Positions 1 through 64,000 of a DNA stretch of 64,000 nucleotides are shown here, one piece after another; positions within the stretch are counted from its first letter, which is position 1; each line of letters starts with the position of its first letter. The stretch lies in the sequence record OZ346212.1. One strand, written 5' to 3'. Source of the stretch: a phage. The notes beneath the pieces were generated by a model. It ran no database searches. It had not been told where the DNA came from and worked only from the letters and a program-made list of their open reading frames with translations. The translations under genes were made by a program, and so were the position numbers.

Positions 1-1
1 C

Positions 2-1462
2 TGTGGATGTGCAAACGCAGTAGATACTTTTGCAAACAATGAGAAATTTATCCGTAGCTACGGAACAGTGGTCCTTGCAATGGACAACGATGCGGCTAAC
101 GAGGTAGAGAAGCAAAAACACGTTATCAAAGGTGTTGAAGCCACACATAATATTGCAGCATTTTTGATGGCTGACAACGTTTACCACGTGGAATATCCTG
201 GCGAGGTAAACGACCCTGATGGTGTAAAAGATATCCGTGACATGCTGAAGGCTAAAAAGCTGGAAGATATTGTAAACATGTTCCGGCATCCTGTTAAGTA
301 TGTGCCTGATGCTGTGTCGGATTTAGAAGACTTCTCTATCGAATCTTTGCGGAAAAAGACTTCCAACGGGGTAGATATCAGCGCAGAGTTTCCAAAACTG
401 CAAAAAATGCTAAAAGGCTTGCACAAAGGGACACTCGTAATGCTTACAGGTCCATCAGGAGGTGGTAAAACAACTGTAGCCAAAAAACTGGAACACTGTA
501 TTGCAAGATACCTAATGGACCCGACATGTCCAAAGGCCGATGACTACGAAGAGGATGATCGTCTATGCATGATTCATCTTGAGGAGGACCCAGAGGAAGC
601 AATTAACTCCTTGTATGCAAACCAGTTAGGGTTTGATGTTAAAGAGTTTGTTGAAGATCCTAGCCAGTTTTTAACTGATCAAGAACATGCAGAGATTCAC
701 CAATCATGGGCAAAAGCTGGAAAAATCAAAGTGTTCAAACATTTCGGGTCTATTCCAGTGGACGAGTTGATTACCAAGCTTAAGCAAATGGTCTGCCTGT
801 ACCATTGTCGCTATATTGTGCTGGATCACCTGTCTATGGTAATTTCAGGGCTTAATGTTAAAGATGAGCGAAAAGAACTGGACATGGCTATGACTCAGCT
901 GGCTGCGTTTTGTAAGCAGTTTAACGTGTTTATCTTGGTGATCGCTCACCTCAAACGTACAGAGATTGTGCCTCCTAAGGACAAGGATGGTAACCCATTA
1001 CCTTTCTGGTATCCTGTGCGAAAAGAGAATTTGCGAGGATCGGCTGGGCTTGAACAGTTGAGTTGGGTAGTCATAGGTGTCGAGGCCGAAGAAATGGTGG
1101 ATCGTTCTCGTGGGCGTGTCCGTCTGGTAGGTCTTAAAAACCGTCCAGCAAAAACTTTAGGTATTGCTGACACTTTAGTTATGGACCCACATACAGGTAA
1201 GTTCCATGATGCCAGTAATTGGTACTGGGACAAAGAAATGCAGATGTTTACAGACGGAGAAGGTGGGGAGGTTGTTTGGAGACCTCAGGCCATGTTTGAG
1301 GACCAAGAGCATGCAGTTGTAGAAACACCTATGGGCAAGGTTGTAGCCGATAAGGTTGTAACTCCTACTATTAAGCCTGTTGACACGCAGGAAGACCTTC
1401 AGTACGATGATCCATCCTCTGATCCGGTCCCCGGTTTTGAGGATGATGAAACACCTTTTTAA
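2..1462 (+). CDS. DNA primase-helicase (T7 gp4-like), 5' end outside window
   Basis: Frame open to window edge; TOPRIM-like LAMDNDAANE; Walker A GPSGGGKTT; DnaB-type motifs IVLDHL, LVIAHLKR; acidic tail DDETPF. Confidence 0.85.
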   Translation, partial: CGCANAVDTFANNEKFIRSYGTVVLAMDNDAANEVEKQKHVIKGVEATHNIAAFLMADNVYHVEYPGEVNDPDGVKDIRDMLKAKKLEDIVNMFRHPVKYVPDAVSDLEDFSIESLRKKTSNGVDISAEFPKLQKMLKGLHKGTLVMLTGPSGGGKTTVAKKLEHCIARYLMDPTCPKADDYEEDDRLCMIHLEEDPEEAINSLYANQLGFDVKEFVEDPSQFLTDQEHAEIHQSWAKAGKIKVFKHFGSIPVDELITKLKQMVCLYHCRYIVLDHLSMVISGLNVKDERKELDMAMTQLAAFCKQFNVFILVIAHLKRTEIVPPKDKDGNPLPFWYPVRKENLRGSAGLEQLSWVVIGVEAEEMVDRSRGRVRLVGLKNRPAKTLGIADTLVMDPHTGKFHDASNWYWDKEMQMFTDGEGGEVVWRPQAMFEDQEHAVVETPMGKVVADKVVTPTIKPVDTQEDLQYDDPSSDPVPGFEDDETPF

Positions 1463-1520
1463 TGTTTAACAAAGAGTGGGAGGGGTAGTACAACCGCCTC
1501 CCCTTTAAGGAGAACTGTAT

Positions 1521-3944
1521 ATGAGCATGTGGTCGTTCGACTTTGAGTCATCCGGTTTGCTGGAAGACCCAGATCTTTATTATCACTGCGGCCTGTTTAA
1601 AGAGCTGAATAAGAACCGTTTTATGCTGTTCCTTCCTCTAAATGACCGCACACACTACTCCGAGGAGGATATAGAAAAGGCTAAGAACTTCATTCTGGCA
1701 AAGAAAACTCTTTATAAAGATTTTGAAGTTCGCATAGCAGATTTTTCAGAGTTGGAAGGTTGGCTTACAGGAAATTCTGACTGGTCACCAACAGCTTTGA
1801 ACTGCCATAACTGCTACAGTTATGACTTTATGCTGATGGAAAGATTATCTGGTATTCATTTTGATATGTTCCGTGATCCTAAGTGTATGGGGACTATCAA
1901 CGATCACCAGGTTAACCTGTTTGATACGTTGGCGATGAGCCGAATCTTGTGGCCTGATCGCCCTTTACCAAAAGGTTGTCCGGACTCTGTATTCAACCCG
2001 GTTACTAAGAAAATGCAGCCTGTTGGTCCTCACGGCCTTATGGCATGGGGCTACGCCCTTGGTAACCAGAAAGTTCAAATTGATGACTGGCGCGATCTTC
2101 CGTTATGGAAGTATGTGGATCGTGTATTTGAGGACGTTATCATCCAGGAGCTGCTCTGGAAAGAGCTGGTAGCGGAATCAAAAGGTGTATTCTACGGCAA
2201 ATCTGACATGCAGAACTTTATGTACGATCCTGCCAAAGAGAAGCCGAAAGGGTTCAAGAAGATCACCTGGAAGAACGCATTACGTCGAGGCATGTTGCAG
2301 CACTTCCTGATGGAGCTGCAGGCCCGTCAGGGTGTATACTTCGACATAGATGGGGCTATTGCTTTACGTGACCGCTGCGATGCGTGGATGAAAGAGATCG
2401 CTGATCGTGTTGAACCACAACTGCCTTTAAAAGAGCTGTCAATGTCTCAGCGGCCCAAGTTCCCTGAAAAGCCGTTTAACCAAGATGGGACAATCTCTAA
2501 TAATGGTTGGAAATGGTTAAAAGATAAGCTTGGCTATCCTGTGGACATGAGTGCTTTAGAGTTCAAAGCCCCACCTAAGCGAGCATTTACCTCTACAGGA
2601 GATGTCAGTAAGATGGGGATAAAATGGTGTGAAGAGATGGGCTGCAAAGACCACGATAAGATGGCTGATTTCTTGAGAGGTTATATTAAGGGCACCTCCA
2701 CACCACAACCTTTACCTAAAGAGCTGATGGATCAGGCAATAAGCGATCTGCAACAGAAGCGAATGCCTGACTGCAAGATACCTATGAAAATCAGCAATCA
2801 GGACGACATTAAGCGATACCTGATCAGTGCTGGTTGGCTTCCGACAATGTGGAGAACTAAGGATGTAACTAAGGACAGCAAGAAGAAAGCTCTACCTGAT
2901 GCAGATGTTGATGCACGAGTATATGCATACATGGACGAGCTTTTAGAGTCAGAGTATTGTGACCTAATTATCAACTTCTGGAACAAAACTGATGCTAAGT
3001 TTCAGACAACAGTGCACAAGTTCCGAAGCTTTCCTAACTCCGAAAGGATTAAAAAGGAAGTGTTCGGGAAAATACGCAGAAAAGCCAGGGCACTTATTAC
3101 TTCTCCGCAACTGAAAGATACGTTTGGACACCTATGTCCGAATCTTGAAAAATTGAACGGAGAGATGGCTAAAGATATCGTCTTGTGGTTATCATTGCGA
3201 AACCGCAGATCGGTCCTTGATCCAATCAAGGAGGATAAGGTTGATACTGGTCTTCTTAATCACCCACGTTTGAAGATTGACCATAAGCTTCCTGCTAAAA
3301 GCTCTGGATTAACAAACACTTCCCGACAGAAACACAGTATTTGTGCAAACATGCCTAAACCATCTCCTAAAGTGGTTATGGGTAAAGAGATGCGTAGCTT
3401 GTGGGGTGTTCCTCCTGGATACTTTGAGATCGGTATTGACGGGTCCAACTTAGAGCAGCTTATCGGGGCTTGGGGTGCCTTTGAGTTCGACAACGGCTTG
3501 TACTATGATGTTGTAAGTAACGGGGACGCACACCAAAACAATGCTGAGGCATATACAAAAGTAGCAGGCAGAGAGGTGTCTCGTAACGACGGTAAACCTA
3601 TCACGTATGGGGTTATGTACGGGGCACAAAAAGATAAAGTTGCAGATATGCTGGATATCTCCCCAGAGTTGGGGCAAAGGGTGATCGATGCACTTTGGGA
3701 TGCCAACCCAGGTCTTAAGGGGCGCAAAGAGGATCTGGAGAAATTCTGGGAAGCAACAGGTAAGAAGTTTATCTACTCTTTTGATGGTCATGCTATCTGG
3801 ACCCGATCTAAACACTCTTTACTTAATGCATACCAACAAAATGGCGGCGCATCGTTGTGTGACTTAGTTGGGATACTCATGCACCATCAAATGGTGAAGC
3901 GTGGGTGGTACGATGAAGGTGTTCGTCGTATTATCTATTACCAT
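1521..3944 (+). CDS. DNA polymerase family A, exon 1
   Basis: RBS AAGGAG before ATG 1521; Exo I FDFESSG; motif B KPITYGVMYGAQ; ORF ends at the His that should start motif C (HDE). Confidence 0.85.
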
Positions 3945-4786
3945 AAATAACATTGTGGCTTCGTGCAGTGATGCACGTCGAAAACCTCTTTAATTGACGG
4001 GAAGGCTAAGTTGACTTTTACACCTAAACATGGTAAAAGCTCAATATGCTAATCCGCAGCGAAGACTAAAGGGGTGTAGTTAAAATGGCTAGATCAGTTG
4101 AGTATCACGGATATACCGTGTTTGATGATGGAACAATACCTTTATCGAAACGTGATCATACAACAATGTTTTGTTTTGATAATGGTCGAGGTTACCTTTG
4201 CGTAACCATGTTCATCGAGGGGAAGCAGTGCACAAAAGGTGTCCACCACTTGGTTGCTGAATGCTTTGTATCAAACCCTGATCCTGAAAGGCTCACATGG
4301 GTGAACCATAAGGACGGAAACAAATACAACAATGCATACTGGAACCTTGAATGGACCACCCCTGGTGGAAATATCAAACACGCTTATGATAATGACCTCA
4401 GAGTAAGGCCAGTCGGTGAGTATAATGCCAACGCTGTACTGACCGAGGATGAGGTAACGGAGATTTGCGAACTGTTACAAAGTGGTTTACGACAATGCGA
4501 GATTAGGGATCTTGGGTATCCTTATGAGACGGTCAGAGCCATAAAGCAAAGAAGACAGTGGAAACATATCTCTAAAAACTACACCTGGTAGTAACGTTCA
4601 GAGACTATCGAAAGCATAGCGCCAACATAAATTGGTGCGAAGAAGCGAGTAGAGTAGACCAGCAAGTGCGGTCGAAATGGGAGGTGCCTTGGTAACAAGG
4701 TAGTGAGATAGTCCGATCCATACAGGAAACTGTATGGCTGTGCACGTAATGGTGCGGGGTAGCTTAACGACCTACCTGAACTATTG
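3945..4786 (+). mobile_element. group I intron interrupting DNA polymerase motif C
   Basis: Exon 1 ends in T3944, intron ends in G4786; P/Q/R/S-like elements at 3994, 4051-4060 (AATCCGCAGC), 4596-4610 (GTTCAGAGACTATCG), 4705-4714 (GAGATAGTCC); contains HNH ORF. Confidence 0.7.
4085..4591 (+). CDS. HNH homing endonuclease (intron-encoded)
   Basis: RBS AAAGGGG; HNH signature NHKDGNKYNNAYWNLEW; located inside intron. Confidence 0.8.
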   Translation: MARSVEYHGYTVFDDGTIPLSKRDHTTMFCFDNGRGYLCVTMFIEGKQCTKGVHHLVAECFVSNPDPERLTWVNHKDGNKYNNAYWNLEWTTPGGNIKHAYDNDLRVRPVGEYNANAVLTEDEVTEICELLQSGLRQCEIRDLGYPYETVRAIKQRRQWKHISKNYTW

Positions 4787-5140
4787 GATGAGTACCAACT
4801 TCAAGTCCCTGACACACCGAAGTATAAGACTGTGTACACCTTCGACACAATCGAAGAACTGGAAGCATTTAAGGCAGAGCAGGAGGCCAAACTTCATGTG
4901 TTCGACGGTCATAAGTACAAAAAGGCACGCAAGGATGAGGACGGAAACGAAGTGGTTGACAGAGACGGAAACACGGTGTACGATCCTATCCTGAACGATG
5001 ACGGAAAGCTTGAACTTATCTGGAGCCCTGTGGGTGAAATGGTGGTGCATTGCTTCTGGCAAGCTTCTAAAATGATGGGCGTCCCGTTCCAGATCACGGG
5101 TGAATACCTGTGTGGTCGTAATTGGGGTGATTGTCACTAA
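4787..5140 (+). CDS. DNA polymerase family A, exon 2
   Basis: Begins with DE completing motif C (IIYYH|DEYQLQV); C-terminus GRNWGDCH matches Pol I / T7 pol ends. Confidence 0.75.
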   Translation, partial: DEYQLQVPDTPKYKTVYTFDTIEELEAFKAEQEAKLHVFDGHKYKKARKDEDGNEVVDRDGNTVYDPILNDDGKLELIWSPVGEMVVHCFWQASKMMGVPFQITGEYLCGRNWGDCH

Positions 5141-5189
5141 TGTAAACTATCAACACATGGAAGTGTTGTTGAGCAAAGAGGAGACTTTT

Positions 5190-5474
5190 ATGGTAGTAGA
5201 ACCAACAAAAACATTTACATCCATGACTATCCCTGTTATTATGCAGGTGGAGTGTGTTCAGGTATCTCAAGTGTGGCCTGGCACCAAAATCCCGACAGGG
5301 CCTGATTTCTTTCAGGTTGGCAAAGTGTACAATGTCTGGAAGGCACCAGATTGTTACCCTTTCATCAAAGATGACCGTGGGATGCTGTGGTATCTTGGAA
5401 ATGATTTGACACTGCACCTTGGGAATGCTATTATTGCAGTATTCAGACTTAACAAGAAGGAGACTGATCAATGA
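5190..5474 (+). CDS. hypothetical protein
   Basis: ORF track; start moved to ATG 5190 with RBS AAGAGGAG. Confidence 0.45.
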   Translation: MVVEPTKTFTSMTIPVIMQVECVQVSQVWPGTKIPTGPDFFQVGKVYNVWKAPDCYPFIKDDRGMLWYLGNDLTLHLGNAIIAVFRLNKKETDQ

Positions 5475-5698
5475 CGACTTTGGTTAAAGCTACCTTTGTA
5501 GAAGAAAAGATGACAGACCTGTCATTCTTTAAAGAAGGAAAGACCTACGAGGTTTATTACGATAAAGCTCGTGCAAATAAAATGATTAAAGACGAGGAAG
5601 GGGTTGCCTGGTTTATCTCCCATCTGGCAAACGGTGAGTATCATATCTACGGAACCACCCTGCTTGCCAAGTTTGTAGCTGTTGAAGAGGACCTATGA
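5471..5698 (+). CDS. hypothetical protein
   Basis: ORF track; RBS AAGGAG; ATGA overlap with upstream gene. Confidence 0.5.
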   Translation: MTTLVKATFVEEKMTDLSFFKEGKTYEVYYDKARANKMIKDEEGVAWFISHLANGEYHIYGTTLLAKFVAVEEDL

Positions 5699-5889
5699 AA
5701 GTAAAGTATCTGGCTGAGGGTATGAGTAGGTATTTCACCCTTGGTGAAGAATATTGGCCATTTACAAGCAACGGCGATGTCTACGTGAAAGATAATTTCG
5801 GCACGCCATGGTTTTTGCACCCTAACGGGTTAGGGTATTCTATTTATCGCAGTGCAATGAGCGACACAACCCTTGCAGAGTTTGTATAG
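5695..5889 (+). CDS. hypothetical protein
   Basis: ORF track; RBS GAAGAGGA. Confidence 0.45.
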   Translation: MKVKYLAEGMSRYFTLGEEYWPFTSNGDVYVKDNFGTPWFLHPNGLGYSIYRSAMSDTTLAEFV

Positions 5890-5899
5890 AGGAGGTAGA

Positions 5900-6271
5900 A
5901 TGTTAGTAAAAGGTACTCACACAGTCAAACAACGTATCGAAGTTGAGATCGATGACTGCGAGCTGAAGCATATTTTACGGTCATGTTCCAACGTTTTGCT
6001 CCTTAGTATTCTCCAGGAGCGAGCGGAGAACGAGTTCTTAAATGCACTGGCAGGCCGCCCTGGTGATTTCTGTGTGCGTAAGCGTGGTGACAACAAGTCA
6101 TGGCTGTGGGAGATAGACGCAGAATGGGATTACCATAAAAATGAGGGTATAGATGAACCTATTCGTGAATTGACGGACAACGAGGTTCAGATGTACAATG
6201 AAGTTTGTCAGTGGGCAAAAAGTCAACAAACTTATCTTGATCCTTGGTGGATGATCGAAAATAGTCGTTGA
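5900..6271 (+). CDS. hypothetical protein
   Basis: ORF track; start moved to ATG 5900 after RBS AGAGGAGG. Confidence 0.5.
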   Translation: MLVKGTHTVKQRIEVEIDDCELKHILRSCSNVLLLSILQERAENEFLNALAGRPGDFCVRKRGDNKSWLWEIDAEWDYHKNEGIDEPIRELTDNEVQMYNEVCQWAKSQQTYLDPWWMIENSR

Positions 6272-6296
6272 CAGGAAGTAAGATTAGATATAAGAT
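6268..6296 (+). promoter_or_regulatory. sigma70-like promoter (TTGACA-N17-TAAGAT)
   Basis: Hexamers read directly from sequence. Confidence 0.5.
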
Positions 6297-6347
6297 GCTT
6301 CACACAAACAGAGCGTTGATTGTTTAACACTTAAGGAGACCGCTAAG

Positions 6348-6602
6348 ATGAAAATTACTCTGAAGCCAGAATGCGTTGAAAATGACCGAGCTTTTAAAGA
6401 TTGCACAATCGGTGCAATTTATGAAGCAGAGTTTTGTGAGAACCCTTTGGTAAAAGCCCTTCTGGAAGAAGGAGCTCCTCTATCACAGGAAGAGCTTGAT
6501 GAGTTGGAAAACTCAGCACAGTGCCTTACCTTTAAAGATGATGAAGGAGACTCTGTCTGGTGCACTGTTAATGAAGTAGTTTTTGTAAAACCTGAACATT
6601 AA
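6348..6602 (+). CDS. hypothetical protein (paralog of 6666..6938)
   Basis: RBS TAAGGAGA; shares KP-Y/CVE-D-AF-DCT pattern with next gene. Confidence 0.55.
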   Translation: MKITLKPECVENDRAFKDCTIGAIYEAEFCENPLVKALLEEGAPLSQEELDELENSAQCLTFKDDEGDSVWCTVNEVVFVKPEH

Positions 6603-6605
6603 TGC

Positions 6606-6634
6606 TTGACAACAGTCATAGGGCCTACTATAAT
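6606..6634 (+). promoter_or_regulatory. consensus sigma70 promoter (TTGACA-N17-TATAAT)
   Basis: Perfect -35 and -10 hexamers, 17-nt spacer. Confidence 0.65.
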
Positions 6635-6665
6635 GGCCCTATCAAAACGAAAGGGGACCACAGCA

Positions 6666-6938
6666 ATGACCAAACAATATCAACGAATTAAAGCCAAGGT
6701 TAAGCCAGACTATCTGGAGAAGGACTCTGCTTTTCGGGACTGCACAGCTGACAAAGTTTACACAGGGGCCGTCCTGTTGAACGATGAACTTGAAGTAGAT
6801 ATTCTGGGTAAAGAGGCCACTATTAAGGACGACCAAGGCGATTATGTTTGCTGCACCACACGTGAGCTAGAAATCTTAGAATACTTCGGTGAAATCTTCA
6901 CCTCTCTTGATGATTACTTAGATGATGAGGAAGCGTGA
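6666..6938 (+). CDS. hypothetical protein (paralog of 6348..6602)
   Basis: Track TTG start at 6606 is actually the promoter -35; ATG 6666 has RBS AAAGGGGA. Confidence 0.55.
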   Translation: MTKQYQRIKAKVKPDYLEKDSAFRDCTADKVYTGAVLLNDELEVDILGKEATIKDDQGDYVCCTTRELEILEYFGEIFTSLDDYLDDEEA

Positions 6939-7327
6939 TGAAAAATATTTGGGATATCGATATCTTTGAAGCCTCTAAGCTTGATGGTGCTGATGGAGTG
7001 ATTATGGTGTCTGATGGCAAAGCAACACTAACTTCCGGAGATATCATCTATGCCTTGGACGAGCTGGCGCTTCTGAAATCTACCGGTAACACTTTAGAGG
7101 AGCGTCTTCAAGGCTTCGCCTTCAAAGAAGGCACAAATACCGCCATGATGTGCACCACACGGACAGTTCAAGTTGGTAACGGTGTCTATATGATCATTGC
7201 TGTGTGTCCTAAATTCAGCAACGTCAACAAAGATGATGCTGACGCTGTCAACGATGTGGTTGTTCTCTTCGTGGGTGACGCTATGGCAGATCTGATGAAT
7301 GCAGGAGAAGCAGCAAATGAAGACTGA
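6938..7327 (+). CDS. hypothetical protein
   Basis: ORF track; ATG 6938 after RBS GAGGAAG. Confidence 0.5.
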   Translation: MKNIWDIDIFEASKLDGADGVIMVSDGKATLTSGDIIYALDELALLKSTGNTLEERLQGFAFKEGTNTAMMCTTRTVQVGNGVYMIIAVCPKFSNVNKDDADAVNDVVVLFVGDAMADLMNAGEAANED

Positions 7328-7619
7328 AAACATCACCCCCGCAGGGTTCTTAAAAGTATACCGTGAACTGCTATATACTACAGAGGACAGTGTTCTAGAG
7401 TATCCAGAATATCTTTTGCTGTATAAGTATCTGCAGGAGGCTGGTGAAAATCTGCCAGTTAGTGCAGAAGGTGGTCCGAACTGGATATACAGCGCATGGA
7501 GAAAGGTTGACATTCTCCCAGATCCGGGTAAAGATATGGTAGTTTGGCAGCTTATCAACAACATCGGGATTCCAATCTTTGATGAAGCTGTTAAAATCTA
7601 TTTTGAACTTGACGATTAA
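7317..7619 (+). CDS. hypothetical protein
   Basis: ORF track; internal ATG 7317 with RBS AGGAG chosen. Confidence 0.45.
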   Translation: MKTENITPAGFLKVYRELLYTTEDSVLEYPEYLLLYKYLQEAGENLPVSAEGGPNWIYSAWRKVDILPDPGKDMVVWQLINNIGIPIFDEAVKIYFELDD

Positions 7620-7636
7620 TATCAGGAGACCTTAAG

Positions 7637-7882
7637 ATGGCTGAAGTAGTTGCTCGCGCAGGACAGAAAGTACGTTGTGTGGAAGTAGGTTTTGGTGGCA
7701 AAGGGTGTCAAAACTTGACTCAAGGTAAGGAATACGCTGTTATTTCTGGTGGTGGCGACGAGAGTATTGTGTTCGAGGGCCACATCCTGGATGCTGAAAA
7801 CTTTGAAATCTTTGACGACGATGGAGATCCGATCACCTGCCTGCTGGACGGGAATTGGGGAACTTTCGAAGTGATTGGCTAA
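7637..7882 (+). CDS. hypothetical protein
   Basis: ORF track; RBS CAGGAGA. Confidence 0.5.
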   Translation: MAEVVARAGQKVRCVEVGFGGKGCQNLTQGKEYAVISGGGDESIVFEGHILDAENFEIFDDDGDPITCLLDGNWGTFEVIG

Positions 7883-7965
7883 CAAATACCTATTGTAATT
7901 TACAGAAGGGGATGCTAAAATAGTGTCTCCTTCTATGTTGTTCAAATAAAATCGGAGATTCCATA

Positions 7966-8331
7966 ATGGAACAAATGAACGATCAAGCGTCGGTTGCGAT
8001 GAACGAGCAAGAACAACCTCAAGAATTTTTCTTAGGGTTAAGTAAAGATCAAGTGTCTCTTCTGCTAGTGCTTTCTTCTTTCATGGGAAGACTTCAGGAG
8101 CTCACACAACAGCCAGAGGCTGAACAATTATTCCAAGCTTTGCGTGAAGAAGAAAAATATCGTCGTTTGGACTATGCCTTAGGTTGGGTAGCTCAACAAC
8201 GAGATATGCTGATGGCCCTCTCTGGGACCACAAGTTTTGCAATGGGGCTGTTGGCTCAAGTTCAGGACAAATTAATTCAAGCAGGGTTTGCACACACGGC
8301 AAACACTAACGAAGAACAAGGAGACAAATAA
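7966..8331 (+). CDS. hypothetical protein
   Basis: ORF track; RBS TCGGAGA. Confidence 0.5.
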   Translation: MEQMNDQASVAMNEQEQPQEFFLGLSKDQVSLLLVLSSFMGRLQELTQQPEAEQLFQALREEEKYRRLDYALGWVAQQRDMLMALSGTTSFAMGLLAQVQDKLIQAGFAHTANTNEEQGDK

Positions 8332-9557
8332 TGAGCGTTATTCAACAATTCGCTAACCCGATGAATCCGCGTGAAACTGTTTTACTGGCTCACGGCATGA
8401 TTAAACGTGTCAGCATCAAGCCTATCAAAGGTGCTGATCCTACAACAGGTATTAAAACCACTGTGTGGCAAGGTAAGAAAATTGAATCCAGCCACACCAT
8501 CTCTTTACTGATTTCTGAACTGGATTCCTCTGATAACCTGCTTCAAGGTGGTGAAGAAGTTTGGATCAGCATGGGTGATAAGCTGCTTAAACCTGGTCAT
8601 CAAGACTCTGTCTCTGTTAAAATTGATGACAAGTGGGAAACCGTAACGCCGGGATGGATCGTAAATATTCCTTTGAAGGCAAACGAGCATAACGGTAAGA
8701 CCTATTACAAAGGCTCACTGGCTAAGATGGTCAAGCTGGGTGCAGGAGAGGCTCCAGCAGCGACTCAGCAGCAAAAACAGCAACAAGGTGCACAATCACA
8801 AGGCCAGAAGCAGAAACCTCAGCAGAATGCCAATCAGGACGTTTTACGCATCTATGGTGATGTGACTCAGATTGTTGGCAACGTGGTTACTGTTAATGAC
8901 CACAAGATTGGCGAAGGTGCTATGGTTGTAACTGATGAGCAGCTTAAAGACCTGGTGGTAGGTGGTCGTGTTGCAGCCATTGTTGACAAAGACACCGGAA
9001 ACATTATCAGTGGTTTCAAGGCCTATCCTCCTAAGGCAGAGAACGGCACTCAAGGCTCTGGTGGCAAGCGTAAATCCTCTTACGACCCTATCGGTGTGGA
9101 AACGGGGCATAGCATCAATGCGTTGCAGATCATCCTGGATCGCGGGTTTAAGGTAGACGACCCACTGGGCGTGGCTAAAACACTGCACGTAGTCACCATT
9201 GAGCTTAAGAAAGAGTATGCTCAAGCCACCAACCGAGCTGAAGATGAAGTAGGTGCCAGTGTCGGTAATGCGGTGTTGAACGCTTGTCGCCGTATTGACA
9301 AGAAAACGAAAGTTGATGATTTTGCAGTGGCAATTACTGCAGAAGCAAAAGATGTCTTGACTAATCTAGCTGAGCCGTTGTACGATTGGATCAAGAACGG
9401 TGCTGAGTCCACTGACCATCAAGAACCTCAGGCTGCCAAACAGGAAGCAGCTCCACAGCAAAACACTGTAGACGCTCCTCCTGTAAATGATGCGGAAGAT
9501 GACCCAATGGATCAGAATCCAGCACAGTACGTCTTTGATGATGACATCCCATTTTAA
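8331..9557 (+). CDS. ssb: single-stranded DNA-binding protein
   Basis: C-terminal DDDIPF identical to the bacterial SSB acidic tip; Q/G-rich linker; RBS AAGGAGA. Confidence 0.75.
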   Translation: MSVIQQFANPMNPRETVLLAHGMIKRVSIKPIKGADPTTGIKTTVWQGKKIESSHTISLLISELDSSDNLLQGGEEVWISMGDKLLKPGHQDSVSVKIDDKWETVTPGWIVNIPLKANEHNGKTYYKGSLAKMVKLGAGEAPAATQQQKQQQGAQSQGQKQKPQQNANQDVLRIYGDVTQIVGNVVTVNDHKIGEGAMVVTDEQLKDLVVGGRVAAIVDKDTGNIISGFKAYPPKAENGTQGSGGKRKSSYDPIGVETGHSINALQIILDRGFKVDDPLGVAKTLHVVTIELKKEYAQATNRAEDEVGASVGNAVLNACRRIDKKTKVDDFAVAITAEAKDVLTNLAEPLYDWIKNGAESTDHQEPQAAKQEAAPQQNTVDAPPVNDAEDDPMDQNPAQYVFDDDIPF

Positions 9558-9619
9558 CATTTAGTTAACATAGCCCTGCCAGAAAGGGTGGGGTATTTTT
9601 GTATAAGGAGATCTAAAAA

Positions 9620-10036
9620 ATGACATTAGAAGATATCATTGTTAAACCTGAGAACTATGACCAATACAACCTGTCAACTCAATCTGTAGACCTTGGATGC
9701 GCCACGGTCAGTGCGTGGCTGGTTAACGGAAAAGAGCTGGATAAATGCTTAGAAGCTCACATGTCTATTAACAAGTTTCTGGATGAAAATACTCACTGGC
9801 TTGAGGGTGCAGGAGTATATGCTTCATGGTTGGAAAGTATGGGATTCGACTACCAATCTGAAGAAGGGTGGTGGAGCTATTTAGCTATCTGCCCAGAGAC
9901 GCTGCAATGCTTCATGAAATATTCTGAAGATTTGGAGTACCGGGCGGTGGTTGATAGTGCTATTGCCCGTTATAGCCGTAAACCTTTTTCCCACGACATT
10001 AAAACTGTGGAAGAGTTTGTTGAAGTTTTCTGTTGA
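9620..10036 (+). CDS. hypothetical protein
   Basis: ORF track; RBS TAAGGAGA. Confidence 0.5.
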   Translation: MTLEDIIVKPENYDQYNLSTQSVDLGCATVSAWLVNGKELDKCLEAHMSINKFLDENTHWLEGAGVYASWLESMGFDYQSEEGWWSYLAICPETLQCFMKYSEDLEYRAVVDSAIARYSRKPFSHDIKTVEEFVEVFC

Positions 10037-10132
10037 CACAGGTGGAAAGGTGTGCAATTATAACTTCATAGAACGGGAGGACGTGATGAACGAAGAAAAC
10101 TGGGATGTATAACTAACAGGAGGCCACTGCCC

Positions 10133-10330
10133 ATGATTTATCGAATCCGTGTAAGAGAAGATGCACCAGGCTGTTACTTTGACTGGCGTGGGTGGTGGTT
10201 TCTCCACCCAATGGATGGACTCACAGATAGAATGCTGGATGCTGCCCTTTATACAGATACCGACATAGAATATAATCTCTATCTGAAGGACGGTATAGAT
10301 AACGGCCTGTTTGAAGCAATTCCTGTGTAA
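10133..10330 (+). CDS. hypothetical protein
   Basis: ORF track; RBS ACAGGAGG. Confidence 0.45.
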   Translation: MIYRIRVREDAPGCYFDWRGWWFLHPMDGLTDRMLDAALYTDTDIEYNLYLKDGIDNGLFEAIPV

Positions 10331-10398
10331 GAGACTGTAATAGCTATGTTTTATGATCTTCCTGTAGCACCACCACCTGTTGAACCCGGAGAACTAAG

Positions 10399-10824
10399 AT
10401 GATCTATGAAATGCCAAAACTGATTCGTGACGATGCCCAAAACGCCCACACCTTTATCATGGGCAAGCGCATGGATATTATTTGTCATAAAGATTTCTGG
10501 GAAGGTAGTTACTTCACAGAATATTTTGGTAAACTGGATAATGGTCTGCTGATCCAGTTCTACACCGATGCGGAAAACAATATCTGCTGGGAGTTCGAAA
10601 CTGAAGATATCCATAAACTTTTCACCTTCCTAGGTATTAAGGTTGAGGCCAAGTTTGAAGAAGGCGAGTGCGACGATTGTGGATTCTACGAGGTAACAGA
10701 TTTCTATCTCCCAAGTGGTGAGAACCTTTACTATGAAAGCCACTTCGGCAACTCAAATATGCCACAAGGTTGGGATGAGTTTTTTGAAATTGCGGAAGAG
10801 GAGCTGACATACCGTGATTATTGA
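10399..10824 (+). CDS. hypothetical protein
   Basis: ORF track; RBS CCGGAGA. Confidence 0.5.
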   Translation: MIYEMPKLIRDDAQNAHTFIMGKRMDIICHKDFWEGSYFTEYFGKLDNGLLIQFYTDAENNICWEFETEDIHKLFTFLGIKVEAKFEEGECDDCGFYEVTDFYLPSGENLYYESHFGNSNMPQGWDEFFEIAEEELTYRDY

Positions 10825-11272
10825 TACTGTAGCGGGAGATTTAATCTCCCTTTTTAAGAGCGGTGCTGGTCACCTGATCCACGGTTGTAACTGCTTTCAT
10901 ACAATGGGTGCAGGCATAGCGAAAGATATTGCCCGTGAGTTCCCTCAAGCACTGGCAGCCGACAAAGAGACTGCCTATGGTAATCTGGACAAGCTGGGTA
11001 TGTTTTCTTGTTGGGAGCATTTTGCCAAGAACAGGGTCGTATATGGAATCAACCTGTATACCCAGTTCTACCCAGGGCCCAATGCTGAATACTTCTCAAT
11101 AATGAAAGGTTTTGAGCGAGTCAACGAGGTATTCAAAGGTGTGTCATTGCCGTTCTACATTCCTAAAATTGGATGCGGTATTGGCGGTCTAAAGTGGGAA
11201 CATGTAGAAGATGTAATTAATCTTGCAACCACAGATATTGATGTGGTTGTAGTAGAGTACAAAAAGTGTTGA
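10814..11272 (+). CDS. macrodomain (ADP-ribose binding/processing) protein
   Basis: HGCNCFHTMGAGIAKDI resembles the macro-domain N..N / GxG(V/I) ADP-ribose pocket; GTG start. Confidence 0.6.
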   Translation: MIIDTVAGDLISLFKSGAGHLIHGCNCFHTMGAGIAKDIAREFPQALAADKETAYGNLDKLGMFSCWEHFAKNRVVYGINLYTQFYPGPNAEYFSIMKGFERVNEVFKGVSLPFYIPKIGCGIGGLKWEHVEDVINLATTDIDVVVVEYKKC

Positions 11273-11296
11273 CGACCATCTTCTGAGGTGATATAG
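11268..11296 (+). promoter_or_regulatory. sigma70-like promoter (TTGACG-N17-TATAGT)
   Basis: Read from sequence. Confidence 0.5.
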
Positions 11297-11523
11297 TTTC
11301 CACAACAACTAAGAGAGGAGAGCACTGTGGAGACTAAAATCTTAATTCTTGCTGTGGTAGATACAACCGAAGGAGCTATATTCGAATCTGCAGGGGGGTA
11401 TTTCTACCTACCATACGGAAAAAGAACTTCCGAGCCAAGTAAAGATTCAATCCTCAAGGTGTTCCCGTGTGCTTTCTGGCTGGAGATTTTGGTATAAGAT
11501 TGCAGAGGATTTGGGAGAGAATT

Positions 11524-11718
11524 ATGAGAAACAAGAAAGAGCTTTACTCTGGTGAGTGGATCAACGATCAACAGGTGGGAGAGGTAACCTGCTTCCGATG
11601 TTTTACCAGGTACAATCTTAAAACTGCACCAAAAAGTGTTCCAAAGACTGACGGTTATTACATAAAAGAACCTCATTGCCCAAAATGTAAATGCCGATTA
11701 TACTGGAGTAACCTGTAA
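11524..11718 (+). CDS. zinc-ribbon protein
   Basis: CFRC...CPKC; start moved to ATG 11524 after RBS GGGAGAG. Confidence 0.45.
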   Translation: MRNKKELYSGEWINDQQVGEVTCFRCFTRYNLKTAPKSVPKTDGYYIKEPHCPKCKCRLYWSNL

Positions 11719-11723
11719 AAGAT

Positions 11724-11751
11724 TGACATCTGAAAACTGCAGTGTATAATA
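11724..11751 (+). promoter_or_regulatory. sigma70-like promoter (TTGACA-N16-TATAAT)
   Basis: Read from sequence. Confidence 0.55.
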
Positions 11752-11781
11752 TATGCATAAACTAACAGAGAGTGATGTATT

Positions 11782-11973
11782 ATGGTAATTTTTAACCGGG
11801 ATGGTATCATAGTTAGACAGCACCCGTTCCTTGAATACTATCAAATTGAGCAATGGTGCTACGGGGATTGCAGTCACTCCTATGGGCAAAGTTGGGGATA
11901 TCGTACAGTTTTTGAATCCACAGACCTTGACAAAGTAAAACAGAAAGTTTTAGAACTTCTTAACAACAAGTGA
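11782..11973 (+). CDS. hypothetical protein
   Basis: ORF track. Confidence 0.4.
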   Translation: MVIFNRDGIIVRQHPFLEYYQIEQWCYGDCSHSYGQSWGYRTVFESTDLDKVKQKVLELLNNK

Positions 11974-11983
11974 GTATCGTGCC

Positions 11984-12316
11984 ATGGTAACATTGGAAAG
12001 ACGTAAAGCTATTGCCGCCACACTGGCAGACATCTTTTGGGATTGTAATTTAAAATCTACCCGAAATTGTGGTGCATCTGTAGATGTATTATTCCCACGG
12101 CCTACTATTGTTGCAATGGGCAACCTGCTCGATGTGGTATATGGAGCATGGGACAAGGAAGGTGGATTCTATATCTGGCAACCTGACTACGGGACTTGGA
12201 AAGAGGTTAGTGGTTCTTCGGACTTCACTCCTGCAGTGGCTAAAATGGATGGCTGGAAAATCTATGTCGGTAACGACATGGAACTGAAAGGCGAAATTGT
12301 TTACTGGTTACCTTAA
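11984..12316 (+). CDS. hypothetical protein
   Basis: ORF track. Confidence 0.45.
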   Translation: MVTLERRKAIAATLADIFWDCNLKSTRNCGASVDVLFPRPTIVAMGNLLDVVYGAWDKEGGFYIWQPDYGTWKEVSGSSDFTPAVAKMDGWKIYVGNDMELKGEIVYWLP

Positions 12317-12337
12317 GAAAGTCCAGGAGATAAAGTT

Positions 12338-12583
12338 ATGAACAAAGGGTGGACATTTGTAGACGGCGTTAAAAACATGCCTCTAGGAAAGTATATTGTA
12401 GCCATGGCAGATGAGAATGGCAAGGTTGATTTCGGAGTTTGCGAGGTTGTTCTTGCAGGATCTGGTGACTATGCTCACAAAACTGGGATAATTAACGGTC
12501 ATTTCTACTTTGATTACAACCCTGTTGTGGCGTATATGGCTATGCCAGAGTTCGAGCTCCCAAAGGAAGGTGCAGATGTTTAA
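12338..12583 (+). CDS. hypothetical protein
   Basis: ORF track; RBS CAGGAGA. Confidence 0.45.
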   Translation: MNKGWTFVDGVKNMPLGKYIVAMADENGKVDFGVCEVVLAGSGDYAHKTGIINGHFYFDYNPVVAYMAMPEFELPKEGADV

Positions 12584-12773
12584 GCTTAAATCTGCATGGA
12601 ACATCGCTGTGGGGGACGAGATCCGTATCCCAGGTGGAAAGACCATTATGAAAATATCTCGTATCGAGTACGAAGGTGATCGTGTATTTCATATCTTTGC
12701 AGAAGATGGTCGAGAGATTTATATACAGGTAGGATCTCACATCTATATTCGTAAGAAAGGGGAGGACAAATGA
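12576..12773 (+). CDS. hypothetical protein
   Basis: Start moved to ATG 12576 after RBS AAGGAAGG. Confidence 0.4.
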   Translation: MFKLKSAWNIAVGDEIRIPGGKTIMKISRIEYEGDRVFHIFAEDGREIYIQVGSHIYIRKKGEDK

Positions 12774-13099
12774 CAGAGATCATCATTTCAACTGCAGGGT
12801 ATGTATTCCTGACAATCATTGCACTGGCTATTTTGGTGACAGTGTATGGGTTTGTTATCCTTCCTATCCTTGAGACATTTAGTTTGTGTCGGTGTTGGAG
12901 AAAAGCTTACGGTCCACAACCATGGAAGGACTGGCCCCACCTGGTGCGCTTAGCGTTCTCTTATGCTTACGATCACTCCAGTAGTGCATGCATAACCGGA
13001 TACCACGCCCACAACTGGAGCTGGGAAGGGTTGAGGAAATGGAATGTTACAAAGACCATACCTCTGCGCATGTACAAACCTAAAAACAAAGACAACTGA
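12770..13099 (+). CDS. membrane protein
   Basis: N-terminal hydrophobic helix; RBS GGGGAGGA. Confidence 0.45.
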   Translation: MTEIIISTAGYVFLTIIALAILVTVYGFVILPILETFSLCRCWRKAYGPQPWKDWPHLVRLAFSYAYDHSSSACITGYHAHNWSWEGLRKWNVTKTIPLRMYKPKNKDN

Positions 13100-13705
13100 T
13101 ACTTGAAAATTCCTGGCATATCAAGTATAAGGGGGATTTCTAAAATGGATTTCCTCCTTTTGATATTTCACCGGGCTGGATATTTTAAAATTCTTAGAAA
13201 ATCAGAAAATGGATCGAAAACTAAAATGGATTTTTCAGAGTAGGCGCGACAAGCTGAATAACTCATCCTATCGTTTGCACCATATTCCAGGCCACCATTA
13301 TAGATTTCCCACACATGCTAACCTCTCCCTACTAGAACTTCCTCCACTTACCCTTGACCTTCTATGGTAACAATCTAACCGCTATCTTGAAGTTGCGGTG
13401 CAGCTTTCCAGGTACTCGATCTACTTTTCATTTCAGGGCTTGGATTTTCTGAAAATTTTTCTCGATAAATTTCTCAGTACTCGATCTGTTTTTCGTTTTC
13501 TGAATCGGATTTTCTGGAAATCGTTCCGGCTCTCAACCTGAAATTTTTGGGGACGAAATCGATTTTTCGTTTTCAGAAATGGATTTTTAAAATTTCTATA
13601 TGGGAATATTTTAGTGGATACTGTTTTATAGGAAATTGTTACGGAGGGTAATTAGCATGCTAATTAAATTTATTAAATGCGAGGAGTTCTCATTTAGAAT
13701 TTTGA
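13100..13705. repeat. AT-rich non-coding region with reiterated TGGATTTT-type motifs and ~50-bp direct repeats
   Basis: No credible ORF; motif at ~13147, 13181, 13230, 13440, 13510, 13590; direct repeats at ~13407 and ~13475. Confidence 0.6.
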
Positions 13706-14280
13706 ATGATAATCATTCTCGTTTGCAGAATAACGGGCAGGCCCGGTGATTGTCTCCCGGCCCCTGTTGCCCCGGCTTGTTATTATAGTATCACACAGGA
13801 CAAAGAAAGCAAGGACTTTTTGCATAAATTTTTAAATGATAATGATAACCGTTCTCATTTTATGCAGCGCCCATCCCCGGTGGTTGTCTCCCCCGTCACC
13901 GGTGCCTGCCGTCCTTTCGATATGTATATTGTGCCACCTGGCGGGGCCGCTGTCAACACTTTTCAAAAAATTTTTCTAACCTGGTGCGCTAACCGTTGCA
14001 ACCTGGCGGGGCCAGCCTGGCAGGACCTAACTGACCAGGTAGGGGAGAATGAAGGCTTGTAAACCTGGTGGGCCTATGCTACAGGATAGGTAACAATTGA
14101 AGAGGAGGTACAAAAATGATATGATCCCCCTGGAAAATGTAGCTATTAATGACTCTGAGGCTATCGCCCTGGTTGAAAAGGCTATGGCGGGAGCGTTGGA
14201 ACATAAAGAAGAGTACGAAAATGGTGGTTAACCTGGCGGGGGCGGCAGGTGGATTCTATCATAAAAATAATTTAAAATAG
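13706..14280. repeat. GC-rich repeat family (AACCTGGCGGGGCC) and duplicated ~60-bp segments
   Basis: Motif at ~13936, 14000, 14229 (also 20056); segments 13700-13790 and 13830-13920 share TGATAAT...CCGGTG(A/G)TTGTCTCCC. Confidence 0.55.
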
Positions 14281-14283
14281 TAG

Positions 14284-14311
14284 TTGACAACAAGGTTAAT
14301 CATGGTATTAT
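14284..14311 (+). promoter_or_regulatory. sigma70-like promoter (TTGACA-N16-TATTAT)
   Basis: Read from sequence. Confidence 0.55.
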
Positions 14312-14361
14312 TACCCTACAAGGTGAACAACACCGCACTAACCAGTAAAGAGGATAAATTT

Positions 14362-14559
14362 ATGAACGCATACGGGATCAAAGTACGTCGCAACACTCGC
14401 CAGGTGGTCACCAATCAAGTGATTTGCCGGGTGGATGTAACCATCAACAACGGGCAAGGCCTTTATAAATTTCGTCGCGGTCATAGCTATACCCTGCAAC
14501 AGCTTAATCGTTGCGCCCTGACAAAAGGTCAGATCAACCACTGGTTTAATAAAAAATAA
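14362..14559 (+). CDS. hypothetical early protein
   Basis: ATG 14362 after RBS AAGAGGA. Confidence 0.5.
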   Translation: MNAYGIKVRRNTRQVVTNQVICRVDVTINNGQGLYKFRRGHSYTLQQLNRCALTKGQINHWFNKK

Positions 14560-14623
14560 GTATTGACATACAGTCAGACACCAAATACACTAAAAGCACA
14601 AAAGACACTAAGAGGATAAAATC

Positions 14624-14809
14624 ATGAAAACCACTACCTTTAATTTTGATAATGCAGACTTTTCTTTTTCTGATGTCAAGAACTGCCGCCGTGATCGTGG
14701 ATTTTACAAGGCTTATAATCTGGTGGGCCTGGACGATGACAATAATTTGCACGAAGTAGCTGAGATCCAGCTTGACAGATTGGACGGGAAAGTACTAAAA
14801 ACTTATTGA
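14624..14809 (+). CDS. hypothetical early protein
   Basis: RBS AAGAGGA; own promoter at 14563. Confidence 0.5.
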   Translation: MKTTTFNFDNADFSFSDVKNCRRDRGFYKAYNLVGLDDDNNLHEVAEIQLDRLDGKVLKTY

Positions 14810-14811
14810 GT

Positions 14812-14856
14812 TTATTTTTAGATGGCCTTGACACCAGGGCCATCAATAAAGTAAAC
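14812..14856 (+). repeat. conserved 45-bp promoter-associated element, copy 1
   Basis: TTATTTTTAGATGGCCTTGACACCAGGGCCATCAATAAAGTAAAC; TTGACA sits in the loop of the ATGGCC/GGCCAT inverted repeat. Confidence 0.6.
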
Positions 14857-14889
14857 TAACCACAGTTGAGCGGAAAAGGAGGCTTAAAG

Positions 14890-15012
14890 ATGAGCACTAC
14901 ACGCCAGCACACAAAGGTAACCATCATCGTTTGCATCATTGGGTACATCCTGGCGCAAATGTTGATGGGTAGCGCCAACGGTGTCGCAAAATTTTTCTTA
15001 AACTTTTAATTG
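14890..15012 (+). CDS. small hydrophobic peptide (40 aa)
   Basis: Not in ORF track (<60 aa); RBS AAAGGAGG; MSTTRQHTKVTIIVCIIGYILAQMLMGSANGVAKFFLTFN. Confidence 0.45.
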
Positions 15013-15036
15013 ACAAGCTAACTTAAATCGATATAA
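15009..15036 (+). promoter_or_regulatory. sigma70-like promoter (TTGACA-N16-TATAAT)
   Basis: Read from sequence. Confidence 0.6.
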
Positions 15037-15088
15037 TAAGCACATAAACGGGAAAACTTCCCAGAACACACAAAAGGAGAAAAACACC

Positions 15089-15430
15089 ATGACTACTATG
15101 ACCGCCTCAGAAAAAGCTATGCAGATCGCTGAACTGAAAAAACAGATCGCAGACCTTGAGAATAAGATCGATAACTTTGAAATCGACGAGGACAAGTACG
15201 ACGAAAACTATGATGAATGGTTAGACGAGATCTACGGCGAAATTATGATCGGAAACATTTCTTTTCTTCCGTCGCGTATCCTCAAGGAGCTAGATCCTAT
15301 CGCTTACCGCTGCGGATTTAGCGACTACATCGACAGCCTGGATATTGAGGACGATGAAGAATACCAGGAATTACAGACAGAGTTAGAAGAAGCAAAAGAA
15401 GAGCTTGCGGAGCTGGAAGAAAACGAGTAA
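15089..15430 (+). CDS. acidic coiled-coil protein
   Basis: RBS AAAGGAGA; E/D-rich. Confidence 0.55.
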   Translation: MTTMTASEKAMQIAELKKQIADLENKIDNFEIDEDKYDENYDEWLDEIYGEIMIGNISFLPSRILKELDPIAYRCGFSDYIDSLDIEDDEEYQELQTELEEAKEELAELEENE

Positions 15431-15432
15431 GC

Positions 15433-15477
15433 TTATTTTTAGATGGCCTTGACACCAGGGCCATCAATAAAGTAAAC
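15433..15477 (+). repeat. conserved 45-bp promoter-associated element, copy 2
   Basis: Identical to copy 1. Confidence 0.6.
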
Positions 15478-15519
15478 TTTATACTGTTAACACTGAACTA
15501 ATGCATAGGAGTTAAAACC

Positions 15520-15765
15520 ATGGCAGCACTAATCACCAAATATTATGCCCCTACCAACACCAAAAGCGCCCGTATCATGGTAAAAGGCTTCGGACGTAAA
15601 AAGGTGTACACCTGGGATTATGCCTTAGACACGGAAGACAACTACACCAACGCAATGACCGATTTTATTAATGAACTAAATAAGCAGATCTTGACAAGTT
15701 ATAAAGTGACCGATATTGCTTATATAGGTGAAGGCGGGATCTGTTTTGTAGGCATTGTGAAATAG
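15520..15765 (+). CDS. hypothetical early protein
   Basis: RBS TAGGAG. Confidence 0.5.
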   Translation: MAALITKYYAPTNTKSARIMVKGFGRKKVYTWDYALDTEDNYTNAMTDFINELNKQILTSYKVTDIAYIGEGGICFVGIVK

Positions 15766-15839
15766 TTATTTTTTCGGTGGTCCTGGTTGCAGGGCCATCT
15801 ATAAAGATAATTTATTAACACCATGAAAGGAGAAAGTAC

Positions 15840-16193
15840 ATGATCAGCGGGGCAAGTTTTATTATTGGCGCTATTGCTACGGCTTTAATTGTAAATAAGA
15901 TCCAGGATAAAAAGGAAAGAGGAAGTACCGCCCTTGCAGAATATCCATTTTGGGCATTCAACGATAACGAAGATTATATTATAAAGTATAAAAATAAAGA
16001 AGGTGACCAAGTAACACCGCGACCGATCCCGGCTTACAAAATGCAGGAAACACTATACCGCCTGGAGGCGGGTGGCGCAAAAATTGTAGACTTTTGGGGA
16101 TACGACCACACAGATCAGGAAGTTATAAAGCGCCGTATCCGGGCTATTCAGGCCAATATTGAAGTTAGCAAGGGGGGAATATATGAAAATTAA
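15840..16193 (+). CDS. membrane-anchored protein
   Basis: N-terminal TM helix; RBS AAAGGAGA. Confidence 0.5.
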   Translation: MISGASFIIGAIATALIVNKIQDKKERGSTALAEYPFWAFNDNEDYIIKYKNKEGDQVTPRPIPAYKMQETLYRLEAGGAKIVDFWGYDHTDQEVIKRRIRAIQANIEVSKGGIYEN

Positions 16194-16380
16194 TTTCGAG
16201 AAAATTGTAAAGCGCCCTCATGATTCCGAAGAGCTGCCAGAACGCCGCCAGCGTAACAATAAACTGAATAAGCCAAAAAGGTTTGGGAAGATCTGGCGTA
16301 ATCATTATGATCGTAAATTGCCCGGCCTACTTTTGGAACGTGAACGACAGGCAGAACGATACCGCCATAAAGACAAATAA
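16183..16380 (+). CDS. small basic protein
   Basis: Start moved to ATG 16183 after RBS AAGGGGGG; K/R-rich. Confidence 0.45.
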   Translation: MKINFEKIVKRPHDSEELPERRQRNNKLNKPKRFGKIWRNHYDRKLPGLLLERERQAERYRHKDK

Positions 16381-16388
16381 CAACCAAC

Positions 16389-16418
16389 GCCCCGCCATTG
16401 TGCGGGGCTTTTTATTTC
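16389..16418 (+). terminator. intrinsic terminator
   Basis: GCCCCGC-cattgt-GCGGGGC followed by TTTTTATTT. Confidence 0.75.
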
Positions 16419-16537
16419 TATCCTACGAATAGCGCCCCTGGTTGGCCCTGTAAGCGCCAAAAAGGCCCCCACCTATGCAATCGCCCCTTTAACCTGAAAA
16501 CATCGCCCAGGGCCGTTTCATGGCGTTAAAAATATCA

Positions 16538-16565
16538 TTGACATCGTCAACAGGTTAGCTATACT
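16538..16565 (+). promoter_or_regulatory. sigma70-like promoter (TTGACA-N16-TATACT)
   Basis: Read from sequence. Confidence 0.55.
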
Positions 16566-16597
16566 AACCACATCAAAGAGAGAAAGGAGTAAACGCC

Positions 16598-16858
16598 ATG
16601 CGTAAATTAAAAAATTTTGATAAAGTTGATGTTATCCTGAATAATTTTTACTACTGCAACAACAAGGCTATTTGGTGGCGTGATAGTTCCACCGATAAAG
16701 TCAGGGCGCGCTTTCTTCAGGGGCACTGGCAAGGCCGCCCAGTGATTAAAATCATGGGGCAATCGGTAGCGTTTAAAAATTGCCGCCGTGTTGATGACGT
16801 TGAGGAGATTTTAAACATTTTGCGCCACAATAATTTAAAAAATAGTGTTGACAAGTAA
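16598..16858 (+). CDS. hypothetical early protein
   Basis: RBS AAAGGAG. Confidence 0.5.
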   Translation: MRKLKNFDKVDVILNNFYYCNNKAIWWRDSSTDKVRARFLQGHWQGRPVIKIMGQSVAFKNCRRVDDVEEILNILRHNNLKNSVDK

Positions 16859-16875
16859 GCCTCAATAAGTATACT
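16848..16875 (+). promoter_or_regulatory. sigma70-like promoter (TTGACA-N16-TATACT)
   Basis: Read from sequence. Confidence 0.55.
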
Positions 16876-16932
16876 TAAACACACAGGCGGGAAAACTTCC
16901 CGCCACTAACAAAGAAAATAGGAGAAAATATC

Positions 16933-17556
16933 ATGACCACCGTTAACATTACCGCAGGTTACAATTTATCTTTCGACGTGCTGACCGACGAACAAAAAGA
17001 AAAAGCCGTTGAAATGGTCCGCGAAAGAGAAGAACACAGCGGGGATAACTTTTTTGCAGAAAGTGTAATTGAATACTATAAAGAATATGTTTTTCCAGAG
17101 TATGGCCTTGAAGATACCGAAGTACATTGGTCAGGCTTTTGGTGCCAGGGTGACGGCGCGTCAATCAGTGCTGAAAACGTGGATTTAGAAAAATTTTTAC
17201 GTAAAGTAAAGGCCCTGACCAAGTTCCGATCAATTCGTCACTTGTTCGGCACAATGCACGATGGCGAGTTATCAGCCAGTGTTGAACGCGACAAGTACAG
17301 CCATTACAGCCATGAAAACACTGTAAGCGGGTACATTGATACCACTTGGCTAGATCTGACCGCCAAACAAGAAAACAAAGTGGAAGACCTGGAAGAACTG
17401 ATCACCGAGACGGTACGGGAGCTATCCCGCAAGGTTTACGTAGACCTGGAGGAGGCCTATCTAGAACAGTTCACCGCAGAAAACCTGATCGGCCTTATCG
17501 AGGCCAATGATTGGCGGTTTGATGTCGATGAATATGGTGAGATGACTTTTTCATAA
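16933..17556 (+). CDS. hypothetical early protein (207 aa, acidic)
   Basis: RBS TAGGAGA; largest ORF of the early cluster. Confidence 0.6.
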   Translation: MTTVNITAGYNLSFDVLTDEQKEKAVEMVREREEHSGDNFFAESVIEYYKEYVFPEYGLEDTEVHWSGFWCQGDGASISAENVDLEKFLRKVKALTKFRSIRHLFGTMHDGELSASVERDKYSHYSHENTVSGYIDTTWLDLTAKQENKVEDLEELITETVRELSRKVYVDLEEAYLEQFTAENLIGLIEANDWRFDVDEYGEMTFS

Positions 17557-17564
17557 ATAAAGTG

Positions 17565-17592
17565 TTGCAATAACCTAAAAACCTGCTATATT
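17565..17592 (+). promoter_or_regulatory. sigma70-like promoter (TTGCAA-N16-TATATT)
   Basis: Read from sequence. Confidence 0.5.
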
Positions 17593-17646
17593 AAAACTCA
17601 AGGGGGCAAGACGTTTGCCCCAACACAAAACAAAGAGGATAACATC

Positions 17647-18027
17647 ATGAAAAACACTACCAAGGCTATTGACACCGTTATGTTTAACCTGGTTACATTC
17701 CGTGAAGATATGAAAGATCTTCCTCGTGAAACAGTGTGCGACCATATCGAAAACTATCGCAAACTAATCAAAGAGTTGCCTTTAAAACGTGATCAATATG
17801 CGGCTAACGCCATGCTTAATGCCATGATCAAAAAGATGATCCAGTGTGATTTAACCCTGGCCTATGATTATGCAGGCGGTCGTTTTGCAGTATACAATCA
17901 GCCCGTGCCCGGTATGAGCACCACCGAAGAATTGCACGCGCTCAATCTAAAACAAGACGTGTGGGATAGTATGCCTCGCGTGGTGGTATGGGTAGAAAGC
18001 GGAAAGATTTACGGCGATAATTTTTAA
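17647..18027 (+). CDS. hypothetical early protein
   Basis: RBS AAGAGGA. Confidence 0.55.
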   Translation: MKNTTKAIDTVMFNLVTFREDMKDLPRETVCDHIENYRKLIKELPLKRDQYAANAMLNAMIKKMIQCDLTLAYDYAGGRFAVYNQPVPGMSTTEELHALNLKQDVWDSMPRVVVWVESGKIYGDNF

Positions 18028-18037
18028 TCAGGTAGCA

Positions 18038-18063
18038 GGCGGCATATTTGCCGCCTTATTGTT
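18038..18063 (+). terminator. intrinsic terminator
   Basis: GGCGGCA-tattt-GCCGCC followed by TTATTGTT. Confidence 0.6.
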
Positions 18064-18091
18064 AATCAGAACTGTAAAAGAGGTACATAGA

Positions 18092-18463
18092 ATGGAATTT
18101 ATTATTTTGGCTGTATTGGTTGCCTTGTTTAACGCCTGGATCGCTGGCAAGATGGGAAGATCCGCCTTTTTATGGTTTATTATATCTATTTTCCTGGGGG
18201 TGGTTGCAACTATTGTATTGGTTATCCTTGCAATTGTTGACAAGGGGAATAATAGAAAGGGTAAAGTATTTTCAGACCTGTACGACGCTCAAACGTTTGT
18301 CAACGCCTATTATAGTGATCTTCCAGTCTCCCTACGTTGCAGCCTTGCACAACAGGTTTTCGATGAAGCTAAAACCAGAGATCACGCCCATGAGATTTGT
18401 TTAACTGAGGCGGATCGCCTATTTGAGAGGAATAGAAAATATGTGGACCAGCCGTTTAAATAA
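18092..18463 (+). CDS. membrane protein
   Basis: Start moved to ATG 18092 after RBS AAGAGG; two hydrophobic helices. Confidence 0.5.
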   Translation: MEFIILAVLVALFNAWIAGKMGRSAFLWFIISIFLGVVATIVLVILAIVDKGNNRKGKVFSDLYDAQTFVNAYYSDLPVSLRCSLAQQVFDEAKTRDHAHEICLTEADRLFERNRKYVDQPFK

Positions 18464-18682
18464 TGCCACGTTAATTAACCCCTTTAGTAAAGATTTGAAG
18501 CCAGCCGCCTGGCGGGATGGATTCAATAACGAACGCTTTATTTTCAGGCCTGATCTTGAGGAATTTTATAACAATGGATCGAACAACAGCGGAGATAATT
18601 TTTCTTGTGGTGTGTGTCGTGATAGGACTCCTGGGGGCCATTGTAGATCGCGTCACTACTACCAGAAGGAAAGGGGGAGACG

Positions 18683-18802
18683 ATGACAACCAAGGATAAG
18701 CCCCGCACCGATAAGGTGCGCCGTGTTATGGTATGGCTTGAGATCATCGCCCTTGAAATATTGTTAGGCGTAGGGATGTATTTTATCTCTGTAAGTAACT
18801 GA
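18683..18802 (+). CDS. small membrane peptide (39 aa)
   Basis: Not in ORF track; strong RBS AAGGGGGAGA; MTTKDKPRTDKVRRVMVWLEIIALEILLGVGMYFISVSN. Confidence 0.45.
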   Translation: MTTKDKPRTDKVRRVMVWLEIIALEILLGVGMYFISVSN

Positions 18803-18806
18803 TAAC

Positions 18807-18838
18807 GGCCCCCGATCCCTGGGGGGCCTAACTTTTTT
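18807..18838 (+). terminator. intrinsic terminator
   Basis: GGCCCCC...GGGGGGCC followed by TTTTTT. Confidence 0.7.
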
Positions 18839-18861
18839 CAAAAAATTTTTCTTCCGGGGTG

Positions 18862-18890
18862 TTGCAATCCGGTCCTGAATATGGATAATA
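18862..18890 (+). promoter_or_regulatory. sigma70-like promoter (TTGCAA-N17-ATAATA)
   Basis: Read from sequence. Confidence 0.5.
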
Positions 18891-18945
18891 ACAATCAACG
18901 GGGAAACATCCCCACCAACACAAAAACCAGAAAGGAGAAACAAAA

Positions 18946-19146
18946 ATGAGCAACAATATCCGCGTTATTAACTTCAAAAAAGAAGAAAAAATTGCCGTGC
19001 TGATTGACGGTCAAGAAATCTTCAAGGGCGACTATGAAGATCATCAAACGGCGATTAGTATCACTCGCGTGATTGGTTACCATAATTTTTACCCCCAAGG
19101 CGCTGAGGCGGCGGTTAAACGAATCAAAGAGATTGTAGGCCTGTAA
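18946..19146 (+). CDS. hypothetical early protein
   Basis: RBS AAAGGAGA. Confidence 0.5.
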   Translation: MSNNIRVINFKKEEKIAVLIDGQEIFKGDYEDHQTAISITRVIGYHNFYPQGAEAAVKRIKEIVGL

Positions 19147-19149
19147 AAT

Positions 19150-19194
19150 TTATTTTTAGATGGCCTTGACTCTAGGGCCATCAATAAAGTAAAT
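19150..19194 (+). repeat. conserved 45-bp promoter-associated element, copy 3
   Basis: Two substitutions relative to copies 1 and 2. Confidence 0.6.
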
Positions 19195-19233
19195 TTAAAC
19201 CCTGTTAAAATACCACGCAGTTAACAAGGAGTA

Positions 19234-19539
19234 ATGATCATGTTTATCCAGGCTAATAATCTTTATTTCTTTGATGGTCAGATCGTAGATGGTGTGGAAG
19301 TGGAGATCACTGGGTGCCCTGGTGGTCAGGCTATGACTTTTCGGAATAATGCCTTTGATGATTCTCATATCGTTATGAGAATGGAAGTTACAAAGCTGGA
19401 CGACAAGAAAACGCTCATTGACTATTCCGTGAAAGATCATCCAGACTACCACATGATCTATGGTGATTTGTGCATTGTTGACCGTGACAAGGTGGGCGGC
19501 ATTGTGATCGCTATTGTGAACGATGTTTTCTCTGTATAG
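19234..19539 (+). CDS. hypothetical early protein
   Basis: RBS CAAGGAG. Confidence 0.5.
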   Translation: MIMFIQANNLYFFDGQIVDGVEVEITGCPGGQAMTFRNNAFDDSHIVMRMEVTKLDDKKTLIDYSVKDHPDYHMIYGDLCIVDRDKVGGIVIAIVNDVFSV

Positions 19540-19600
19540 TTCCGGCAAATGATGCAAAATAAGGCCCCTAGCAGGGCCTACAGCGATATAATCACATAAA

Positions 19601-19630
19601 GGCCATGCAACCGCATGGCCTTTATTATTT
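19601..19630 (+). terminator. intrinsic terminator
   Basis: GGCCATGC-aacc-GCATGGCC followed by TTTATTATTT. Confidence 0.7.
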
Positions 19631-19678
19631 TGGCGTTACAGCGGCCCCAAGGCGCTTAAAAATTTTTTAAAGAAGTAC

Positions 19679-19706
19679 TTGCATCAAGCCCTACAATATG
19701 GATAAT
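19679..19706 (+). promoter_or_regulatory. sigma70-like promoter (TTGCAT-N16-GATAAT)
   Basis: Read from sequence. Confidence 0.5.
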
Positions 19707-19717
19707 AGGACGTGTCA

Positions 19718-19731
19718 GGGGGGGGGGGGGG
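19718..19731 (+). repeat. G14 homopolymeric tract in 5' leader
   Basis: 14 consecutive G between the -10 box and the RBS of gene 19771. Confidence 0.9.
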
Positions 19732-19770
19732 AGGCCCCAATCATTAACCGGATAGATAGGAGTTAAAACC

Positions 19771-20055
19771 ATGGCTATTGTTACCGCTGGCGATGTAGTA
19801 GAAATGGAAGCAAAATACTTAAAAGCGGGTATGCATATCCTACGCAACGATCTTGAACTGGTCCTGACAATGGTTGACTATAACCCAGGGCAAGATTATC
19901 CAAGTGTTGACTACTTTTTTGAGTATGTTGATGAAGAGTTGAAAGAGGATGAGGCCTATTGCGGTGAGTTCTGCAACTTCTTTTGTCCTGATGAGGTTGT
20001 AAAGGTTATCTATCAACCTGGCGTAGCTTTCCCGCTGCACGCTATCAATAAATAA
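19771..20055 (+). CDS. hypothetical early protein
   Basis: RBS TAGGAG. Confidence 0.5.
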   Translation: MAIVTAGDVVEMEAKYLKAGMHILRNDLELVLTMVDYNPGQDYPSVDYFFEYVDEELKEDEAYCGEFCNFFCPDEVVKVIYQPGVAFPLHAINK

Positions 20056-20117
20056 ACCTGGCGGGGCCGAAAAGGCCCCCGCCTGAAATTATGAAAAATA
20101 AAAAGAGGCAAACTATC

Positions 20118-20351
20118 ATGATGGAACAAATTAAACGCGCTGAGGCTATTAATGGCAATGTAATCTATTTTGTCAGCAAAAACGAAAAAGGCGTACCCTA
20201 TGCGGCGGTAATAGTACAGCCTGACGGCGATTATTGGTGCACTGTGTACGGCGCTTATTCTTTTGGGCGTCCAGTGCATGATAAAATTTTGAAAGTAGCG
20301 AACCCTACCGGGAAAAATATTACAGCAGAAAAATTTTTTGAAAAAAGTTGA
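20118..20351 (+). CDS. hypothetical early protein
   Basis: Start moved to ATG 20118 after RBS AAGAGG. Confidence 0.5.
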   Translation: MMEQIKRAEAINGNVIYFVSKNEKGVPYAAVIVQPDGDYWCTVYGAYSFGRPVHDKILKVANPTGKNITAEKFFEKS

Positions 20352-20375
20352 CATGACCATATAAAACTGTAGTAT
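20348..20375 (+). promoter_or_regulatory. sigma70-like promoter (TTGACA-N16-TAGTAT)
   Basis: Read from sequence. Confidence 0.5.
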
Positions 20376-20427
20376 ATAAATCAAAGGGGGCAACAAGCCC
20401 CACCAACCACAAAGAGGATAAAAAATC

Positions 20428-20607
20428 ATGGCTATTATTGCAAAGACCGAGATCGTAGGCTTAGATTCTATTCTCCTCGCATATGAGGAAGCTATAGAAA
20501 TGTATGTGGTTTCCTATGGTGAGTATATCCGTGAATATGAATCTATTGATCTAGCTTTTGAATGTTATATTCGCCAGGTTAATAAAGCGTACGATGATTA
20601 TCGTTAA
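20428..20607 (+). CDS. hypothetical early protein (59 aa)
   Basis: Not in ORF track; RBS AAGAGGA. Confidence 0.45.
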   Translation: MAIIAKTEIVGLDSILLAYEEAIEMYVVSYGEYIREYESIDLAFECYIRQVNKAYDDYR

Positions 20608-20698
20608 AATAGTTTGACAACAAACAACCATCTAACAAAGCATAATACATAAGGTGGTAGAATGATCCGCCACCCGGAACAAAGAAGAGGTAAACACC

Positions 20699-20944
20699 AT
20701 GAAAAGCAATAAAGGTTATAACGGTTACAAAAACAAAACTCATTGGAATGTAAGCCTTTGGATTAATAACGATGAGTCATTGTACCGGTTGGCCCAAGGA
20801 TTTATTAACGCTAATGCTAATCGTAATGATGCGGCGCGGGATATGATGCTTTTTCTGGAGCTAACCGGACAAGATAAGACCCCGGACGGCTTCAAGTACA
20901 GCACTACGGCGATCCGTGCCGCGATGGTTGGAATGAAACACTAA
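20699..20944 (+). CDS. hypothetical early protein
   Basis: RBS AGAAGAGG. Confidence 0.5.
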   Translation: MKSNKGYNGYKNKTHWNVSLWINNDESLYRLAQGFINANANRNDAARDMMLFLELTGQDKTPDGFKYSTTAIRAAMVGMKH

Positions 20945-21271
20945 AAGCACATAGCCGCCAGATCTCAGAATTTACGTACGCTCACCAGTCTATAGCCTGC
21001 TAAGTATTTATTCCAACCATAGAATAACGGAATAGTCAATACCTGCATAAAATAATTATTCGTGTAAACTGCATAACATAAATCGGCTAGGATGTCAACA
21101 TTTTTCGTAAACAGCTCGAAATTATAACGGTGAGTTATAATAAACAGAGAAATCTTTAGTCGTCTAATGTTTACTGTACATTACTATACTGACTGGAATC
21201 ATTAGATGACTAAGAGAAAGATAAGAAATCATTAACAATGCAATTGTTTTATTCGTAACAATAAGGCAACT

Positions 21272-21563
21272 ATGCAAACGGATGGCATGGCGCGACGGAG
21301 TCGCGACATAATATAAAAGCAGTAACCATCACCCCCGTGATAGTTTGTCTGCAAACTATTAATCAGATCATAGTTGCCTTGTATTTAGTTAATCATGACA
21401 TAACAAGCAAGGCAACTATAGATCTGCTAATAGTTGCCCTGCTTTTATATTATGTCATAGATTATTAGCCTGTTAATTGTTAGTCAGTCAAATCAACAAC
21501 GTTATCATTTCAGTCTTTATTGTTGTTGATCGTTATTGTTATCATGCAAACGAATGGCATGGC
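21272..21563. repeat. dyad-symmetry cluster bounded by 20-bp direct repeats
   Basis: ATGCAAACG(G/A)ATGGCATGGC at 21272 and 21544; between them AGGCAACTAT in both orientations, ATGACATAA/TTATGTCAT and CGCGAC/GTCGCG palindromes. Confidence 0.6.
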
Positions 21564-21936
21564 TTATCATTTTTGAGTAAACAATCTATACGTGAACAGT
21601 GAGGCAAGTTAGCAGCCGATAGATTAGATATTAACCTGCAGACTTCTGACCGTCTAGACGTCTAAACGCCCACACAACAAGGATTATACATACAATACTG
21701 AATGTAAACAGGGCCGCAAAAATGCTACCATACCACAGATTGTAAATTTTTCATGCAGCACTTGACAAAGAGGAGAACTTAATTTTATCAGGATAGGCAA
21801 GAATGTCAAGGCATGACTGCTCACTAAACAAGCAAACAGTCATGTGTGGGAGGTAAGTGATTGTGGTGGTAGGAAATTTAGTTGAAAGATGTGTTATAGG
21901 TGCTTCCAGCACTTTAGCCGGGCAGCTAATTGTGTG

Positions 21937-22152
21937 TCAGTCCAGCGGTTCATCCTCTACTTCACTGAAATCAATGTTCATGGTCTCTTCCCAACCATCG
22001 ATCTCAGCACAAGAGTGGAGTTCTTTAGGGTTTACTCCTAAAGCCTCAGCAACAGAGTCTATATTTAACACCTCTGGCAGGTATGATTCATCAAATTCAA
22101 GGTAAATCAGGCCACGAGTGTTGTCAGCTCCACCAAATATTTCTATCTTCAT
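21937..22152 (-). CDS. hypothetical acidic protein
   Basis: ORF track. Confidence 0.45.
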   Translation of the reverse strand: MKIEIFGGADNTRGLIYLEFDESYLPEVLNIDSVAEALGVNPKELHSCAEIDGWEETMNIDFSEVEDEPLD

Positions 22153-22273
22153 AAAATCTCCTCTGGAAATGAGAGTGTGAACAGGGTTTTATACGTCCCA
22201 ATGCACAGGAATTATGCACGTTTTCCTCTTCAGGCCATGCTTTAGCATGAGGAACCTGTGTGGGCTCGGTGCT

Positions 22274-22486
22274 TCATAGTCTACCACCTCTGAACTCTTC
22301 GTGCTCAGGCATAATAGAGAACCAGATATCTACGATGTCCTCCCACGTCAGGTCATCAGCCTCAGGATCTGTCTGGGACGAAGATGAAGAGTCCTCAGAA
22401 TCTAAGTTTTCCTCTTTAACTGGCTCATCCAAGGGACATATGGTCACTCCTTCGGATGTCTCTTCAGATGCATGTGTGTTGATCAT
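22274..22486 (-). CDS. hypothetical acidic protein
   Basis: ORF track. Confidence 0.45.
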   Translation of the reverse strand: MINTHASEETSEGVTICPLDEPVKEENLDSEDSSSSSQTDPEADDLTWEDIVDIWFSIMPEHEEFRGGRL

Positions 22487-22780
22487 GTTCCACCCGTGAG
22501 TATTCCGGCAACAGCTGCTATGGACGTAATGATCATCAGGATCACCACTAAAACTTCGGACAATGTTCTCATTGTGTACTCCATATTCTACAAACTATGT
22601 GTGGATACTATCACTGGATCGGTAATGTGTCAACAGAAACGCCGCGAGGGTTTGGTTAAAATCCGAGCGTATGGTGATTTGGGTCAAAACGGACGTGCGT
22701 TCTCGCTACGCTCGAAAGAGAGATTTGTTTGTAGGAAGCTCTTAAACGCTCTGTAATGAGATTATCTGTCCAAGGTATGC

Positions 22781-22812
22781 AATCGTGCACCAGATAAAGA
22801 AAAGGACGCCAC
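22781..22812 (-). terminator. intrinsic terminator (minus strand)
   Basis: AGGACGC-loop-GCGTCCT followed on minus strand by TTTCTTTAT. Confidence 0.55.
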
Positions 22813-22846
22813 AGAGCGTCCTAGGTGTCTTAAATTTGATATTTTG

Positions 22847-23158
22847 CTATACCCATGAGGGCTTATCAAGGTTGGAGTAGCTGAAAGGTGTCAAAAGGTG
22901 ACTGTCAAAATCTCTCAAACTATCTAAATCTTTTTCCTCGTCCTGACACCATCTGTGCCTACATTTATTGTTGTAGTGCATAGAATGCATAGCGTTCTGC
23001 AACTTAACAGGTACAAGTGATTCAGGAGTAGATAGTATTGTTGGGTATGCCAGAATCACCTCAAACAGTGGAAACACATCGAAACTAAAGTCTACCTCTG
23101 CAGAGGTTGATGGCATATAGGAGTATTTAGCCGCCTTTGTAGACATAATCCACCTCAC
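22847..23158 (-). CDS. hypothetical protein
   Basis: ORF track. Confidence 0.5.
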   Translation of the reverse strand: MRWIMSTKAAKYSYMPSTSAEVDFSFDVFPLFEVILAYPTILSTPESLVPVKLQNAMHSMHYNNKCRHRWCQDEEKDLDSLRDFDSHLLTPFSYSNLDKPSWV

Positions 23159-23481
23159 ACAGGTTTGATAATACCTTTACCGAATAATTCTTCGTATCTA
23201 ATCTTATCCGGATCCCACTCTTGGATAATTTCGAAGACAATATCCAACCCAGGGATAATCACTTCTCCAGTGTCAAGTTTGGCAAGAACAAAACCAGAAG
23301 GCTGAATGGTTTCCCAGTTGCGCCGATTGGAATAGAAGACCTCGAAAATATCGCCGACCTTTATCTGTTGATCAAGATGTTCAAGATTCTCTTTCATATA
23401 GACGCAGCGGATTTTTCGTGCAGGCCATAGACCACCTGCATCACGTTCATTTAGCTCTTTTACAGTAATCGGTATACCCAT
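23155..23481 (-). CDS. hypothetical protein
   Basis: ORF track; ATGA coupling. Confidence 0.5.
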   Translation of the reverse strand: MGIPITVKELNERDAGGLWPARKIRCVYMKENLEHLDQQIKVGDIFEVFYSNRRNWETIQPSGFVLAKLDTGEVIIPGLDIVFEIIQEWDPDKIRYEELFGKGIIKPV

Positions 23482-23534
23482 CTCAAATCTCCTTCATAGA
23501 TAGTAAAGAGGGGCCCAAGCCCCCCTCTTTGTCA

Positions 23535-23840
23535 TCATTCTACAGAGCGTTTGAACAGAATGTCTGCCTCAGACATGTGCTCAACCTCTTCTTCGATTTT
23601 AGCGCGACGTTTTTCAGCCTCATAGCGAATATCGAACTCGGTAGCCACCAGAGATTTGATGAATTTAGGAGAATACAGGTGATCCTGCTTCTCAACGAGA
23701 ATGATATCCTTAATGGCATCTTTCAGATCTTTAATCTGAAGTTGGAGTTCTACCAGTTCTTCGATTGTTTTGCGAAGGCGATCACGCTCTGCAGTGTCAG
23801 AAGGAAGAGAGGTGAACAGTTCAACTTTAGATTTAGCCAT
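23535..23840 (-). CDS. hypothetical protein
   Basis: ORF track. Confidence 0.5.
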   Translation of the reverse strand: MAKSKVELFTSLPSDTAERDRLRKTIEELVELQLQIKDLKDAIKDIILVEKQDHLYSPKFIKSLVATEFDIRYEAEKRRAKIEEEVEHMSEADILFKRSVE

Positions 23841-23868
23841 AGTAAGAGTCTCCTTATGTTGTTTTAAA

Positions 23869-24120
23869 TTAACGTTCTACAAAAATACCGTTCAGTTCAA
23901 TAACCAGGAATTTCTGGTCTTCACTATCGTCTCGTGCCAGCACCTCACAGACGTATCGGTCATCCCCATCATCATCGCAGTCAAATACAAGACTGAGGAC
24001 TTTATCATGGTAAACCTTCGCCACTACCGCCTCGTAAGTATTGCCGATTGTGAATCCAAGATAATCTCCGATGCATTTGACAACAACATGGTCTCCAGCA
24101 TTTAAGTCAATCTTCGTCAT
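23869..24120 (-). CDS. hypothetical protein
   Basis: Start moved to ATG at 24120 after RBS AAGGAG. Confidence 0.5.
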   Translation of the reverse strand: MTKIDLNAGDHVVVKCIGDYLGFTIGNTYEAVVAKVYHDKVLSLVFDCDDDGDDRYVCEVLARDDSEDQKFLVIELNGIFVER

Positions 24121-24247
24121 TACTGCGCTCCTTGGGTAATAATACTGTATGTAAAACTTTAACCAGAGATGTGAATAACGCCCCAAAACACACCGATAGC
24201 GCTAAAACAGACAAGGCCATCATTAAAGCTTCAGTAAAATCAGTCAT
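24107..24247 (-). CDS. small membrane protein (46 aa)
   Basis: Not in ORF track; RBS AGAGGTGAG; hydrophobic core. Confidence 0.4.
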   Translation of the reverse strand: MTDFTEALMMALSVLALSVCFGALFTSLVKVLHTVLLPKERSNDED

Positions 24248-24275
24248 TCCTCACCTCTTGTTAGCCACTATACTA

Positions 24276-24539
24276 TCATTTATCCTTTTCGTCAAGAACT
24301 TTTTTAAATCTTTCAGGGATATCTCCCGTTCTTAGATAGTTCATGACCTCGCAAGGTTCCCACTTGAATTTCTTACAGAGCAGGGCGGCTGAGATTGTTT
24401 CATTGCGAAAAGAAAGGATATTAATATCCCACTCTGAGAACCCCAACTTCCGAAGGGTAGCTACAGAAATCCTCACCGCAACCCAGCAGCAAAAACATGC
24501 AACAAACGCCACTGCTACAACCCACATCAGGATGTTCAT
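24276..24539 (-). CDS. membrane-anchored protein
   Basis: N-terminal TM helix. Confidence 0.5.
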   Translation of the reverse strand: MNILMWVVAVAFVACFCCWVAVRISVATLRKLGFSEWDINILSFRNETISAALLCKKFKWEPCEVMNYLRTGDIPERFKKVLDEKDK

Positions 24540-24628
24540 ATAAGCACCTTACTGAAATACAAGACACAGTGTTAAGGTTACTGACCAGCAAATAATTAGC
24601 AGGACCATTGCAACCTTGGCAAGATTTA

Positions 24629-24916
24629 TCATAGTGCCTCTAAGATTTCATATCCTTCAGGTCGAAATACAAGCCACTCCGTGGCTCCGTTTGGTCGATA
24701 CGCTTTATACAGAACAACCTGATCTCGGCACATGCACATGGCTACATAGTTTTCATCCACACCTGCAGCCTGCATTGCATCTTCTTCTCCGGCAACTGCT
24801 TTGCTTACAACTTCCTTGGTAGGTAGGTGTGCGATCAGCTCGTCACCATCATTAATTCCAAAATGACTGAGTTCTCCATTGGTATCTTTAATCTTAATCT
24901 TAACCAGATCTTTCAT
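24629..24916 (-). CDS. hypothetical protein (small acidic family)
   Basis: ORF track. Confidence 0.5.
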   Translation of the reverse strand: MKDLVKIKIKDTNGELSHFGINDGDELIAHLPTKEVVSKAVAGEEDAMQAAGVDENYVAMCMCRDQVVLYKAYRPNGATEWLVFRPEGYEILEAL

Positions 24917-25245
24917 TAGTCTTTCTCCAGGTTCAAAGGTCCTAAGATTTCATATGCCAGATTAGAAGTTACCAGAGGGTCTTCTGCATCTTTAGTATTG
25001 TACCACCCGTGAATAACCAGAGTCCCACTTTGTTTCATATCCAACTGGAACTGTTCTGCAGTTTCCTCATCCAGCTCCAAGATTTCCATAAGGTATTTGA
25101 TGTTAGGAAGGTATGCAGCTGTTACAGTTCCCTCCACCAAACCTTCGGGCCAACCTACATCCGGATGACAAGTAGGAACCAGGTTGGTCAACTTAATGGT
25201 GTACGCTTTTTCTGCACGAGCCTTCAGTAACGGGTCAATCTTCAT
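24916..25245 (-). CDS. hypothetical protein
   Basis: ORF track. Confidence 0.5.
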   Translation of the reverse strand: MKIDPLLKARAEKAYTIKLTNLVPTCHPDVGWPEGLVEGTVTAAYLPNIKYLMEILELDEETAEQFQLDMKQSGTLVIHGWYNTKDAEDPLVTSNLAYEILGPLNLEKD

Positions 25246-25595
25246 TATTCGTCCTCCTCTTCGGTGCCTGCTTCCAGTAATAAGTTAAGAATATCTTCTG
25301 CACAAGGCTCATAGAACTCTTGGCCTTCATTATCGATGATTTTGTAGTCATCTCCACGAATAATCAGGGGATCACTCTCAAAATTATCGAGACCTTTAAC
25401 AACGACAACACGATCGATTGCCATCATTGTAAGAACTTTATCGACATCTTCCTCTGCTACACCATACTGCAGCAGAATGTCTTTGGTAGGAGGAACAGCA
25501 TCCACCACAACGCCGTTACCAAAACCTTCTGGAAGTTTAGCTAAAATATCTTCCGGAACCACATTCACATCAAAACCGGTAATTTCTACTTTCAT
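25245..25595 (-). CDS. hypothetical protein (MK(V/I)(E/K)I family)
   Basis: ORF track. Confidence 0.5.
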   Translation of the reverse strand: MKVEITGFDVNVVPEDILAKLPEGFGNGVVVDAVPPTKDILLQYGVAEEDVDKVLTMMAIDRVVVVKGLDNFESDPLIIRGDDYKIIDNEGQEFYEPCAEDILNLLLEAGTEEEDE

Positions 25596-25856
25596 TTACA
25601 GCACCTCTTCGTCAACTACTTCATAAAAATGGCCTGGGATTGCAATAGCGTTCTCACCTTCACCTGCAAACACAGTTCCGTCAAGAATCAACATCATAAG
25701 AATTTCTGTAATATCCTCTTCCGGAACGTTGCCAAAACCTTTAATCAGCTCGTAGGTTGGAATATTTACATCTAAGATGTCACCATCTTTAGAACGGAAA
25801 TCAACACCGTCCTGAATCTCTGCCGTTTCAAGGTTTTTCAATTTAATCTTCATCAA
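25596..25856 (-). CDS. hypothetical protein (MK(V/I)K family)
   Basis: ORF track. Confidence 0.5.
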   Translation of the reverse strand: MMKIKLKNLETAEIQDGVDFRSKDGDILDVNIPTYELIKGFGNVPEEDITEILMMLILDGTVFAGEGENAIAIPGHFYEVVDEEVL

Positions 25857-25932
25857 TCGGTCTCCTGTCTTGTTAAGATGAAGGTATTATTTCACACAGG
25901 GTTGGCGTTGTCAACACCTGTGTGCAAGAAAA

Positions 25933-26328
25933 TTACTGAAACAGTGCGGATAAATTACCTTCTGGTGGGAACTTATCTGCCAAAAACGGTGTTAGCACAG
26001 TAGCCTTCTGAAGATCTGGGGTCCACTCGTTGTTCAGAACATCCCAGTAGTACGCAATGTTGCTGTGTGGGTGCCGCATTACGAACTTTTTCCCTTCGTA
26101 GTCGTCTGAAACCTCTACAGAAGAAATAACAACAGAATCTTCAAGGGTTTCTTCATAGAAAGATCCCCCTTCAAATTTCCAACGAGATGCAAGAGCCCCT
26201 GCCTTGAACGCTGCAGATAACGGACTGTCGGCAAGAACATACATTTCTTGCACTCTGTCGCTGCGATCTTTGCTTCTTACGTTGTATACAGTATCTGAGC
26301 TATACTCAACACGGTATAGGCTTACCAT
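25933..26328 (-). CDS. hypothetical protein, paralog of 28140..28538
   Basis: Shared FV(M/I)(R/V)HP.S...YW.....(E/T)WTP block. Confidence 0.55.
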   Translation of the reverse strand: MVSLYRVEYSSDTVYNVRSKDRSDRVQEMYVLADSPLSAAFKAGALASRWKFEGGSFYEETLEDSVVISSVEVSDDYEGKKFVMRHPHSNIAYYWDVLNNEWTPDLQKATVLTPFLADKFPPEGNLSALFQ

Positions 26329-26660
26329 TACCGCACCTCCTCAATAACTTCCACATCTGAACCTACCACAAATGCAAAAGGACAGGTTTCATGAAAGACA
26401 TCTGGATCGCCGCCAAGCTTGCTAACAATCTCTCCACCACTAATAAACACAAGCTCACCGATATTCATCAGATTGCTGAAATAGTAACCATAATGATTAA
26501 AGAATGCAGCAGGGTCAGGTAGACTGGTAGCCTCAAGCACTACATCGGTTGAGGTTACTTTCTTATCATAACCTCTCGCCTTTTGAGATGCAAGATCTGC
26601 AGAATCCTCAGGAGACCGGAGATGCACAGGAATTGTTTCACCAATAAAGCGTACTTTCAT
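26328..26660 (-). CDS. hypothetical protein
   Basis: ORF track; start uncertain (26660 or 26687). Confidence 0.45.
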   Translation of the reverse strand: MKVRFIGETIPVHLRSPEDSADLASQKARGYDKKVTSTDVVLEATSLPDPAAFFNHYGYYFSNLMNIGELVFISGGEIVSKLGGDPDVFHETCPFAFVVGSDVEVIEEVR

Positions 26661-26664
26661 ATTA

Positions 26665-26928
26665 TCACCCAACAACCATAGCTTCAAAAGGAGTCATGAA
26701 CGAATAAACGGCATCATCATCTGCTTCAGGGAATGCTCCCAAAGACTTCATATCTGAACCCTTGACAAATACAAGGTTTTGATCAAAGGCTTCTTGGGGG
26801 TCAATCCGATACATATTTCGTAGAATATCGCTTACCTCCTCATCAAGAGGTGAGTATGCTGTGCACGTTTTTCCGATCAAGCTTTGAGAATCAGGGTATC
26901 CACCTGAAGTTTTAAAATAAACAATCAT
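26665..26928 (-). CDS. hypothetical protein
   Basis: ORF track. Confidence 0.5.
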   Translation of the reverse strand: MIVYFKTSGGYPDSQSLIGKTCTAYSPLDEEVSDILRNMYRIDPQEAFDQNLVFVKGSDMKSLGAFPEADDDAVYSFMTPFEAMVVG

Positions 26929-27019
26929 ATAGTATCACCTCTGGTAAGAGATTGGGATTCCTTTCCCACAAATAATTACAAATCTTCCTTATCGAGGAAG
27001 TATGCTAATCCAAGCAGGA

Positions 27020-27289
27020 TTATTCCTCTACAATCTCATACACATCAGGAGTTACAATCAACTCTTCTCCGTTACCCGGTGCAACAAACACCACCAAACC
27101 TTCAGGTGTGTGCTTTTTAGCCATCTCGATAACATCTTCTCGCAGAGCTGGCTCCATCAGATCAAAACCTTCACCCAGGGCATCACGAACCACCTTCATA
27201 TAGTCAACTGGTTGTGCTTCAACAATCATGCCTTCAACCAGTCCACAGTTTTTGTCTGCCAGCTCAGTTTTGAATAATTTAATTTTCAT
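27020..27289 (-). CDS. hypothetical protein (MKIK family)
   Basis: ORF track. Confidence 0.5.
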   Translation of the reverse strand: MKIKLFKTELADKNCGLVEGMIVEAQPVDYMKVVRDALGEGFDLMEPALREDVIEMAKKHTPEGLVVFVAPGNGEELIVTPDVYEIVEE

Positions 27290-27315
27290 TTAGAGGTCTC
27301 CTCAATTATTTGATA

Positions 27316-27417
27316 TTAATAGCCGTAACCTAACACATTAACTACAACTGCGATTGCAAACATAATTTCAAAGCATGCAATCTCTACATTTGGGACTAAT
27401 TTCTTAATCACACCCAT
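27316..27417 (-). CDS. small membrane peptide (33 aa)
   Basis: Not in ORF track; RBS GGAGAATGAGG; hydrophobic. Confidence 0.4.
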   Translation of the reverse strand: MGVIKKLVPNVEIACFEIMFAIAVVVNVLGYGY

Positions 27418-27426
27418 TGTAGCACC

Positions 27427-27747
27427 TCATTCTCCAAAGTCAATCTTTACTTTGCCTTTCCCCTTACCTTTCTTTCCACCGCATTTAGCCAGCTGACGTG
27501 CTGCAACATCTACCATACGGTCAGTTGCCTCGTAAGCATCACTGCCTTTAGCCTTGGCAATAACTTCTTTTCCAGAATTGTCAAAAATGAACGCCATAAC
27601 TTCCTGGTGATCATTTTCAACTTTTACACTTACACGTGCATAGTTAACAGAGGGATGTAAACGCTCCAGCTTGGACATTTTGCGGGAAATAAAAGATACC
27701 ATACCTTCTGTGATTTCTACATTGTTGCCAGTGATTTCAATTTGCAT
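27427..27747 (-). CDS. hpf: ribosome hibernation promoting factor (HPF/RaiA family)
   Basis: MQIEITGNNVEITEGM...KLER...YEATDRMVDVAARQLAK aligns along its length with E. coli HPF as I recall it (MQLNITGNNVEITEAL...KLEQ...YAAIDGLIDKLARQLTK). Confidence 0.8.
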   Translation of the reverse strand: MQIEITGNNVEITEGMVSFISRKMSKLERLHPSVNYARVSVKVENDHQEVMAFIFDNSGKEVIAKAKGSDAYEATDRMVDVAARQLAKCGGKKGKGKGKVKIDFGE

Positions 27748-27796
27748 AACGTGTTCCTTTTAAGGAAGAGGGAATAACTATCTCTCTTTGAAAACA

Positions 27797-27825
27797 ATGA
27801 TACTAAATCTGAAGCGTTGTGTCAA
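27797..27825 (-). promoter_or_regulatory. sigma70-like promoter for hpf (TTGACA-N17-TATCAT)
   Basis: Read on minus strand. Confidence 0.5.
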
Positions 27826-27831
27826 CAGTTT

Positions 27832-28122
27832 TTACAGCTTGTTGTCGATAGTTTTTAAAATATCCACAGCAAGATCTGCCATTTTTCGAACATACTCTGC
27901 AAACTCAACAGGATCCTTGATCAAAGAATTCACAGGGTCGTACCCTAGAGCGTTTAAAATGGCTGCAGCATCTACAACCTTCTCATCATTTGCGAAGATC
28001 TCTCCGTCAAACTTGTAGGTCTATTTTGAGTCAACCTTAGCAGAGCAGGGTTTGTCCATGCTTGTTACACCATCGTCTTTAAACTCTCCTGCGTTATCAA
28101 TATTTAGAATTAAATCCATCAT
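27832..28122 (-). pseudogene. ORF interrupted by in-frame TAG (33 aa + amber + 62 aa)
   Basis: ATG 28122..28120; TAG at 28023..28021 in frame; same frame stays open to TAA at 27834..27832. Confidence 0.4.
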
Positions 28123-28139
28123 GGTGACACCTCACTGTT

Positions 28140-28538
28140 TCAGTTTAGCTTTTCTTCAACAACCCCATAACTTGGGGCAGAGTCAAGAGCTTTCTGGTTT
28201 AAAAGTGGCGTAGCAGAATCTGCAAACGGTGTCCAAGTTTTTGTTCTGGAATTCCAGTAATGCTTCACTCTGGAATCTGGATGCACTATAACAAAAACTT
28301 TTTCACTTGTCAACACATTAATTTCTTCTACACCCTTGCTGATAATTTCTCCGTCATAGCCCCCAGTCTGGTATCCTTCGTACCAGGTTCTTGCATAGGC
28401 ATAGCCAGCCTGCCAGCATGCAGCCTCCTCCGAGGTGGAGACTACGTAGAAGTCTTTCTCAAATTCCGGAATACGCCCTTGCTTTACGCTCCAAGCTCCG
28501 CGAATTTTCATTGTTACTTTGAAAAGCTTGTTCTTCAT
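28140..28538 (-). CDS. hypothetical protein, paralog of 25933..26328
   Basis: Shared motif block. Confidence 0.55.
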   Translation of the reverse strand: MKNKLFKVTMKIRGAWSVKQGRIPEFEKDFYVVSTSEEAACWQAGYAYARTWYEGYQTGGYDGEIISKGVEEINVLTSEKVFVIVHPDSRVKHYWNSRTKTWTPFADSATPLLNQKALDSAPSYGVVEEKLN

Positions 28539-28539
28539 A

Positions 28540-28794
28540 CTACCGCTCTACAATCTCTACGTCTGTTCCTACACCGAAGGCATAGTAATGTTCTTCCCCA
28601 AAGTAATACTTGGGGACACCCGCTTTGATCAGATCTAACCCGCGAATAAATACCACACCGTGTGATACAGTGGAATGCTTCTGACGCACAGGATCGTTGT
28701 CAGGCAACCATTCAAAGTACACCGCAGGTACAACCTTTCCCTTCAGGAAGGATTGTCCCAAGTAGACGTTAGAATCAAGAATTTTAACCTTCAT
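28540..28794 (-). CDS. hypothetical protein (MKVK family)
   Basis: Paralog of 28784..29011 and 32434..32667. Confidence 0.5.
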   Translation of the reverse strand: MKVKILDSNVYLGQSFLKGKVVPAVYFEWLPDNDPVRQKHSTVSHGVVFIRGLDLIKAGVPKYYFGEEHYYAFGVGTDVEIVER

Positions 28795-29011
28795 TCTCGT
28801 CCTCCACTATCTCTGCATCCTCACCAAGGGCAAAGTTGTAGGTCCACTGGCTGTCAAAGCAGTCCTGAGATGCACCAGCGGCAATAAGATCTGCACCTTT
28901 TATTTTTAAAAGGTCAGGATAATCTTCGTTAGGGATAGCGGTAAACACTTTCCCCACTAAGGGCTCCTGACCAATATAGAAGCTTGAATCTAAAACTTTA
29001 ACTTTCATCAA
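28784..29011 (-). CDS. hypothetical protein (MKVK family)
   Basis: ORF track. Confidence 0.5.
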   Translation of the reverse strand: MMKVKVLDSSFYIGQEPLVGKVFTAIPNEDYPDLLKIKGADLIAAGASQDCFDSQWTYNFALGEDAEIVEDENEG

Positions 29012-29295
29012 CGGTCTCCCTCAGGCGGTTGTGGGACGTAAACACTGTTACGAATATCGTCAGCAGTGTAGTAATAAGTGGTTCCAACCCTATCTCGGGC
29101 TGCAATGTACTCTGCTATACCAACAAGTGCCATTGATTTGGTGGCGTATCTTCCCCACTCGTTAGCTCCCCAGTAGAATTTAGACCAGTAGGGAATAAGA
29201 CCGAACAAATATACCTTTTGACGAACTTCCCAGTAAGTGCCTTTTCCGACAAGTTTAAACTCTACTTCACTACTGTTAATCTTTTTCATTATCAA
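29008..29295 (-). CDS. hypothetical protein
   Basis: ORF track; ATGA coupling. Confidence 0.5.
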   Translation of the reverse strand: MIMKKINSSEVEFKLVGKGTYWEVRQKVYLFGLIPYWSKFYWGANEWGRYATKSMALVGIAEYIAARDRVGTTYYYTADDIRNSVYVPQPPEGDR

Positions 29296-29588
29296 TCTCC
29301 CTCTACCGTGGTCGGATTGTCAGTAAGAAATTGAGCATTGGCTGGAGGCACGCCTGACATTTTCCACACAACCATAAGTTTATAACCAGGCACTCTATTA
29401 AGTGCAGATCGAGTAGAGTTTGTGCACGTATACTTTCGCTTTCCAAACCCGTTCTCCATCATAATCCAGTACCCAGTATCTTTGTCACCAGGTATCGGTA
29501 GACCACCTTCATCAACCCACTGAATTGACCACGGCACGATGGCTACAGCTTTATATTTAAACTTTTTAAACCACTCAAAAAGTTTCAT
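29292..29588 (-). CDS. hypothetical protein
   Basis: ORF track. Confidence 0.5.
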   Translation of the reverse strand: MKLFEWFKKFKYKAVAIVPWSIQWVDEGGLPIPGDKDTGYWIMMENGFGKRKYTCTNSTRSALNRVPGYKLMVVWKMSGVPPANAQFLTDNPTTVEGD

Positions 29589-29888
29589 AATTCAGCCCCG
29601 CATAGACATAATCACTATAAATAGGCAAACAATGAATCCGAATGCCACGCCACCCATAAACGTTAATATTGATGCAATCATAGTCAATCAGCCTCGCCTG
29701 GCAACTCTTCTACCTTAACATGCCGAAAAGTGTTACCGTAATGGTTGATCCATGACATCAGCTCACTTTCTTGCTCTTCCTCTGGGATGAACTCTCGAAT
29801 ACTGACAAGTTTTAAGAAAACCTAATCACAATCTGCACCCATTCTACCAGACAGACAATAGTGCTTCATAAAAACCCTCCCGCCCGGT

Positions 29889-30083
29889 TTAGAATATTGC
29901 TTCTTCCATTGCGCCTGAGAGCAACAAAGAGGTGATCTGGCTAACATTCATCTCAGACTCTACTTCCTCCCCTTTGAAAGGTTCGCGGCAGAATAGGACT
30001 GTTTCAGGACTTTTACTTCGAACAATATAATACAAATCATTCAATGTGTTGTAGTAATAAGTGTTAAAACGTAAGTTTTTCAT
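29889..30083 (-). CDS. hypothetical protein
   Basis: ORF track. Confidence 0.45.
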   Translation of the reverse strand: MKNLRFNTYYYNTLNDLYYIVRSKSPETVLFCREPFKGEEVESEMNVSQITSLLLSGAMEEAIF

Positions 30084-30367
30084 TTTCTAGTCCTCTTCTT
30101 AGATTTTTGGGGAGAAACGCTTTCTGCAATACGAGACAGACGTTCTTCTGAAGCCTTACCTACTCCAGGTTTTTTGAGTGGATTATCTTTATGACCACAA
30201 TCCAACTGGATATTGGATACCTCTCCAACTTTGTAAGTCAATTCTAGCAAAAGGTTGTCGTCCTTGTCAAATGTTTTTACGATAAATTTTTTATCGTTCT
30301 CCTGAACTTCATATCTGGTACCTGCAGTATACAGCATGGTGCCATCAGCATAGGATATCCAGATCAT
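30080..30367 (-). CDS. hypothetical protein
   Basis: ORF track. Confidence 0.5.
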   Translation of the reverse strand: MIWISYADGTMLYTAGTRYEVQENDKKFIVKTFDKDDNLLLELTYKVGEVSNIQLDCGHKDNPLKKPGVGKASEERLSRIAESVSPQKSKKRTRK

Positions 30368-30711
30368 TGAGCCTCCTTTTGCTGCAACAGCATTAACTCT
30401 TTGTTAGAGATCTTTACTGCTGTTTTTATTGTTCCATCTTCACGAAACCACGACCAGAACTCTACAGTGTCACCACTATCAAGTAAAGCATGCCCATGGT
30501 AAAAATCTTTGTCCTTAGACAGTTTCTCATCTATATCTGCATCAACACATTCGTGATCCAGAGCATTTTGCCTGAACGCATCGGTTATGCCAATGCACGC
30601 CTTGCTCTCAAGACTGGTATATCCGATATCTTTTAATTCAGTTTCCCAAGTCCAGTACCCTATAAAAGCTAAAACAGCTACCCACAGTAATAACGTTTTA
30701 ATCTTTGGCAT
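30364..30711 (-). CDS. secreted/membrane-anchored protein
   Basis: N-terminal signal-like hydrophobic segment. Confidence 0.5.
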   Translation of the reverse strand: MPKIKTLLLWVAVLAFIGYWTWETELKDIGYTSLESKACIGITDAFRQNALDHECVDADIDEKLSKDKDFYHGHALLDSGDTVEFWSWFREDGTIKTAVKISNKELMLLQQKEAQ

Positions 30712-30773
30712 TCTCTCTACCTCTTTCTTAGTTTATTTCACTATGGCACATCCTTTGTGCCATATCTCAACTA

Positions 30774-31244
30774 CTACTTAAATAGTAGTTCAAAATAGTG
30801 CAAAATTAACAGAAGTTGAACTACACCTAGTGCAACGGCGAGTATGTTAATCTTAGAATCGAAAAACTTCTTAACTTTTACTCTAAAAGGTTCCTTAATG
30901 TCCTTTACGATCCTATCTATAGATGACCTCATATCTCTGATTACCATCCTGAACATTAAAGACGGATGCTCCCCCATCTCCGTAACGGAATCGAAAACAT
31001 ACTCTCTTCGGTCATAAGGGCCGCCAGCTCTGCGTATTAACCTCTCCACAGAGACCTCGAACGTCACACCTGTAACGTAATCATCTATAACAAGTCGTGA
31101 CGGGTCTTTACCTTTACTATCAAGAGGTATCAAAGTTATCTTTCCAGATTTTGTTAAAATTTCCCCTTTTTCAAGCAAGGTGTACCAATGCTCTCTGCCA
31201 AGACTGTTGAGGCACGTTTTTACATATTTAACAAACATCGTCAC
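30774..31244 (-). CDS. hypothetical protein with C-terminal TM helix
   Basis: ORF track. Confidence 0.5.
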   Translation of the reverse strand: MTMFVKYVKTCLNSLGREHWYTLLEKGEILTKSGKITLIPLDSKGKDPSRLVIDDYVTGVTFEVSVERLIRRAGGPYDRREYVFDSVTEMGEHPSLMFRMVIRDMRSSIDRIVKDIKEPFRVKVKKFFDSKINILAVALGVVQLLLILHYFELLFK

Positions 31245-31444
31245 CCCTCATCGCACGTCTGATATAACCACTCTATAAAATCTTGATACCATTCGCCCTC
31301 TGAGCGCTCCGTAGGCCAATAATCTTCACCCTCTCGTGCATTAAAATCTGAGTATTCAACTTTCCACTCCTTTACCAGCTCGTGGAGAAGGTTTTCAGCC
31401 TGCTCTAAAGATTTATTTTTTACCATTGCTGTCTCCTTTTTCAA
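31241..31444 (-). CDS. hypothetical protein
   Basis: ORF track. Confidence 0.5.
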   Translation of the reverse strand: MKKETAMVKNKSLEQAENLLHELVKEWKVEYSDFNAREGEDYWPTERSEGEWYQDFIEWLYQTCDEG

Positions 31445-31509
31445 GATAGTTATACATCAGAACTGCACCACCTAAGATGGCTACCAGTAACAATATCCCA
31501 GATAGCATC

Positions 31510-31662
31510 TCAATAAACATGGCTTGAAACACTGGAAGGTCTCCCTAAATTAACGCACCATTTTAAATACATGCTCTTTTCCCATAAAGGTGCCTGGCTA
31601 AGATCTGCGTAGAACGCAATCTCTTTAAGAACAGTATAGATAGTTTTAGGTGCGGTCTCCAT
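31510..31662 (-). CDS. hypothetical protein
   Basis: Start moved to ATG at 31662 after RBS AGGAAGGAGA. Confidence 0.35.
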   Translation of the reverse strand: METAPKTIYTVLKEIAFYADLSQAPLWEKSMYLKWCVNLGRPSSVSSHVY

Positions 31663-31873
31663 CCCTACTCTCCTTCCTGATATTCTTGTAGTAATCAACT
31701 AGGCACATTATTACGATGAAGATAACAACAGGCCAAAAAGGTGCAGCAGTGATGATGGTGATAAAATCATCAAACTTCACCCTTCGTCTGGACACGATGC
31801 ATACACCTGTCAAGAATACCGCTGTTATAACGGACATTACCAGGTAACCTATTAGCACAACATTTATACTCAT
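31646..31873 (-). CDS. two-TM membrane protein
   Basis: Two hydrophobic helices, charged C-terminus; holin-like topology but no adjacent lysin. Confidence 0.5.
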   Translation of the reverse strand: MSINVVLIGYLVMSVITAVFLTGVCIVSRRRVKFDDFITIITAAPFWPVVIFIVIMCLVDYYKNIRKESRDGDRT

Positions 31874-31903
31874 TGGTCCTCCCTTTGTAGGTTAAATTGT
31901 ATA

Positions 31904-32437
31904 CTACAAATGGTCGCTGAGGGTGTCAAGAAAATTATCCCGTTCTTTCTCAGAGTTTTCATGTGTGTAGCTGAAAAACATATCGAGAATAACCTTATTG
32001 ATATATTCCAGCTCCTCTGTGTTCAGATGCTTAGCAGGATCTACAATGACATCCCAAATATCATACAGACCGCACTCATGATACCCATAACGCCACTCAA
32101 TTGTCAAGCTGAGCGGCAAATCTTTACCTTCACAAACAACCTTCCATCTACATATGTTGGTATCTGGTCGTACCTGTGCACGGTACACCTGCACAAAATC
32201 CAATTTGAATTTGAGGTACTCGTCATACAATTTAAGCACAAAGCTCTCGATTTGTGGAGACACTTTTGCAGCAAACTGTGCGTATTCGTACTTGCACTGG
32301 ATGATCTTTCTGCGTTTTGCAGTTAAATTTTTTGCCGCCAGTTGTTCTTCAGTGTATCTCCACCTACGATCAACAAACGCAACAGGGTCTTTGTCCCCAT
32401 AGAGGTCTTCCCAGTTAATCAGAAGCATACCTGTCAC
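31904..32437 (-). CDS. hypothetical protein
   Basis: ORF track. Confidence 0.55.
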   Translation of the reverse strand: MTGMLLINWEDLYGDKDPVAFVDRRWRYTEEQLAAKNLTAKRRKIIQCKYEYAQFAAKVSPQIESFVLKLYDEYLKFKLDFVQVYRAQVRPDTNICRWKVVCEGKDLPLSLTIEWRYGYHECGLYDIWDVIVDPAKHLNTEELEYINKVILDMFFSYTHENSEKERDNFLDTLSDHL

Positions 32438-32667
32438 TCCTCCACAACTTCAAGGCCTTTACCGCCTCGCTCTGGCAGATTACTTAAAGATAGGTAATAC
32501 ATATAATCAGGAGAGATCCTGCCAGACTCTGCACCTGCAGCTAGTAAATCCTTCCCTTTAACCAGGACAACATTCTCGTTTGCAGATAGCCGTTTTGCTT
32601 CCACAATTTTACCAACACAGTCAACCAAGGAAGGGTACCCTAAATCTGTAAGAAATTTAACTTTCAT
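32434..32667 (-). CDS. hypothetical protein (MKVK family)
   Basis: ORF track. Confidence 0.5.
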   Translation of the reverse strand: MKVKFLTDLGYPSLVDCVGKIVEAKRLSANENVVLVKGKDLLAAGAESGRISPDYMYYLSLSNLPERGGKGLEVVEE

Positions 32668-32704
32668 GCTACCTCCTACCTACCGTCCCTGGTAAGATAA
32701 ATTA

Positions 32705-33103
32705 TTACTGAACAGAGCGCGGTGCTGGGAAGGATAACTCTTCTAAAGAGAAGATTTCATTTCCTACCACCCAAGTTGCTGGGTCATCTGGATCAACAGG
32801 TTGGATAATCATTACCTCATCCGCCTCGCACACACGTTTCCCACCCATAGTAGCGTCAGCCACTAACATACGCGGCTCTTCAGAAATGCACAGGTAGCCA
32901 CCTCGGCCCACTGTTCCTTCCACGGGATCCTGCCCTTTGACCACAATGAATACCTTCTCTCCTGTGGCGATATTACTTTTCACACTAACAGTTTGACCAA
33001 CTTTAGATGTACCGATCTTGGTGGCTTCAAACATTAAATCCCGAATTACTGTTGCATAGTTGCCGGACACTTTCTTACCTTCTTTAGTAATCTCAATCTT
33101 CAT
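32705..33103 (-). CDS. hypothetical protein
   Basis: ORF track. Confidence 0.5.
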   Translation of the reverse strand: MKIEITKEGKKVSGNYATVIRDLMFEATKIGTSKVGQTVSVKSNIATGEKVFIVVKGQDPVEGTVGRGGYLCISEEPRMLVADATMGGKRVCEADEVMIIQPVDPDDPATWVVGNEIFSLEELSFPAPRSVQ

Positions 33104-33339
33104 AACCTAGGCTCCTTAAATGAATCTATGTAATCAATTAAATCCCAAGCATCGCGATGGGCTGTCAGAGGGTATACTTCTCCGAGAGGGATCATAGCAA
33201 TAAGTCTATCAAAAACCCAGTCTGGACGCAACATTTTATGGTGATATTCCCACTCACCTTCCACAGATTTTTTCTGAGTGATCAGGATCTCTGTGTAGTG
33301 TTTCGCCTGTCTTGAGTAGATTGAAAATGACTTGTACAT
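33100..33339 (-). CDS. hypothetical protein
   Basis: Start moved to ATG at 33339. Confidence 0.45.
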   Translation of the reverse strand: MYKSFSIYSRQAKHYTEILITQKKSVEGEWEYHHKMLRPDWVFDRLIAMIPLGEVYPLTAHRDAWDLIDYIDSFKEPRL

Positions 33340-33374
33340 AAAGACCCCCTCTTGTTGAAAACAACAATACACAA

Positions 33375-33659
33375 CTACCAGGTTACTGTCAAGTAGGCAA
33401 CCGTATTATTTTTCTCTGGGGAGATGCCAACAACATCTACCTGCAGACCTCCTGCCCTTAAATCTCCAACAATGTGCGGGAAGTAATCTGAGAGATGCGA
33501 GGGTAGATTTATCGAAAATCCGCACCCCAGAAAGCCTGCTAACGCTTTATTTTGTATCTCCCCTACAATCGCATCATAAATGGAGTTAAGCTCGTCAGGG
33601 AGCGTTACAGGACGTTTTAGCGCTAACTGGTGTAATTTGTCCTTAGCACTCATTTTCAT
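33375..33659 (-). CDS. hypothetical protein
   Basis: Start ATG 33659 overlaps upstream TGA (ATGA). Confidence 0.5.
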   Translation of the reverse strand: MKMSAKDKLHQLALKRPVTLPDELNSIYDAIVGEIQNKALAGFLGCGFSINLPSHLSDYFPHIVGDLRAGGLQVDVVGISPEKNNTVAYLTVTW

Positions 33660-34189
33660 TTCAGGTCTACCTCTGGTGGTGCCAACCACATAAATGGCGG
33701 CAAGCCTAAACGGTTTTTCTTATCCCACACAAAATATGCATATGCTTGCCCGTCAGTTCTGCCATTTGATTGAAAAGATGGACGCTTAGATATTGTGATC
33801 ACAGTGGTAGGTGCATTATCAAGCCACCATTCAAATCTGGCTTTGCTTTCCAGAAAATTAAGACGCAAAAGCATAATAACTACGTCAGCATCTTTCAACG
33901 CCTTGTCTACAAACTCACGAGCCAAACTGTATGGTGGGTTGGTGATAATACAGTCAACATGGTTGTATTCTGTATTCAGATAGTCAACACCTTCTTGGAT
34001 TTCTCCCCATGCAGATCCTAACGGCATACGGGAGTAGAACACACCTGAGGCACTATTCCTGCAAGGCTCTAAGTAGGTCCAGTCTTCTGGGAACGGAATA
34101 AGGTCATACAGCCCTTCTGCACACCACTCCGGTGTCACATACTCATCGTAGGCGTTACGTTGTTCATCAGGTTTTCGAGCACAAGTCAT
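33656..34189 (-). CDS. DNA N6-adenine (or N4-cytosine) methyltransferase, small phage type
   Basis: Catalytic motif IV in VDCIITNPPYSLA. Confidence 0.6.
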   Translation of the reverse strand: MTCARKPDEQRNAYDEYVTPEWCAEGLYDLIPFPEDWTYLEPCRNSASGVFYSRMPLGSAWGEIQEGVDYLNTEYNHVDCIITNPPYSLAREFVDKALKDADVVIMLLRLNFLESKARFEWWLDNAPTTVITISKRPSFQSNGRTDGQAYAYFVWDKKNRLGLPPFMWLAPPEVDLK

Positions 34190-34240
34190 GCAAATCTCCA
34201 GATCATAAAAGCCCTCCGAAGAGGGCTTTAGAATTAATGT

Positions 34241-35290
34241 TTAAGCTTCTTCGACAATTCCTGCACCCAGGATTTTTTCATTGAGCTCTTTTGCTGTTTT
34301 AATAATATTGTCCACCAGACGCTTGCGAGTCTTATCTTTTACCTTAACCTCTTCACCGCCGTTCAGGGTTGTCTTCAATTGGGACAGAATGTCTTGAAGT
34401 TCAACGACAGAGAATCGCTGCAGATCTTCTGAGGTAATCTCGCCTAAGGCAATCTTAACGGTCTCACCACTTTCCATCTGCAGGTTCAGGAACACAGTGT
34501 GAACATCACCTTTCGAACCACCCGCTTTTGCAGATTCAACAGCATGAACTAGCTCATCTAAAGAGGTGCACTGGTGAATCTCCGGAAGACCTGCTTCACC
34601 TAGCACACCTTCTTCATCACCTTTTGCCAAAAGCTTTTTAGGTTTTTGTCCGTTCTGGATGCGTTGTATGTTGCCTTCATCCAGAATGATAGCTCCAGTT
34701 CGAGCTGCCAGCTCCTCTCCGTCCAACCACACTTCGCCACCCGCTGTGATGGATGCGATCTCATCTTCTGTCAGCACCCAACCGTAGTATTTTTCGATCA
34801 GGCGTTCGAAACGTTTTTTCCAGTAGCTGACCTGAGTATTCATGTTCACACCATTGCCATAAGTGCCGCCTTGATAGTAGTGGAACATAAACTCTGTGTC
34901 CGGAGCCACAGTGCGTTCTTTGCAACCCAGCCATAGGATTGTTCCAGCAGAGCAGCACATCCCTTCAGCATGTGCAACAACGCTTGCCTGAGACTCGCGG
35001 AATGCCTGTAGATAAGCCATTGCAATGTGCACGCAACCCCCAGGGCTATTGATGATCACACGAATGCTTTCTTCCGGCTGAGCCATACGGATCGTCTGCA
35101 GACGAGACATATGATCCTGCAGGTCCTCCAAATCGTCGATATAAAGAACGTGGTCAACAACAGGTGTTGGGTAGCTGTATGTTTCCATAATACCACCCGG
35201 CATACCAAACATTTTATTACTCATAGGTTCGAAACCGTTCTGTTTTTCTTTCATGCCGTGTACCATGGTTCTGCGAGGTGTTAAATTCAT
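34241..35290 (-). CDS. ClpP-family serine peptidase with C-terminal extension
   Basis: IINSPGG, GMCCSAG (Ser), MFHYYQGG (His) parallel ClpP INSPGG / GQAASMG / MIHQPLGG; ~130 extra C-terminal residues. Confidence 0.7.
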   Translation of the reverse strand: MNLTPRRTMVHGMKEKQNGFEPMSNKMFGMPGGIMETYSYPTPVVDHVLYIDDLEDLQDHMSRLQTIRMAQPEESIRVIINSPGGCVHIAMAYLQAFRESQASVVAHAEGMCCSAGTILWLGCKERTVAPDTEFMFHYYQGGTYGNGVNMNTQVSYWKKRFERLIEKYYGWVLTEDEIASITAGGEVWLDGEELAARTGAIILDEGNIQRIQNGQKPKKLLAKGDEEGVLGEAGLPEIHQCTSLDELVHAVESAKAGGSKGDVHTVFLNLQMESGETVKIALGEITSEDLQRFSVVELQDILSQLKTTLNGGEEVKVKDKTRKRLVDNIIKTAKELNEKILGAGIVEEA

Positions 35291-35350
35291 GAGAAATCCT
35301 TAATATTGGAAGTTGAAAGCTATTTATTTAAACCTGATTCACATTTACCT

Positions 35351-35662
35351 TTATTTAGCAATCACTATGGAATACTTACGATTGTCAGAAGCATCACAAC
35401 TCAATGATTGCCAGTCTACCACATACCACGTATCATTGTCAACAATTACTTTATCGCCTGTTCTGTAGCAAGTGCTGCTTTCAATAATTCGAGACTCGAT
35501 AAAGAATCTGTGTCGGCGCTCACGTAGCAACGCTAAGTTAATTATATTACCACCGCTGTCCTTGGTCCACACATTCTTGGATCCCTTATTTGCCAAAATT
35601 GTCTCGCCGTTATAGACAAACAGGCAGTATATTTTATTCAGTTTCTCTTGTATTGTAGCCAT
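35351..35662 (-). CDS. hypothetical protein
   Basis: ORF track. Confidence 0.5.
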   Translation of the reverse strand: MATIQEKLNKIYCLFVYNGETILANKGSKNVWTKDSGGNIINLALLRERRHRFFIESRIIESSTCYRTGDKVIVDNDTWYVVDWQSLSCDASDNRKYSIVIAK

Positions 35663-35763
35663 ACTGTCCTTCTCTCTGTTTTGTCCGATAATAATATCTA
35701 AAGCTTACCTATTTGTCAACAACTGTTTTAGATATTTAAGGGTGGAATAACCACCCTTCTGTA

Positions 35764-36552
35764 TTACTCGGAAACAGGGGTCCAAATATGATTTGCACGA
35801 TCCTCAATAAGATTGAGTGCGATCTGACGACCCAACCCAGAACGAACGACATCGTCTGGACTATCAAAGCTGATCATTCCAACCTCAGGATCTGGATGAC
35901 GAGTAAAGAAATCCGTCACCCATGCAAGGCCAGATTTACCAGGGATGTCACGTTGGCTATTATCACCCATAATTACAAGGGTGGCTTGATCAGAGATCCT
36001 TGTGATAATTGACAACATTTCTTCAGGGTTAGTTTGCTGTGCCTCGTCAATCAGGACAAAGCATCGCTCATCGAAACTACGACCACGAATGCTTTCAACT
36101 TCACAAATCTCGATACGGCTGTTCTGACCGTCTCCCAGCATTGCGGCAAAAGCACCTTTGCCAACACGACGACAAATCGTGTCCATCATGCTTCGAAGAT
36201 AGGGCCACAGTTTCTGCATTGCATTTCCAGGTTTAAATCCTGAAGTCTTTCCTGTCTGAACGTAAGGACGTGCAACAATAATCTTATCAATCTCGTTCTT
36301 ACGCAGAAGATCACCTGCATATGCAGATGCCATGAATGTCTTACCGGATCCAAACACACCGTTTACAATAATAATCTTACGTGACCCTAGATAATCAAGA
36401 TACTTTTGCTGCTTCTTATTCATTGGTCTGAGAGCTGGAGCGGTGTGCTCTCTTTCGTCAGCAAATTTCTCAGCAGCCTTACGCAGGCGATCAGATTTGC
36501 GAGCCTCTCTAGCTTCATCACGCATGCGTTTTGTTTCTTTAGCTCGACCCAT
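35764..36552 (-). CDS. phoH: PhoH-like ATPase
   Basis: Walker A GVFGSGKTFMA; Walker B VLIDEAQ; basic N-terminus. Confidence 0.75.
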   Translation of the reverse strand: MGRAKETKRMRDEAREARKSDRLRKAAEKFADEREHTAPALRPMNKKQQKYLDYLGSRKIIIVNGVFGSGKTFMASAYAGDLLRKNEIDKIIVARPYVQTGKTSGFKPGNAMQKLWPYLRSMMDTICRRVGKGAFAAMLGDGQNSRIEICEVESIRGRSFDERCFVLIDEAQQTNPEEMLSIITRISDQATLVIMGDNSQRDIPGKSGLAWVTDFFTRHPDPEVGMISFDSPDDVVRSGLGRQIALNLIEDRANHIWTPVSE

Positions 36553-36590
36553 GTTGGGACTCCTTTCAGATTGAGATGTGCCAAGTACTT

Positions 36591-36941
36591 TTACTGCAAC
36601 AGTTTTTCAATAGCCGCTTCCATGCTGCTTGCAACAGCCTGAACTCGGATATTCATCTCTTCTTGGTGGATCAGCTCCTTAAGCTCTTTAATGGTAAATT
36701 CTTTAGAGAAACCTTCCACCATAATCTTGTGCAAGGCTTCTTGCGTGTCTACTTGCAAGAACTTTTCCAGTTTGTTGGCAGAGGCTTCTAAATCAGCCCG
36801 AATACGAGGGTCATCTGTGCGATTCAGCATTAGGCGTAAGCCATCAAGATTAGTAGAAATAGCATCTGCATGTTGAGTAACTAACCGTGGCAAAATGAGA
36901 TCTACAAACTTATTAGCCAAATCGATACGTTCTTGTGTCAC
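36591..36941 (-). CDS. hypothetical protein
   Basis: ORF track; GTG start. Confidence 0.5.
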   Translation of the reverse strand: MTQERIDLANKFVDLILPRLVTQHADAISTNLDGLRLMLNRTDDPRIRADLEASANKLEKFLQVDTQEALHKIMVEGFSKEFTIKELKELIHQEEMNIRVQAVASSMEAAIEKLLQ

Positions 36942-37051
36942 TGTTGCACCCCCTCTTCATCTTCATGATGTTTCTTTTCACGCTTGTGTTTTTTCTTAAG
37001 CTCAAGCGCAATCTCTTTCTTGTACGCCTTCTTCAAGGCTTTTTTAGCCAT
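36938..37051 (-). CDS. small basic protein (37 aa)
   Basis: Not in ORF track; strong RBS AGAGGAGG; MAKKALKKAYKKEIALELKKKHKREKKHHEDEEGVQQ. Confidence 0.45.
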   Translation of the reverse strand: MAKKALKKAYKKEIALELKKKHKREKKHHEDEEGVQQ

Positions 37052-37113
37052 TTGGCACCTCCTCTGCTTTCATTACGGCAATTATAACCAACTCAACAAA
37101 GCTTTGTCAACAA

Positions 37114-37587
37114 CTAGTCTACCTGAACCCAACCGCCTGATACTTTTTTAAACATTCTTTGGTTATCACTGCCTCGGAACGGTTTCTTGGTTGGTAAATC
37201 TTTTACATACTTACCGTCAATGATGATATCAGCCAGTTTAATAACATCACTAGAGATATGGTCAAATGTGAACCCAGTATATACAAGAATAGTTTTCTTG
37301 TCACCAAATTTTTCCTTAATTTTCTCCATCAGGCTAATAATATCTGGCTCATTATAGTATGCTAAGGGTTCTCCACCCAGTAGAGAGATACCGCACACAG
37401 ACGGGTTATCTAAATCTGACAAGATTTTTTGCAAGTCTTCTTCAGTGAACTTCCTCCCCTTATCTTTTGACCAAAATGCCTGATTAAAGCAACCAGGGCA
37501 AGCGTGTGGGCACCCAGATACCCACAAGGCAGTTCTAATACCTGGTCCTTCGGTGTAAGATATTTCTGTGTATCCAGCAATGTTCAT
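37114..37587 (-). CDS. nrdG: anaerobic ribonucleotide reductase activating protein
   Basis: Radical-SAM cluster motif CPHACPGC. Confidence 0.8.
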   Translation of the reverse strand: MNIAGYTEISYTEGPGIRTALWVSGCPHACPGCFNQAFWSKDKGRKFTEEDLQKILSDLDNPSVCGISLLGGEPLAYYNEPDIISLMEKIKEKFGDKKTILVYTGFTFDHISSDVIKLADIIIDGKYVKDLPTKKPFRGSDNQRMFKKVSGGWVQVD

Positions 37588-37700
37588 AGATACTCCGCAT
37601 CACATTTAGGGCAATGCCAAATAAAATCGTCTAGTGCCTTGCACCAACGAAGATTACAACTACAGCCGCACTTGCAAATTTTATAAATACCTGATGACAT
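37584..37700 (-). CDS. small Cys-rich zinc-ribbon protein (38 aa)
   Basis: Not in ORF track; RBS AGGAGG; CxCxCxC...CxxC; stop overlaps nrdG start (ATGA). Confidence 0.5.
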   Translation of the reverse strand: MSSGIYKICKCGCSCNLRWCKALDDFIWHCPKCDAEYL

Positions 37701-37763
37701 ACTGCACCTCCTAGCTCACTGTGTGTCAATAATATGCCACATCCTTGTGGCTTTTGTCAAGAA

Positions 37764-39035
37764 TCAGCAACCACAACTTCCGTAGTGCTTAACTCGCTCG
37801 ATAACTTCCGCTTGCTTACCTTTATTGTAAGGACGGGAGTTAGGACTGGAAAGGTATCCAGACACACGTCGAATTACACTGATCGTTCCCTCTTCATGGT
37901 TTCCACACTCTGGGCATACAAAGCCTTTAGCTGTTGCACTGAACTCACCAGAGAAACCACACTTGAGACATTTATCCACAGGTTGGTTAATACCAAAATA
38001 CATAATGTGTTTATACCCGAAGTCAACAAGAGCCTCTAAAGCATCCAGGTTGTTTTTCAGGTTAGGTGTTTCTACGTATCCGATGTTGCCACCAGAGGAT
38101 ATCATAGCAAAACCTTCTTCATACTCCCACTTATCAAAAGGAGAGCTATTGATCCATACTGGCTGATGGAAACTGTTGGTGAGATATTCATGCTCGTGCT
38201 TCAACACTTCAGGATATTCACGATCCAGACAGGTTGCAGCTTTATAGCATAGACTCTCAGAAGGGGTGCCGTACAAACTAAACGCTAGTCTACTTTTCTT
38301 CTTGTATCGCTCACAAGCATCTCTCATGTGCTGAAGTATTCCAAGAGCTAAAGCCTTGTCACCCTCTCTGCCCAAAATCTGACAGGTTTCATACACACCA
38401 ATATACCCAATACTGATGGAAGCGTACCCGTCATAGAAGAGTTTATCAATACTCTCTTCAGGATCCAGGCGAGCAAGAGCGCCTTCACACCACATGATAG
38501 GGTTCTGCCCTGCCTTAGTGCCTTTCAGACGGTTAACCCTTACAAGGTGAGCTTCATATGCCAAATCCAGATACTCGTCAAGAACGGAAAAGAAATCAAC
38601 ACCTTCCGTCTTAGCTTTTGCCGCAATCATTGGCAGGTTAAGACTAACAACACCCAAGTTGAATCTGCCGAGGTATTTCTCCTCACCTGTTTCCAAGTCA
38701 TTGTATTTGCTAAGAAAACTCCGGCAACCCATGCTCGTTACTTTACCATCTGTCGAGCCTGTCACTTTACGATTTAGTGGAACAGAAACAAAGTCAGGAT
38801 AAATCCGCTCTGCAGAGCATTCCAGAGCTAATCGTTTCAAATCATAGTTAGGATCTCCAGGGTTCATGTTGACACCCTCTTCTAGGAAGAACAACACTTT
38901 AGGGAACACAGGTGTGATACGTTCTTCACCAAGACCCATTTTGTGGACTTTCAAGTAGTTTTTGGTAATCATTCTACCAAAGACTGAGGTGTCCAGACCT
39001 AAACTTAATGTGATGAATGGAGTCTGCTGTCTCCT
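37764..39035 (-). CDS. nrdD: anaerobic ribonucleotide reductase NrdD, exon 2
   Basis: Glycyl-radical motif RRVSGYL near C-terminus; frame open upstream of the track start to 39065. Confidence 0.8.
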   Translation of the reverse strand, partial: RRQQTPFITLSLGLDTSVFGRMITKNYLKVHKMGLGEERITPVFPKVLFFLEEGVNMNPGDPNYDLKRLALECSAERIYPDFVSVPLNRKVTGSTDGKVTSMGCRSFLSKYNDLETGEEKYLGRFNLGVVSLNLPMIAAKAKTEGVDFFSVLDEYLDLAYEAHLVRVNRLKGTKAGQNPIMWCEGALARLDPEESIDKLFYDGYASISIGYIGVYETCQILGREGDKALALGILQHMRDACERYKKKSRLAFSLYGTPSESLCYKAATCLDREYPEVLKHEHEYLTNSFHQPVWINSSPFDKWEYEEGFAMISSGGNIGYVETPNLKNNLDALEALVDFGYKHIMYFGINQPVDKCLKCGFSGEFSATAKGFVCPECGNHEEGTISVIRRVSGYLSSPNSRPYNKGKQAEVIERVKHYGSCGC

Positions 39036-39832
39036 CCCTGTGTTTCCACAGGGCCAGACTATCTCTTACTCTACTTCAATAAGATAATAACCCTTTATTG
39101 TGAGATGCTTACCTTCGGCATTTCCTTCGATAGCCCTATGAACGTTACCTACGTTCAAATTTAAGGCTTTTGCACAGGCATAGAGTGAAGGATATTCACC
39201 CACCAAGGTTTTACCTTTGTATGCCTGCACTTTCCTATAGCACTTACCTGGACAAAGTCCTGTTCGGAAAGCATGTCTCTTATTATCTTCCGGCAAAACC
39301 CACTCTAGGTTAGACGGATGATCATTCAATGTATTGCCATCTTTATGATTCACTTCCCAGTTTTCAGGGTCTTCTGGGACATCCGGCAAACAATACAAGG
39401 CAACAATCCTTGAGGTTTGGATTCGAATCTTTTTACCTTTGTGGTTGAAAGAGTACATATAACGGCGTTTAACATGCTTGTTACCTTTTCCATAACCTCC
39501 CCACAATATTGGGTGTAGCATTCCACGTTTTCCGTATACGTTTCCAACCTCATCAATCACATAGTTTGATTCTTCACCATTAAGAATGATCTTTTTCATA
39601 GAGCCTCTCCATTTCGAAGTTAGTATTTCAACTAACCCCTACACTACTTGGTTCAGAAATGTTTGTCAAGCATTTCTGCCTTTCGTTAGTCGTTACAACC
39701 GTTCCAACTCCTGTAAGAACTAGTCACGGGATTGGCATAGCTTTCGCCTTAGCGTTCCCCGTTAGCCGGATTTACCGACCCCTCTTATGAGGTTAGGAGA
39801 GTTTTACAACGGCCAGTTTGTTAACCGTTGAC
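39036..39832 (-). mobile_element. group I intron in nrdD
   Basis: 5' intron core contains ACGGGGAAC...CAATCCCGTG as in T4 td/nrdB/nrdD introns; ends in G before exon 2; HNH ORF inside. Confidence 0.7.
39066..39599 (-). CDS. HNH homing endonuclease (intron-encoded)
   Basis: NHKDGNTLNDHPSNLEWV; paralog of the HNH at 4085..4591. Confidence 0.8.
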   Translation of the reverse strand: MKKIILNGEESNYVIDEVGNVYGKRGMLHPILWGGYGKGNKHVKRRYMYSFNHKGKKIRIQTSRIVALYCLPDVPEDPENWEVNHKDGNTLNDHPSNLEWVLPEDNKRHAFRTGLCPGKCYRKVQAYKGKTLVGEYPSLYACAKALNLNVGNVHRAIEGNAEGKHLTIKGYYLIEVE

Positions 39833-40684
39833 AGAAGTTAACGTGTTGATTTGATAGAGCAAAGTCTGCATGCTGTCAAATACGTCTTTATCTGTCATTT
39901 GCATTGCAACAGTTTCAGCATCCGGCAACCAATGTTCCTGGCAAAATTTAAGGTTCTTCTCATAGGTTGCTTCAGCATACTGTGCCAGATAATGATCAAT
40001 ATGGCTCATAGTCTGACCACCATATTGAGCACTAGCTACCGCACTAGAGATTTGGCTAAGGATTGTTGTTGCAACCCCTATTGACTTCGGCTTACTGACA
40101 TGGGCGTTACCAATGTTGAATCCGTTTTCCAACATATCTGGATAATTTACCAAACAACAGTTTGTTAACGGACTGATCAAGTAGTCAAGATCATGCACAT
40201 GGATGAATCCTTTATTGTGCTCTTCGGAGACACGGTCTGGCAGGATCTGTGTTGATGCAAGGTGTTTGCTAAGAATACCTGCAAGCAGGTCGCGATGAGT
40301 GTGTACATGATTAGTAGGCTTATTTGCGTTTTCTTTTGTAAATTCATCACAAGTTCGATCCAAGAAGCCACTAATATCTGCAAGCAGTTTTCCACCTGCC
40401 TCTCTGTTATTATCTCTTGTCTGTCTATACTGGATGTATTCTCTGGCTGCACATTTTAAACCCATATCCATAAGAGCATCTTCAACAAGGATATGGATAT
40501 TTTTTACAGAGATCGTGCACTGGTCGGTTGGTAGATTGTTAGCAACAACTTCATTAACCGCGCAGGCGATCCGGTAAGCTTCTTCTTCAGTATGTCCAGA
40601 CTCAAGTAAGGCGGACTCTGCCGCCTTGATCACCTTAATTCCGTTATAGAACTCTTCTCTACCGTCCCGTTTTACAACTTTCAC
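39833..40684 (-). CDS. nrdD: anaerobic ribonucleotide reductase NrdD, exon 1
   Basis: N-terminal ATP-cone MKVVKRDGREEFYNGIKVIKA; exon end placed at TCT (Ser), boundary +/- a few codons. Confidence 0.8.
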
Positions 40685-40959
40685 TTTTTCTCTCCAAAAC
40701 CATTCTTAACAAAAGAGATGAAATCGTCGGCACCGCCTATATGGACACTGTCAAGATCGCTTTCTAAGAAGATCTGCGGCAACGTTCTGGGGACAATTGG
40801 ACTGCACTTCTCAATAAGCTCTTCTTTTGTGTAGCCCTCGCCAAGTGTCTTATATACAAAAGGCAGACCTTTGCTGATTGCAAATTCTTTTGCTCTGACA
40901 CAATGTGGGCAGTTATCATTACCGTAAATGATGATGAAAAAAGATTTTTCGCAGCTCAT
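40681..40959 (-). CDS. glutaredoxin / NrdH-like redoxin
   Basis: CPHC active site and TLPQIF motif. Confidence 0.65.
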   Translation of the reverse strand: MSCEKSFFIIIYGNDNCPHCVRAKEFAISKGLPFVYKTLGEGYTKEELIEKCSPIVPRTLPQIFLESDLDSVHIGGADDFISFVKNGFGEKK

Positions 40960-40962
40960 ATA

Positions 40963-42051
40963 TTAAAACTCCCAAATTTCTTCTTCAGCGTCGTTAACAG
41001 TTGTGTTGACGCGGTAGTCAGTGTTCGACATTTCTTGGTTCGCCGTCTGTTGTAATGAAGGTTTCATCCACACCTGCATAAACGGTAGCGGGTCCTTTGT
41101 TGGCGGCACAAAGTCTTTGTCGATGTCGTAGTAATCATAAATCGGTGAGCAGTTATAGTCAACCCACTCTTTAAGCAACGGTGAGTTAAGACCTATAATC
41201 GCTCTTCCTTCGCTGAAAATATAGTCACTCCAACCGTACTCTTTGGTTCGTACTTCATCAAGAATCTCTTTTAACTCCCCCTTTATCTCAAGGAAGCTTT
41301 TCTCCCATGCGGGATCATTAAGCAAGATATCAATGATGGCAAAATCACCTTTCGAATGTAGCATTTCGTCAAGCATGATTTTTTGAACAAGCTGCGCCAC
41401 CTGAACAAAGATACCCTGTTCAGCTACTGCGAAAGTGCATGCAAAACTTGCAATAAACTCAATACTTTCCAGAGCTAAAAGTGCAAAAAGCGCTCTAAGA
41501 ATGCATTTCCGCACAACATCTTCTTCAACACTAGAAGGATCCAGTCGGTATTTTGCACCAATAACCTCAAGCTCTTGCATGTATTTGACAATAACGCCAG
41601 ATCTGCTCAGAACGTTTTGGTTTTCCTGAATCTCTTCTATAATCTCACGGGCATTGGGGAGGCATTGTCTAACAATCTCTGAGTAAGTTAGTGCGTGAAG
41701 AACTTCAATCTCTGACTGTTTCATCAATAGAGTGAAAAGCTCACTATTAGTGATGAATGGTGAAAAGAGGCAGATGATCGATCTTGCCGCAACGCTATCA
41801 GCCTCCCATTGCCACATCAAGGTCTGCACCATCACGTCATAAGTTGACTTTGAGCATGTTACAAAATCTGAAATAGATTGCGACAAATCCACTTCATCCT
41901 CTGCCCAATCTTGCTCTTTTTGTTTTTTGTATAGTTCAAACAGTTGTGGATATTTTTTGTTGATAGAGTCGTACATACCCATTTGCTGTCCCAGAAACAG
42001 CGGATAGTCACCAGTTTTATGAGCGGTGTTCTCAGCATTAAATACAGCCAT
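40963..42051 (-). CDS. nrdB: ribonucleotide reductase small subunit
   Basis: Ferritin-like diiron residues; start moved to ATG at 42051 after RBS GAGGTAG. Confidence 0.85.
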   Translation of the reverse strand: MAVFNAENTAHKTGDYPLFLGQQMGMYDSINKKYPQLFELYKKQKEQDWAEDEVDLSQSISDFVTCSKSTYDVMVQTLMWQWEADSVAARSIICLFSPFITNSELFTLLMKQSEIEVLHALTYSEIVRQCLPNAREIIEEIQENQNVLSRSGVIVKYMQELEVIGAKYRLDPSSVEEDVVRKCILRALFALLALESIEFIASFACTFAVAEQGIFVQVAQLVQKIMLDEMLHSKGDFAIIDILLNDPAWEKSFLEIKGELKEILDEVRTKEYGWSDYIFSEGRAIIGLNSPLLKEWVDYNCSPIYDYYDIDKDFVPPTKDPLPFMQVWMKPSLQQTANQEMSNTDYRVNTTVNDAEEEIWEF

Positions 42052-42089
42052 TATTCTACCTCTAAAATGGGGCCGAAGCCCCTTTAAAA

Positions 42090-44405
42090 TTATAGTGCAC
42101 AGCTTTCGCAATACGGATCTTCAACTGAACTATCTGCAATCAAAGGATAGTTCTTTCTGGTTTCATCTTCAGCCTGTTTCTTGGCATGGAGTTCCTCTGC
42201 CAAGGAGTCACCAGCACCAACCCTAGAGTTTAAATAATACCATGTCTTCATCCCGAATTTAGTGGCACGGATAAGGTACCCTAGCTGCTCCTTCATTGAA
42301 ATTTTACCATCTTTCAACTTGGTGTAGTCTATGTATAAATCCGCGCTGATTGCCTGACCTGTGAATTTTTGAATCACAGCATACATATCGATCATGTCGT
42401 TAGTATCAACGTCCCAAGCCGAAGTGTAATACTCTTTCAACTCATCGTATTCAGGAACGATAAACAGCACCTGCCCTTGTGGCGACTTTTTAAAGATAAT
42501 GTGCTCACGGACAGGATAAACCCCGTTAGTGGTGTTTGTTGCCAGCGAAGAGCTTTCATTAGGCATATATGCTTCAAGAACGCTATTACGTAGCCCACCA
42601 TTTTCAATGATTTCTTTACGTAACCCTTCCCAATCCTGTTTAAGAGAAGGATCTTTCACCACACTATCGACCTCTTTGTTATAAGTGTCGATTGGTAACC
42701 AACCTTCTGGATATTTTGTTTTATACATCCACTCGCAGACACCACGCTCTTTTGCCAACCGTAAACTTGCCTTATGCAAGCTGTAGCTGTGAAGTTCTGC
42801 AAGATCGTGAACAAGCTGTTTACTTTCAGGAGATCCGTAAGTAACCTTGTGGCTGGCAATAAAATGTGCAACATTGGTAAGGCCAACCCCGATGGATCTG
42901 CGTTTTTTAACAGTACTCTCCATGTTTTCATACGGATATGCCATGATTTCCATAACATTGTCAATCATAAGCACCGTGTAGTATGCAACATCCTCATACT
43001 CCTCTGGGGTAACCCTTCCAGCTACAAGAGATGACAGGAAGCACAATGCAACCTCACCATCATCAACATCGTACTTGAAGATATTACGCATATCTGAATA
43101 GCCTTTTGTCGGGAGGGCTATTTCTGCACACAGGTTGCTTGAATAGATCACATCTTTAAAAGGTGTATGTCTATTCATCTCATCTGTCCAGTATACGTAC
43201 AGCCTTCCCACCTCAGTACGCTGCGTGATCAGCTCAACAGCAAGATCTCTAGCCCGGATCCATGTCTTAGGAATACTGTCATCTTTAGCAATACGCTCAA
43301 CCTCTGCATCGAACTCCTCCATAGACATGGTGAAGATACCCTCATACAGTTGAGGAGCGTGCTTATAAGAAACAAGCATCCAATCTAAATTCTTAGCCAC
43401 ACGGTTGATAAACGACCTATTAATACCGATGGAGTAGTCCATGGTGTTGATTCTTTTTGAAGCAACAGTCATAGGGTTTCTCAAACGGATTAGCTCATCA
43501 ATCTGCGGGTCCAGTGCAAGGAATGATACTGTTGCAGAACCGCCACGTGATTGTTGTCTGTTCTCCTTAACACCAGCATCAATACCTCGATAATATGGAA
43601 TCTTACCCATGTGTTTAATAGTGTTACCGCGAACACCATCACCTGCAGATCTTGATGATAAATAGTAGCCGATACCTGCTTGGTTAACCGTCATTGTGTA
43701 CGCAACTTCACGTGCCACACCAATAGATTTTGCTGTATCGTCAGCTTTTATTACACAACAAGATGCATACCCTGTCTTACCTGTGCGCAGCCCGTTTAAG
43801 TACGGTGTCGGGGCATTGATCTTTAAGTCGGACAGATAAGTGTATAATTTTACAACATCGTTGATACGACGTTCTTTCGGCATATTCTTCATGACAGCCA
43901 TTGCTATCCCCATAAACATCATCTGGGGAGATTCAAACAAGGTGTCTTTAAGAGTATCCTTGATCCCGTATTTGTCGCGAAACTGTTTAAGGACTGCATA
44001 GCCATAGCCGAGATCTTTACTGTGGTCAATAACAGCGTCTAAAGTGTTTAGCTCGGTAAAGCTATATCCCATATCCTCCCAATACCCTTTCTCAACCATG
44101 TCGTTGTAAAATGATGGTAAGGAAGGGATCTTTGTAAACCCTCCAAAAGCCTCTTTATAAATCTGACCAATAAGAACACGACCAGCCATACGGGAATGTG
44201 CTTCGTCTTTACGGCTAACACAGGAGTCTATGATAGCTTGGTTAACTTCTTTGGTTGTACATCCATCATACAGTCGTTTGTATGCATCCAGTGCAATATG
44301 TGACCAATTGCCGTTACCGTCGTCACCGAAAATAGCTGCCTTATTTAAACGTTCTGGATCGAATGCCACTTCACATCCGTTGCTTTTAATTACCTTGGTG
44401 ATCAA
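42090..44405 (-). CDS. nrdA: ribonucleotide reductase large subunit
   Basis: 771 aa; ATP-cone VIKSNGCEVAFDPERL; class I RNR catalytic region. Confidence 0.9.
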   Translation of the reverse strand: MITKVIKSNGCEVAFDPERLNKAAIFGDDGNGNWSHIALDAYKRLYDGCTTKEVNQAIIDSCVSRKDEAHSRMAGRVLIGQIYKEAFGGFTKIPSLPSFYNDMVEKGYWEDMGYSFTELNTLDAVIDHSKDLGYGYAVLKQFRDKYGIKDTLKDTLFESPQMMFMGIAMAVMKNMPKERRINDVVKLYTYLSDLKINAPTPYLNGLRTGKTGYASCCVIKADDTAKSIGVAREVAYTMTVNQAGIGYYLSSRSAGDGVRGNTIKHMGKIPYYRGIDAGVKENRQQSRGGSATVSFLALDPQIDELIRLRNPMTVASKRINTMDYSIGINRSFINRVAKNLDWMLVSYKHAPQLYEGIFTMSMEEFDAEVERIAKDDSIPKTWIRARDLAVELITQRTEVGRLYVYWTDEMNRHTPFKDVIYSSNLCAEIALPTKGYSDMRNIFKYDVDDGEVALCFLSSLVAGRVTPEEYEDVAYYTVLMIDNVMEIMAYPYENMESTVKKRRSIGVGLTNVAHFIASHKVTYGSPESKQLVHDLAELHSYSLHKASLRLAKERGVCEWMYKTKYPEGWLPIDTYNKEVDSVVKDPSLKQDWEGLRKEIIENGGLRNSVLEAYMPNESSSLATNTTNGVYPVREHIIFKKSPQGQVLFIVPEYDELKEYYTSAWDVDTNDMIDMYAVIQKFTGQAISADLYIDYTKLKDGKISMKEQLGYLIRATKFGMKTWYYLNSRVGAGDSLAEELHAKKQAEDETRKNYPLIADSSVEDPYCESCAL

Positions 44406-44632
44406 TTTGCTTCCTCCACTTCATCAACGTATTTATCAAGGCAGGTATCAGTATCTTGCTGGATAAAGGTATCCTCTTCTACAGAGATATTTATAATTTT
44501 GCCTGTATACTCGTCATAATAAACATCATCATACATTTTAATATCGTTTGTCAGGCCGTTGAACCAAAGCCAACCAACATACTCTGACCGACTTGCAAAA
44601 CCAAGATCCTTCCACTTGGAGTTATGACTCAT
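44402..44632 (-). CDS. hypothetical protein
   Basis: Start moved to ATG at 44632 after RBS AAGGTGG. Confidence 0.45.
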   Translation of the reverse strand: MSHNSKWKDLGFASRSEYVGWLWFNGLTNDIKMYDDVYYDEYTGKIINISVEEDTFIQQDTDTCLDKYVDEVEEAN

Positions 44633-44642
44633 CTTCACCACC

Positions 44643-45143
44643 TTAGCTTTCAATACCGAATAATTTTTCCAGGCGATGCAGATCTTCAAAATTGAAAGGT
44701 TCATCAACAATATGAATATCTTCAGCCTTTTCAGATTGTTTTGTATACTTTCTTACATTAACACGATCCTCTACAGGAATATCATACGGAAGATCTTGAA
44801 CAAGCATTGCCTCACCAGGTGCTTTATCCACATCTAAAATATCTACACCGTTATACATTTGCGGGTATCTAAAGTCTGCACGCATGACACCAGCAAATAC
44901 ATCTGCCTTTCGATAATGTGTTGGCTTATTTTTGCATCGAACGTTTTTTCCACGAAGAACATCAATACTTTTTAAATCAAACCCTACGGCAAAGAGTGCA
45001 GCTCGGAGACCGTTTCGTGTGCGAACGTTAAACCCGGGAACGGTAGATAGGAAATCCAAAGTAACTGAAATAAATGTCTTTTTAGGAATCATAACATTAC
45101 TCATATCTGTCTCCATTTCTGGCTCACCAACAAAGTGAGCCAT
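44643..45143 (-). CDS. hypothetical protein
   Basis: ORF track; start uncertain. Confidence 0.5.
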   Translation of the reverse strand: MAHFVGEPEMETDMSNVMIPKKTFISVTLDFLSTVPGFNVRTRNGLRAALFAVGFDLKSIDVLRGKNVRCKNKPTHYRKADVFAGVMRADFRYPQMYNGVDILDVDKAPGEAMLVQDLPYDIPVEDRVNVRKYTKQSEKAEDIHIVDEPFNFEDLHRLEKLFGIES

Positions 45144-45202
45144 TATTATAGATTATCTAATACTATTAGTCAACACAAAAGTTACCTATCGCTGTGATAG
45201 GA

Positions 45203-46186
45203 TTAACCTTTCACGAAGTGGTTATTAAGCAGTTGTCTGTGCTGAACCCACCCACAAAAGTTGGCAGACCAGAATTTACCATCACGGTCTTGATGGGTTA
45301 CACCTTCCTGCCAAGTACTGATGTCTTGTGTGATTTCACATGAAGACAGGTAGTAGTTTAAACGTTCCATTGCGTTATCGTGATCCATAGGTGTTGCCTG
45401 GTGCTCGTAAGGGCTTGCATGAATACGATCCCCACCAATCAATTTTTTAGCCACACTGTCTGCCTTTTCAAACGTGCTGTCAATATTTCGATAAGATACT
45501 TGTGCACAGCAACTAGCACTGATAGACAGAGCTTCTTTAGTATCGAGAATGCAGAGCTTTCCTTCTGTGTCACGTACAGCGTAGTTAAACTCCCCGTCCA
45601 AATAAACGTGCTCTACATATGGAGTGTGCCATTGACCCGGTTTAAGGATTTCAGGAGTGCTATTCACAAGAGCCTCCCACATACAATTAGCTAACATCTG
45701 AATCGTAGGATCCGCATCGTGCCAGCAACGGAGGTGGAAAAAATTATTCCACTCGGTGCTTGTTACAACTGTTTTCATGCGCTGAAAAGGCTCCACTAAG
45801 CGGTTACATACTTGCTTATGGTAACCAGCAAGGGCAAACTTCTCTGCATGCCAAGCGGCGTTTTTTGCAGCTTCTTTCCAAAACTCTTCCGGAGTTAGCT
45901 CCATATCAGTGTACTCTACACGGATCTTTTGATCGTGTTCCCCACCATCTTCCATTCCTCGCTTATTTACACCGAAGCGAACTGGCATTGCCGGATTCTC
46001 CACAATCTGTTGCAGCATCTTTCCGACAGGCACTGCACGGGAAGACATGGCGTTTCGGCTGAACACTCGGTGCGTCATAAGCTCTGAGTGAATAATTCGA
46101 GGATACTCTAGCTCAAAAGTGGTGATGCGCTTACCTTTCTCGGAAATGCTGTCAGCAATGATCTTTGCAGTGCACAGTTTTAGCAT
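45203..46186 (-). CDS. thyX: flavin-dependent thymidylate synthase
   Basis: ThyX-type motif THRVFSRNAMSSR (H-R-X7-S). Confidence 0.65.
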   Translation of the reverse strand: MLKLCTAKIIADSISEKGKRITTFELEYPRIIHSELMTHRVFSRNAMSSRAVPVGKMLQQIVENPAMPVRFGVNKRGMEDGGEHDQKIRVEYTDMELTPEEFWKEAAKNAAWHAEKFALAGYHKQVCNRLVEPFQRMKTVVTSTEWNNFFHLRCWHDADPTIQMLANCMWEALVNSTPEILKPGQWHTPYVEHVYLDGEFNYAVRDTEGKLCILDTKEALSISASCCAQVSYRNIDSTFEKADSVAKKLIGGDRIHASPYEHQATPMDHDNAMERLNYYLSSCEITQDISTWQEGVTHQDRDGKFWSANFCGWVQHRQLLNNHFVKG

Positions 46187-46386
46187 TATTTAGCTCTCCT
46201 TGTTTTAATTTTGGAAATTTCGTCTGGGTTTATGTTGGCCTTAAATGCAAGGTATCTGTTGAACATATCGGAGCACATGTCTTGGGTGATCCTGGAGGCA
46301 TACACCAGCTTACCTCCCAGATCATACACCTCTAGCCAGTCACCGTATCTGACTACAGGATCGCCACCTTTAGAACATCTGCCCAT
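46186..46386 (-). CDS. hypothetical protein
   Basis: ORF track. Confidence 0.45.
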   Translation of the reverse strand: MGRCSKGGDPVVRYGDWLEVYDLGGKLVYASRITQDMCSDMFNRYLAFKANINPDEISKIKTRRAK

Positions 46387-46387
46387 T

Positions 46388-46981
46388 TCAAATACCTTCT
46401 AAAAACTTTCCTATTTTATACCAGCTATTAGCGGTATAGTCAACACTGACCTTTAACTCCTCAAATTGCTCATAAGGCGTATCTTTTAGGATTTTAATAA
46501 CTTCAGGGCGTGAAGCGAATTGGTTCAGGTATTCATGCCTGTCGTCAATTATAACATCTACAGCCACATTTCCCTTGAAATGCGTGGCGTAGAAGCCGTG
46601 ACCCTGGGTGTGATCGTCCAGATCCATAAAATCACTAGTCCAACGCTTTAAGAACCTTGATTTAGATGCAAGGTGACCTTTCTTGCATACCGAGATAAAT
46701 GCAAGCTTGTGACCACGAGCCACCAAATCTTTCATAACCTCAATAGCCCCCTCTTCAGGCTTAAGAAAGTCGTAGAGGAACGGGTCACTCCAGAAATCAA
46801 AAGGCCCTATGATGTTTTCTTTGGGGCGATCAGGCCAATACTTTGACAGATCGTAATACATTAACCCATTAGAAGGTTTAGTGACTGTCTTACTGGCTGG
46901 ACCATATAAACGCTCCAACCACTCCCACCATGCTGTTCCTGAATCTACCAGTGTCAAATCTACATCAATACCGATTAACAT
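46388..46981 (-). CDS. HAD-family 5'-nucleotidase / deoxyribonucleotidase
   Basis: HAD motif I DVDLT at N-terminus. Confidence 0.55.
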   Translation of the reverse strand: MLIGIDVDLTLVDSGTAWWEWLERLYGPASKTVTKPSNGLMYYDLSKYWPDRPKENIIGPFDFWSDPFLYDFLKPEEGAIEVMKDLVARGHKLAFISVCKKGHLASKSRFLKRWTSDFMDLDDHTQGHGFYATHFKGNVAVDVIIDDRHEYLNQFASRPEVIKILKDTPYEQFEELKVSVDYTANSWYKIGKFLEGI

Positions 46982-47592
46982 TCTTCTTGGGCCTCTTTAG
47001 CATCAATATACTTGCACACAATCTCCGATGCACATTCCCAAGGTGCACCTTCAGGGTTTACAACATCGAACTCAATTCCTTTTATTCCGTTCTTTTCCAG
47101 ACTTAGATAGGTTCTGGAATCATTTCCCCAGTCATATCCGACACGGTGAATACGGAACAACAACAGATCTCCACCTGTGCTGTACGCGTACTCGCTAAGG
47201 CATGCCAGCTCCTCTTTGAATCCACCATCGGAGTAAACAACAACCCCTTTACCTTTAGGGAAATCTTTCTTCAAAGATGCGACTGCGGCTTTACCGAAAG
47301 CATCTTCACCAAAGATAGGTTTAATCAGATTTTCACTACAATGGATCATCCATTCTCGCGGAGAAACATGCTTGCCGTCTATCATTAAGAAAGGGCAAGG
47401 CTCTTCTTTGTAGTGGCGGTCATAAAGTGCATTCCAGAGTTGAGGAGTTACACCAGCTGCCTTAATTGCCACACTGAAGAGCATCTCCTTAACCTCACGG
47501 TGGTGTGAGTTAGGAATAGCTTCCAACAAGAGATCTGCAATGTGATCCTTACCACTGCTGGGTGGGGCGTTAAGAACAATAATATCCATCAA
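46975..47592 (-). CDS. deoxynucleoside monophosphate kinase
   Basis: P-loop NAPPSSGKD like T4 gp1 SGKD. Confidence 0.6.
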   Translation of the reverse strand: MMDIIVLNAPPSSGKDHIADLLLEAIPNSHHREVKEMLFSVAIKAAGVTPQLWNALYDRHYKEEPCPFLMIDGKHVSPREWMIHCSENLIKPIFGEDAFGKAAVASLKKDFPKGKGVVVYSDGGFKEELACLSEYAYSTGGDLLLFRIHRVGYDWGNDSRTYLSLEKNGIKGIEFDVVNPEGAPWECASEIVCKYIDAKEAQEEC

Positions 47593-47792
47593 AAACCTCC
47601 GTGGTATTCTTCAACTGCATCAATAATACTTTTACACTTATCTACCAGCTCGTTAGCCACTACAGCATCGTCTTCCCAAACAGCTTCCTCGATCTGATCA
47701 AGCAATGATCGCATCTTACCCATCATTTCTGGGATAAAGTCTTCTGAAAAGCTGTCTGGAATTGTTAACTTTAGTGTCATTGCGTTCTCCAA
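47589..47792 (-). CDS. hypothetical protein
   Basis: ORF track. Confidence 0.45.
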   Translation of the reverse strand: MENAMTLKLTIPDSFSEDFIPEMMGKMRSLLDQIEEAVWEDDAVVANELVDKCKSIIDAVEEYHGGF

Positions 47793-47807
47793 TCATACTA
47801 TGCGTTA

Positions 47808-48266
47808 TTAGAAGTTTGTTTTTACACGTCCCTTTTCATCAACCTCGTTGTTGGCTAGAAGCGTTACAAAGTCTGTGAAACGGACATGAAGAACTCTTTT
47901 CTTATCAAGGTATCCTAAAGCCACCCCTGAGAAATTTAGCATCAAAGGGGCTAAAGAAGCTCTGGCACTGAAATGCTGTTGTTCTACCCTTCCAACACCC
48001 TTAGTGTAGGATGGGTTAAGATTGTAAGTTCTGAATCCCAGTTTTGTTGGAGCTTTAGAATTAAAAACAACTTTATAGCGTTTCTTACTCAACTTATGCT
48101 CCAGGATAAGCATTCCCTTATCACCCTTGATAAGTTGAAAATCTGTAAAGTGCTCTTTTAATACGAAAGGTAGTGCCAGTCCCATCGCCTGCCCCCTTTG
48201 TACCGCTGTCTCACCAAAAGCTTTTGCATCAGTAAGTTCTTTGGTCAAGTCTATGCTTTTGATCAT
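47808..48266 (-). CDS. hypothetical protein; possible 2H-phosphoesterase fold
   Basis: Two H-x-T/S motifs (EHFTDF near residue 39, QHFSAR near residue 98); weak. Confidence 0.5.
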   Translation of the reverse strand: MIKSIDLTKELTDAKAFGETAVQRGQAMGLALPFVLKEHFTDFQLIKGDKGMLILEHKLSKKRYKVVFNSKAPTKLGFRTYNLNPSYTKGVGRVEQQHFSARASLAPLMLNFSGVALGYLDKKRVLHVRFTDFVTLLANNEVDEKGRVKTNF

Positions 48267-49047
48267 ACCTAGTCTCCAAAATGTATTGTAGTTCTTTCTT
48301 ACCTATACTCTTCATTCCGGCAGTCTTACCTGCTTCTTCTTGAAAAGAAGAATAGCATTCAGCAAACACTCTGTCAACACCGTCAACTAAAGATTTTATG
48401 AAATATGTTGATTCTTCAGATTTTGGGTCATCCTCCCCCAATACTTTTCCAGCATTATACCCAACACGTCTTACACAGAAGTCGTAGTCATCTGGAGTGC
48501 TAAAAGAAAATAACTTATTCTCCCCAATCTCTACAGGATCCCTGTTGCACGCCTTTTTCTCCCAAATTTGGAAAACACACGGCACGTCATAAGGTTTGCC
48601 ATTAAGTAGAAACGAGTTCTTAGGGCACCTTTCACTGTAGACAAGGTGCATCGACATGTCCAGTTTGTTTGCAAAAAATATTTTTTCAAATGTCCGTGGC
48701 AAGATGAAGGCTATAGCCCCTCCAAGCTCTAGCAATGATGCACAATGGTTAAAGAATTTGCAAGCTAAAGATGAATTCTTGCCAAATGGTGGGTTACCTA
48801 TGAAGACATCTGCCTTGGGATGCACCTCCAAGAAGTTTGCCTGAATGCACGGTGTTGGTCCTTCAAATTCAGGATCTGGTACTAGATCGTAAGACAGTAT
48901 CTCTGAAAATAGTTTTGAAAAAGAACCCCTTCCAGCAGAAGGCTCAACGTATGCACAATTTCCATACTTATCTTTTACTTTACCAACAAGATATTCTGCA
49001 TACTCAGGGTTTGTGTAATATTTGTCGTTGGACTCTTTCTTGCTCAA
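48229..49047 (-). CDS. DNA N6-adenine methyltransferase
   Basis: Motif I VEPSAGRGSF, motif IV FIGNPPFG; TTG start after RBS GGAGG. Confidence 0.7.
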   Translation of the reverse strand: MSKKESNDKYYTNPEYAEYLVGKVKDKYGNCAYVEPSAGRGSFSKLFSEILSYDLVPDPEFEGPTPCIQANFLEVHPKADVFIGNPPFGKNSSLACKFFNHCASLLELGGAIAFILPRTFEKIFFANKLDMSMHLVYSERCPKNSFLLNGKPYDVPCVFQIWEKKACNRDPVEIGENKLFSFSTPDDYDFCVRRVGYNAGKVLGEDDPKSEESTYFIKSLVDGVDRVFAECYSSFQEEAGKTAGMKSIGKKELQYILETRYDQKHRLDQRTY

Positions 49048-49056
49048 AGTGCCTCC

Positions 49057-49084
49057 AAAAGGAAAAGGGAGGCGCAAGCCTCCC
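49057..49084 (-). terminator. intrinsic terminator (minus strand)
   Basis: GGGAGGC-loop-GCCTCCC followed on minus strand by TTTTCCTTTT. Confidence 0.55.
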
Positions 49085-49093
49085 TATACTTGA

Positions 49094-50083
49094 TTAGATT
49101 ATCTGAATCAGGGTGTTTTTCATTTCTTCTCTGGTACGGATGTTGTTACGGTCACGAACAACAGATCCACAACCTTCGCAGCGATATGTTTTAAATGCAC
49201 TCAGTTGAGTATACGCCAAAGCTTCTTCCTCGTGAAGGTGTTCTCCACCGCAGCGTGGGCAACGAACTTTTGGCTCCTCATCCTGGTAGTACAATGACAT
49301 ATTGGGGTGCTGCTTAGCAAACGGGCGTGCCAGCAAATACAGGCCTTCCAGAGATAGGATATCACCAACATTGTACTCCCGCATCTGTTTAAACGCCTCA
49401 AGATCACCATGAACACACTTGATCCACATTTCAAATGTGTGGTCAATCAGTTTCTGTCGGGCAAGTTGGAAGTATTTGCATGCATACTCCAAAGTGTTTG
49501 CATTCAAACGGAATGCCTTCTTGATCATTTTAAGGGTGTCAACCTCTTTGTATGGGCTTGTTGGAGGCAACCCGTGAAATGCAAATCGTTGGTTTGCCCA
49601 CCCACAGTCAAAACCTGAATTGTGGGCTACTGCGACATCACATTTATCCAGATAATACCACAAGTCCTGAATCAATTCGAGGTCATTGTGAATATCCTCA
49701 TCCCACATTTTGTAATCGGGAAGAGCGCAGTCAACCACACTAGGACTGTCTAACCACTTACCTGCGAAAGTTAGCATATAGGGCATAATTTCAATACCGC
49801 AGGTTTGAATGTTGGTCTTATAGTGCCCAAAGAACCAGCCGTTTGTTGGTGATGTTTCTGTATCATACACCCAAACTTTAGCTCCTTTGTGTTCTTCAAG
49901 GAAGCGCTCAGTTGCTTCTCCTACAATCTCTGACATATTCTCTTGTGCACGTTTAAGCTGTAGTCGGATCCAACTCTCACGTGACTCACGGCCTAAAAAT
50001 TCACGAGCAATTTGTCTATTAGTGTATCCCTGCTGCTTTAGTGTTAAAATTTGCTCAAGAGTTAACTTTGTCATCATCGTCAA
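49094..50083 (-). CDS. DEDD-type 3'-5' exonuclease with N-terminal HTH and C-terminal zinc ribbon
   Basis: Exo I VYDTETS; Exo III VAHNSGFD; CPRCGG...CEGCG. Confidence 0.7.
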   Translation of the reverse strand: MTMMTKLTLEQILTLKQQGYTNRQIAREFLGRESRESWIRLQLKRAQENMSEIVGEATERFLEEHKGAKVWVYDTETSPTNGWFFGHYKTNIQTCGIEIMPYMLTFAGKWLDSPSVVDCALPDYKMWDEDIHNDLELIQDLWYYLDKCDVAVAHNSGFDCGWANQRFAFHGLPPTSPYKEVDTLKMIKKAFRLNANTLEYACKYFQLARQKLIDHTFEMWIKCVHGDLEAFKQMREYNVGDILSLEGLYLLARPFAKQHPNMSLYYQDEEPKVRCPRCGGEHLHEEEALAYTQLSAFKTYRCEGCGSVVRDRNNIRTREEMKNTLIQII

Positions 50084-50089
50084 AATTCC

Positions 50090-50311
50090 TTAGTAAAACT
50101 GAAGAATGTCTTTTAAAGCGAAGTCACGATATTCGCCCTTGTCTACATCAAAGGCATGCATCAACCACTGCTCTTCTTTATGATACTCTGTAGAGCCAAA
50201 CCATAAATTAGGCTCAGTAACGCAGCGATCTGCAACAACACCTTTCCAGTTACGGTATTTCATCCTGATCAGGACTGAGTCGCAAGGATTGAATACCTTT
50301 TTCATCCCCAT
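50090..50311 (-). CDS. hypothetical protein
   Basis: ORF track. Confidence 0.4.
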   Translation of the reverse strand: MGMKKVFNPCDSVLIRMKYRNWKGVVADRCVTEPNLWFGSTEYHKEEQWLMHAFDVDKGEYRDFALKDILQFY

Positions 50312-50855
50312 AGAAATCTCTCTCCTCAGTTTTCTTTATAAACTCCTGCATGTAGGACTCAATAGCCTCATGCTTGGTGCACTCTGGATTAATGACAAGA
50401 TTGAGATCTGATTCTGCTCGTGCAATAATCGTAGCTTTAGAGCATCTCCTCAAGAACTTTGTCATATCATCTCTGTAGTTTTTGTGGAGCGGGAAGTCGC
50501 TGTAGTCTTTCTCCAGATAGTCAGCCATCCGGCGCAACGCCTCTGATAAACTGCAATCTGTATACTCGTTACAGTATTTCATCCAGTATTTAAGCACATA
50601 CCCCTCAAAGGTATTAGTGCACTGAGACAAAACACCCCTGCAACGACCAGTCAGATGATCATGATCTAAACAAGGCTTACGAAGTGGCTCGCACAAGATC
50701 GGATCAAGACCATCCTGCTCCTCTGACAATTCTTTTCGAAAGTTGGCTATGTCCTTAGAATCTTTTAGCCACCCGCTATGAACGGGGGCTTTGACAGCTT
50801 TCTTTCTTATTTTACGCTTTGCGATAACCCCTCCAGATGCGCCCTGCCTATCCAA
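50250..50855 (-). CDS. HNH endonuclease (free-standing)
   Basis: CLDHDHLTGRCRGVLSQCTN; overlaps both neighbours, start uncertain. Confidence 0.6.
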   Translation of the reverse strand: MDRQGASGGVIAKRKIRKKAVKAPVHSGWLKDSKDIANFRKELSEEQDGLDPILCEPLRKPCLDHDHLTGRCRGVLSQCTNTFEGYVLKYWMKYCNEYTDCSLSEALRRMADYLEKDYSDFPLHKNYRDDMTKFLRRCSKATIIARAESDLNLVINPECTKHEAIESYMQEFIKKTEERDFYGDEKGIQSLRLSPDQDEIP

Positions 50856-51436
50856 TAAGCATCTGCGAGATCGGCCTTACCTTGTACCAAATTGATCCCA
50901 TCTAGGAACCCAGGTTCAGATACTTCGCAGGCCTTAACCATCAACTTTTTATCCATCGTAACAGGTTTCTTCACAGTATGCTCTTTACCTGTCTTTTTGT
51001 CAAGCTTTTTCTTCTCCTCAAAAGCAAGTTCCTCAGGAAGATGACTACGAGCAAACTTTTTGGCAGTTGTTGGTGTCACAGTGTGGACCTTAAACAGGCC
51101 GTCATTTTCACAATCAGCTAAAGCATCCCAAAGCATAACTTCAAGACCGTAAAACAACCCAGCCAGTTCGCGTGTGGCATCCCCGCGTGATCCAAAGGAA
51201 AGCCCTTCCATAACCACGGTGTCAACGCCGTGCGTGTGGATGTAATATCTGACCTGTTTGCAGATCCAGTCAATACGCTCAGCAGCTGTTGCAAAAGAAA
51301 CCGTCCCTGGTTTCTTCTCTTTTGCAGATGAGCTTTGAGTTCGTAACACAACCTTATGAACAGGCTTTCCATCGTCCCATACAACGCAAGCTGTGTGTGT
51401 CAACGACTGGTCTATGGATAATAGACGCTCTCTCAT
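50807..51436 (-). CDS. RuvC-like Holliday junction resolvase
   Basis: LSIDQSLTHTACVV (cf. RuvC GIDPG), VVMEG, DLADAYWIG. Confidence 0.65.
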   Translation of the reverse strand: MRERLLSIDQSLTHTACVVWDDGKPVHKVVLRTQSSSAKEKKPGTVSFATAAERIDWICKQVRYYIHTHGVDTVVMEGLSFGSRGDATRELAGLFYGLEVMLWDALADCENDGLFKVHTVTPTTAKKFARSHLPEELAFEEKKKLDKKTGKEHTVKKPVTMDKKLMVKACEVSEPGFLDGINLVQGKADLADAYWIGRAHLEGLSQSVK

Positions 51437-51765
51437 GCTTCCTCGTCCTCCTCTCCTTCATCAGGAGCATAAGCCTTATCTTTGAACAAGACGAGAGAGC
51501 AAAGCTTAACATCTGTTTCCACACTGGTGAACATGCATAACCGCTCGCCCTCAATCAGCTCACAATCCTCTTTTAAAACAGCAGACCATACACGGTCATC
51601 TGCGTAATCATCCGTGTACAGGATGTATGAAATGGTGTCATCTTCATACAACCGCCACATACCTGTGGCAACAACGAATGTATTTTTTGTTTTAAGTGTC
51701 CCTGTTGTGTGATCATCCTCAAAAACAGCTTCCATAATTGCGTTATCTACAGCATTTTTAGTCAT
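51433..51765 (-). CDS. hypothetical protein
   Basis: ORF track. Confidence 0.5.
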   Translation of the reverse strand: MTKNAVDNAIMEAVFEDDHTTGTLKTKNTFVVATGMWRLYEDDTISYILYTDDYADDRVWSAVLKEDCELIEGERLCMFTSVETDVKLCSLVLFKDKAYAPDEGEEDEEA

Positions 51766-52904
51766 CAGATTGCTCCAACATTTCTAAGAACGTTAACAAG
51801 TTTTGTCTGGTCATTAAATGTCCGCTTCATATACAAACAGTCAAAAATTATACTCATCCATTGACCTACGGAAATTCTACGATCAATACCATTGAAGTCA
51901 GTATACTTAACAACACCTTTCGGGAACCACTTCTTGTACTGATCAATAATAGCCACCCACATCTCCTTTGGAGTGCTGCACTGAGACAGTAGGTAGAATG
52001 CTGAGGCATCCCCGAACTTACCCTTACCGATAAGTCCTTGATACGGCTTGATGTTGTCAGCAGAGTCACCACACAGCATTTGGTATCCGAAGAACAGCAT
52101 CCCGTAACCGCCAACCTCTCCATTGGGCTTCATGAAGATGTTCCCCATACCGTTATCGATCAGCATAGGGGTTTCCCTTACAAAATCTCCCTTATCGTTT
52201 CGCATGGGATCGAACACAAGCCCCGGTAGTGTTCTTTGGTCCTTATCAATAGAGATAATAAACTTGTTGAACTTACCTGTTTTTTGGTAGTGGTTCCAAC
52301 CTTCAAATTGCTGGATAGCTAACCAGTCGTCAGCCTCGATACCGTTGATCACTTGAGCATTATACTGCTTTTGGAGATACTGTCTTGCATCTCCAAGCAG
52401 CAGTGGTCGAAGAGTATTGTTACGGTTGGCTTTATATCTTTCCGGCATGGGAAGATCTAGTCTGAAATTACCTGTGCCTCCAAGTACCCCCACGCACCGA
52501 TCTTCCGGAATACCGAGATAATTAAGGACTGCATTAGCTTTACACTTAATTGTGTGCAAGCAGTTCTCTACAGGATCAGGGGTTTGGATATCCAAGACAT
52601 CGAAATCTTCTCGTGTCCACGGAATAAACTCCTTGCCAGCCTTTTTACATGCAGCTTCACGGTTGGTATTCTCAGCTTTTAACCAACCACCAACGGTGTT
52701 CTTCTGCCGCCCCCAGAACTCTGTTCGTGTTTTAAACATCTTCTTACGTCCGGAGGCTTTGTGTGTTACCTCAATTGTCCTTTTTTCACAACTTGCTGCA
52801 GCTTGATATGCAACCTGATCGAAGTCATAATAAACTATAGCGTCAGGTTCAAGAAGATCAGCCAGACAATCTATGGACTCAATAAGTGGATATTCTCTAC
52901 TCAA
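51765..52904 (-). CDS. 5'-3' exonuclease / flap endonuclease
   Basis: GIEADDWLA and LCGDSADNIKPYQGLIGKGK match the Pol I 5'-nuclease / T4 RNase H family. Confidence 0.7.
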   Translation of the reverse strand: MSREYPLIESIDCLADLLEPDAIVYYDFDQVAYQAAASCEKRTIEVTHKASGRKKMFKTRTEFWGRQKNTVGGWLKAENTNREAACKKAGKEFIPWTREDFDVLDIQTPDPVENCLHTIKCKANAVLNYLGIPEDRCVGVLGGTGNFRLDLPMPERYKANRNNTLRPLLLGDARQYLQKQYNAQVINGIEADDWLAIQQFEGWNHYQKTGKFNKFIISIDKDQRTLPGLVFDPMRNDKGDFVRETPMLIDNGMGNIFMKPNGEVGGYGMLFFGYQMLCGDSADNIKPYQGLIGKGKFGDASAFYLLSQCSTPKEMWVAIIDQYKKWFPKGVVKYTDFNGIDRRISVGQWMSIIFDCLYMKRTFNDQTKLVNVLRNVGAI

Positions 52905-53205
52905 AGACCCTCCTGTTAGTTATTCTGCAAGATGGTTGGATGCTGTAATGGAATGCATCATCACTCTCTGCAATAAGTGACTCAACATCCCAATACTTTT
53001 CAAAAAGGAACGGATTAGACCCCCAGTGGTGGGTTATTTTCATCAAGGAGTCTGGTATCATATAACCACAGATCTTAATTACATCGCCAGGTTGAATTGT
53101 GTTTTCATGAAGGTTGCTTGCCTTCTTCAGAATCATACCTTTATGATTCTCGTTTGCATACAACTGGACAATATCTTTATCTTCAACAATAAAAATTTTA
53201 AGCAT
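52897..53205 (-). CDS. hypothetical protein
   Basis: ORF track. Confidence 0.5.
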   Translation of the reverse strand: MLKIFIVEDKDIVQLYANENHKGMILKKASNLHENTIQPGDVIKICGYMIPDSLMKITHHWGSNPFLFEKYWDVESLIAESDDAFHYSIQPSCRITNRRVFE

Positions 53206-53264
53206 ATCTAGTTCTCCTAGTTTATAGATATCTGACCGATAATATCAGATTAATAACACTTTTG

Positions 53265-53558
53265 TCAAGACTTTTTAGTCTTTCTTGGAGAGCTTTTTGT
53301 TGATCTTTTCCTTTTGTGGTAGATTCCAAGTGCAGCGTTTTCTTGGGCGCACGTTTTAACAGTTCTCAGAGAAGAACTTTCAGCTTTAGGCAGGTTTAAC
53401 TCCCACCAACCGAGCCAGTAAAGTTCTGATTCCGACAGCTGCTCAGATTCAGCCTTCCGATACAATGATTGCATACCTCTAATGATGTCGTCCAGAGGTG
53501 TATCGAATACAAAAGCTGTCTTATCGAATTTCTCTTTTACAGGTCTCTTAGCCATCAA
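53265..53558 (-). CDS. hypothetical protein with basic C-terminus
   Basis: ORF track. Confidence 0.45.
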   Translation of the reverse strand: MMAKRPVKEKFDKTAFVFDTPLDDIIRGMQSLYRKAESEQLSESELYWLGWWELNLPKAESSSLRTVKTCAQENAALGIYHKRKRSTKSSPRKTKKS

Positions 53559-54063
53559 GGTAACCCTCTATCCACGAAAAGTCAGTCTTCCATTCTGGAA
53601 CTTTACTAAGCTCACGCCACTCTGCAAAGCAGTCTCGGTAATACGCCTCTGCCATACTCTTGGTGATCTTATTCACCTTAGCCAACTGATTAACTGCCTG
53701 AGCATACTTTCCACGGATATTTGCTAACCCAGGATGCACCGATGTGTGACAATCCGGGCACAGTGCTATCAGTCCGACAAGCCGGATCACTCCCTCTTCG
53801 AAAGTGTAAAGTTCATGACACTCCACTGGGTGTTTGCTGCCTTTACCGCCGCACACCTCACAAGTGTAGTTGGCTTCTCTATAGCACTTCTTACGTATCT
53901 TATCCCACTCACTCTTCTTCACAGCGTTTCGGAGGTTATTATACCAAGCTGTTTCTGGGATCAGTTGCACAATAAGCCTGCGTTCAGACTTCATTAAACG
54001 TCCGTCTTCCACGTGTTCTCCCTCATTCAAAGAAATGGGTGCGAGGGCAGGAACCTGCCTCAC
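53548..54063 (-). CDS. zinc-finger protein, possible HNH-like nuclease
   Basis: CEVCGG...ECHELY...CPDCH. Confidence 0.4.
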   Translation of the reverse strand: MRQVPALAPISLNEGEHVEDGRLMKSERRLIVQLIPETAWYNNLRNAVKKSEWDKIRKKCYREANYTCEVCGGKGSKHPVECHELYTFEEGVIRLVGLIALCPDCHTSVHPGLANIRGKYAQAVNQLAKVNKITKSMAEAYYRDCFAEWRELSKVPEWKTDFSWIEGYLDG

Positions 54064-54229
54064 CTTGTTTCACAAGCTCGTAGAGCTCACCTTGACTTGT
54101 CTCATAAAGGCAAATACGTTTACCATTGTCCCGATATACATCGACAAGATACGCTGTTTCACCTGCAAACACGACACCACAGGCCAGACATGCTACCATG
54201 AACAAAATTGCCAATAGAAAATCTTTCAT
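54023..54229 (-). CDS. small signal-peptide protein, possible lipoprotein
   Basis: MKDFLLAILFMVACLACG; directly downstream of endolysin. Confidence 0.45.
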   Translation of the reverse strand: MKDFLLAILFMVACLACGVVFAGETAYLVDVYRDNGKRICLYETSQGELYELVKQGEAGSCPRTHFFE

Positions 54230-54292
54230 GGTTAAGCCCTCCTAAACATTTTATGAGGTAACAATACCACGTCCGTGTGGTTATGTCAATGA

Positions 54293-54763
54293 TCAATCAA
54301 GGACAACACCGCCTGCCTTTTTAAACACCTCGATCAACTTCTCGATCTTCTGTTCATGCTGACCATATCCAGCACCAGGTAACGAAGCCCAGCGGGAACG
54401 GCATTTATGGATAGCCTCGTGGATACGCCCTTCGTCAATGTCGGCGAGAGCCTTGCACTCACGGATCAGTTGCAACGCAATCTTGTCCTGACTGGCGGGG
54501 CCAAAATCTGGCAATCCTAACTGTTCCATGTAGTGTTTAGCAAACTTCTCCAAAACCTGGTAACGACCAGCAGCGGAGGAGGTAAGTTTAGCATTTAGCT
54601 TAACGTACACACCTGGATGCTTGCTGTAATCGCTAAACAGCTTGCCACCAACTATGACATCGTATCCCCGATCCTTAGTGGGTTGCCTACCATTATCTGT
54701 GCCTTCCGAATATGCGATCATGTCCAAGAAAGCTTTTCGTTGAACATTTTTATCAAGTTTCAT
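54293..54763 (-). CDS. endolysin (lambda R-type lytic transglycosylase)
   Basis: NVQRKAFLDMIAYSEGTDNGRQ...DVIVGG...SAAGRYQ...WASLPGAGYGQ closely parallels lambda R as I recall it. Confidence 0.9.
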   Translation of the reverse strand: MKLDKNVQRKAFLDMIAYSEGTDNGRQPTKDRGYDVIVGGKLFSDYSKHPGVYVKLNAKLTSSAAGRYQVLEKFAKHYMEQLGLPDFGPASQDKIALQLIRECKALADIDEGRIHEAIHKCRSRWASLPGAGYGQHEQKIEKLIEVFKKAGGVVLD

Positions 54764-54886
54764 TTTTCATACTCTCCAGTTTACTCATAACTAACACGAT
54801 CAACAACACTACACAGTGTGGTTATGTAGGTGCCGATTGAAAACCATCATTCAATTGGCTACCGTTACCTACTGAACCTTCCTACA

Positions 54887-56170
54887 TCATTCAAGCACCT
54901 CCCAAGTGTCTGGGTTAACATTTCGGACGCAGATACCGACAGGGAATTGGTAATTGTTGTCTTCTGTCCTTGCTTGGTATTTGAAGGTGACAAACTTGCC
55001 GATCATTTCCTGCATCCTGTCATAGCTACGCTCCTCGTGCGTGCCTTTCATCTTCATTTTAACAACAACACCTTCCTTGTCAACACAGATAAGAACACCT
55101 TCATCATTCTTATCTTTCTCAACGTCAATAACTTTCACCTCTGCGTCGTTGAACTTTTTCCATTTCAATGCTTCAGATGTTCGCTGACCATACTCATATT
55201 TACCGCAGAAATTACGCATGATAGTACCTTCATATCCTTCGGACATGAATATACCAACAGATTCTTCGCAATGATCAACTGTGTACGCAAGCTCTGCGTC
55301 AACAACCTTGATATGATCAAGCATCAGAGTGGTAACGGTATCCTCTGCATCCATAAGATCCTTGCAGCGTCCAGACTCTGTTTCTGGATCCCACCACACC
55401 TTGTCGCTAGGAATATCAAAAATGTGATACTCCAGATCGTAGCTACAGTATCCACCGTAACGCAAATCATCACGAACAGGCTCAACATCGACAGGAATAT
55501 CTACCTTGTTGAAGTTTTTGTATGTTGATAAGCCTGCCTTAATTGCTGCATGACGGCGTTTTTTATCTGCCTCATAGTCTTTATCGATCTCGGCCTGAAT
55601 CTCTTCCTGTGTGCGCCACCGTTTAGCAAGAGACACTATTTTCTGCAAAGGAAGACCATGAATGTATAGTTCCCCATCAAGTTGTTTAATCCCAGTGGTA
55701 GAATGGAAAGAACGAAGTTGCTCTAAAAGCTTTCCTTGAATAGGGTAGGACTTATTACCACGGGAAATAAATTTAGGCTCACCATTTTGGAAAACAACAA
55801 GCAGACGAAGGCCATCTAACTTACGCAAGATCCAGCAAGGTAATTTAAGTGCCTTGCCACGCTTCAGGTAGTCATGCACCAGCATAGGTAAAAGATCAAC
55901 ACCCTGCTCGCAATCTTCCATGTTTTCAACATACCCCAGACGGACTTGTTTTTCCCACTTGCTGATAGCCTCAAGCTCGGCCTGTTGCTCAGCTGTAGTC
56001 TCGTTGGCACGACCTACGTTTTTAGGTGTACATACCGTCTCTTTGTACTGCAATTTACCGTCAAGCTTGCCAAACTCTACGATAACCTTTTCGCCATCAG
56101 TGAATACTTTCCACTGTTGGTAGCTGCCATCTTTGTTCAGTGCGTACAGTGTTGTTTTGATTTGATGCAT
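54887..56170 (-). CDS. ATP-dependent DNA ligase
   Basis: Motif I RKLDGLR, motif IV EGTIMR, motif V LKWKKF. Confidence 0.8.
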   Translation of the reverse strand: MHQIKTTLYALNKDGSYQQWKVFTDGEKVIVEFGKLDGKLQYKETVCTPKNVGRANETTAEQQAELEAISKWEKQVRLGYVENMEDCEQGVDLLPMLVHDYLKRGKALKLPCWILRKLDGLRLLVVFQNGEPKFISRGNKSYPIQGKLLEQLRSFHSTTGIKQLDGELYIHGLPLQKIVSLAKRWRTQEEIQAEIDKDYEADKKRRHAAIKAGLSTYKNFNKVDIPVDVEPVRDDLRYGGYCSYDLEYHIFDIPSDKVWWDPETESGRCKDLMDAEDTVTTLMLDHIKVVDAELAYTVDHCEESVGIFMSEGYEGTIMRNFCGKYEYGQRTSEALKWKKFNDAEVKVIDVEKDKNDEGVLICVDKEGVVVKMKMKGTHEERSYDRMQEMIGKFVTFKYQARTEDNNYQFPVGICVRNVNPDTWEVLE

Positions 56171-56439
56171 TACTCGGCCTCTTCCTTAAAAATTTTAAAC
56201 ATCTCTTCTTTACTCATTACCAACCAGTCTCCCATAAAGTCAACTAACCAATCTCCCTGGTACAAAACCAAGTTGCCAAACGGCTCAACAAGCTCACACA
56301 TGCGACGAATATCTCTGGTCCGAACAGGTGACGATGTAAACACACCTGTATCAATCCACCGTTGCAGATCAGATACTGATGAAGAGCTTCCATCAAACTG
56401 GTGTGCTTCTACAGGTTTAGCAAGATTAAATAACGGCAT
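56170..56439 (-). CDS. hypothetical protein
   Basis: ORF track. Confidence 0.45.
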   Translation of the reverse strand: MPLFNLAKPVEAHQFDGSSSSVSDLQRWIDTGVFTSSPVRTRDIRRMCELVEPFGNLVLYQGDWLVDFMGDWLVMSKEEMFKIFKEEAE

Positions 56440-56734
56440 TGCAGTCCTCCTTCTGTAGTAGGTCTTTTATAGGATAAACAAGTAAGTGTGGATCGGAATA
56501 ACGTATAGTCCTATTCTGCCACACTATGAACTTTATTACAACCAAATTTACAATATCTTTATCACCATGTAGCCCAACACACACATTTGTCCATATTTTG
56601 TGGTTGAAGATCTTGCTATCGATGTAGATTTTAGTGTCAAACTTATCTTCCATTCTACCTATAAGTTTGATCAGCTCCTTCATCTGGTCGCCAAACACAG
56701 CATCTTTTTCAAGATCTCTGGAATGCTTGTACAT
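56426..56734 (-). CDS. hypothetical protein
   Basis: ORF track. Confidence 0.45.
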   Translation of the reverse strand: MYKHSRDLEKDAVFGDQMKELIKLIGRMEDKFDTKIYIDSKIFNHKIWTNVCVGLHGDKDIVNLVVIKFIVWQNRTIRYSDPHLLVYPIKDLLQKEDCNAVI

Positions 56735-56796
56735 AACTAACTACCTCACTGCATACTTTCCATAATAAGTAAAGCCGGGTAATCCCGGCTATGTTG

Positions 56797-57510
56797 TTAA
56801 ATATACTCTGTTACATCCTTGAAGCTCGAAGGCTTCATAATCTTACCTTTACTGTCAAGGAATATAATAACTTTATTACCGTTGTAGAACTCCTCTTTAG
56901 CAACGAAACCTTCGTAGCGACCACCAAAACGACGCTCAAGATCTTCAATCTCTAACTCTATGAGCAATTCAGTAGACATATCTGCACTGGCACCGTGAGA
57001 ATATCGTAGATGGTTGATCCGTGCAAACTTGCTGTCATTAGATTTGAGAACCTTCCGCATCATCCCACACACATCGCCGCGAAGCTGGAACAGCAAAGCT
57101 GTTGACAACTCCGCTAAGCGGTAAGCTGACGCTCTTTGCTTGGATGTGTTTTTCGCAGCGATCAGTGTATCATAGAACTCACCGATCTTGAACTTAAGAC
57201 CTCGTGGATTATCAAACAGGTTTGACCACTTTTCGTGATTATCATTAACAAGATAAGCGGCATAACTTGTGACAACGTGAAGATCGCAGGCCTCTTTTAG
57301 CAGGTGATCTCCACCATCACCTTTCTCCAGCTCTTCCAAAACCTCATTGAACTCTTCCTCAATGAAGCTAAGCTGTAATTCGAATGGTGTGTATGATTTT
57401 TTCACTTTAGCTGCCACACGGTTCCAGTTTTCCACCCAGTTGGCAGACCAAAGGTAGTTTTCAGGCTGAGACAGTTTTTCCAGGTTGTCGATCAGTTTAG
57501 TATTCAGCAT
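56797..57510 (-). CDS. hypothetical protein, possible MazG-like NTP pyrophosphohydrolase
   Basis: EEEFNEVLEELEKGD...LLKEACD; weak. Confidence 0.5.
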   Translation of the reverse strand: MLNTKLIDNLEKLSQPENYLWSANWVENWNRVAAKVKKSYTPFELQLSFIEEEFNEVLEELEKGDGGDHLLKEACDLHVVTSYAAYLVNDNHEKWSNLFDNPRGLKFKIGEFYDTLIAAKNTSKQRASAYRLAELSTALLFQLRGDVCGMMRKVLKSNDSKFARINHLRYSHGASADMSTELLIELEIEDLERRFGGRYEGFVAKEEFYNGNKVIIFLDSKGKIMKPSSFKDVTEYI

Positions 57511-57523
57511 TAAAGGTCTCCTT

Positions 57524-58285
57524 TTAAAGTTCCATAAAGTTTTCTACAGTTTCAATAAATGCTTTATCAGAGAAAGCGTCAACAGCACCGTTAAACCATA
57601 CAGGGATCCCGCGATCCTCATATTGATAAAGGTCGCTACGTGAAATGCCACTCCCATCTGCACTCTGCGAGTCATACTTGTTTACAATCAGCAGTTTTGT
57701 GCCTTTACAAGTAGCAGGAAACAATTCCCAGTTAAAATTAATAACTGTGTTAGAACAACCTACTAGGATCACCATATCATTGCTTGTGAGAGATGTCAAC
57801 AGGTCATACATGTCTGTATACTTAGGAGCAACCTCACCGAAGAACACTACATTGGGCTTAACCCAGGTATACTTGCCTGTATCTACCTCCGTGTATCCGA
57901 TATTTTTAATTACATCATTACCTTCAGCATCTTCGTAGGTGATTTCAGGCAAATACCCGTGGACATGTAAAATATCTTCATGTTTTACACCAGCACGCTC
58001 CAGCAAATCATCTACATTGGTGGTAAGGTTGATCACACGACCAGACCAGCGGGAATACCACTCAGCGATCCGAAGATGTGCAAGGTTAGGATCAACACTG
58101 CCCAGAGCTACACGACGTGCATTGTAAAAGTCATGCACCTTATAGTAGTTCTTGGCAAAGGTGTGGATGTTGCACACCTCATCGATGCTGAAATTCTCCC
58201 ACATTGCAGTGCTACCAGATCGGAAAGTGGGAATACCAGATTCAGCGCTCAAACCAGCACCGGAGATAATAATCAGTCGTCGCAT
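57524..58285 (-). CDS. Sir2-family (sirtuin-like) NAD-dependent protein
   Basis: N-terminal GAGLSAESGIPTFRSGSTAMW matches sirtuin GAGIS..SGIP.FR. Confidence 0.75.
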   Translation of the reverse strand: MRRLIIISGAGLSAESGIPTFRSGSTAMWENFSIDEVCNIHTFAKNYYKVHDFYNARRVALGSVDPNLAHLRIAEWYSRWSGRVINLTTNVDDLLERAGVKHEDILHVHGYLPEITYEDAEGNDVIKNIGYTEVDTGKYTWVKPNVVFFGEVAPKYTDMYDLLTSLTSNDMVILVGCSNTVINFNWELFPATCKGTKLLIVNKYDSQSADGSGISRSDLYQYEDRGIPVWFNGAVDAFSDKAFIETVENFMEL

Positions 58286-58293
58286 AAGTGTCC

Positions 58294-58644
58294 TCAGTAG
58301 ATGTTTTGTTTAATCTCTATTCCAAACTTCTTGAATGAGTCAGCAGCAAGCATAAATTTACGAGCTGCCGATGGATTAGAAGTATGCACGAAAATAATCA
58401 CGTTGTCAATAAGTGGTGGCTTTCCGAATACAAGTTTCTCCTCTAGCGCAGAGAAGCAGTCGTACCCTTCAAGCACTTCACCTAGATCATTGTCAAAATA
58501 CCACTCAGATACGCGTCTGTAGAGCTTTCTCTTATCATTAAGAAAATCCATAAACTCAGAAGAATTCTTTAGCCACAGAGCGTCTGGGAGTCCATAATCT
58601 GACGGATCTCTAAAATCATCAAGCCACACAATCCACTTCTTCAT
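58294..58644 (-). CDS. hypothetical protein
   Basis: ORF track. Confidence 0.5.
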   Translation of the reverse strand: MKKWIVWLDDFRDPSDYGLPDALWLKNSSEFMDFLNDKRKLYRRVSEWYFDNDLGEVLEGYDCFSALEEKLVFGKPPLIDNVIIFVHTSNPSAARKFMLAADSFKKFGIEIKQNIY

Positions 58645-59576
58645 TGCATATAGTCCTCGTTGTGGAAATAGTAGTCCAGTATCTCACGACGCTCCTGCTC
58701 TAATAAGCAATTCCACACATCTTCTGTATAGTTGCTACGAATAAATTTTACCATACCGTAAAACTCTTCGTCAACACGTTTAAAGATATCATCATCCCAA
58801 ATCTTCCAAGCTTTACCCCTCATTACTGCCTTCCGTGCCAGATAGTATGGAGACTTGATCTTCAGCTGCAGATCATAAGGGTAGTAAGGCTTACGAATCA
58901 TATACCCTTCACCTCTTGTTTCTGCAGCTAATTCTTTTGCATAGCTGAACGGAATTTCACGCACAGTGTTAGGACGTTTTGCACCAAGGTATTTGGCAAT
59001 CCCATCTAAAGCTGCTTCTGGTAGCATTATTCCAGAATCATTATATCTGCAACCTATCAAATATGCGCCATGGTCTTCTTGAACAATATGCGGATCTGAA
59101 GGGTGACAAATTTCAAACATGAATGTCATGTTTTCATTGCCCATAACCTTCTTGATAAGATCTAAATTACCACATTGCTCTTGGATGGTTTCCTTTGCAA
59201 GGTTACAATATGGAGAATCAAGAGACCCGGTTGTTGAGAACAATAGGTCACCTTTATGAGATGATACCACACCAAGGAATCCGTTCTTTTTCTCTACCGC
59301 AGTCACAAGCTTATTGTCAGGCAGGTTGGTGGAGTTTTCTCCCAAGTTAAACACTTTTGTGAAGGGCCATGCCACAACATTTCCTTCATTACCTACAACA
59401 ATGCCTCGGCACTCCAGTAAACGAGGGGACAAATGCCATAAATTGTTGTAAAATACTTTTCTAGCATATTTATAGATCTTTAACCCGAGATCTGGGTAAT
59501 ACCTACTGGTTACAAGACCTTTGTCAACTAGGTCGTCTGCATTAAAATACTTCATTATATGTTCCTCATTTGTCAT
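58641..59576 (-). CDS. RNA ligase (nucleotidyltransferase superfamily)
   Basis: Motif I VEKKNGF (KxNG), motif IV EGYMIRK, motif V LKIKSPYY; alternative start at 59555 has the better RBS. Confidence 0.6.
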   Translation of the reverse strand: MTNEEHIMKYFNADDLVDKGLVTSRYYPDLGLKIYKYARKVFYNNLWHLSPRLLECRGIVVGNEGNVVAWPFTKVFNLGENSTNLPDNKLVTAVEKKNGFLGVVSSHKGDLLFSTTGSLDSPYCNLAKETIQEQCGNLDLIKKVMGNENMTFMFEICHPSDPHIVQEDHGAYLIGCRYNDSGIMLPEAALDGIAKYLGAKRPNTVREIPFSYAKELAAETRGEGYMIRKPYYPYDLQLKIKSPYYLARKAVMRGKAWKIWDDDIFKRVDEEFYGMVKFIRSNYTEDVWNCLLEQERREILDYYFHNEDYMQ

Positions 59577-59619
59577 TTTGTCAGTCTATCCTGCCACACA
59601 AATAACCTAGTGTCAACAC

Positions 59620-59648
59620 TTGAAATTAACAAAACAGTTAGGTATACT
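59620..59648 (+). promoter_or_regulatory. sigma70-like promoter (TTGAAA-N17-TATACT)
   Basis: In the divergent intergenic region. Confidence 0.5.
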
Positions 59649-59676
59649 ACCGTTGAAATTAAAACGGAGGGTCGCT

Positions 59677-60087
59677 ATGTCTAAAATGCTATATATCGTG
59701 CGTGGTCTACCAGGGTCTGGCAAATCAACACTGGCAAATGAGCTATCTTTAGAGGGTCTGTATCCACATTTTGAGAACGACATGTTCTGGTATGACGATG
59801 ACGGCAATTACAACTGGGATGCAAGTAAAGTAACACTCGCAGCAAAATGGTGCAAAGATAACGTAGAAGATATGATGCGTATGGGATACGACCGTATCGT
59901 GGTAAGTAATACGTTTACAAAAGAAAAACATGTGCAGGAATATGTTGACATGGCAATCACTCACGGGTATAGTTATACCGTGATCGTGGTTGAAAACCGC
60001 CACGGTAATAAAAGCATTCATGATGTTCCAGACAAGGTTGTGGATCGTATGGAACGCCAGCTTAAAAACTGCATTAAACTTAAATGA
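59677..60087 (+). CDS. polynucleotide kinase-like P-loop kinase
   Basis: MLYIVRGLPGSGKSTLA (cf. T4 Pnk GCPGSGKST); start moved to ATG 59677 after RBS ACGGAGGG. Confidence 0.65.
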   Translation: MSKMLYIVRGLPGSGKSTLANELSLEGLYPHFENDMFWYDDDGNYNWDASKVTLAAKWCKDNVEDMMRMGYDRIVVSNTFTKEKHVQEYVDMAITHGYSYTVIVVENRHGNKSIHDVPDKVVDRMERQLKNCIKLK

Positions 60088-60094
60088 GGAATGT

Positions 60095-60649
60095 ATGAAA
60101 TACTTTGTAACAAGCGACACACACTTTCTCCACCAGCGGGTCATGGAGTTTGATTCATGTCAAAAACACAGATCTCAGTATGATCACAATCTTGACAGTA
60201 TGAATGCAGGAATCATCGCCGAGTGGAACTCTGTTGTGTCACCTGCAGACACTGTGTTCCACTTGGGAGATATTGCGTGCACTAATGATAAGAATATCAA
60301 CAACTTACTTCCAGATATTCTAAATATGTTGAACGGACATATTATTCTTGTTCGTGGCAACCATGACACAAGGACGACTGTCAGAATTATGAAAGAGTTC
60401 GGTCATGAGGTTGTAGATTATTACGAGCTTCGCCACAACAAGAATTTGATCTGTATGAGCCATTACCAGTTTGCAAAGTGGAACAGAAAGCCTCACGGAT
60501 CAGTCCAACTGTTCGGTCATGCTCACGGAACCACACAACAGTTGTTTGGCAGGCAGCTTGATGTCGGTTGGGATGTGTGGGGGAGACTCTTACCATTAGA
60601 AGAGGCATACCGTATTGCAATGAGTTTTGATATTGACAGCAGGGAGTAA
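60095..60649 (+). CDS. calcineurin-like metallophosphoesterase
   Basis: DTHF, GDIACT, VRGNHD, GHAHG motifs; start moved to ATG 60095. Confidence 0.8.
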   Translation: MKYFVTSDTHFLHQRVMEFDSCQKHRSQYDHNLDSMNAGIIAEWNSVVSPADTVFHLGDIACTNDKNINNLLPDILNMLNGHIILVRGNHDTRTTVRIMKEFGHEVVDYYELRHNKNLICMSHYQFAKWNRKPHGSVQLFGHAHGTTQQLFGRQLDVGWDVWGRLLPLEEAYRIAMSFDIDSRE

Positions 60650-60696
60650 TCCCTGCTATTTTAAAGAAAATTGCCACACAAGGAGAATCAGGAGAT

Positions 60697-61047
60697 ATGA
60701 AAGATGGGGATAAGCTGCTATATCTTAAAGTCCCCCTTGAAATACTATCTATGTCAAAAGTTTTGAATGACACAACTGGGGAGGTTGTTGTTCTTGACTT
60801 GTATGACAAGATCGTATACTGCTACCTGCACAACTGGTATAAGCTTGGAGGAAATTCACGCTTCACACCAAGCACAAGGAAAATTGCAGCAGATGTTGGG
60901 ATAAAGAAAACAAAAGCAGCAGCGTGCGTTAAAACTTTAGAATGTGCAGGAGTGGTTGAAACATCCACACAAGGGAGAGGTAAAAGATGCACATTTTCCA
61001 AAGTTTTGCCACCAGAAGAAGTTATTCGGATGTCAACAACTGGTTAG
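60697..61047 (+). CDS. HTH DNA-binding protein (possible initiator/regulator)
   Basis: RBS AAGGAGA; helix-turn-helix-like STRKIAADVGIKKTKAAACVKTLECAGVVE. Confidence 0.5.
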   Translation: MKDGDKLLYLKVPLEILSMSKVLNDTTGEVVVLDLYDKIVYCYLHNWYKLGGNSRFTPSTRKIAADVGIKKTKAAACVKTLECAGVVETSTQGRGKRCTFSKVLPPEEVIRMSTTG

Positions 61048-61122
61048 ACCAGTAAAAACTTAAATATCTGTACTATAAGGATTCGTATGTTTTATGTTCG
61101 CCATGGAACGGATACTATTAAC

Positions 61123-61203
61123 TGTCCGTGATACGGACACTACTGTCCGTCACGCGGACACATCTGCCCGTAATACGGACACTAACTGTCCGTGATACGG
61201 ACA
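61123..61203. promoter_or_regulatory. array of four 17-bp palindromic sites (TGTCCGTgatACGGACA) at 21-22 bp phasing
   Basis: Sites at 61123, 61144, 61165, 61187; followed by a ~120-bp AT-rich tract. Confidence 0.65.
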
Positions 61204-61329
61204 CATAAAGAATATAACTAAAATAACTAAATAATAAAAAATAAAAGATCTAGTACTTATGGTACTAAGTACATATACTTAACTTATGTAGAATATACTA
61301 GATCCTAAGTACCATGTTTTAAATTTATT

Positions 61330-61600
61330 ACTTACTATGGGCAGTGTCGGCCCTTCATTGGCACTCGCCTACGAGGGGGCGAGATGCCGGGCCTCCTTGG
61401 CGCACACAATAACAGAAGTTCATACATGCAGGTCTGTTAACATGTGTGGGAGCGAAGCGATAGCGCAGGCCAAAGGCCGAGCACTGATGTGGACCACCGA
61501 CGAAAGCTTGCCAGCGCCGTAAGGAGTCGGTTGAGAGTCTCCCGCGCGAGCTTGGATGAAGTTTATGTGTGGAAACTGACAAGAAGGCCCCTAAATCGCT
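61330..61600. ncRNA. GC-rich island, candidate structured RNA
   Basis: Local GC jump; only overlapping both-strand ORFs without RBS; several short hairpins. Confidence 0.25.
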
Positions 61601-61708
61601 CCACAGCTATATAAACTATACCAGGTAATGCAATCGCACCAGTTTGATAGAAAAGCTCGTTACAAAGCGATACAGTGAGTTTTTCTATAACTTGAAGAGG
61701 AGGCAGCT

Positions 61709-62287
61709 ATGGGTTCACGCAAAGATGACCGTGAAAAGATTGCAAAACGTTATCAGAATGAAGAACAGATGGAGAAAACTTTCAAGTGGAAGCCAGGTTT
61801 CCAGCGTAATCATTCTAACGCTCGTGATCGTAAGCATCCGGATAAGTGGCTAACACCGCCAAATGATGGCATGCAGGTTGGGGATGAGAAGGAGATGTCG
61901 CCTGGAAAAGATGGCAACTACATTCGCACTAAGGACGCTGGTCCAAAGGATGACAGCTATCTTGTAGATAAGGTTCTTGATGGTATCAATGTAGATGTTG
62001 ACACTGCACGAAACCTTTTTCTTGGGTGGTATCGCACAGGTTTTTTCGACATCAAGGCTATTCGTCGTGTTTGTGATATTAAAAAGTCTGCATATGATGA
62101 CGACTCGTTACATCGCACCCTGAGACAATATTCAGAAAGATATGGTCATCCGGTTATCACTCTTGACGATGTTAACGAAGTGATGTATCATGCAGAGGTT
62201 GTTGCAGGAAGATTCGGTGATGCATATCTTGATATCCTTTCTGCAAAGGATGAGGTAATGTTAAATAAGATTTACTATGAACGCTGA
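61709..62287 (+). CDS. hypothetical protein
   Basis: Strong RBS AGAGGAGG. Confidence 0.55.
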   Translation: MGSRKDDREKIAKRYQNEEQMEKTFKWKPGFQRNHSNARDRKHPDKWLTPPNDGMQVGDEKEMSPGKDGNYIRTKDAGPKDDSYLVDKVLDGINVDVDTARNLFLGWYRTGFFDIKAIRRVCDIKKSAYDDDSLHRTLRQYSERYGHPVITLDDVNEVMYHAEVVAGRFGDAYLDILSAKDEVMLNKIYYER

Positions 62288-62297
62288 GGAGCGCTTA

Positions 62298-62486
62298 ATG
62301 AACAACCCGGTAGCAAAGAACTGTAATAAGTTCAACAAGTCTGCAATTCACACTGACAGGAAAAAGAGCTGGTCTCCTGACATTGACGAGGAGCTTGAGA
62401 GTTACTTTGAAGACCTGGTCACTAATGCAGATGAGGTTGCGATTAAAGAATACGCAGACAGGAAGGATAAGGCCGGAATCTGTTGA
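62298..62486 (+). CDS. hypothetical protein
   Basis: Start moved to ATG 62298 after RBS GAGGAG. Confidence 0.45.
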   Translation: MNNPVAKNCNKFNKSAIHTDRKKSWSPDIDEELESYFEDLVTNADEVAIKEYADRKDKAGIC

Positions 62487-62511
62487 CAAAAATAGTGTTA
62501 CCTGATAAGAT
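62483..62511 (+). promoter_or_regulatory. sigma70-like promoter (TTGACA-N17-TAAGAT)
   Basis: Read from sequence. Confidence 0.5.
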
Positions 62512-62562
62512 CTGCAATATGATGTGATGCAATTTTAACTTACGAGGTCTACAGGTAATGCT

Positions 62563-62805
62563 ATGTTTAAGGTTAAGCTCGTTTTTCGTTCCATGAATGA
62601 GGATTATTTAGAAGATGAAGGTGAATTTCGTGCACTGGATGATGCAATAGATTTTGCCAACGACTTAGCTTGTATGAATACGGGTTATGGGCTATGCTGT
62701 TGGGATGGTGGTGTTCAGATCGGTGATAGCAAGATCTTCTACTTCTACCCTGAGCCTGATAACAAACAAATTAAGTATGTTTTATTTATTTGTGCTTTAC
62801 AATGA
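62563..62805 (+). CDS. hypothetical protein
   Basis: ORF track. Confidence 0.45.
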   Translation: MFKVKLVFRSMNEDYLEDEGEFRALDDAIDFANDLACMNTGYGLCCWDGGVQIGDSKIFYFYPEPDNKQIKYVLFICALQ

Positions 62806-62829
62806 GGTTGTTTTCGTGTATCATGATGA

Positions 62830-63092
62830 ATATCCAATTTAAAGATGAATTTGATGGCTTTATCTCCGGATGCTTTGAAACAGGGTTCGGAGAAGGCTGA
62901 GTTCCCCTTAGAGGGCTTGATAGTGCACCACACTTAAAATGGTAGGGGCAGCCAGCACATGACGATGTGACCCCAGCCAACCTGTAATAAGGTCGAGCCA
63001 AAGTGCGGTAATGGGCTCTGGTAACCCACTTGTTGGGTCTTGCTGGTCCAGGACGCTGGACAAGTCGCAGGGAATACCACCCTGCGGCGAAC
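62830..63092. ncRNA. GC-rich island, candidate structured RNA
   Basis: GC-rich, overlapping short ORFs on both strands, no RBS. Confidence 0.2.
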
Positions 63093-63121
63093 TTGACAAT
63101 CAGTATTTGCTATGATAAAAT
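63093..63121 (+). promoter_or_regulatory. sigma70-like promoter (TTGACA-N17-TAAAAT)
   Basis: Read from sequence. Confidence 0.55.
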
Positions 63122-63149
63122 CCACCTATCACGTGATAATGGAGGAAAC

Positions 63150-63488
63150 ATGGCGGATACAACTAAAAAGCGTCGCCGTAGAGGCAGACCTCTGAAAGAG
63201 GAGTCCAACGCCATTCAGCTAGAGAAGAACATCCTTGATATGAAGGAATCTTTTATAGCGATGGTTCCAGAAGCTCACAAAGTTTTAAGAGAGCTGATGT
63301 TGGACCCGAAAACCAAACAAAATATTCGTCAAAGCATTGCAGAGTATGTTCTTGATAAGGCAGACCGAATGCAGGAAGAATATGATGAGATGTTTGGTGA
63401 AGAGGAAGAGGTGGTAGTAGAAGAGGCTGAAAAACCAGCACCTTTTATGCCATTCACCACAGAAATACAGCCTGTTGGCAATAGTTAA
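63150..63488 (+). CDS. hypothetical protein with basic N-terminus
   Basis: Start moved to ATG 63150 after RBS GGAGGA; KKRRRRGRP then acidic tail. Confidence 0.5.
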   Translation: MADTTKKRRRRGRPLKEESNAIQLEKNILDMKESFIAMVPEAHKVLRELMLDPKTKQNIRQSIAEYVLDKADRMQEEYDEMFGEEEEVVVEEAEKPAPFMPFTTEIQPVGNS

Positions 63489-63497
63489 AATATTTTC

Positions 63498-63526
63498 TTG
63501 ACAAACTTTGCTTAACAGTGTAATAT
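63498..63526 (+). promoter_or_regulatory. sigma70-like promoter for tRNA cluster (TTGACA-N17-TAATAT)
   Basis: Read from sequence. Confidence 0.55.
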
Positions 63527-63584
63527 TGTAAACATGGTCTCCCACCTTTTCTGGCGGCTAAGGTGTAAAAGAAAGCCACCCAGT

Positions 63585-63659
63585 GCCCTGTTAGCTTAGT
63601 GGATAAAGCAGCGGCCTTCTAAGCCGTTGACACTGGTTCGAGTCCAGTACGGGGTGCCA
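63585..63659 (+). tRNA. tRNA-Arg (anticodon TCT)
   Basis: Cloverleaf folded by hand: acceptor GCCCTGT/ACGGGGT, D-stem GCTT/AAGC, anticodon loop CTTCTAA, T-loop TTCGAGT, encoded CCA. Confidence 0.8.
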
Positions 63660-63663
63660 AATT

Positions 63664-63750
63664 GGGGAGTTATCCCGTAGAGGTAGCGGTGTAGACTGTA
63701 AATCTATTGTCATTGCGACTCGGGTGGTTCGACTCCACCACTCCCCACCA
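63664..63750 (+). tRNA. tRNA-Tyr (anticodon GTA)
   Basis: Acceptor GGGGAGT/ACTCCCC, anticodon loop CTGTAAA, long variable arm, T-loop TTCGACT, encoded CCA. Confidence 0.8.
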
Positions 63751-63864
63751 AATTTATATTTTTAGATGCATAAATAATACAGATAATGGCATTGATATTT
63801 ATCGTCGTTTATACTAGTCACTAACTGCTCGAAAATCAGTGTCATTATCAGTATTATTTATAAA

Positions 63865-63955
63865 GGAGGGTAGGGAGCAATGGTGCTCAATCGGTCTTGA
63901 AAACCGTCCCGTTGAGGATGACTCGATGATGGTTCGATTCCATTACTCTCCGCCA
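63865..63955 (+). tRNA. tRNA-Ser (anticodon TGA)
   Basis: Acceptor GGAGGGT/ACTCTCC, anticodon loop CTTGAAA, long variable arm, T-loop TTCGATT, encoded CCA. Confidence 0.7.
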
Positions 63956-64000
63956 CATTGTTGACCTTGTAATTAAGCGAAAGTCGGAAGCAGAACCGGA

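Follow-up and report, generated by a model that had tools for sequence, protein, structure and literature searches.

The closest described relatives of the gene considered here are found in the rV5-like myoviruses (Vequintavirus, ~137 kb). In DQ832317, the record of rV5, this gene figures as ORF 144, with a promoter annotated as 'Sigma70-type promoter; P144'. Kropinski et al. (2013; PMC3606486) listed gp144 with PF02482 and P144 with a 29-nt sequence identical to the one described below, and hpf has been mentioned in five rV5 isolates 'as already described' (Mathieu et al., 2020). HPF genes of rV5-like phages and of phage GAP32 were described by Mizuno et al. (Nat Commun 2019, PMC6375957), who proposed that viral HPF may keep dimers from forming by competing with the homologues of the cell. 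They produced the rV5 protein from pBAD24 in E. coli NM522 and detected peptides of it in the crude extract; the high-salt 70S and 100S fractions contained none, the amount of 100S particles was unchanged, and high-salt washing suffices to explain this negative result according to the authors themselves (Mizuno et al., PMC6375957). The published negative is not decisive, because it was obtained with high-salt washes and in uninfected growing cells. A search of the literature yielded no later experimental work on phage HPF, nor a transcriptome or a proteome time course for any Vequintavirus.

Cellular members of the family occupy the 30S decoding channel of vacant ribosomes and touch 16S rRNA with basic patches on helices alpha-1 and alpha-2, and short HPF of gammaproteobacteria turns RMF-induced 90S particles into 100S dimers. 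A recent structural survey describes five basic residues of alpha-2, namely K80, R83, K87, K89 and K91, as rRNA contacts that are strictly conserved (bioRxiv 10.1101/2025.10.07.680626). In E. coli HPF, R33 contacts the E-site tRNA, and the C-terminus follows the E-site mRNA position, where K93 touches the E-site tRNA and His95 stacks on G693 at the E-site codon position (Beckert et al., 2018, bioRxiv 10.1101/382572). Binding of S. aureus HPF depends on the K26/Q29 and K80/R83 equivalents together; it survived mutation of a single patch and was abolished only once all four residues had been mutated (PMC4889938).

The gene, its family and its surroundings

The DNA analysed, hereafter the window, is a stretch of 64,000 nucleotides (record OZ346212.1) from an rV5-like Vequintavirus. 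Over the 1.8 kb flanking the HPF gene, the identity to Escherichia phages nomo, rV5_ev146, naswa and others, which all belong to Vequintavirus, is 99%. Within the phage collection the protein occurs in 119 records, the same tally being obtained for matches to the surrounding 1.8 kb, and the gene is present in essentially every rV5-like genome. The names given to the protein across the 119 records include 'sigma 54 modulation factor', 'ribosome hibernation promoting factor' and 'RaiA', and in some records the genuine HPF gene goes by 'ATP-dependent protease La Type I'. A protein identical to the 106-aa product is public as 'ribosome hibernation factor [Escherichia phage HeinrichReichert]', is found on 218 contigs and is shared by phages HeinrichReichert, slur16, V18 and others. 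Eighteen GenBank records entitled 'Campylobacter phage' (MG0656xx), for which C. jejuni is given as the host, match positions 26800..28600 of the window at 97-99% identity, and the host and organism labels of these records look unreliable. The gene itself, the family to which it is assigned, its promoter and a hypothesis on its role have thus all been published already, and nothing in them is new as first stated; what is added here is the purifying selection, the nearest cellular homologue at 44% identity, the greater likeness of the core to HPF than to RaiA, the loss of K80 and K89 and the replaced C-terminus.

The coordinates of the locus are collected in Table 1. The preliminary description had reported a 106-aa reading frame with a lysine-rich tail that aligns over its full length with HPF/RaiA, and this description holds: the product (MQIEITGNNVEITEGMVSFISRKMSKLERLHPSVNYARVSVKVENDHQEVMAFIFDNSGKEVIAKAKGSDAYEATDRMVDVAARQLAKCGGKKGKGKGKVKIDFGE) was recovered with exactly that sequence, including the ...CGGKKGKGKGKVKIDFGE tail, both family profiles are matched above their cutoffs and the family fold is predicted. 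In Pfam the protein matches PF02482 (Ribosomal_S30AE) with 56.7 bits against a cutoff of 23.7 (E 4e-15), residues 3-89 being aligned to profile positions 1-83 of 88, and TIGR00741 (HPF/YfiA family) is matched with 56.8 bits against a cutoff of 40.9. Its best solved relatives are the E. coli HPF chains 2rql, 4v8h and 6h4n (E ~1e-15, residues 1-90 aligned). An AlphaFold2 model built on 70 homologues predicts strands at residues 2-8, 34-44, 47-56 and 61-68 and helices at 14-30 and 71-90, with a core pLDDT of ~90; a Foldseek comparison of this model with the PDB gives HPF/YfiA/pY proteins for all of the top 35 matches, V. cholerae HPF 4hei standing first (TM 0.94, rmsd 1.1 A) and 2rql/6h4n of E. 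coli HPF also ranking among the best. The protein is almost certainly a full-length member of the HPF/YfiA family.

Within this family, comparison of the core with E. coli HPF gives 43% identity and comparison with RaiA 25% (residues 1-89 of the HPF reference agree with the PDB match), with PDB E-values of 4e-15 and 0.02, respectively. The NCBI name 'RaiA' was rejected as a statement of orthology because the core lies far nearer to HPF. The equivalog models of both cellular proteins score below their cutoffs, with 65.2 bits against 125 for gammaproteobacterial short HPF (YhbH, NF007780) and 22.8 bits against 158 for RaiA/YfiA (NF007654). The C-terminal dimerisation domain of ~60-90 residues that characterises long HPF (Gram-positive/Thermus) is absent, the phage protein stopping at residue 106, and so is the K-x-K-L-K-x-H C-terminus that ends short HPF at ~95 aa.

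Table 1. Features of the HPF locus in the window and of its counterpart in a divergent phage.
Feature	Position	Strand	Remarks
Predicted sigma-70-type promoter	27797..27825	-	identical to rV5 P144; 11/12 consensus positions
Predicted -35 and -10 hexamers	TTGACA 27825..27820; TATCAT 27802..27797	-	17-nt spacer
Short hairpin in predicted 5'UTR	27766..27788	-	arms AAGAGAG / CCCTCTT
Shine-Dalgarno sequence AAGGAA	27754..27759	-	6 nt 5' of ATG; kept in relatives
HPF/YfiA-family CDS, rV5 gp144 homologue	27427..27747	-	ATG start; 106 aa + stop
HPF domain core	27481..27747	-	AF2 pLDDT ~90; Foldseek matches to HPF structures
Gly/Lys-rich basic tail, residues 90-106	27430..27480	-	GGKKGKGKGKVKIDFGE; predicted disordered, AF2 pLDDT <50 at 92-106
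33-aa hydrophobic peptide gene, rV5 gp145 homologue ('membrane protein, 1 TMD')	27316..27417	-	own GAGGTG Shine-Dalgarno sequence
89-aa acidic protein gene, rV5 gp146 homologue	27020..27289	-	
Terminator-like hairpin, 3' of 89-aa gene	26984..27000	-	weak candidate for the end of the unit; poor T-run (ATTTGTAATT)
P0004 locus, divergent rV5-like phage	L004 4001..4312		Logan ERR6997038 contig, 125.8 kb

The minus-strand promoter that had been proposed for the gene (27825..27797) is borne out as a prediction by near-consensus hexamers at that place, which is the P144 of rV5, and the proposed AAGGAA lies at 27759..27754, 6 nt ahead of the ATG. The promoter falls within the 84-nt gap behind the stop codon of the upstream gene (27834..27832). 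Both hexamers are kept in ten relatives, in which the spacer and the 5'UTR vary, and the -35 hexamer, directly behind the upstream stop, is also kept in the lineage whose protein is 65% identical; that divergent lineage (L004) has GAGGGA at the position of AAGGAA. The hairpin in the predicted 5'UTR has a 7-bp consensus stem in 6 relatives and one pair that is kept through a two-sided change, its covariation being weak. No measured transcription start site for the gene was found in the literature, and the promoter is a prediction. Across the window the motif TTGACA-N16-18-TAnnnT occurs 37 times, where 2.8 occurrences would be expected, each copy lying on the same strand as the genes around it, and the HPF gene lies within a block of small genes that carries many such sigma-70-type motifs. 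These 37 motifs run, e.g., along 1380..20375 (+), 21782..57799 (-) and 59945..63526 (+), with strand switches near 21 kb and 58-59 kb, a distribution that fits large gene blocks transcribed by the host RNA polymerase. A further promoter-like site in the 3' end of the HPF gene (27443..27416) was taken as a chance occurrence; it is unable to serve the 33-aa peptide gene, because its -10 hexamer overlaps the ATG of that gene.

The 33-aa peptide gene begins 9 nt past the HPF stop codon and is probably co-transcribed with HPF; it is not obligatorily linked to it, since it is absent 3' of HPF in the divergent lineage L004. The 89-aa gene is probably the last of the transcription unit, whose likely order is P144-HPF-gp145-gp146. 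Terminator-like hairpins in the region are not more numerous than expected from shuffled sequence. The 89-aa protein has no Pfam match and no similarity to a neighbouring small protein, and its naming as a second 'sigma 54 modulation factor' in the records of nomo, naswa, nom and APCEc02 was rejected as a propagated mislabel, since the protein is without a Pfam match.

Upstream of the HPF gene, the homologue of rV5 gp143 (27832..28122) carries a TGG->TAG change at 28021..28023 (-), an amber codon that splits it into 33-aa fragments, while in nomo, rV5, JES2013, FFH2, nom and YN3 the gene is intact with 96 aa; the change represents a genuine nonsense mutation or else an error in the sequence. 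Three tRNA genes lie at 63585..63955 (+), namely Arg-TCT, Tyr-GTA and Ser-TGA, and no suppressor tRNA for the amber codon was found within the window. Small proteins around the HPF cassette (25933..26328, 28140..28538, 28540..28794 and 28784..29011, all -) form paralogue pairs, the 131-aa and 132-aa proteins being 28% identical (E 5e-11) and the 84-aa and 75-aa proteins 41% identical (E 7e-17), and none of them has a Pfam match.

Conservation and isolation of the phage lineage

The HPF gene is under strong purifying selection: in pairs among eleven relatives, dN/dS ranges from 0.02 to 0.12, with dS up to 0.9, and the gene is therefore maintained for a function. This bears on the reading that the gene is a non-functional passenger, or a sigma-54 regulator as its historical name has it, which is scarcely credible. 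The label 'sigma 54 modulation factor' does persist in many records, and is the point in its favour; the low dN/dS and the retention of the gene across the genus and in a divergent lineage speak against a passenger, and the solved structures of the family are ribosome complexes. The 'sigma-54' name of the family goes back to hpf being part of the rpoN operon.

The divergent lineage is represented by P0004, a 103-aa HPF homologue that is syntenic and likewise lies behind a TTGACA in an rV5-like phage. By BLASTP, P0004 and the window protein share 64% identity, other measures giving 65-66%, and P0004 is filed under Escherichia coli in NCBI. The phage that carries it is absent from the phage collection, its DNA being 73-80% identical to known phages over just one third of 8 kb.

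Beyond these two lineages the relationship drops sharply. An exhaustive HMMER search covered 1.84 billion representatives; the phage proteins fall there into a single 50% cluster, and the next best protein is 44% identical, this also being the identity of the nearest cellular homologue. A word-indexed protein search and a scan of IMG/VR returned the phage clade alone (5 proteins, 2 loci) and no cellular relatives. By these comparisons the phage HPF is an old, isolated lineage, and its transfer from a host is old. A recent host transfer, as Mizuno et al. read their alignment, was accordingly rejected, given at most 44% identity outside the cluster and saturated dS between the phage lineages.

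Putative ribosome contacts, the basic tail and possible modes of action

The residues by which the protein could touch rRNA were read from an alignment with 87 cellular short-form homologues. Kept in the phage protein are the equivalents of E. coli K23, K26, R83, K87 and K91 and a basic residue at 29, so that in phage numbering the retained basic surface consists of K23, K26, R29, R84, K88 and K92. Others are gone. The position of E. coli K80 holds V in the rV5 type and T in P0004, and that of K89 holds G or S in the two phage lineages, these positions being basic in 77/87 and 78/87 of the cellular homologues, respectively. R17, basic in 74/87 homologues, is V in the phage proteins, and R33, which contacts the E-site tRNA, is S or T. 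Only 3/87 cellular homologues lack the basic residues of both K80 and K89, and a loss of canonical ribosome binding in the phage protein is therefore plausible as far as the alignment can tell.

The main rival to ribosome binding starts from this loss. It holds that the HPF fold has been neofunctionalised, no longer binding the decoding channel and acting instead on another RNA, or as a decoy of host RMF, HPF, RaiA or a defence protein, and we regard it as unlikely, if a serious contender. It would agree with the disappearance of K80, K89, R17, R33 and His95 from both phage lineages, with their long isolation (the nearest cellular homologue standing at 44%), with a purifying selection by which some function is evidently kept, and with the failure to find peptides in 70S or 100S fractions despite expression (PMC6375957). 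Against it, most of the basic surface is kept, S. aureus HPF went on binding after mutation of one patch (PMC4889938), the high-salt washing would by itself account for the published negative (PMC6375957), and an alternative partner is suggested by no data.

The C-terminus has been replaced as well. Where E. coli HPF ends in ...KHKDKLKQH, the phage protein ends in ...KCGGKKGKGKGKVKIDFGE and is ~10 residues longer. Its tail has a pI of 10.0, with 6 K and 2 D/E, and differs in length by 1-3 residues among relatives through the number of repeats, the window variant having one extra Asn compared with rV5 gp144 (GNN vs GN). The tail of the divergent lineage is different in sequence and equally basic, with the end KWDY against KIDF in the rV5 type. 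Frameshifted tails are found in Murica (L013 201..500) and APCEc02 (L014 201..506), with products of 99 aa and 101 aa; they stem from single-base length differences in the run GGGGAAAGG, whose equivalent in the window lies at ~27455..27463, and are likely to be sequencing errors or rare frameshifts. The idea that the tail is dispensable, as these truncations might suggest, was rejected, since they come down to single-base differences in the GGGGAAAGG run.

The explanation that we prefer, although as a whole it commands our belief only by half, is that gp144 is a Vequintavirus homologue of short HPF that acts on ribosomes in a modified manner. The unmodified host RNA polymerase would produce it early in infection, together with the 33-aa membrane peptide and the 89-aa protein, the early timing being deduced from the promoter type only. 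The protein would dock in the tRNA/mRNA (A/P-site) channel of idle 30S or 70S particles, as HPF and RaiA do, by means of the equivalents of E. coli K23, K26, R83, K87 and K91, and the loss of the K80 and K89 contacts and of His95 would make the binding of the core weaker and salt-sensitive. Beyond the E site, the longer Lys/Gly tail would follow the path of the mRNA in the direction of the platform, a course extrapolated from the structures of E. coli HPF and RaiA. Because K80, K89 and His95 are lost and a longer tail is gained, weaker, salt-sensitive core binding and RaiA-like behaviour would be expected: the protein might occupy 70S monomers in competition with host HPF, RaiA and RMF, and the proposed position of the tail argues for this behaviour rather than for promotion of 100S dimers. 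The gain for the phage could lie in the control or protection of the host ribosome pool. The suggestion of the preliminary description that a phage HPF could shut down or protect host ribosomes would be weakened in part by the lack of ribosome association in the published test (PMC6375957). The mode proposed here would reconcile the sequence with that negative high-salt experiment; that the protein binds ribosomes in this way during infection we judge, from sequence and from analogy, to be nearly but not quite an even call.

A canonical promoter of 100S dimers, which like E. coli HPF would act with host RMF and shut off host translation through dimerisation, is very unlikely. The core does stand nearer to short HPF than to RaiA in both identity and PDB E-value. 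Yet the score stays under the HPF equivalog cutoff, and a global shut-off would hit the phage mRNAs too. RMF is scarce in growing cells, and a phage HPF made early would be unlikely to form 100S dimers alone. In addition, expression had no discernible effect on 100S particles (PMC6375957), and the C-terminus is unlike that of HPF, being longer, in the manner of the RaiA tail, which progresses towards the RMF site (bioRxiv 10.1101/2025.10.07.680626).

The opposite role has been suggested by Mizuno et al., whose proposal can be read as an anti-hibernation factor, i.e., a weak or reversible competitor of HPF and RaiA that frees the hibernating ribosomes of a starved host for phage mRNAs. This idea is already published (PMC6375957), and weakened core contacts together with a basic tail would fit a low-affinity, fast-exchanging competitor; moreover, gut, manure and sewage are the sources of rV5-like phages, and in such places many hosts do not grow. 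A weaker binder would, however, compete poorly unless present in large excess, and the small 100S population was unaffected (PMC6375957), and we consider the reading quite unlikely. A more specific version, in which the rRNA contacts of the core are weakened through the loss of K80 and K89 and the tail with its conserved K-[I/W]-D-[F/Y] end threads the mRNA exit path, occupies the RMF/anti-Shine-Dalgarno region and evicts or excludes RMF, HPF and RaiA, the protein being an anti-hibernation or ribosome-capture factor, appears improbable to a similar degree; if it were true, the phage could wake and use the ribosomes of starved, non-growing E. coli in the gut. Few phage genes act on the ribosome, which makes a working phage HPF worth study, also with regard to the handling of dormant hosts by phages, and the lost rRNA-contact lysines, the replaced C-terminus and the conserved basic tail under purifying selection offer concrete mutants for the question of ribosome binding.

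Comparison with known systems

The nearest known system is rV5 gp144 (ABI79209), along with the other Vequintavirus proteins named 'HPF'. It is the same gene, with 97-100% protein identity, the same neighbours (gp143, gp145 and gp146) and the identical promoter P144, and nothing of substance differs between rV5 and the window apart from the amber codon in the gp143 homologue of the latter. The HPF proteins of jumbo phages, such as Cronobacter phage GAP32 (K4F6Q6) and Escherichia phage PBECO4 (L7TII8), share the fold family and were acquired separately: they are 21-26% identical when aligned by structure and belong to PHROG 8990, whereas the window protein is in PHROG 12469; Mizuno et al. likewise set the GAP32 HPF elsewhere in the tree (PMC6375957).

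E. coli RaiA (YfiA, protein Y) has the same fold and belongs to the same binding-site family, and both RaiA and the phage protein carry a flexible C-terminal extension of similar length past the end of short HPF, which in RaiA points to the RMF site and prevents 100S formation. The likeness ends there: identity is 25%, the RaiA model scores 22.8 bits against a cutoff of 158, and the RaiA tail is acidic at its end, while that of the phage protein is strongly basic and shows no relationship to it in sequence. E. coli HPF/YhbH (2rql, 4v8h, 6h4n) has the same fold, is collinear over residues 1-90 at 43% identity and begins with an N-terminus almost identical to that of the phage protein (MQIEITGNNVEITEG vs MQLNITGNNVEITEA). 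From E. coli HPF to the phage protein, K80 is replaced by V, K89 by G, R17 by V and R33 by S, the C-terminal KDKLKQH with its His95 gives way to a 17-residue Gly/Lys tail, and the pI rises from 6.5 to 9.0.

Follow-up and report, generated by a model that had tools for sequence, protein, structure and literature searches.

UAG mutants of the classical coliphages T4 and lambda are suppressible by supD, supE and supF hosts. Selection for conditional lethality yielded them in essential genes. The two amber codons described here share with them a single transition from a sense codon, here Trp TGG, to TAG, and in principle the product could be restored by a suppressor tRNA. Unlike those mutants, they lie in small accessory genes and no suppressor dependence is known for them. 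An in-frame stop codon that is followed by an open, protein-coding continuation is also found in recoded phages and in the A1 protein of Qbeta. In recoded phages that read TAG as Gln (code 15), such as crAss-like and Lak phages, in-frame TAGs are numerous, above all in late genes, TAG terminators are few and a suppressor tRNA is encoded. In programmed readthrough such as that of Qbeta A1, the stop is conserved. In contrast, the window, which is the whole 64,000-nucleotide stretch of OZ346212.1 that was analysed, has neither a suppressor tRNA nor a scarcity of TAG terminators, and its stop is not conserved. The closest described counterparts are rV5 ORF143 (YP_002003640.1), Murica gp131 (AKU44223.1) and nomo_105 (QHR66802.1). 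These orthologues agree with the window gene in position, in length if the stop is ignored, in the ribosome binding site and in the hpf promoter on the 3' side, and their proteins are 99-100% identical to its product outside residue 34. They differ from it at codon 34, which is TGG in all three and TAG in the window, where only the first 33 residues can be made.

The original prediction described a 33-codon ORF that begins with ATG at 28122 and ends with TAG at 28023..28021, with the same frame open for 62 further codons up to TAA at 27834..27832. These coordinates hold on the minus strand, and the gene is laid out as follows.

28128..28133, minus strand: Shine-Dalgarno sequence GAGGTG, 5 nt 5' of the ATG; the annotation of phage Murica has a ribosome binding site in this position
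28021..28122, minus strand: 5' part of the interrupted gene, ATG plus 32 sense codons plus amber, the fast-evolving N-terminal third of the family
28021..28023, minus strand: amber codon TAG in place of Trp34 (TGG), from the alignment with relatives
27832..28020, minus strand: 3' part, 62 codons plus TAA, the conserved C-terminal domain, reached only by readthrough of the TAG

ATG 28122..28120 opens the gene on the minus strand, and the 33 sense codons counted from it (MMDLILNIDNAGEFKDDGVTSMDKPCSAKVDSK) are closed by the TAG. Behind the stop the frame runs from TYKFDGE to TIDNKL before it reaches the TAA. The changed base is 28022, a G>A change on the coding strand that corresponds to C>T on the plus strand. 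Taken by itself, this arrangement is common. Counting all six frames, the window contains 104 cases in which a single stop splits two open segments, one of at least 30 and the other of at least 55 codons; in 29 of them this stop is TAG. We take the reality of the feature to rest on homology; the pattern alone would carry no meaning.

Sequence matches to phage records place the window among the rV5-like myophages of the genus Vequintavirus. The stretch is matched by 118 phage records at 84-99.7% identity, and phage nomo is the best match over 24 kb with 97.4%. Eighteen UNVERIFIED GenBank records labelled 'Campylobacter phage' (MG0656xx) are Vequintavirus genomes nearly identical to coliphages. 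Accessory-gene cassettes vary between phages that are otherwise 97-99% identical: around window positions 14600-14900 and 20630-21770, counterparts are missing in part for nomo_63/64 and entirely for nomo_78 and nomo_82-87. The DNA polymerase gene (window 1521-5140, plus strand) is split into ORFs of 809 and 118 aa, and the contiguous form in nomo is the 925-aa nomo_39. This split results from an insertion of ~840 bp at ~3951-4783 with a 168-aa ORF (4085-4591) that shows an HNH-type motif (HHLVAECF...NHKDGNKYNN). The inserted sequence is probably a homing endonuclease or an intron-like element.

In every annotated relative fetched (rV5, Murica, nomo, naswa, rV5_ev146, FV3, LL12, NHEP1, ECP32, 241Ecol014PP and SYGMH1), both parts of the interrupted gene form one CDS of 291 nt and 96 codons between a 132-aa gene and hpf. 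The order of 132-aa gene, interrupted gene, promoter and hpf is conserved with rV5, Murica, nomo, naswa, FV3, LL12 and others. At the protein level, the tblastn match is single-piece and full-length in 117 of the 118 records. With Trp restored, the joined translation matches phrog_12029 over residues 1-96 of 96 (hmmscan, E=7.2e-63). The uninterrupted frame of ~96 codons that characterizes phrog_12029 is absent in the window, where TAG stands at codon 34. By sequence, the locus is classed as a disrupted allele of the phrog_12029 / rV5 ORF143 group and not as an intact member.

How little else has changed becomes apparent from the nucleotide alignments. Between naswa and the window, the sole difference in 351 nt is TGG versus TAG. 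Murica and nomo are each one base away from the window in the ORF, and the TAG is likewise the sole difference from Murica, naswa and nomo across the 351 nt. Apart from residue 34, protein identity to these three phages is 99-100%. Codon 34 is TGG in 17 of 17 phage loci, which represent 12 distinct DNA sequences. A search of 5.8 billion proteins returned 36 protein clusters, nearly all with Trp34 and one with Gly, and the residue is kept in two distant homologues of ~40% identity found by exhaustive profile search. Trp34 is the only Trp codon of the gene. A recent nonsense mutation, one of the possibilities raised by the original prediction, is the one that these data favour, as the orthologues consist of one gene with TGG and those of Murica, naswa and nomo differ from the window in the TAG alone.

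The two parts of the gene evolve differently among the relatives. In codons 1-33, 13 positions are invariant, 2 vary only synonymously and 18 vary in the amino acid; in codons 35-96, the corresponding numbers are 35, 20 and 7. The AlphaFold2 model is poor for residues 1-49. Confidence is confined to residues 50-96, with helices at 52-58 and 71-95 and pLDDT values of 74-86. Conservation is thus concentrated 3' of the stop, and the TAG would remove the functional core of the protein. The 96-residue protein has no Pfam domain, and all of its PDB profile matches are insignificant. The exhaustive profile search recovered the same narrow family and the two homologues of ~40% identity, and nothing else.

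From these observations we propose the following course of events. The normally uninterrupted gene would encode a 96-residue accessory protein of the early region, the Vequintavirus orthologue of rV5 ORF143, and a single TGG>TAG transition at 28022 would have turned Trp34 into a stop. In a non-suppressing E. coli, translation is predicted to initiate at ATG 28122 and to end with release after 33 residues of the variable N-terminus. The helical C-terminal residues 35-96 would not be produced in a sup0 host, because there is no start codon or ribosome binding site 3' of the stop. On this second part the original prediction was accurate: the earliest in-frame canonical start is the GTG at 27933, codon 64, and the Shine-Dalgarno sequence there is not convincing. 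A trace of full-length protein could arise from low-level natural readthrough of UAG-A. The locus thus probably carries an ordinary Trp-to-amber nonsense allele of a normally uninterrupted gene, which would be an effective knockout or a young pseudogene.

The gene that follows was expected to be hpf. This placement is confirmed by the match of 27747..27427 to PF02482, and the relevant elements are the following.

27427..27747, minus strand: gene for an hpf/RaiA-type ribosome hibernation factor, 106 aa, intact (PF02482, E=4.2e-15)
27797..27825, minus strand: sigma-70-type promoter TTGACA-17-TATCAT before hpf, 11/12 matches, equivalent to the annotated promoter P144 of rV5 (NC_011041)
28285..28313, minus strand: promoter-like TTGACA-17-TATAGT with an extended -10 TG, a consensus match inside the upstream 132-aa gene

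The promoter-like site within the 132-aa gene is the likely source of the transcript of the interrupted gene. The hpf gene is full length and 99% identical to nomo_104. As it possesses its own sigma-70 promoter and ribosome binding site, polarity from the premature stop should matter little and hpf expression should be unaffected. The amber allele has no evident link to hpf. From the sequence, then, we infer loss of function, dispensability of the gene and independent expression of hpf.

The open continuation of 62 codons, encoding a conserved domain, could also point to programmed stop-codon readthrough or to a reassigned code in which TAG specifies an amino acid, with a regulated pair of short and long proteins as the outcome. 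We regard this reading as extremely improbable. The stop is found in no orthologue, with TGG in all relatives, and so cannot be a conserved decoding signal. Of 119 genes mapped in the window, 10 end in TAG, among them the one two places upstream (28543-28794). In frame, TAG is found at only 2 of 16,004 codons, and 280 TGG codons stay sense. Reassignment of the genetic code was rejected on stop-codon usage and the TGG count. Compared with shuffled sequence, the RNA surrounding the stop shows no better folding (z=-1.2), and Rfam at E<=1 returns nothing but a chance miRNA match away from the stop. A readthrough-stimulating structure or known RNA family was rejected on these grounds.

Decoding of TAG by the phage itself would require a tRNA with a CUA anticodon. 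That none of the three tRNAs of the window is an amber suppressor had been stated at the outset and proved correct: ARAGORN assigns them as Arg-TCT, Tyr-GTA and Ser-TGA, with no CUA anticodon in the window. The rest of the tRNA cluster in nomo also lacks a CUA anticodon and contains Thr, Met, Pro and an odd tRNA-like gene (ARAGORN). Six tRNAs are published for rV5, none of them a CUA suppressor (PMC3606486). On the basis of the window, the further tRNA genes of nomo and the set published for rV5, a phage-encoded suppressor tRNA was rejected. The odd tRNA-like gene is 99 nt long and follows tRNA-Ser in nomo (L016, 5055-5153), ~50 nt past the point that corresponds to the right end of the window. 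It is annotated as 'tRNA-OTHER', and ARAGORN gives a 4-base anticodon 'atcc'. By eye, it could be read with an anticodon UUU in a 7-nt loop and a long variable arm. Neither reading makes it a suppressor of amber codons. If a suppressible stop is taken to mean recoding or programmed readthrough, the suggestion is thus not sustained: the stop is not conserved, neither the window nor these relatives have a suppressor tRNA, TAG is a normal terminator and no significant RNA structure surrounds the stop.

A split into two genuine genes with both halves expressed would be a further way to account for the two open parts. Two separate genes in orthologues, which the original prediction had named as the observation that would speak against it, are seen in none of the phage genomes examined. 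They do exist in one lineage, represented by two metagenome assemblies, where they arise via a 1-nt deletion. The exact 33-residue peptide is encoded by two short ENA metagenome contigs, L014 (ERZ28615258 scaffold_129813) and L015 (ERZ15185785 NODE_157254), both of which end at window position 27602. In these contigs (L014 619-622, L015 600-603), one G is deleted from the Trp34 TGG, which changes AAATGGACC to AAATGACC. The result is a 33-aa ORF that ends with TGA and an ATGA-overlapping 63-aa ORF consisting of M and residues 35-96. The 63-aa ORF could be translationally coupled to the 33-aa ORF. Because all polymorphisms are shared, the two contigs are taken to be one lineage. Both contigs are covered very thinly, and in each the conserved domain contains a missense change not shared with the other, so the deletion is a candidate allele that needs confirmation.

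The deletion allele and the window allele break the same Trp34 codon and leave an identical 33-residue peptide. They differ in that the former is a frameshift with an ATGA overlap, by which the C-terminal domain is possibly translated, whereas the TAG of the window offers no restart. Natural variants with the C-terminal domain alone also exist, as N-terminally truncated or fused proteins (P0029-P0036). Two of them are 75-aa forms that start at Met22, and others are deletion fusions that join an N-terminus from the 84-aa or the 132-aa gene upstream to ...DAAAILNALGY.... The locus appears to be recombinationally plastic, and these forms suggest that the N-terminal third is expendable. For the window itself, two expressed genes have hardly any likelihood. 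Near the TAG there is no in-frame ATG, GTG or TTG, and neither a start with a ribosome binding site nor a stop/start overlap heads the second part. We therefore retain the interpretation of a single gene interrupted by a nonsense mutation.

The interrupted gene is not the only one of its kind in the window. A second amber codon is located 1.8 kb upstream.

29684..29869, minus strand: second interrupted gene, orthologue of the 61-aa nomo_111 (phrog_2381), TGG>TAG at codon 16

The second TAG, at 29824..29822 (C>T on the plus strand at 29823), replaces W16, the first Trp codon of the nomo_111 orthologue. Over its 186 nt, nothing else separates the gene from its counterparts in nomo, naswa and rV5_ev146. 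Codon 16 is TGG in six relatives, namely nomo, naswa, rV5_ev146, ECO111 5-P, C2 and C12. Both ambers are C>T on the plus strand in the first Trp codon of their gene, and at 28022 as at 29823 the TAG is one base away from a sense codon, as in the classical mutants. Of ~135 nomo CDS mapped to the window by tblastn, exactly 2 contain premature stops, both TGG>TAG, and none of these orthologues shows a frameshift between window and nomo.

Apart from these two stops, the variation looks like that of an ordinary natural isolate. Between 21.8 and 50 kb, 81 alleles are private to the window, that is, absent from four relatives; 45 of these are synonymous, 14 non-synonymous, 20 intergenic and 2 nonsense. 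The private sites show no enrichment of C>T/G>A and no shared motif. Three related genomes have zero substitution-type stops in the same 28 kb, and the low-quality C12 record has two frameshifts over the region. In this record (L022, MG065635.1, 'Campylobacter phage C12'), the apparent frameshifts fall in the orthologues of nomo_113 and nomo_115. General hypermutation or poor assembly of the window is ruled out by the variant spectrum and the absent frameshifts.

These data bear on the possibility of a sequencing or consensus error, in which codon 34 would in truth be TGG and the gene uninterrupted. Such an error would produce what is seen at the locus itself, where one base alone departs from the sequence of relatives, and the TAG allele is indeed unique among the 118 INPHARED records. 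Neither TAG allele was found in INPHARED, IMG/VR, JGI metagenomes, GTDB genomes or a gene-position index; for IMG/VR this negative result is weak, with the wild-type allele itself on only one contig there. For the TAG allele of the nomo_111 orthologue, no INPHARED record came closer than one mismatch. For the locus of the first TAG, a search of complete E. coli genomes gave no match, and the match in PLSDB does not go beyond 92% identity. On the other hand, random errors would yield mostly frameshifts and missense changes, in large number, and the window has no frameshifts in ~135 orthologues, as opposed to two in C12. It is improbable that a further error would reproduce this very codon change at a distance of 1.8 kb, and most private variants are synonymous. 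The C>T and G>A sites are without a common motif that would indicate a methylation-linked systematic miscall, and miscalls or 5mC hotspots linked to methylation motifs were discarded as a cause. Since a change of this kind is also present in the nomo_111 orthologue 1.8 kb upstream, we think that base 28022 reflects a genuine allele rather than a random miscall. The sequencing error considered in the original prediction is accordingly improbable.

Given two real alleles, the question is how they arose. Under unbiased mutation and with the codon usage of the window, two independent nonsense changes would both be TGG>TAG with a probability of ~0.002-0.03, a range set by the transition bias. It rises to ~0.06 if mutation is restricted to G:C>A:T and to ~0.3 if only amber is tolerated (codon counts). 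Two nonsense changes that are both TGG>TAG fit poorly with two unrelated spontaneous accidents. The second TGG>TAG at 1.8 kb is the only aspect of the finding that is mildly unusual. The pair may stem from two accidents, from G:C>A:T mutagenesis or a deaminase, from relaxed selection on a suppressor host, or from deliberate knockouts.

One specific proposal is a conditional amber mutant, obtained by G:C>A:T mutagenesis, by cytosine-deaminase or designed editing, or by passage on a supE/supF host. A suppressor host would place Gln or Tyr at position 34 and some full-length protein would be made. The sequence facts are the same as for the preferred explanation, and the difference concerns origin and expression. 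This proposal accommodates the restriction of the two stops among ~135 genes to TGG>TAG in a first Trp codon with C>T on the plus strand, the low chance of this coincidence under unbiased mutation and the lack of substitution-type stops in the three related genomes. A purine 3' of the TAG favours suppression in E. coli, and both TAGs are followed by one (TAG-A, TAG-G). General mutagenesis has left no trace, however, as the private variants are mostly synonymous and their C>T/G>A changes are neither enriched nor linked to a motif. Both genes are tiny and accessory and have no known phenotype, so a classical amber selection is unlikely to have targeted them, and the closest relatives were isolated on the sup0 strain MG1655. 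Our literature search found nothing relevant on amber, nonsense or base-editing work in rV5-like phages and no link between Vequintavirus and amber mutants. Overall, we consider a conditional mutant unlikely, if clearly less so than a base-call error.

A related and broader view is that the two Trp>amber changes are not independent. They would then represent a made or selected double mutant, or the early proteins would be liabilities in certain hosts, for example as triggers of abortive infection, that were lost by selection. To this view, too, we give a small probability. The unrelated lineage with a deletion in the first gene's Trp34 codon, whose C-terminal domain would stay separately translatable, and the variants with a deleted or replaced N-terminal part would fit recurrent selection against the full-length protein. 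What speaks for a selection-based reading is confined to this split allele and to the N-terminal variants.

For annotation, the preferred reading of a nonsense allele means that the locus should be entered as a single disrupted gene, namely an rV5 ORF143 family allele with an internal stop. An entry as two tiny ORFs, as a site of recoding or as a protein made by readthrough should be avoided. Provided that the sequence is correct, the phage can propagate without intact orthologues of rV5 ORF143 and nomo_111. If the double Trp>amber change reflects selection or design, both early proteins would, speculatively, be candidates for studies of host interaction and of the triggering of host defence.

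Follow-up and report, generated by a model that had tools for sequence, protein, structure and literature searches.

Two adenine methyltransferase genes in an rV5-like phage

The window analyzed here is a stretch of 64,000 nucleotides of phage DNA (sequence record OZ346212.1). Its source is an rV5-like Vequintavirus. The window is colinear with the genome of Escherichia phage WalterGehring (Bas51, MZ501111), starting at Bas51 coordinate 68413. More than 100 Escherichia phage records match it at 95-99.9% identity, and positions 33000..36000 are 100% identical to phage magaca. An initial annotation had placed two DNA methyltransferase genes of the N6-adenine type at 33656..34189 and 48229..49047. 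Both ORFs are present on the minus strand with exactly these coordinates, and we refer to their products as MT1 and MT2, respectively. In more than 100 GenBank relatives, both genes carry the annotation 'putative N6 adenine methyltransferase'. It was also observed that about 20 'Campylobacter phage' records (MG0656xx, host C. jejuni) match positions 33000..36000 and 47500..50200, which contain the two methyltransferase regions. Identity is about 95-98% for the copies shown. The host label of these records is odd and may result from contamination or mislabelling.

MT1 (33656..34189, minus strand) is a minimal N6-adenine DNA methyltransferase of 177 aa with GATC-specific, Dam-like activity, as identified from its ORF, its phrog_799 match and its Bas51 orthologue. 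The gene starts with an ATG located 7 nt 3' of GGAG, and direct reading of the sequence places this ribosome-binding site at 34196..34199 on the minus strand. Direct reading also revealed a terminator-like hairpin upstream of MT1 (34208..34229, minus strand), past the stop of a ClpP-like gene at 34241, although this hairpin was absent from the output of a consensus terminator scan. The MT1 sequence includes ...VDCIITNPPYSLA..., and its motif-bearing stretch is ...HVDCIITNPPYSLA.... The motif I region is E41-P-C, D69 and D79 are present, and motif IV is T83-N-P-P-Y87. MT1 matches phrog_799 'DNA methyltransferase' with an E value of 5.5e-67. T83-N84-P85-P86 is invariant in 57 MT1 homologues and E41-P42 is conserved among them, whereas the glycine loop is degenerate in MT1 (EPCRNSASG versus EPCxGxG in the family). 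An AlphaFold (AF2) model of MT1 (pLDDT 90.2) has the class I SAM-methyltransferase Rossmann-like fold, and the best PDB matches by Foldseek are Dim1/KsgA, type I M subunits, CamA and M.BseCI.

MT1 resembles the small phage 'Dam' family (PF05869; TIGR01712; T1/HP1-type), whose members are single-domain enzymes of about 170 aa that have an NPPY-type motif IV and show GATC-type activity. Weak matches to this family were found for MT1 and for 17 of the 57 MT1 homologues. However, the MT1 scores are below the cut-offs, being 19.2 bits against Pfam PF05869 Dam (gathering threshold, 28.1) and 16.1 bits against TIGR01712 phage_N6A_met (cut-off, 97). Therefore, by curated thresholds, MT1 is not a member of this family but belongs to a family of its own, phrog_799. 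PF13651 EcoRI_methylase was also below its gathering threshold (20.0 versus 26.4 bits), the match to PADLOC MTase_II (E 1e-3) covered only 44 residues and not the full length, and a PDB sequence search with MT1 returned only noise. E. coli Dam and T4 Dam, which are alpha-class enzymes, make the same product, Gm6ATC on both strands, but their motifs come in another order and their DNA-binding domain is separate. Because a sequence match between MT1 and these enzymes is undetectable, their shared GATC specificity is convergent.

MT2 (48229..49047, minus strand) is an orphan N6-adenine DNA methyltransferase of 272 aa, assigned from its ORF and its phrog_5172 match to the gamma class (M.TaqI-like order) and the type II family. 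The start codon is a TTG at 49047, and a GGAGG ribosome-binding site lies four bases upstream (49052..49056, minus strand). The N-terminus obtained from this start, 'MSKKES..', agrees with those of homologues. A longer mechanical ORF that extends to 49077 was rejected because its start falls inside the intrinsic terminator that follows the DnaQ-like exonuclease gene (49066..49085, minus strand; 8-bp stem with 6 GC pairs and a T-rich tail). In the 272-aa numbering, motif I is VEPSAGRGSF (E35-P-S-A-G-R-G) and motif IV is IGNPPFGKN (N85-P-P-F). The initial annotation had read NPPY in the smaller enzyme and NPPF in the larger one, both of which are there, but the FxGxG that it reported for the latter literally reads SAGRG. 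MT2 matches phrog_5172 with an E value of 2.5e-129 and is identical to bas51_0200 at 270 of 272 residues. Among 65 MT2 homologues, G-N-P-P-F-G is invariant, residues E, P, S, G and G of EPSAGRG are likewise invariant, and the C-terminal domain is conserved (VPC.FQIW, RRVG..AG, TAG..S). The AF2 model of MT2 (pLDDT 91.8) also has the class I SAM-methyltransferase Rossmann-like fold, and Foldseek matched it to TrmN (top), M.TaqI, M.BseCI and CamA. Residues 8-253 align with positions 2-249 of the 269-position PADLOC profile MTase_II PDLC03255 (E 1.3e-33). Pfam and NCBIfam gave only sub-threshold matches for both MT1 and MT2; those of MT2 include PF07669 Eco57I (15.5 bits; gathering threshold, 25.3) and PF05175 MTS (13.7 bits; gathering threshold, 23). 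Some MT2 homologues bear precomputed PF26055. A PDB sequence search with MT2 alone found no match, and a viral fold search in BFVD returned only unnamed or generic methyltransferases, which carry no specificity information.

An NPPY-type tetrapeptide alone is not significant, because about 0.9 chance occurrences of [DNS]PP[YFW] are expected across the ORFs of the window and four were seen, two of them in junk ORFs. It is the PHROG matches, the invariant motifs and the AlphaFold/Foldseek folds that confirm both proteins as N6-adenine-type methyltransferases. None of the neighbours of MT1 (the ClpP-like gene and a 104-aa phrog_12158 ORF) or of MT2 (the DnaQ-like exonuclease gene and a 152-aa phrog_9938 ORF) is REase-like. 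The 152-aa ORF (47808..48266), which overlaps the 3' end of MT2 and whose PHROG has no assigned function, was considered as a hidden endonuclease and rejected, as hhalign gave a probability of 0.1 against the profile of the REase-like partner family described below. MT1 and MT2 are thus orphans, and a complete type II restriction-modification (R-M) system is absent.

In relatives, two additional methyltransferases are encoded a short way upstream of window position 1. One is the Type III Mod-like adenine methyltransferase bas51_0070 (441 aa; Bas51 L012:14456-15781, 2.6-4 kb upstream of the window start), and the other is a Dcm-like C5 methyltransferase (phrog_757; Bas51 L012:17042-17806). A third methyltransferase within the window, near the endolysin gene as in phage CarlMeissner, was ruled out. 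An HNH homing-type endonuclease gene (53548..54063, minus strand; phrog_5200, E 3.5e-72) lies there instead, whereas CarlMeissner has a 'putative C5-cytosine methyltransferase' and a homing endonuclease at this spot. This indicates that the methyltransferase complement varies among Vequintaviruses. The initial annotation saw no glucosyl- or hydroxymethyl-transferase, in agreement with the equivalent region of close relatives, where none is annotated. The gene at 45203..46186 (minus strand, 327 aa) was considered as a hydroxymethylase and rejected; it is ThyX-type and thymidylate-synthase-like, with a weak match to Pfam Thy1 (37 bits) and a strong match to the thymidylate synthase family phrog_85.

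Methylation of GATC and GTAC in Bas51

The MT1 orthologue has been studied in Bas51. A 2025 study in PLoS Biology revealed that Bas51 escapers of retrons Asa1 and Squ1 were all mutated in 'an adenine methyltransferase', and this was confirmed for D69G, D79G and T83P by reconstruction of the mutants (PMC12548924). The Bas51 protein, bas51_0176, has the same length as MT1 and is identical to it at 175 of 177 residues, and a ClpP-like gene lies upstream in both phages. The two substitutions in MT1 (G162D and V174A) are both outside the catalytic motifs. D69, D79 and T83 are conserved in MT1, whereas positions 69, 79 and 83 of MT2 are Q, A and I. Nanopore sequencing detected 1405 methylated GATC adenines in wild-type Bas51 and 35 in the T83P mutant (PMC12548924). 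We counted 703 GATC sites in the Bas51 genome, corresponding to 1406 adenines. Since 1405 of the 1406 are methylated, MT1 methylates essentially every GATC. Only 35 of them are methylated in T83P in a dam+ host, and therefore host Dam does not substitute for MT1. During infection, this minimal 177-aa enzyme, which has no separate target-recognition domain, would methylate the GATC adenine on phage DNA and would thereby do the GATC methylation that host Dam leaves incomplete.

Methylated adenines outside GATC and GTAC decreased from 576 in the wild type to 349 in T83P (PMC12548924). The loss of about 230 sites suggests some relaxed specificity of MT1, and the 349 remaining sites may belong to the Type III Mod. 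Over-expression of the Bas51 enzyme is toxic to E. coli, the enzyme triggers retrons Asa1 and Squ1, and the msDNA of both retrons carries GATC (PMC12548924). Thus, the activity, toxicity and retron-triggering of MT1 were already published in 2025 for an enzyme that is 99% identical. In the same study, mutation R87* in a 'putative glycosidase' of Bas51 abolished the defence by retron Asa1 (PMC12548924). Its orthologue in the window (31904..32428, minus strand) lies 1.2 kb downstream of MT1, is identical at 173 of 174 residues and conserves R87. The 'glycosidase' label is unsupported, because the protein has no Pfam match and its sole match is phrog_13467, a family of unknown function.

The same methylome contains a second signal, to which the paper assigns no enzyme. 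According to its supplementary table, 509 GTAC adenines are methylated in the wild type and 511 in T83P (PMC12548924). The Bas51 genome contains 258 GTAC sites by our count, that is, 516 adenines. GTAC is thus about 99% methylated on both strands with and without active MT1, and therefore a second, MT1-independent enzyme is at work. A caveat is that nanopore 6mA calls can include context-specific false positives. E. coli K-12 (Dam, Dcm and EcoKI) is not known to have a GTAC methylase. In the Bas51 annotation there are three adenine-methyltransferase candidates: MT1, MT2 (bas51_0200) and bas51_0070. From the evidence given below, we infer with good confidence that MT2 is the maker of GTAC m6A. 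The adenine methylation that the initial annotation anticipated for virion DNA is therefore borne out at essentially every GATC and GTAC of Bas51, a phage with 99%-identical copies of the two enzymes (PMC12548924). Literature on RsaI resistance, on the GTAC methylome of Sphingomonas and on other Vequintavirus methylomes yielded nothing further, and neither restriction digests nor methylation data are given in the paper on the rV5 genome.

Restriction, retrons and the role of the marks

Methylation had also been proposed as the route by which the phage protects its DNA from host restriction. This proposal is not supported by published results. In the BASEL collection, Vequintavirinae proved 'exceptionally susceptible' to RM systems, against which they seem to have no effective protection, the systems tried being EcoKI, EcoCFT_I, EcoRI, EcoRV, EcoCFT_II and EcoP1_I (PMC8594841). 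MT1-type mutants of Bas51 plate like the wild type on K-12 without a retron (PMC12548924). The marks of MT1 and MT2 are thus no general protection from restriction. Site-specific protection is possible, and any such protection is limited to GATC and GTAC sites, because two 4-bp marks shield only targets containing them. Four of the six BASEL systems have well-known recognition sites, and none of these four is known to read GATC or GTAC.

The selective value of the marks would be a narrow masking against enzymes that read GATC or GTAC rather than a general anti-restriction function. Candidates for the enzymes masked are those of the MboI/DpnII and RsaI/PabI/HpyAXII types, along with KpnI (GGTACC); the cognate methylase of KpnI produces an identical GTm6AC mark. 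The window contains 349 GATC, 121 GTAC, 42 BclI, 3 KpnI, 23 EcoRV and 4 EcoRI sites. Among the 4-bp palindromes, only CTAG is more depleted than GTAC (Markov O/E of GTAC 0.61 in the window and 0.59 in Bas51), whereas GATC occurs at expectation in the window and in the Bas51 genome (O/E 1.0). The depletion of GTAC despite its methylation suggests a past or continuing pressure that methylation relieves incompletely.

Another purpose of the marks would be housekeeping: MT1 would restore Dam-type GATC marks on quickly replicating phage DNA, to prevent MutH from nicking unmethylated GATC or for the Dam-dependent control of replication, packaging or transcription, and MT2 would be a selfish or neutral remnant from the capture of an R-M system. 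Host Dam indeed lags, as seen from the 35 of 1406 adenines in T83P in a dam+ host; GATC, unlike GTAC, is not avoided in the genome; the broad RM sensitivity of Vequintavirinae fits a role other than anti-restriction; and regulatory roles of Dam enzymes from phages are well known, as in P1. However, the normal plating of MT1 mutants on K-12 means that no essential role is visible there, and orphan phage methyltransferases classically protect against cognate enzymes. We regard this purpose as a reasonable but less likely alternative to the narrow masking of GATC and GTAC sites. Retron triggering, which is a cost, is the sole phenotype of MT1 shown so far.

MT2 and the GTAC mark

MT2 belongs to a type II R-M methyltransferase family and has a catalytic domain, in which motif I precedes NPPF, and a C-terminal recognition domain. 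PADLOC assigns MT2 to Type II and bas51_0070 to Type III; the latter is a beta-class protein that matches PF01555 (E 4e-42) and, over its full length, PADLOC MTase_III (E 1.5e-205). Type III Mods usually act on short asymmetric sites, of which they methylate one strand, whereas methylation of a palindromic 4-mer on both its strands is what is typically seen with type II enzymes. Since GTAC is palindromic and is marked on both strands, MT2 is favoured over bas51_0070.

Comparison with known enzymes points in the same direction. MT2 has the same motif order as M.TaqI (TCGA) and M.HpyAXII (GTAC), from a TP helix to EPxxGxG and then to NPP(F/Y). The catalytic Asn lies at about 85-87, and a C-terminal recognition domain comes after it. 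MT2 differs from these two enzymes in being shorter (272 versus 421 and 331 aa, respectively) and in having no cognate endonuclease in the phage. The sequence similarity of MT2 to M.TaqI is marginal (E 0.05). M.CviQI and M.PabI are further GTAC-specific m6A methyltransferases. M.HpyAXII, which makes GTm6AC, is of the gamma class, resembles M.TaqI and has Asn87 as its catalytic residue (PMC2588503). This favours MT2 as the GTAC enzyme, as MT2 is of the same class and has its Asn at N85; the likeness rests on class, motif order and Asn position.

A further argument comes from bacterial homologues of MT2. We sampled 80 bacterial loci encoding MT2 homologues, with about 10 kb per genome. In 21 of them, a conserved gene of 200-220 aa adjoins the MT2 homologue, mostly directly downstream (L021, L029, L038, L040, L046-L048, L055, L057, L058, L060, L063, L067, L068, L080, L085, L088, L090, L092, L093 and L096). 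In the partner protein, E15, D41 and K57 never vary and form a PD-(D/E)xK-like arrangement (E..D..SxK signature), and Q8, H10, G11, K163, Q169, R171, Q173 and C174 are invariant as well. It matches the PADLOC REase_II model with an E value of 2.5e-14, while no Pfam, NCBIfam or PDB sequence match was found for the family. All of its 648 database homologues are named 'hypothetical'. In the sources searched, members of the bacterial family formed by MT2 homologues and this partner are annotated only as 'hypothetical' or 'RNA methylase'. The REase_II-like partner gene indicates, counter to the latter label, that the MT2 family is a family of DNA R-M methylases.

GTAC is also rare around these gene pairs. 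In the 21 loci with the partner, none of the other 15 4-bp palindromes is as depleted as GTAC, whose Markov O/E is 0.60 versus 0.81 in the 59 other loci, and this is the largest relative drop among the 16 palindromes (permutation p = 0.02). By depletion, GTAC ranks first or second in 13 of the 21 partner loci versus 21 of the 59 others (Fisher p = 0.04). These statistics are modest, with p values of about 0.02-0.06. At three partner loci (L029, L068 and L090), GTAC is not depleted, and thus specificity may vary within the MT2 family. Because MT2 homologues pair with a REase-like gene in GTAC-depleted loci, MT2 is favoured as the GTAC enzyme in the phage as well. The partner family is a candidate for an uncharacterised type II restriction endonuclease, possibly GTAC-specific.

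It is unlikely that the orthologue of bas51_0070 makes GTAC m6A and that MT2 has another DNA specificity, which would account for part of the methylated adenines outside GATC and GTAC, or is inactive in the laboratory. Bas51 does encode this third adenine methyltransferase, and the 349 methylated adenines outside GATC and GTAC that persist in T83P point to at least one more specificity, or to noise. However, about 349 sites is close to the yield of a 5-bp asymmetric site in 140 kb, which fits a Mod better than a palindrome that is about 99% marked on both strands does, and genes resembling type II REases accompany MT2 homologues in loci poor in GTAC.

It is very improbable that MT2 is an RNA (rRNA/tRNA) N6-adenosine methyltransferase of the METTL5/TrmN type acting on host or phage RNA: although MT2 shares the NPPFG motif with METTL5 and the catalytic-domain fold with METTL5, Ta1320 and TrmN, a PDB search with its family profile gives Ta1320 (E 2e-4) and, more weakly, METTL5 (E 0.05), TrmN is its top Foldseek match, 7 of 65 family members have sub-threshold RrnaAD matches and JGI names its homologues 'predicted RNA methylase', this is contradicted by the full-length match to the Type II DNA methyltransferase model (E 1.3e-33), by the REase_II-like genes adjoining homologues in 21 of 80 bacterial loci, by M.TaqI, M.BseCI and CamA matching the MT2 structure equally well, and by the confinement of the similarity to the catalytic half, as the conserved C-terminal domain of MT2 has no counterpart in RNA enzymes.

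MT2 as a DNA enzyme would most likely methylate the GTAC adenine on both strands, and MT1 and MT2 together would mark all GATC and GTAC sites of the packaged DNA. We estimate at roughly 75% the probability of the joint explanation, that is, that MT1 and MT2 are two orphan SAM-dependent N6-adenine methyltransferases, specific for GATC and GTAC, respectively, which provide narrow site-specific masking. As for its origin, MT2 homologues and their 200-220 aa partner might form a widespread GTAC-targeting type II R-M family from which the phage captured the methylase alone, a proposal for and against which we see the evidence as evenly balanced. If it is true, the captured orphan antidote MT2 explains the GTAC m6A signal of the published Bas51 methylome.

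The presence of the two methyltransferases is real, ordinary and mostly already known. Our analysis adds that the site counts match the published methylome quantitatively (1405 of 1406 GATC and 509 of 516 GTAC adenines), that the GTAC m6A component can, by inference, be assigned to the MT2 gene, and that the MT2 family is linked to an unnamed type II endonuclease-like family. MT1, which has 4-bp specificity in 177 aa without a recognisable target-recognition domain, is an attractive minimal model or tool enzyme. Two 4-bp marks are insufficient for general restriction resistance, and MT1 exemplifies that a phage methyltransferase is a liability, sensed by retrons, as well as a shield.

Follow-up and report, generated by a model that had tools for sequence, protein, structure and literature searches.

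The ClpP-like protein encoded within a 64,000-nucleotide stretch of phage DNA (sequence record OZ346212.1; this whole stretch is referred to as the window) is, on balance, read here as a pre-late, cytoplasmic ClpP-fold Ser/His peptidase that would work independently of an unfoldase, carry a tethered C-terminal module and act on host or phage proteins, and not in capsid maturation. The gene itself is not new: more than 100 rV5-like genome records already contain and name an identical protein, whose family has its own PHROG. What is new here is the invariance of the catalytic Ser and His, the loss of the docking residues, a C-terminal module confined to the family, a separate capsid protease in the same genome and the consistent placement of the gene across phage lineages. 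The literature searched yielded no study of what this protein, or any other ClpP-like protein from the early region of a phage, does.

Identity of the gene

The gene starts with ATG and encodes 349 residues plus a stop codon (Table 1). A Shine-Dalgarno-like AAGGA lies 6 nt 5' of the ATG. The N-terminal extension of relatives is open but divergent, and the annotated start is therefore reasonable. Positions 33000-37000 of the window match Escherichia phage magaca (MN850612.1; Vequintavirus, rV5-like) with 100% identity, and for over 100 further rV5-like genomes the identity is 98-99.7%; window coordinates were converted as magaca + 19484. The gene corresponds to magaca_39, annotated as 'ATP-dependent protease subunit', and to rV5 ORF122, annotated as 'ClpP ATP-dependent protease subunit' and merely listed as a gene in the rV5 paper. 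The protein matched phrog_5410 ('ATP-dependent protease') with E = 7.7e-155, residues 24-345 covering profile positions 4-322 of 323, and phrog_1827 with E = 1.3e-39.

Table 1. Features of the ClpP-like gene, its product and its surroundings. Nucleotide positions are those of the window; residue numbers are those of the ClpP-like protein unless E. coli ClpP is named.
Feature	Position	Strand	Basis or remark
Putative N6-adenine DNA methyltransferase gene	33656..34189	-	NPPY motif; annotation
Terminator-like hairpin, AAAGCCCUC-UUCG-GAGGGCUUU then UAUGAU	34208..34229	-	Read from sequence
ClpP-like gene	34241..35290	-	ORF list
C-terminal module, residues 263-349 (beta-hairpin 267-281, helices 295-309 and 322-342)	34244..34504	-	Alignment and model
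Linker, residues 214-262 (poorly conserved, charged; short helix 244-257)	34505..34651	-	Column identity 0.25-0.28; low pLDDT
ClpP-fold core, residues 46-213	34652..35155	-	AF2 pLDDT about 90; Foldseek; residue mapping
Residues 1-45	35156..35290	-	Alignment conservation; AF2 pLDDT below 50 for residues 1-43
IINSPGG	Residues 79-85	-	Read from translation
GMCCSAG, residues 110-116; Ser114 codon	34949-34951	-	Read from translation
MFHYYQGG, residues 135-142; His137 codon	34880-34882	-	Read from translation
103-aa ORF, rV5 ORF121 homologue, phrog_5456 (unknown function)	35351..35662	-	Between PhoH-like and ClpP-like genes
Sigma-70 promoter-like site, TTGACA-17-TATTAT, 11/12 consensus	35691..35719	-	Promoter scan; P121 annotated in rV5
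PhoH-like P-loop ATPase gene	35764..36552	-	PF02562 at 3.6e-47
Equivalent of E. coli ClpP L48, F49	Lost (5-residue deletion)		Alignment
Equivalent of E. coli ClpP Y60	R77		Alignment
Equivalent of E. coli ClpP Y62	I79 (I/V)		Alignment
Equivalent of E. coli ClpP F82	E99		Alignment
Equivalent of E. coli ClpP I90	H107		Alignment
Equivalent of E. coli ClpP M92	E109		Alignment
Equivalent of E. coli ClpP F112	T127		Alignment
Equivalent of E. coli ClpP L114	A129 (A/S)		Alignment
Equivalent of E. coli ClpP R170 (ring sensor)	G185, invariant		Alignment
Equivalent of E. coli ClpP D171 (catalytic Asp)	E186 (rV5-like) / Q (most relatives)		Alignment

Active site and kinship to ClpP

The resemblance to ClpP far exceeds what chance would give: Pfam CLP_protease (PF00574) matched the protein with E = 2.3e-12 and 47.6 bits (cutoff 20.2), and the best PDB sequence matches are all ClpP. 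The AF2 model was built on 26 homologues. When its core was searched with Foldseek, the best 50 PDB matches were all ClpP chains, with TM scores of 0.67-0.71 (target-normalised) over 160-176 aligned columns; the model includes a handle helix at residues 150-169. Neither Ser114 nor His137 varies among the 26 family members or in six more distant phage homologues, and this invariance makes it very likely that the protein is an active serine protease of the ClpP fold. An earlier note on this DNA had proposed such a fold, with Ser and His motifs in ClpP spacing after IINSPGG, in a 349-residue protein with a charged C-terminal domain of roughly 130 residues. The Pfam, phrog_5410 and PDB matches and the predicted structure bear this out, the extension measures 136 residues, and the catalytic residues, on whose conservation the note had let its proposal depend, are invariant in the alignment.

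The kinship to ClpP is one of fold. The NCBIfam ClpP equivalog TIGR00493 was not reached (33.2 bits; cutoff 308.6), nor was any of the PRK ClpP models, and the best curated model was NF045542 ('head maturation protease, ClpP-related') at 60.3 bits, below its cutoff of 120. The protein therefore belongs to the ClpP fold superfamily but, by these NCBIfam scores, probably falls outside both the ClpP orthologues and the recognised head-maturation proteases. With Glu or Gln at the third position of the triad (Table 1), the enzyme would effectively be a dyad, and peptides would be cleaved by the Ser114/His137 pair.

Docking surface for ClpX and ClpA

The docking surface was mapped using what we take to be the sequence and residue numbering of E. 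coli ClpP. Residues P115-H122 of E. coli ClpP align with P130-H137 of the phage protein. The stretch from INSPGG to the catalytic Ser is gapless and spans 33 residues in both proteins, so that E. coli ClpP residues can be mapped with some confidence; the mapping relies on aligned sequences that are about 20% identical and not on an oligomer structure. In ClpP, a hydrophobic pocket docks the IGF/LGF loops of ClpX/ClpA. The residues found at its seven mapped positions (Table 1) are polar or small and are conserved as such throughout the ClpP-like family, and in the short phage homologues (ICP1, Pakpunavirus, Otagovirus, T5-like) these sites are likewise mostly polar. The replacement of the hydrophobic IGF-loop pocket and of the Arg170 sensor by conserved polar residues argues for independence from a ClpX/ClpA-type unfoldase, which, judged from the alignment, we consider fairly likely. 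The peptidase would then run without such a partner, and the database name 'ATP-dependent protease subunit' is probably misleading.

The alternative at this point is a canonical ClpP, forming a tetradecamer that is driven by host ClpX/ClpA or co-assembled with host ClpP and that redirects ATP-dependent proteolysis. It draws on the Pfam gathering threshold having been passed, on the best structural matches being genuine ClpP chains (some of them from ClpX-bound complexes), on the handle helix in the model and on the conserved Ser/His pair. The altered pocket positions, the deletion of L48/F49, the Gly in place of Arg170 and the TIGR00493 score all argue against it, as does the fact that no phage-encoded AAA+ unfoldase is annotated in the genome regions inspected. 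In addition, when host factors of the V5-like phage LL12 were sought in a Keio screen, LPS genes alone and no clp genes came out (PMC7229145); this is weak evidence because the phage ClpP-like gene may itself be dispensable in the laboratory. A canonical ClpP is thus considered unlikely, and the unfoldase-independent peptidase is retained as the preferred reading.

Terminal regions and the C-terminal module

Residues 1-22 form a variable N-terminus in the family alignment, whereas residues 23-45 carry a conserved FG.PG...YSYP motif (F28, G29, Y40, P41) that is disordered in the predicted monomer. Charged residues make up 31% of the C-terminal extension (residues 214-349), which is acidic overall (pI 5.15) and consists of the linker and the module listed in Table 1. 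Conservation in the module extends over residues 263-343, and three of its residues (F293, E297 and R322) are invariant in the family alignment.

Searched alone, the module matched positions 222-322 of phrog_5410 with E = 6.7e-31. No Pfam family was matched by the module, and a PDB profile search with it returned no match. A BFVD search gave one significant match (303 aa, 20% identity), which is presumably a family member judging by its length, and when 1.84 billion representative proteins were searched with a profile, only five clusters came up, all from the protein's own family. By these searches the module is a folded orphan domain of about 85 residues that is specific to this protein family. 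A divergent copy is present in Certrevirus CR8, with E = 7.6e-6 as a tiny-database value from a six-sequence search.

In the proposed mechanism the module would be held by the flexible acidic linker of about 50 residues and might act as a built-in element for partner recognition, substrate recognition or gating. We put forward a recognition or gating role only tentatively and with low confidence.

Genomic context and expression

The ClpP-like gene is surrounded by nrd, PhoH and methyltransferase genes, and there are no head genes in its cluster. The Pfam matches of the methyltransferase gene are sub-threshold (Dam 20.0 bits and EcoRI_methylase 19.2 bits; cutoffs 26.4 and 28.1, respectively). 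The earlier note had located the ClpP-like gene in the early region, between PhoH and a methyltransferase gene and outside any head-gene cluster. The early placement stands, as the gene lies away from the head genes and among early and nucleotide-metabolism genes. Both named neighbours do flank it, but on the PhoH side a 103-aa ORF intervenes.

The sigma-70-like site lies 5' of this ORF, which is probably in the same transcription unit as the ClpP-like gene. At least one virion protein, the homologue of rV5 gp133, is also encoded in this transcription unit. The T4-late-like rV5 motif TGGTAAAATA was found as one copy with one mismatch, at 35543-35552 (-) inside the upstream ORF, and is unconvincing as a late promoter of the ClpP-like gene. 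The terminator-like hairpin has a GC-rich stem of 9 bp; it follows the ClpP-like stop codon and precedes the methyltransferase gene. Its RNA fold has an energy of -16.2 kcal/mol with z = -1.87 (weak), and it is missing from the output of the consensus terminator scan; because the scan was silent and the z-score is just -1.87, the hairpin was graded as weak.

The gene would be switched on ahead of the late genes, along with nucleotide-metabolism genes, by a sigma-70 promoter of the host type. This pre-late timing is extrapolated from ICP1 and from the promoter prediction. In ICP1, the homologue gp211 stands at the end of a nucleotide-metabolism block, gp176-gp211, of which a subset peaks at 12 min (PMC7567579). 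In 11 of the 11 lineages inspected, the ClpP-like gene is located among early or DNA-metabolism genes, and it is never placed between the portal and capsid genes.

Capsid maturation

The head module of the same genome corresponds to magaca 47984-52473, which lies beyond the 64-kb window and about 34 kb from the ClpP-like gene. The order in magaca is portal (phrog_113), a 139-aa XkdF-type protein, a 325-aa protein that is a probable scaffold, decoration protein and major capsid protein. The 139-aa protein matched Pfam Peptidase_S78_2 (XkdF-type serine protease) at 8.7e-18 and 65 bits (cutoff 24); its identity is 59% to a Certrevirus 'prohead core protein protease' and about 40% to the ICP1 'capsid protease'. 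The latter, the predicted capsid protease gp125, is encoded within the late capsid operon gp122-126 (PMC7567579). In CB7, virion MS/MS identified 26 proteins. Among them are the VOG1355 protein and CB7_5, which is the counterpart of the Certrevirus head-module protease; the ClpP-like protein is absent from this set (PMC7344957). Shallow mass spectrometry of rV5 virions identified gp52, 53, 60, 61, 64 and 133 only, with gp122 undetected (PMC3606486). Both proteomes describe mature particles and not procapsids.

The earlier note had raised the possibility of a prohead protease fused to a scaffold. In this reading, modelled on lambda C/Nu3, the ClpP-like protein would join a protease to a domain that either serves as a scaffold or targets the capsid, and would be encoded away from the head genes. 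Several observations are compatible with it: the next-best profiles are those of a 'head maturation protease' (phrog_1684 at 3.9e-21, phrog_94, phrog_2976 and phrog_133), NF045542 is matched at 60 bits, a virion protein is encoded in the same transcription unit, and the model contains a helix-loop-helix at the C-terminus. Against these stand the NF045542 score, which is half of the cutoff, the XkdF-type protease and probable scaffold between portal and major capsid protein, the detection of the head-module protease but not of the ClpP-like protein in CB7 virions, the lack of the ClpP-like protein among the rV5 virion proteins identified, and the position of the ICP1 homologue in a block with a subset that peaks before the late genes and not in the late capsid operon. 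Furthermore, no similarity was found between the C-terminal module and either the head-module proteins or known scaffolds. Given the separate XkdF-type protease, the virion and ICP1 data and the unrelated C-terminal module, a protease-scaffold fusion is therefore judged very improbable, and this part of the earlier note is not upheld. That the ClpP-like protein is not the capsid protease can be said with high confidence. Capsid maturation would be left to the separate XkdF-type protease of the head module.

The virion data also bear on the idea of a low-copy protease that is packaged in the virion, possibly injected, and active as soon as the next infection begins. In purified virions of the T5-like phage BF23, traces of the short homologue ORF45 were detected (three peptides, low intensity; PMC10644984), and the same paper describes the role of this Clp protease as 'currently unknown'. 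Dihydrofolate reductase is also present in that preparation (PMC10644984), so that carry-over of ORF45 is possible. No such protein was seen in rV5 or CB7 virions, and both the predicted sigma-70 promoter and, at block level, the timing of ICP1 gp176-gp211 point to fresh synthesis in each infection. We regard packaging as quite unlikely and keep to a protease made in, and acting in, the infected cell.

Linkage to PhoH

PhoH-family ATPases are generally tied to RNA metabolism and are not known for protein unfolding. In eight of the 12 lineages compared, PhoH is found directly upstream of the ClpP-like gene, on the same strand and with 0-3 small ORFs between them. These are Vequintavirus, Mydovirus, Certrevirus, ICP1, Otagovirus, Acinetobacter phage Phab24 and Barbavirus, together with Alteromonas phage V22, in the gene table of which PhoH is listed next to the ClpP-like gene (PMC7289586). 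The two genes overlap in phiPsa267. In the Vequintavirinae and in Barbavirus, the next gene downstream of the ClpP-like gene is a DNA methyltransferase gene. PhoH adjacency is absent from Pakpunavirus, T5-like, Schizo-T4-like and N4-like phages.

Such an arrangement could indicate a PhoH-coupled protease, with the upstream P-loop ATPase as a partner that, for example, delivers or remodels substrates, and the recurrent adjacency and the overlap in phiPsa267 are the observations in its favour. However, PhoH occurs in 3,057 phage records versus 941 for the ClpP-like gene, and in T5-likes, which have both genes, the two are separated by roughly 30 kb (an estimate from two different T5-like Klebsiella phage records). 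The wider distribution of PhoH and the separation in T5-likes suggest that the adjacency may be synteny inherited among related myoviruses and not functional coupling. The lineages without adjacency and the general association of PhoH with RNA metabolism also speak against coupling, and we attach only a slim probability to PhoH coupling.

Proposed role and significance

The preferred reading remains that of a self-sufficient peptidase with its own C-terminal module, which would act on host or phage proteins in the cytoplasm of the infected cell. The earlier note's other suggestion, a phage protease acting on host proteins, is compatible with the data. The fold, the conserved Ser/His pair, the lost docking residues, the orphan module, the genomic placement and the separate capsid protease come directly from the analyses; how the protein oligomerises, that it would need no ATPase, what its C-terminal module does and what it cleaves are inferred. 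A more far-reaching version, which we consider improbable, would see a self-contained phage protease with its docking surface rebuilt as a conserved polar one and with substrates chosen by the C-terminal module and/or PhoH; PhoH and the ClpP-like protein would then be an unrecognised ATPase-protease pair that many virulent phages employ for host takeover or counter-defence.

A conserved and catalytically intact protease is common to phages that are therapeutic candidates (rV5-like, ICP1, Pakpunavirus and T5-like). If identified, its substrates could reveal a host-takeover or anti-defence step common to unrelated virulent phages and could give phage PhoH a functional context.

Comparison with known systems

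The ClpP-like protein shares with bacterial ClpP (MEROPS S14; E. coli ClpP, PDB entries 1TYF and 6WR2) the alpha/beta fold, the handle helix, the INSPGG oxyanion region and a Ser nucleophile and a His at ClpP spacing; in both proteins the Ser follows the Asn of INSPGG by 33 residues. It differs in that the identity is only 18-24%, the docking pocket, Arg170 and Asp171 are replaced, another conserved motif is found where ClpP has its N-terminal gating region and a C-terminal extension of 136 residues is added.

The head-maturation proteases (NF045542, phrog_1684, 94, 2976 and 133) provide the closest curated profile beyond the protein's own family, with 60 bits versus 33-39 bits for ClpP models. 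Those related to ClpP are ATPase-independent proteases of the ClpP fold, some with C-terminal fusions. Fusions of a protease to a scaffold or capsid protein are represented by NF045540, and lambda C/Nu3 is of the protease-scaffold type. The ClpP-like protein differs from the head-maturation proteases in scoring below the NF045542 cutoff, in being encoded outside the head module and in being undetected in virions, and from the protease-scaffold fusions in having a C-terminal module with no relationship to scaffold or capsid proteins.

The third group comprises the short 'Clp proteases' of phrog_1827, namely the core of ICP1 gp211, T5/BF23 ORF45 and the proteins of Pakpunavirus, Otagovirus, Barbavirus and Phab24. 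Most of these are 180-245 aa in length, with no counterpart of the C-terminal module. The extension of ICP1 gp211 (326 aa) is similar in layout, but no significant sequence similarity to the C-terminal module was detected; in the core, the two proteins are 36% identical. The phrog_1827 proteins share with the ClpP-like protein the core, the loss of the IGF-pocket hydrophobic residues and the placement among early or nucleotide-metabolism genes, often right after PhoH.

PhoH/ClpP-like gene pair and its surroundings

The ClpP-like gene is paired with a PhoH gene, and the coordinates of these and the other features are given in the table. Of 12 lineages of virulent phages that were compared, the same-strand order PhoH then ClpP-like gene recurs in eight: three Vequintavirinae genera, ICP1, Otagovirus, Phab24, Barbavirus and Alteromonas V22. 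In Vequintavirinae and Barbavirus the next gene after the pair encodes a DNA methyltransferase. The publications consulted make no remark on the pairing. A promoter that matches the σ70 consensus at 12 of 12 positions stands upstream of small ORFs preceding PhoH and corresponds to P118 annotated in rV5. Nineteen GenBank records titled 'Campylobacter phage' (e.g. MG065635 and MG065653) share ~98.5% identity with window positions 33000–37000 of this rV5-like E. coli phage; probably these host labels are wrong or the preparations were contaminated.

Features located in the window and in the magaca head module
Feature	Coordinates	Strand	Remarks
rV5 gp133 homologue	30774–31244	−	Labelled only 'putative structural protein' in magaca
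ClpP-like gene	34241–35290	−	Paired with PhoH
magaca_40	35351–35662	−	Labelled 'PhoH-like protein'; 103 aa; phrog_5456, function unknown
PhoH	35764–36552	−	Paired with ClpP-like gene
σ70 promoter	37081–37110	−	TTGACA-18-TATAAT
magaca_44	37114–37587	−	Labelled 'putative minor capsid protein'; counterpart of rV5 ORF117 (NrdG)
nrdD (anaerobic ribonucleotide reductase), two ORF pieces	37764–38972; 39821–40684	−	
HNH homing-endonuclease gene	39066–39599	−	Between nrdD pieces
XkdF-type protease and adjacent 325-aa protein	magaca 49608–51004 (L002, head-module locus, 4609–6005)		Outside window

Structural proteins and annotation

In many rV5-like records the XkdF-type protease (Peptidase_S78_2; 139 aa) of the head module is labelled 'hypothetical', 'DNA methyltransferase' or 'DNA-binding protein'. 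Its 325-aa neighbour, annotated 'head stabilization/decoration protein', is more likely the scaffold, because the CB7 protein that shares its VOG (VOG1355) had low coverage in virions (PMC7344957) and gp62, its rV5 counterpart by position, was missing from the set of six virion proteins identified for rV5 (PMC3606486). Among the predominant proteins reported for the rV5 virion is gp133, the homologue of which is encoded within the early/middle transcription unit, distant from the structural module.

Two labels in the magaca record are probable mis-annotations: magaca_44 carries a CxxxCxxC radical-SAM motif (CPHACPGC), and magaca_40 matched neither PhoH nor any other Pfam family.

Interruption of nrdD

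The break in nrdD suggests the insertion of a homing endonuclease or an intron, peculiar to the lineage of this isolate; in rV5 the gene (ORF112) is a single uninterrupted ORF of 2124 nt, whereas in the window it lies in two pieces.
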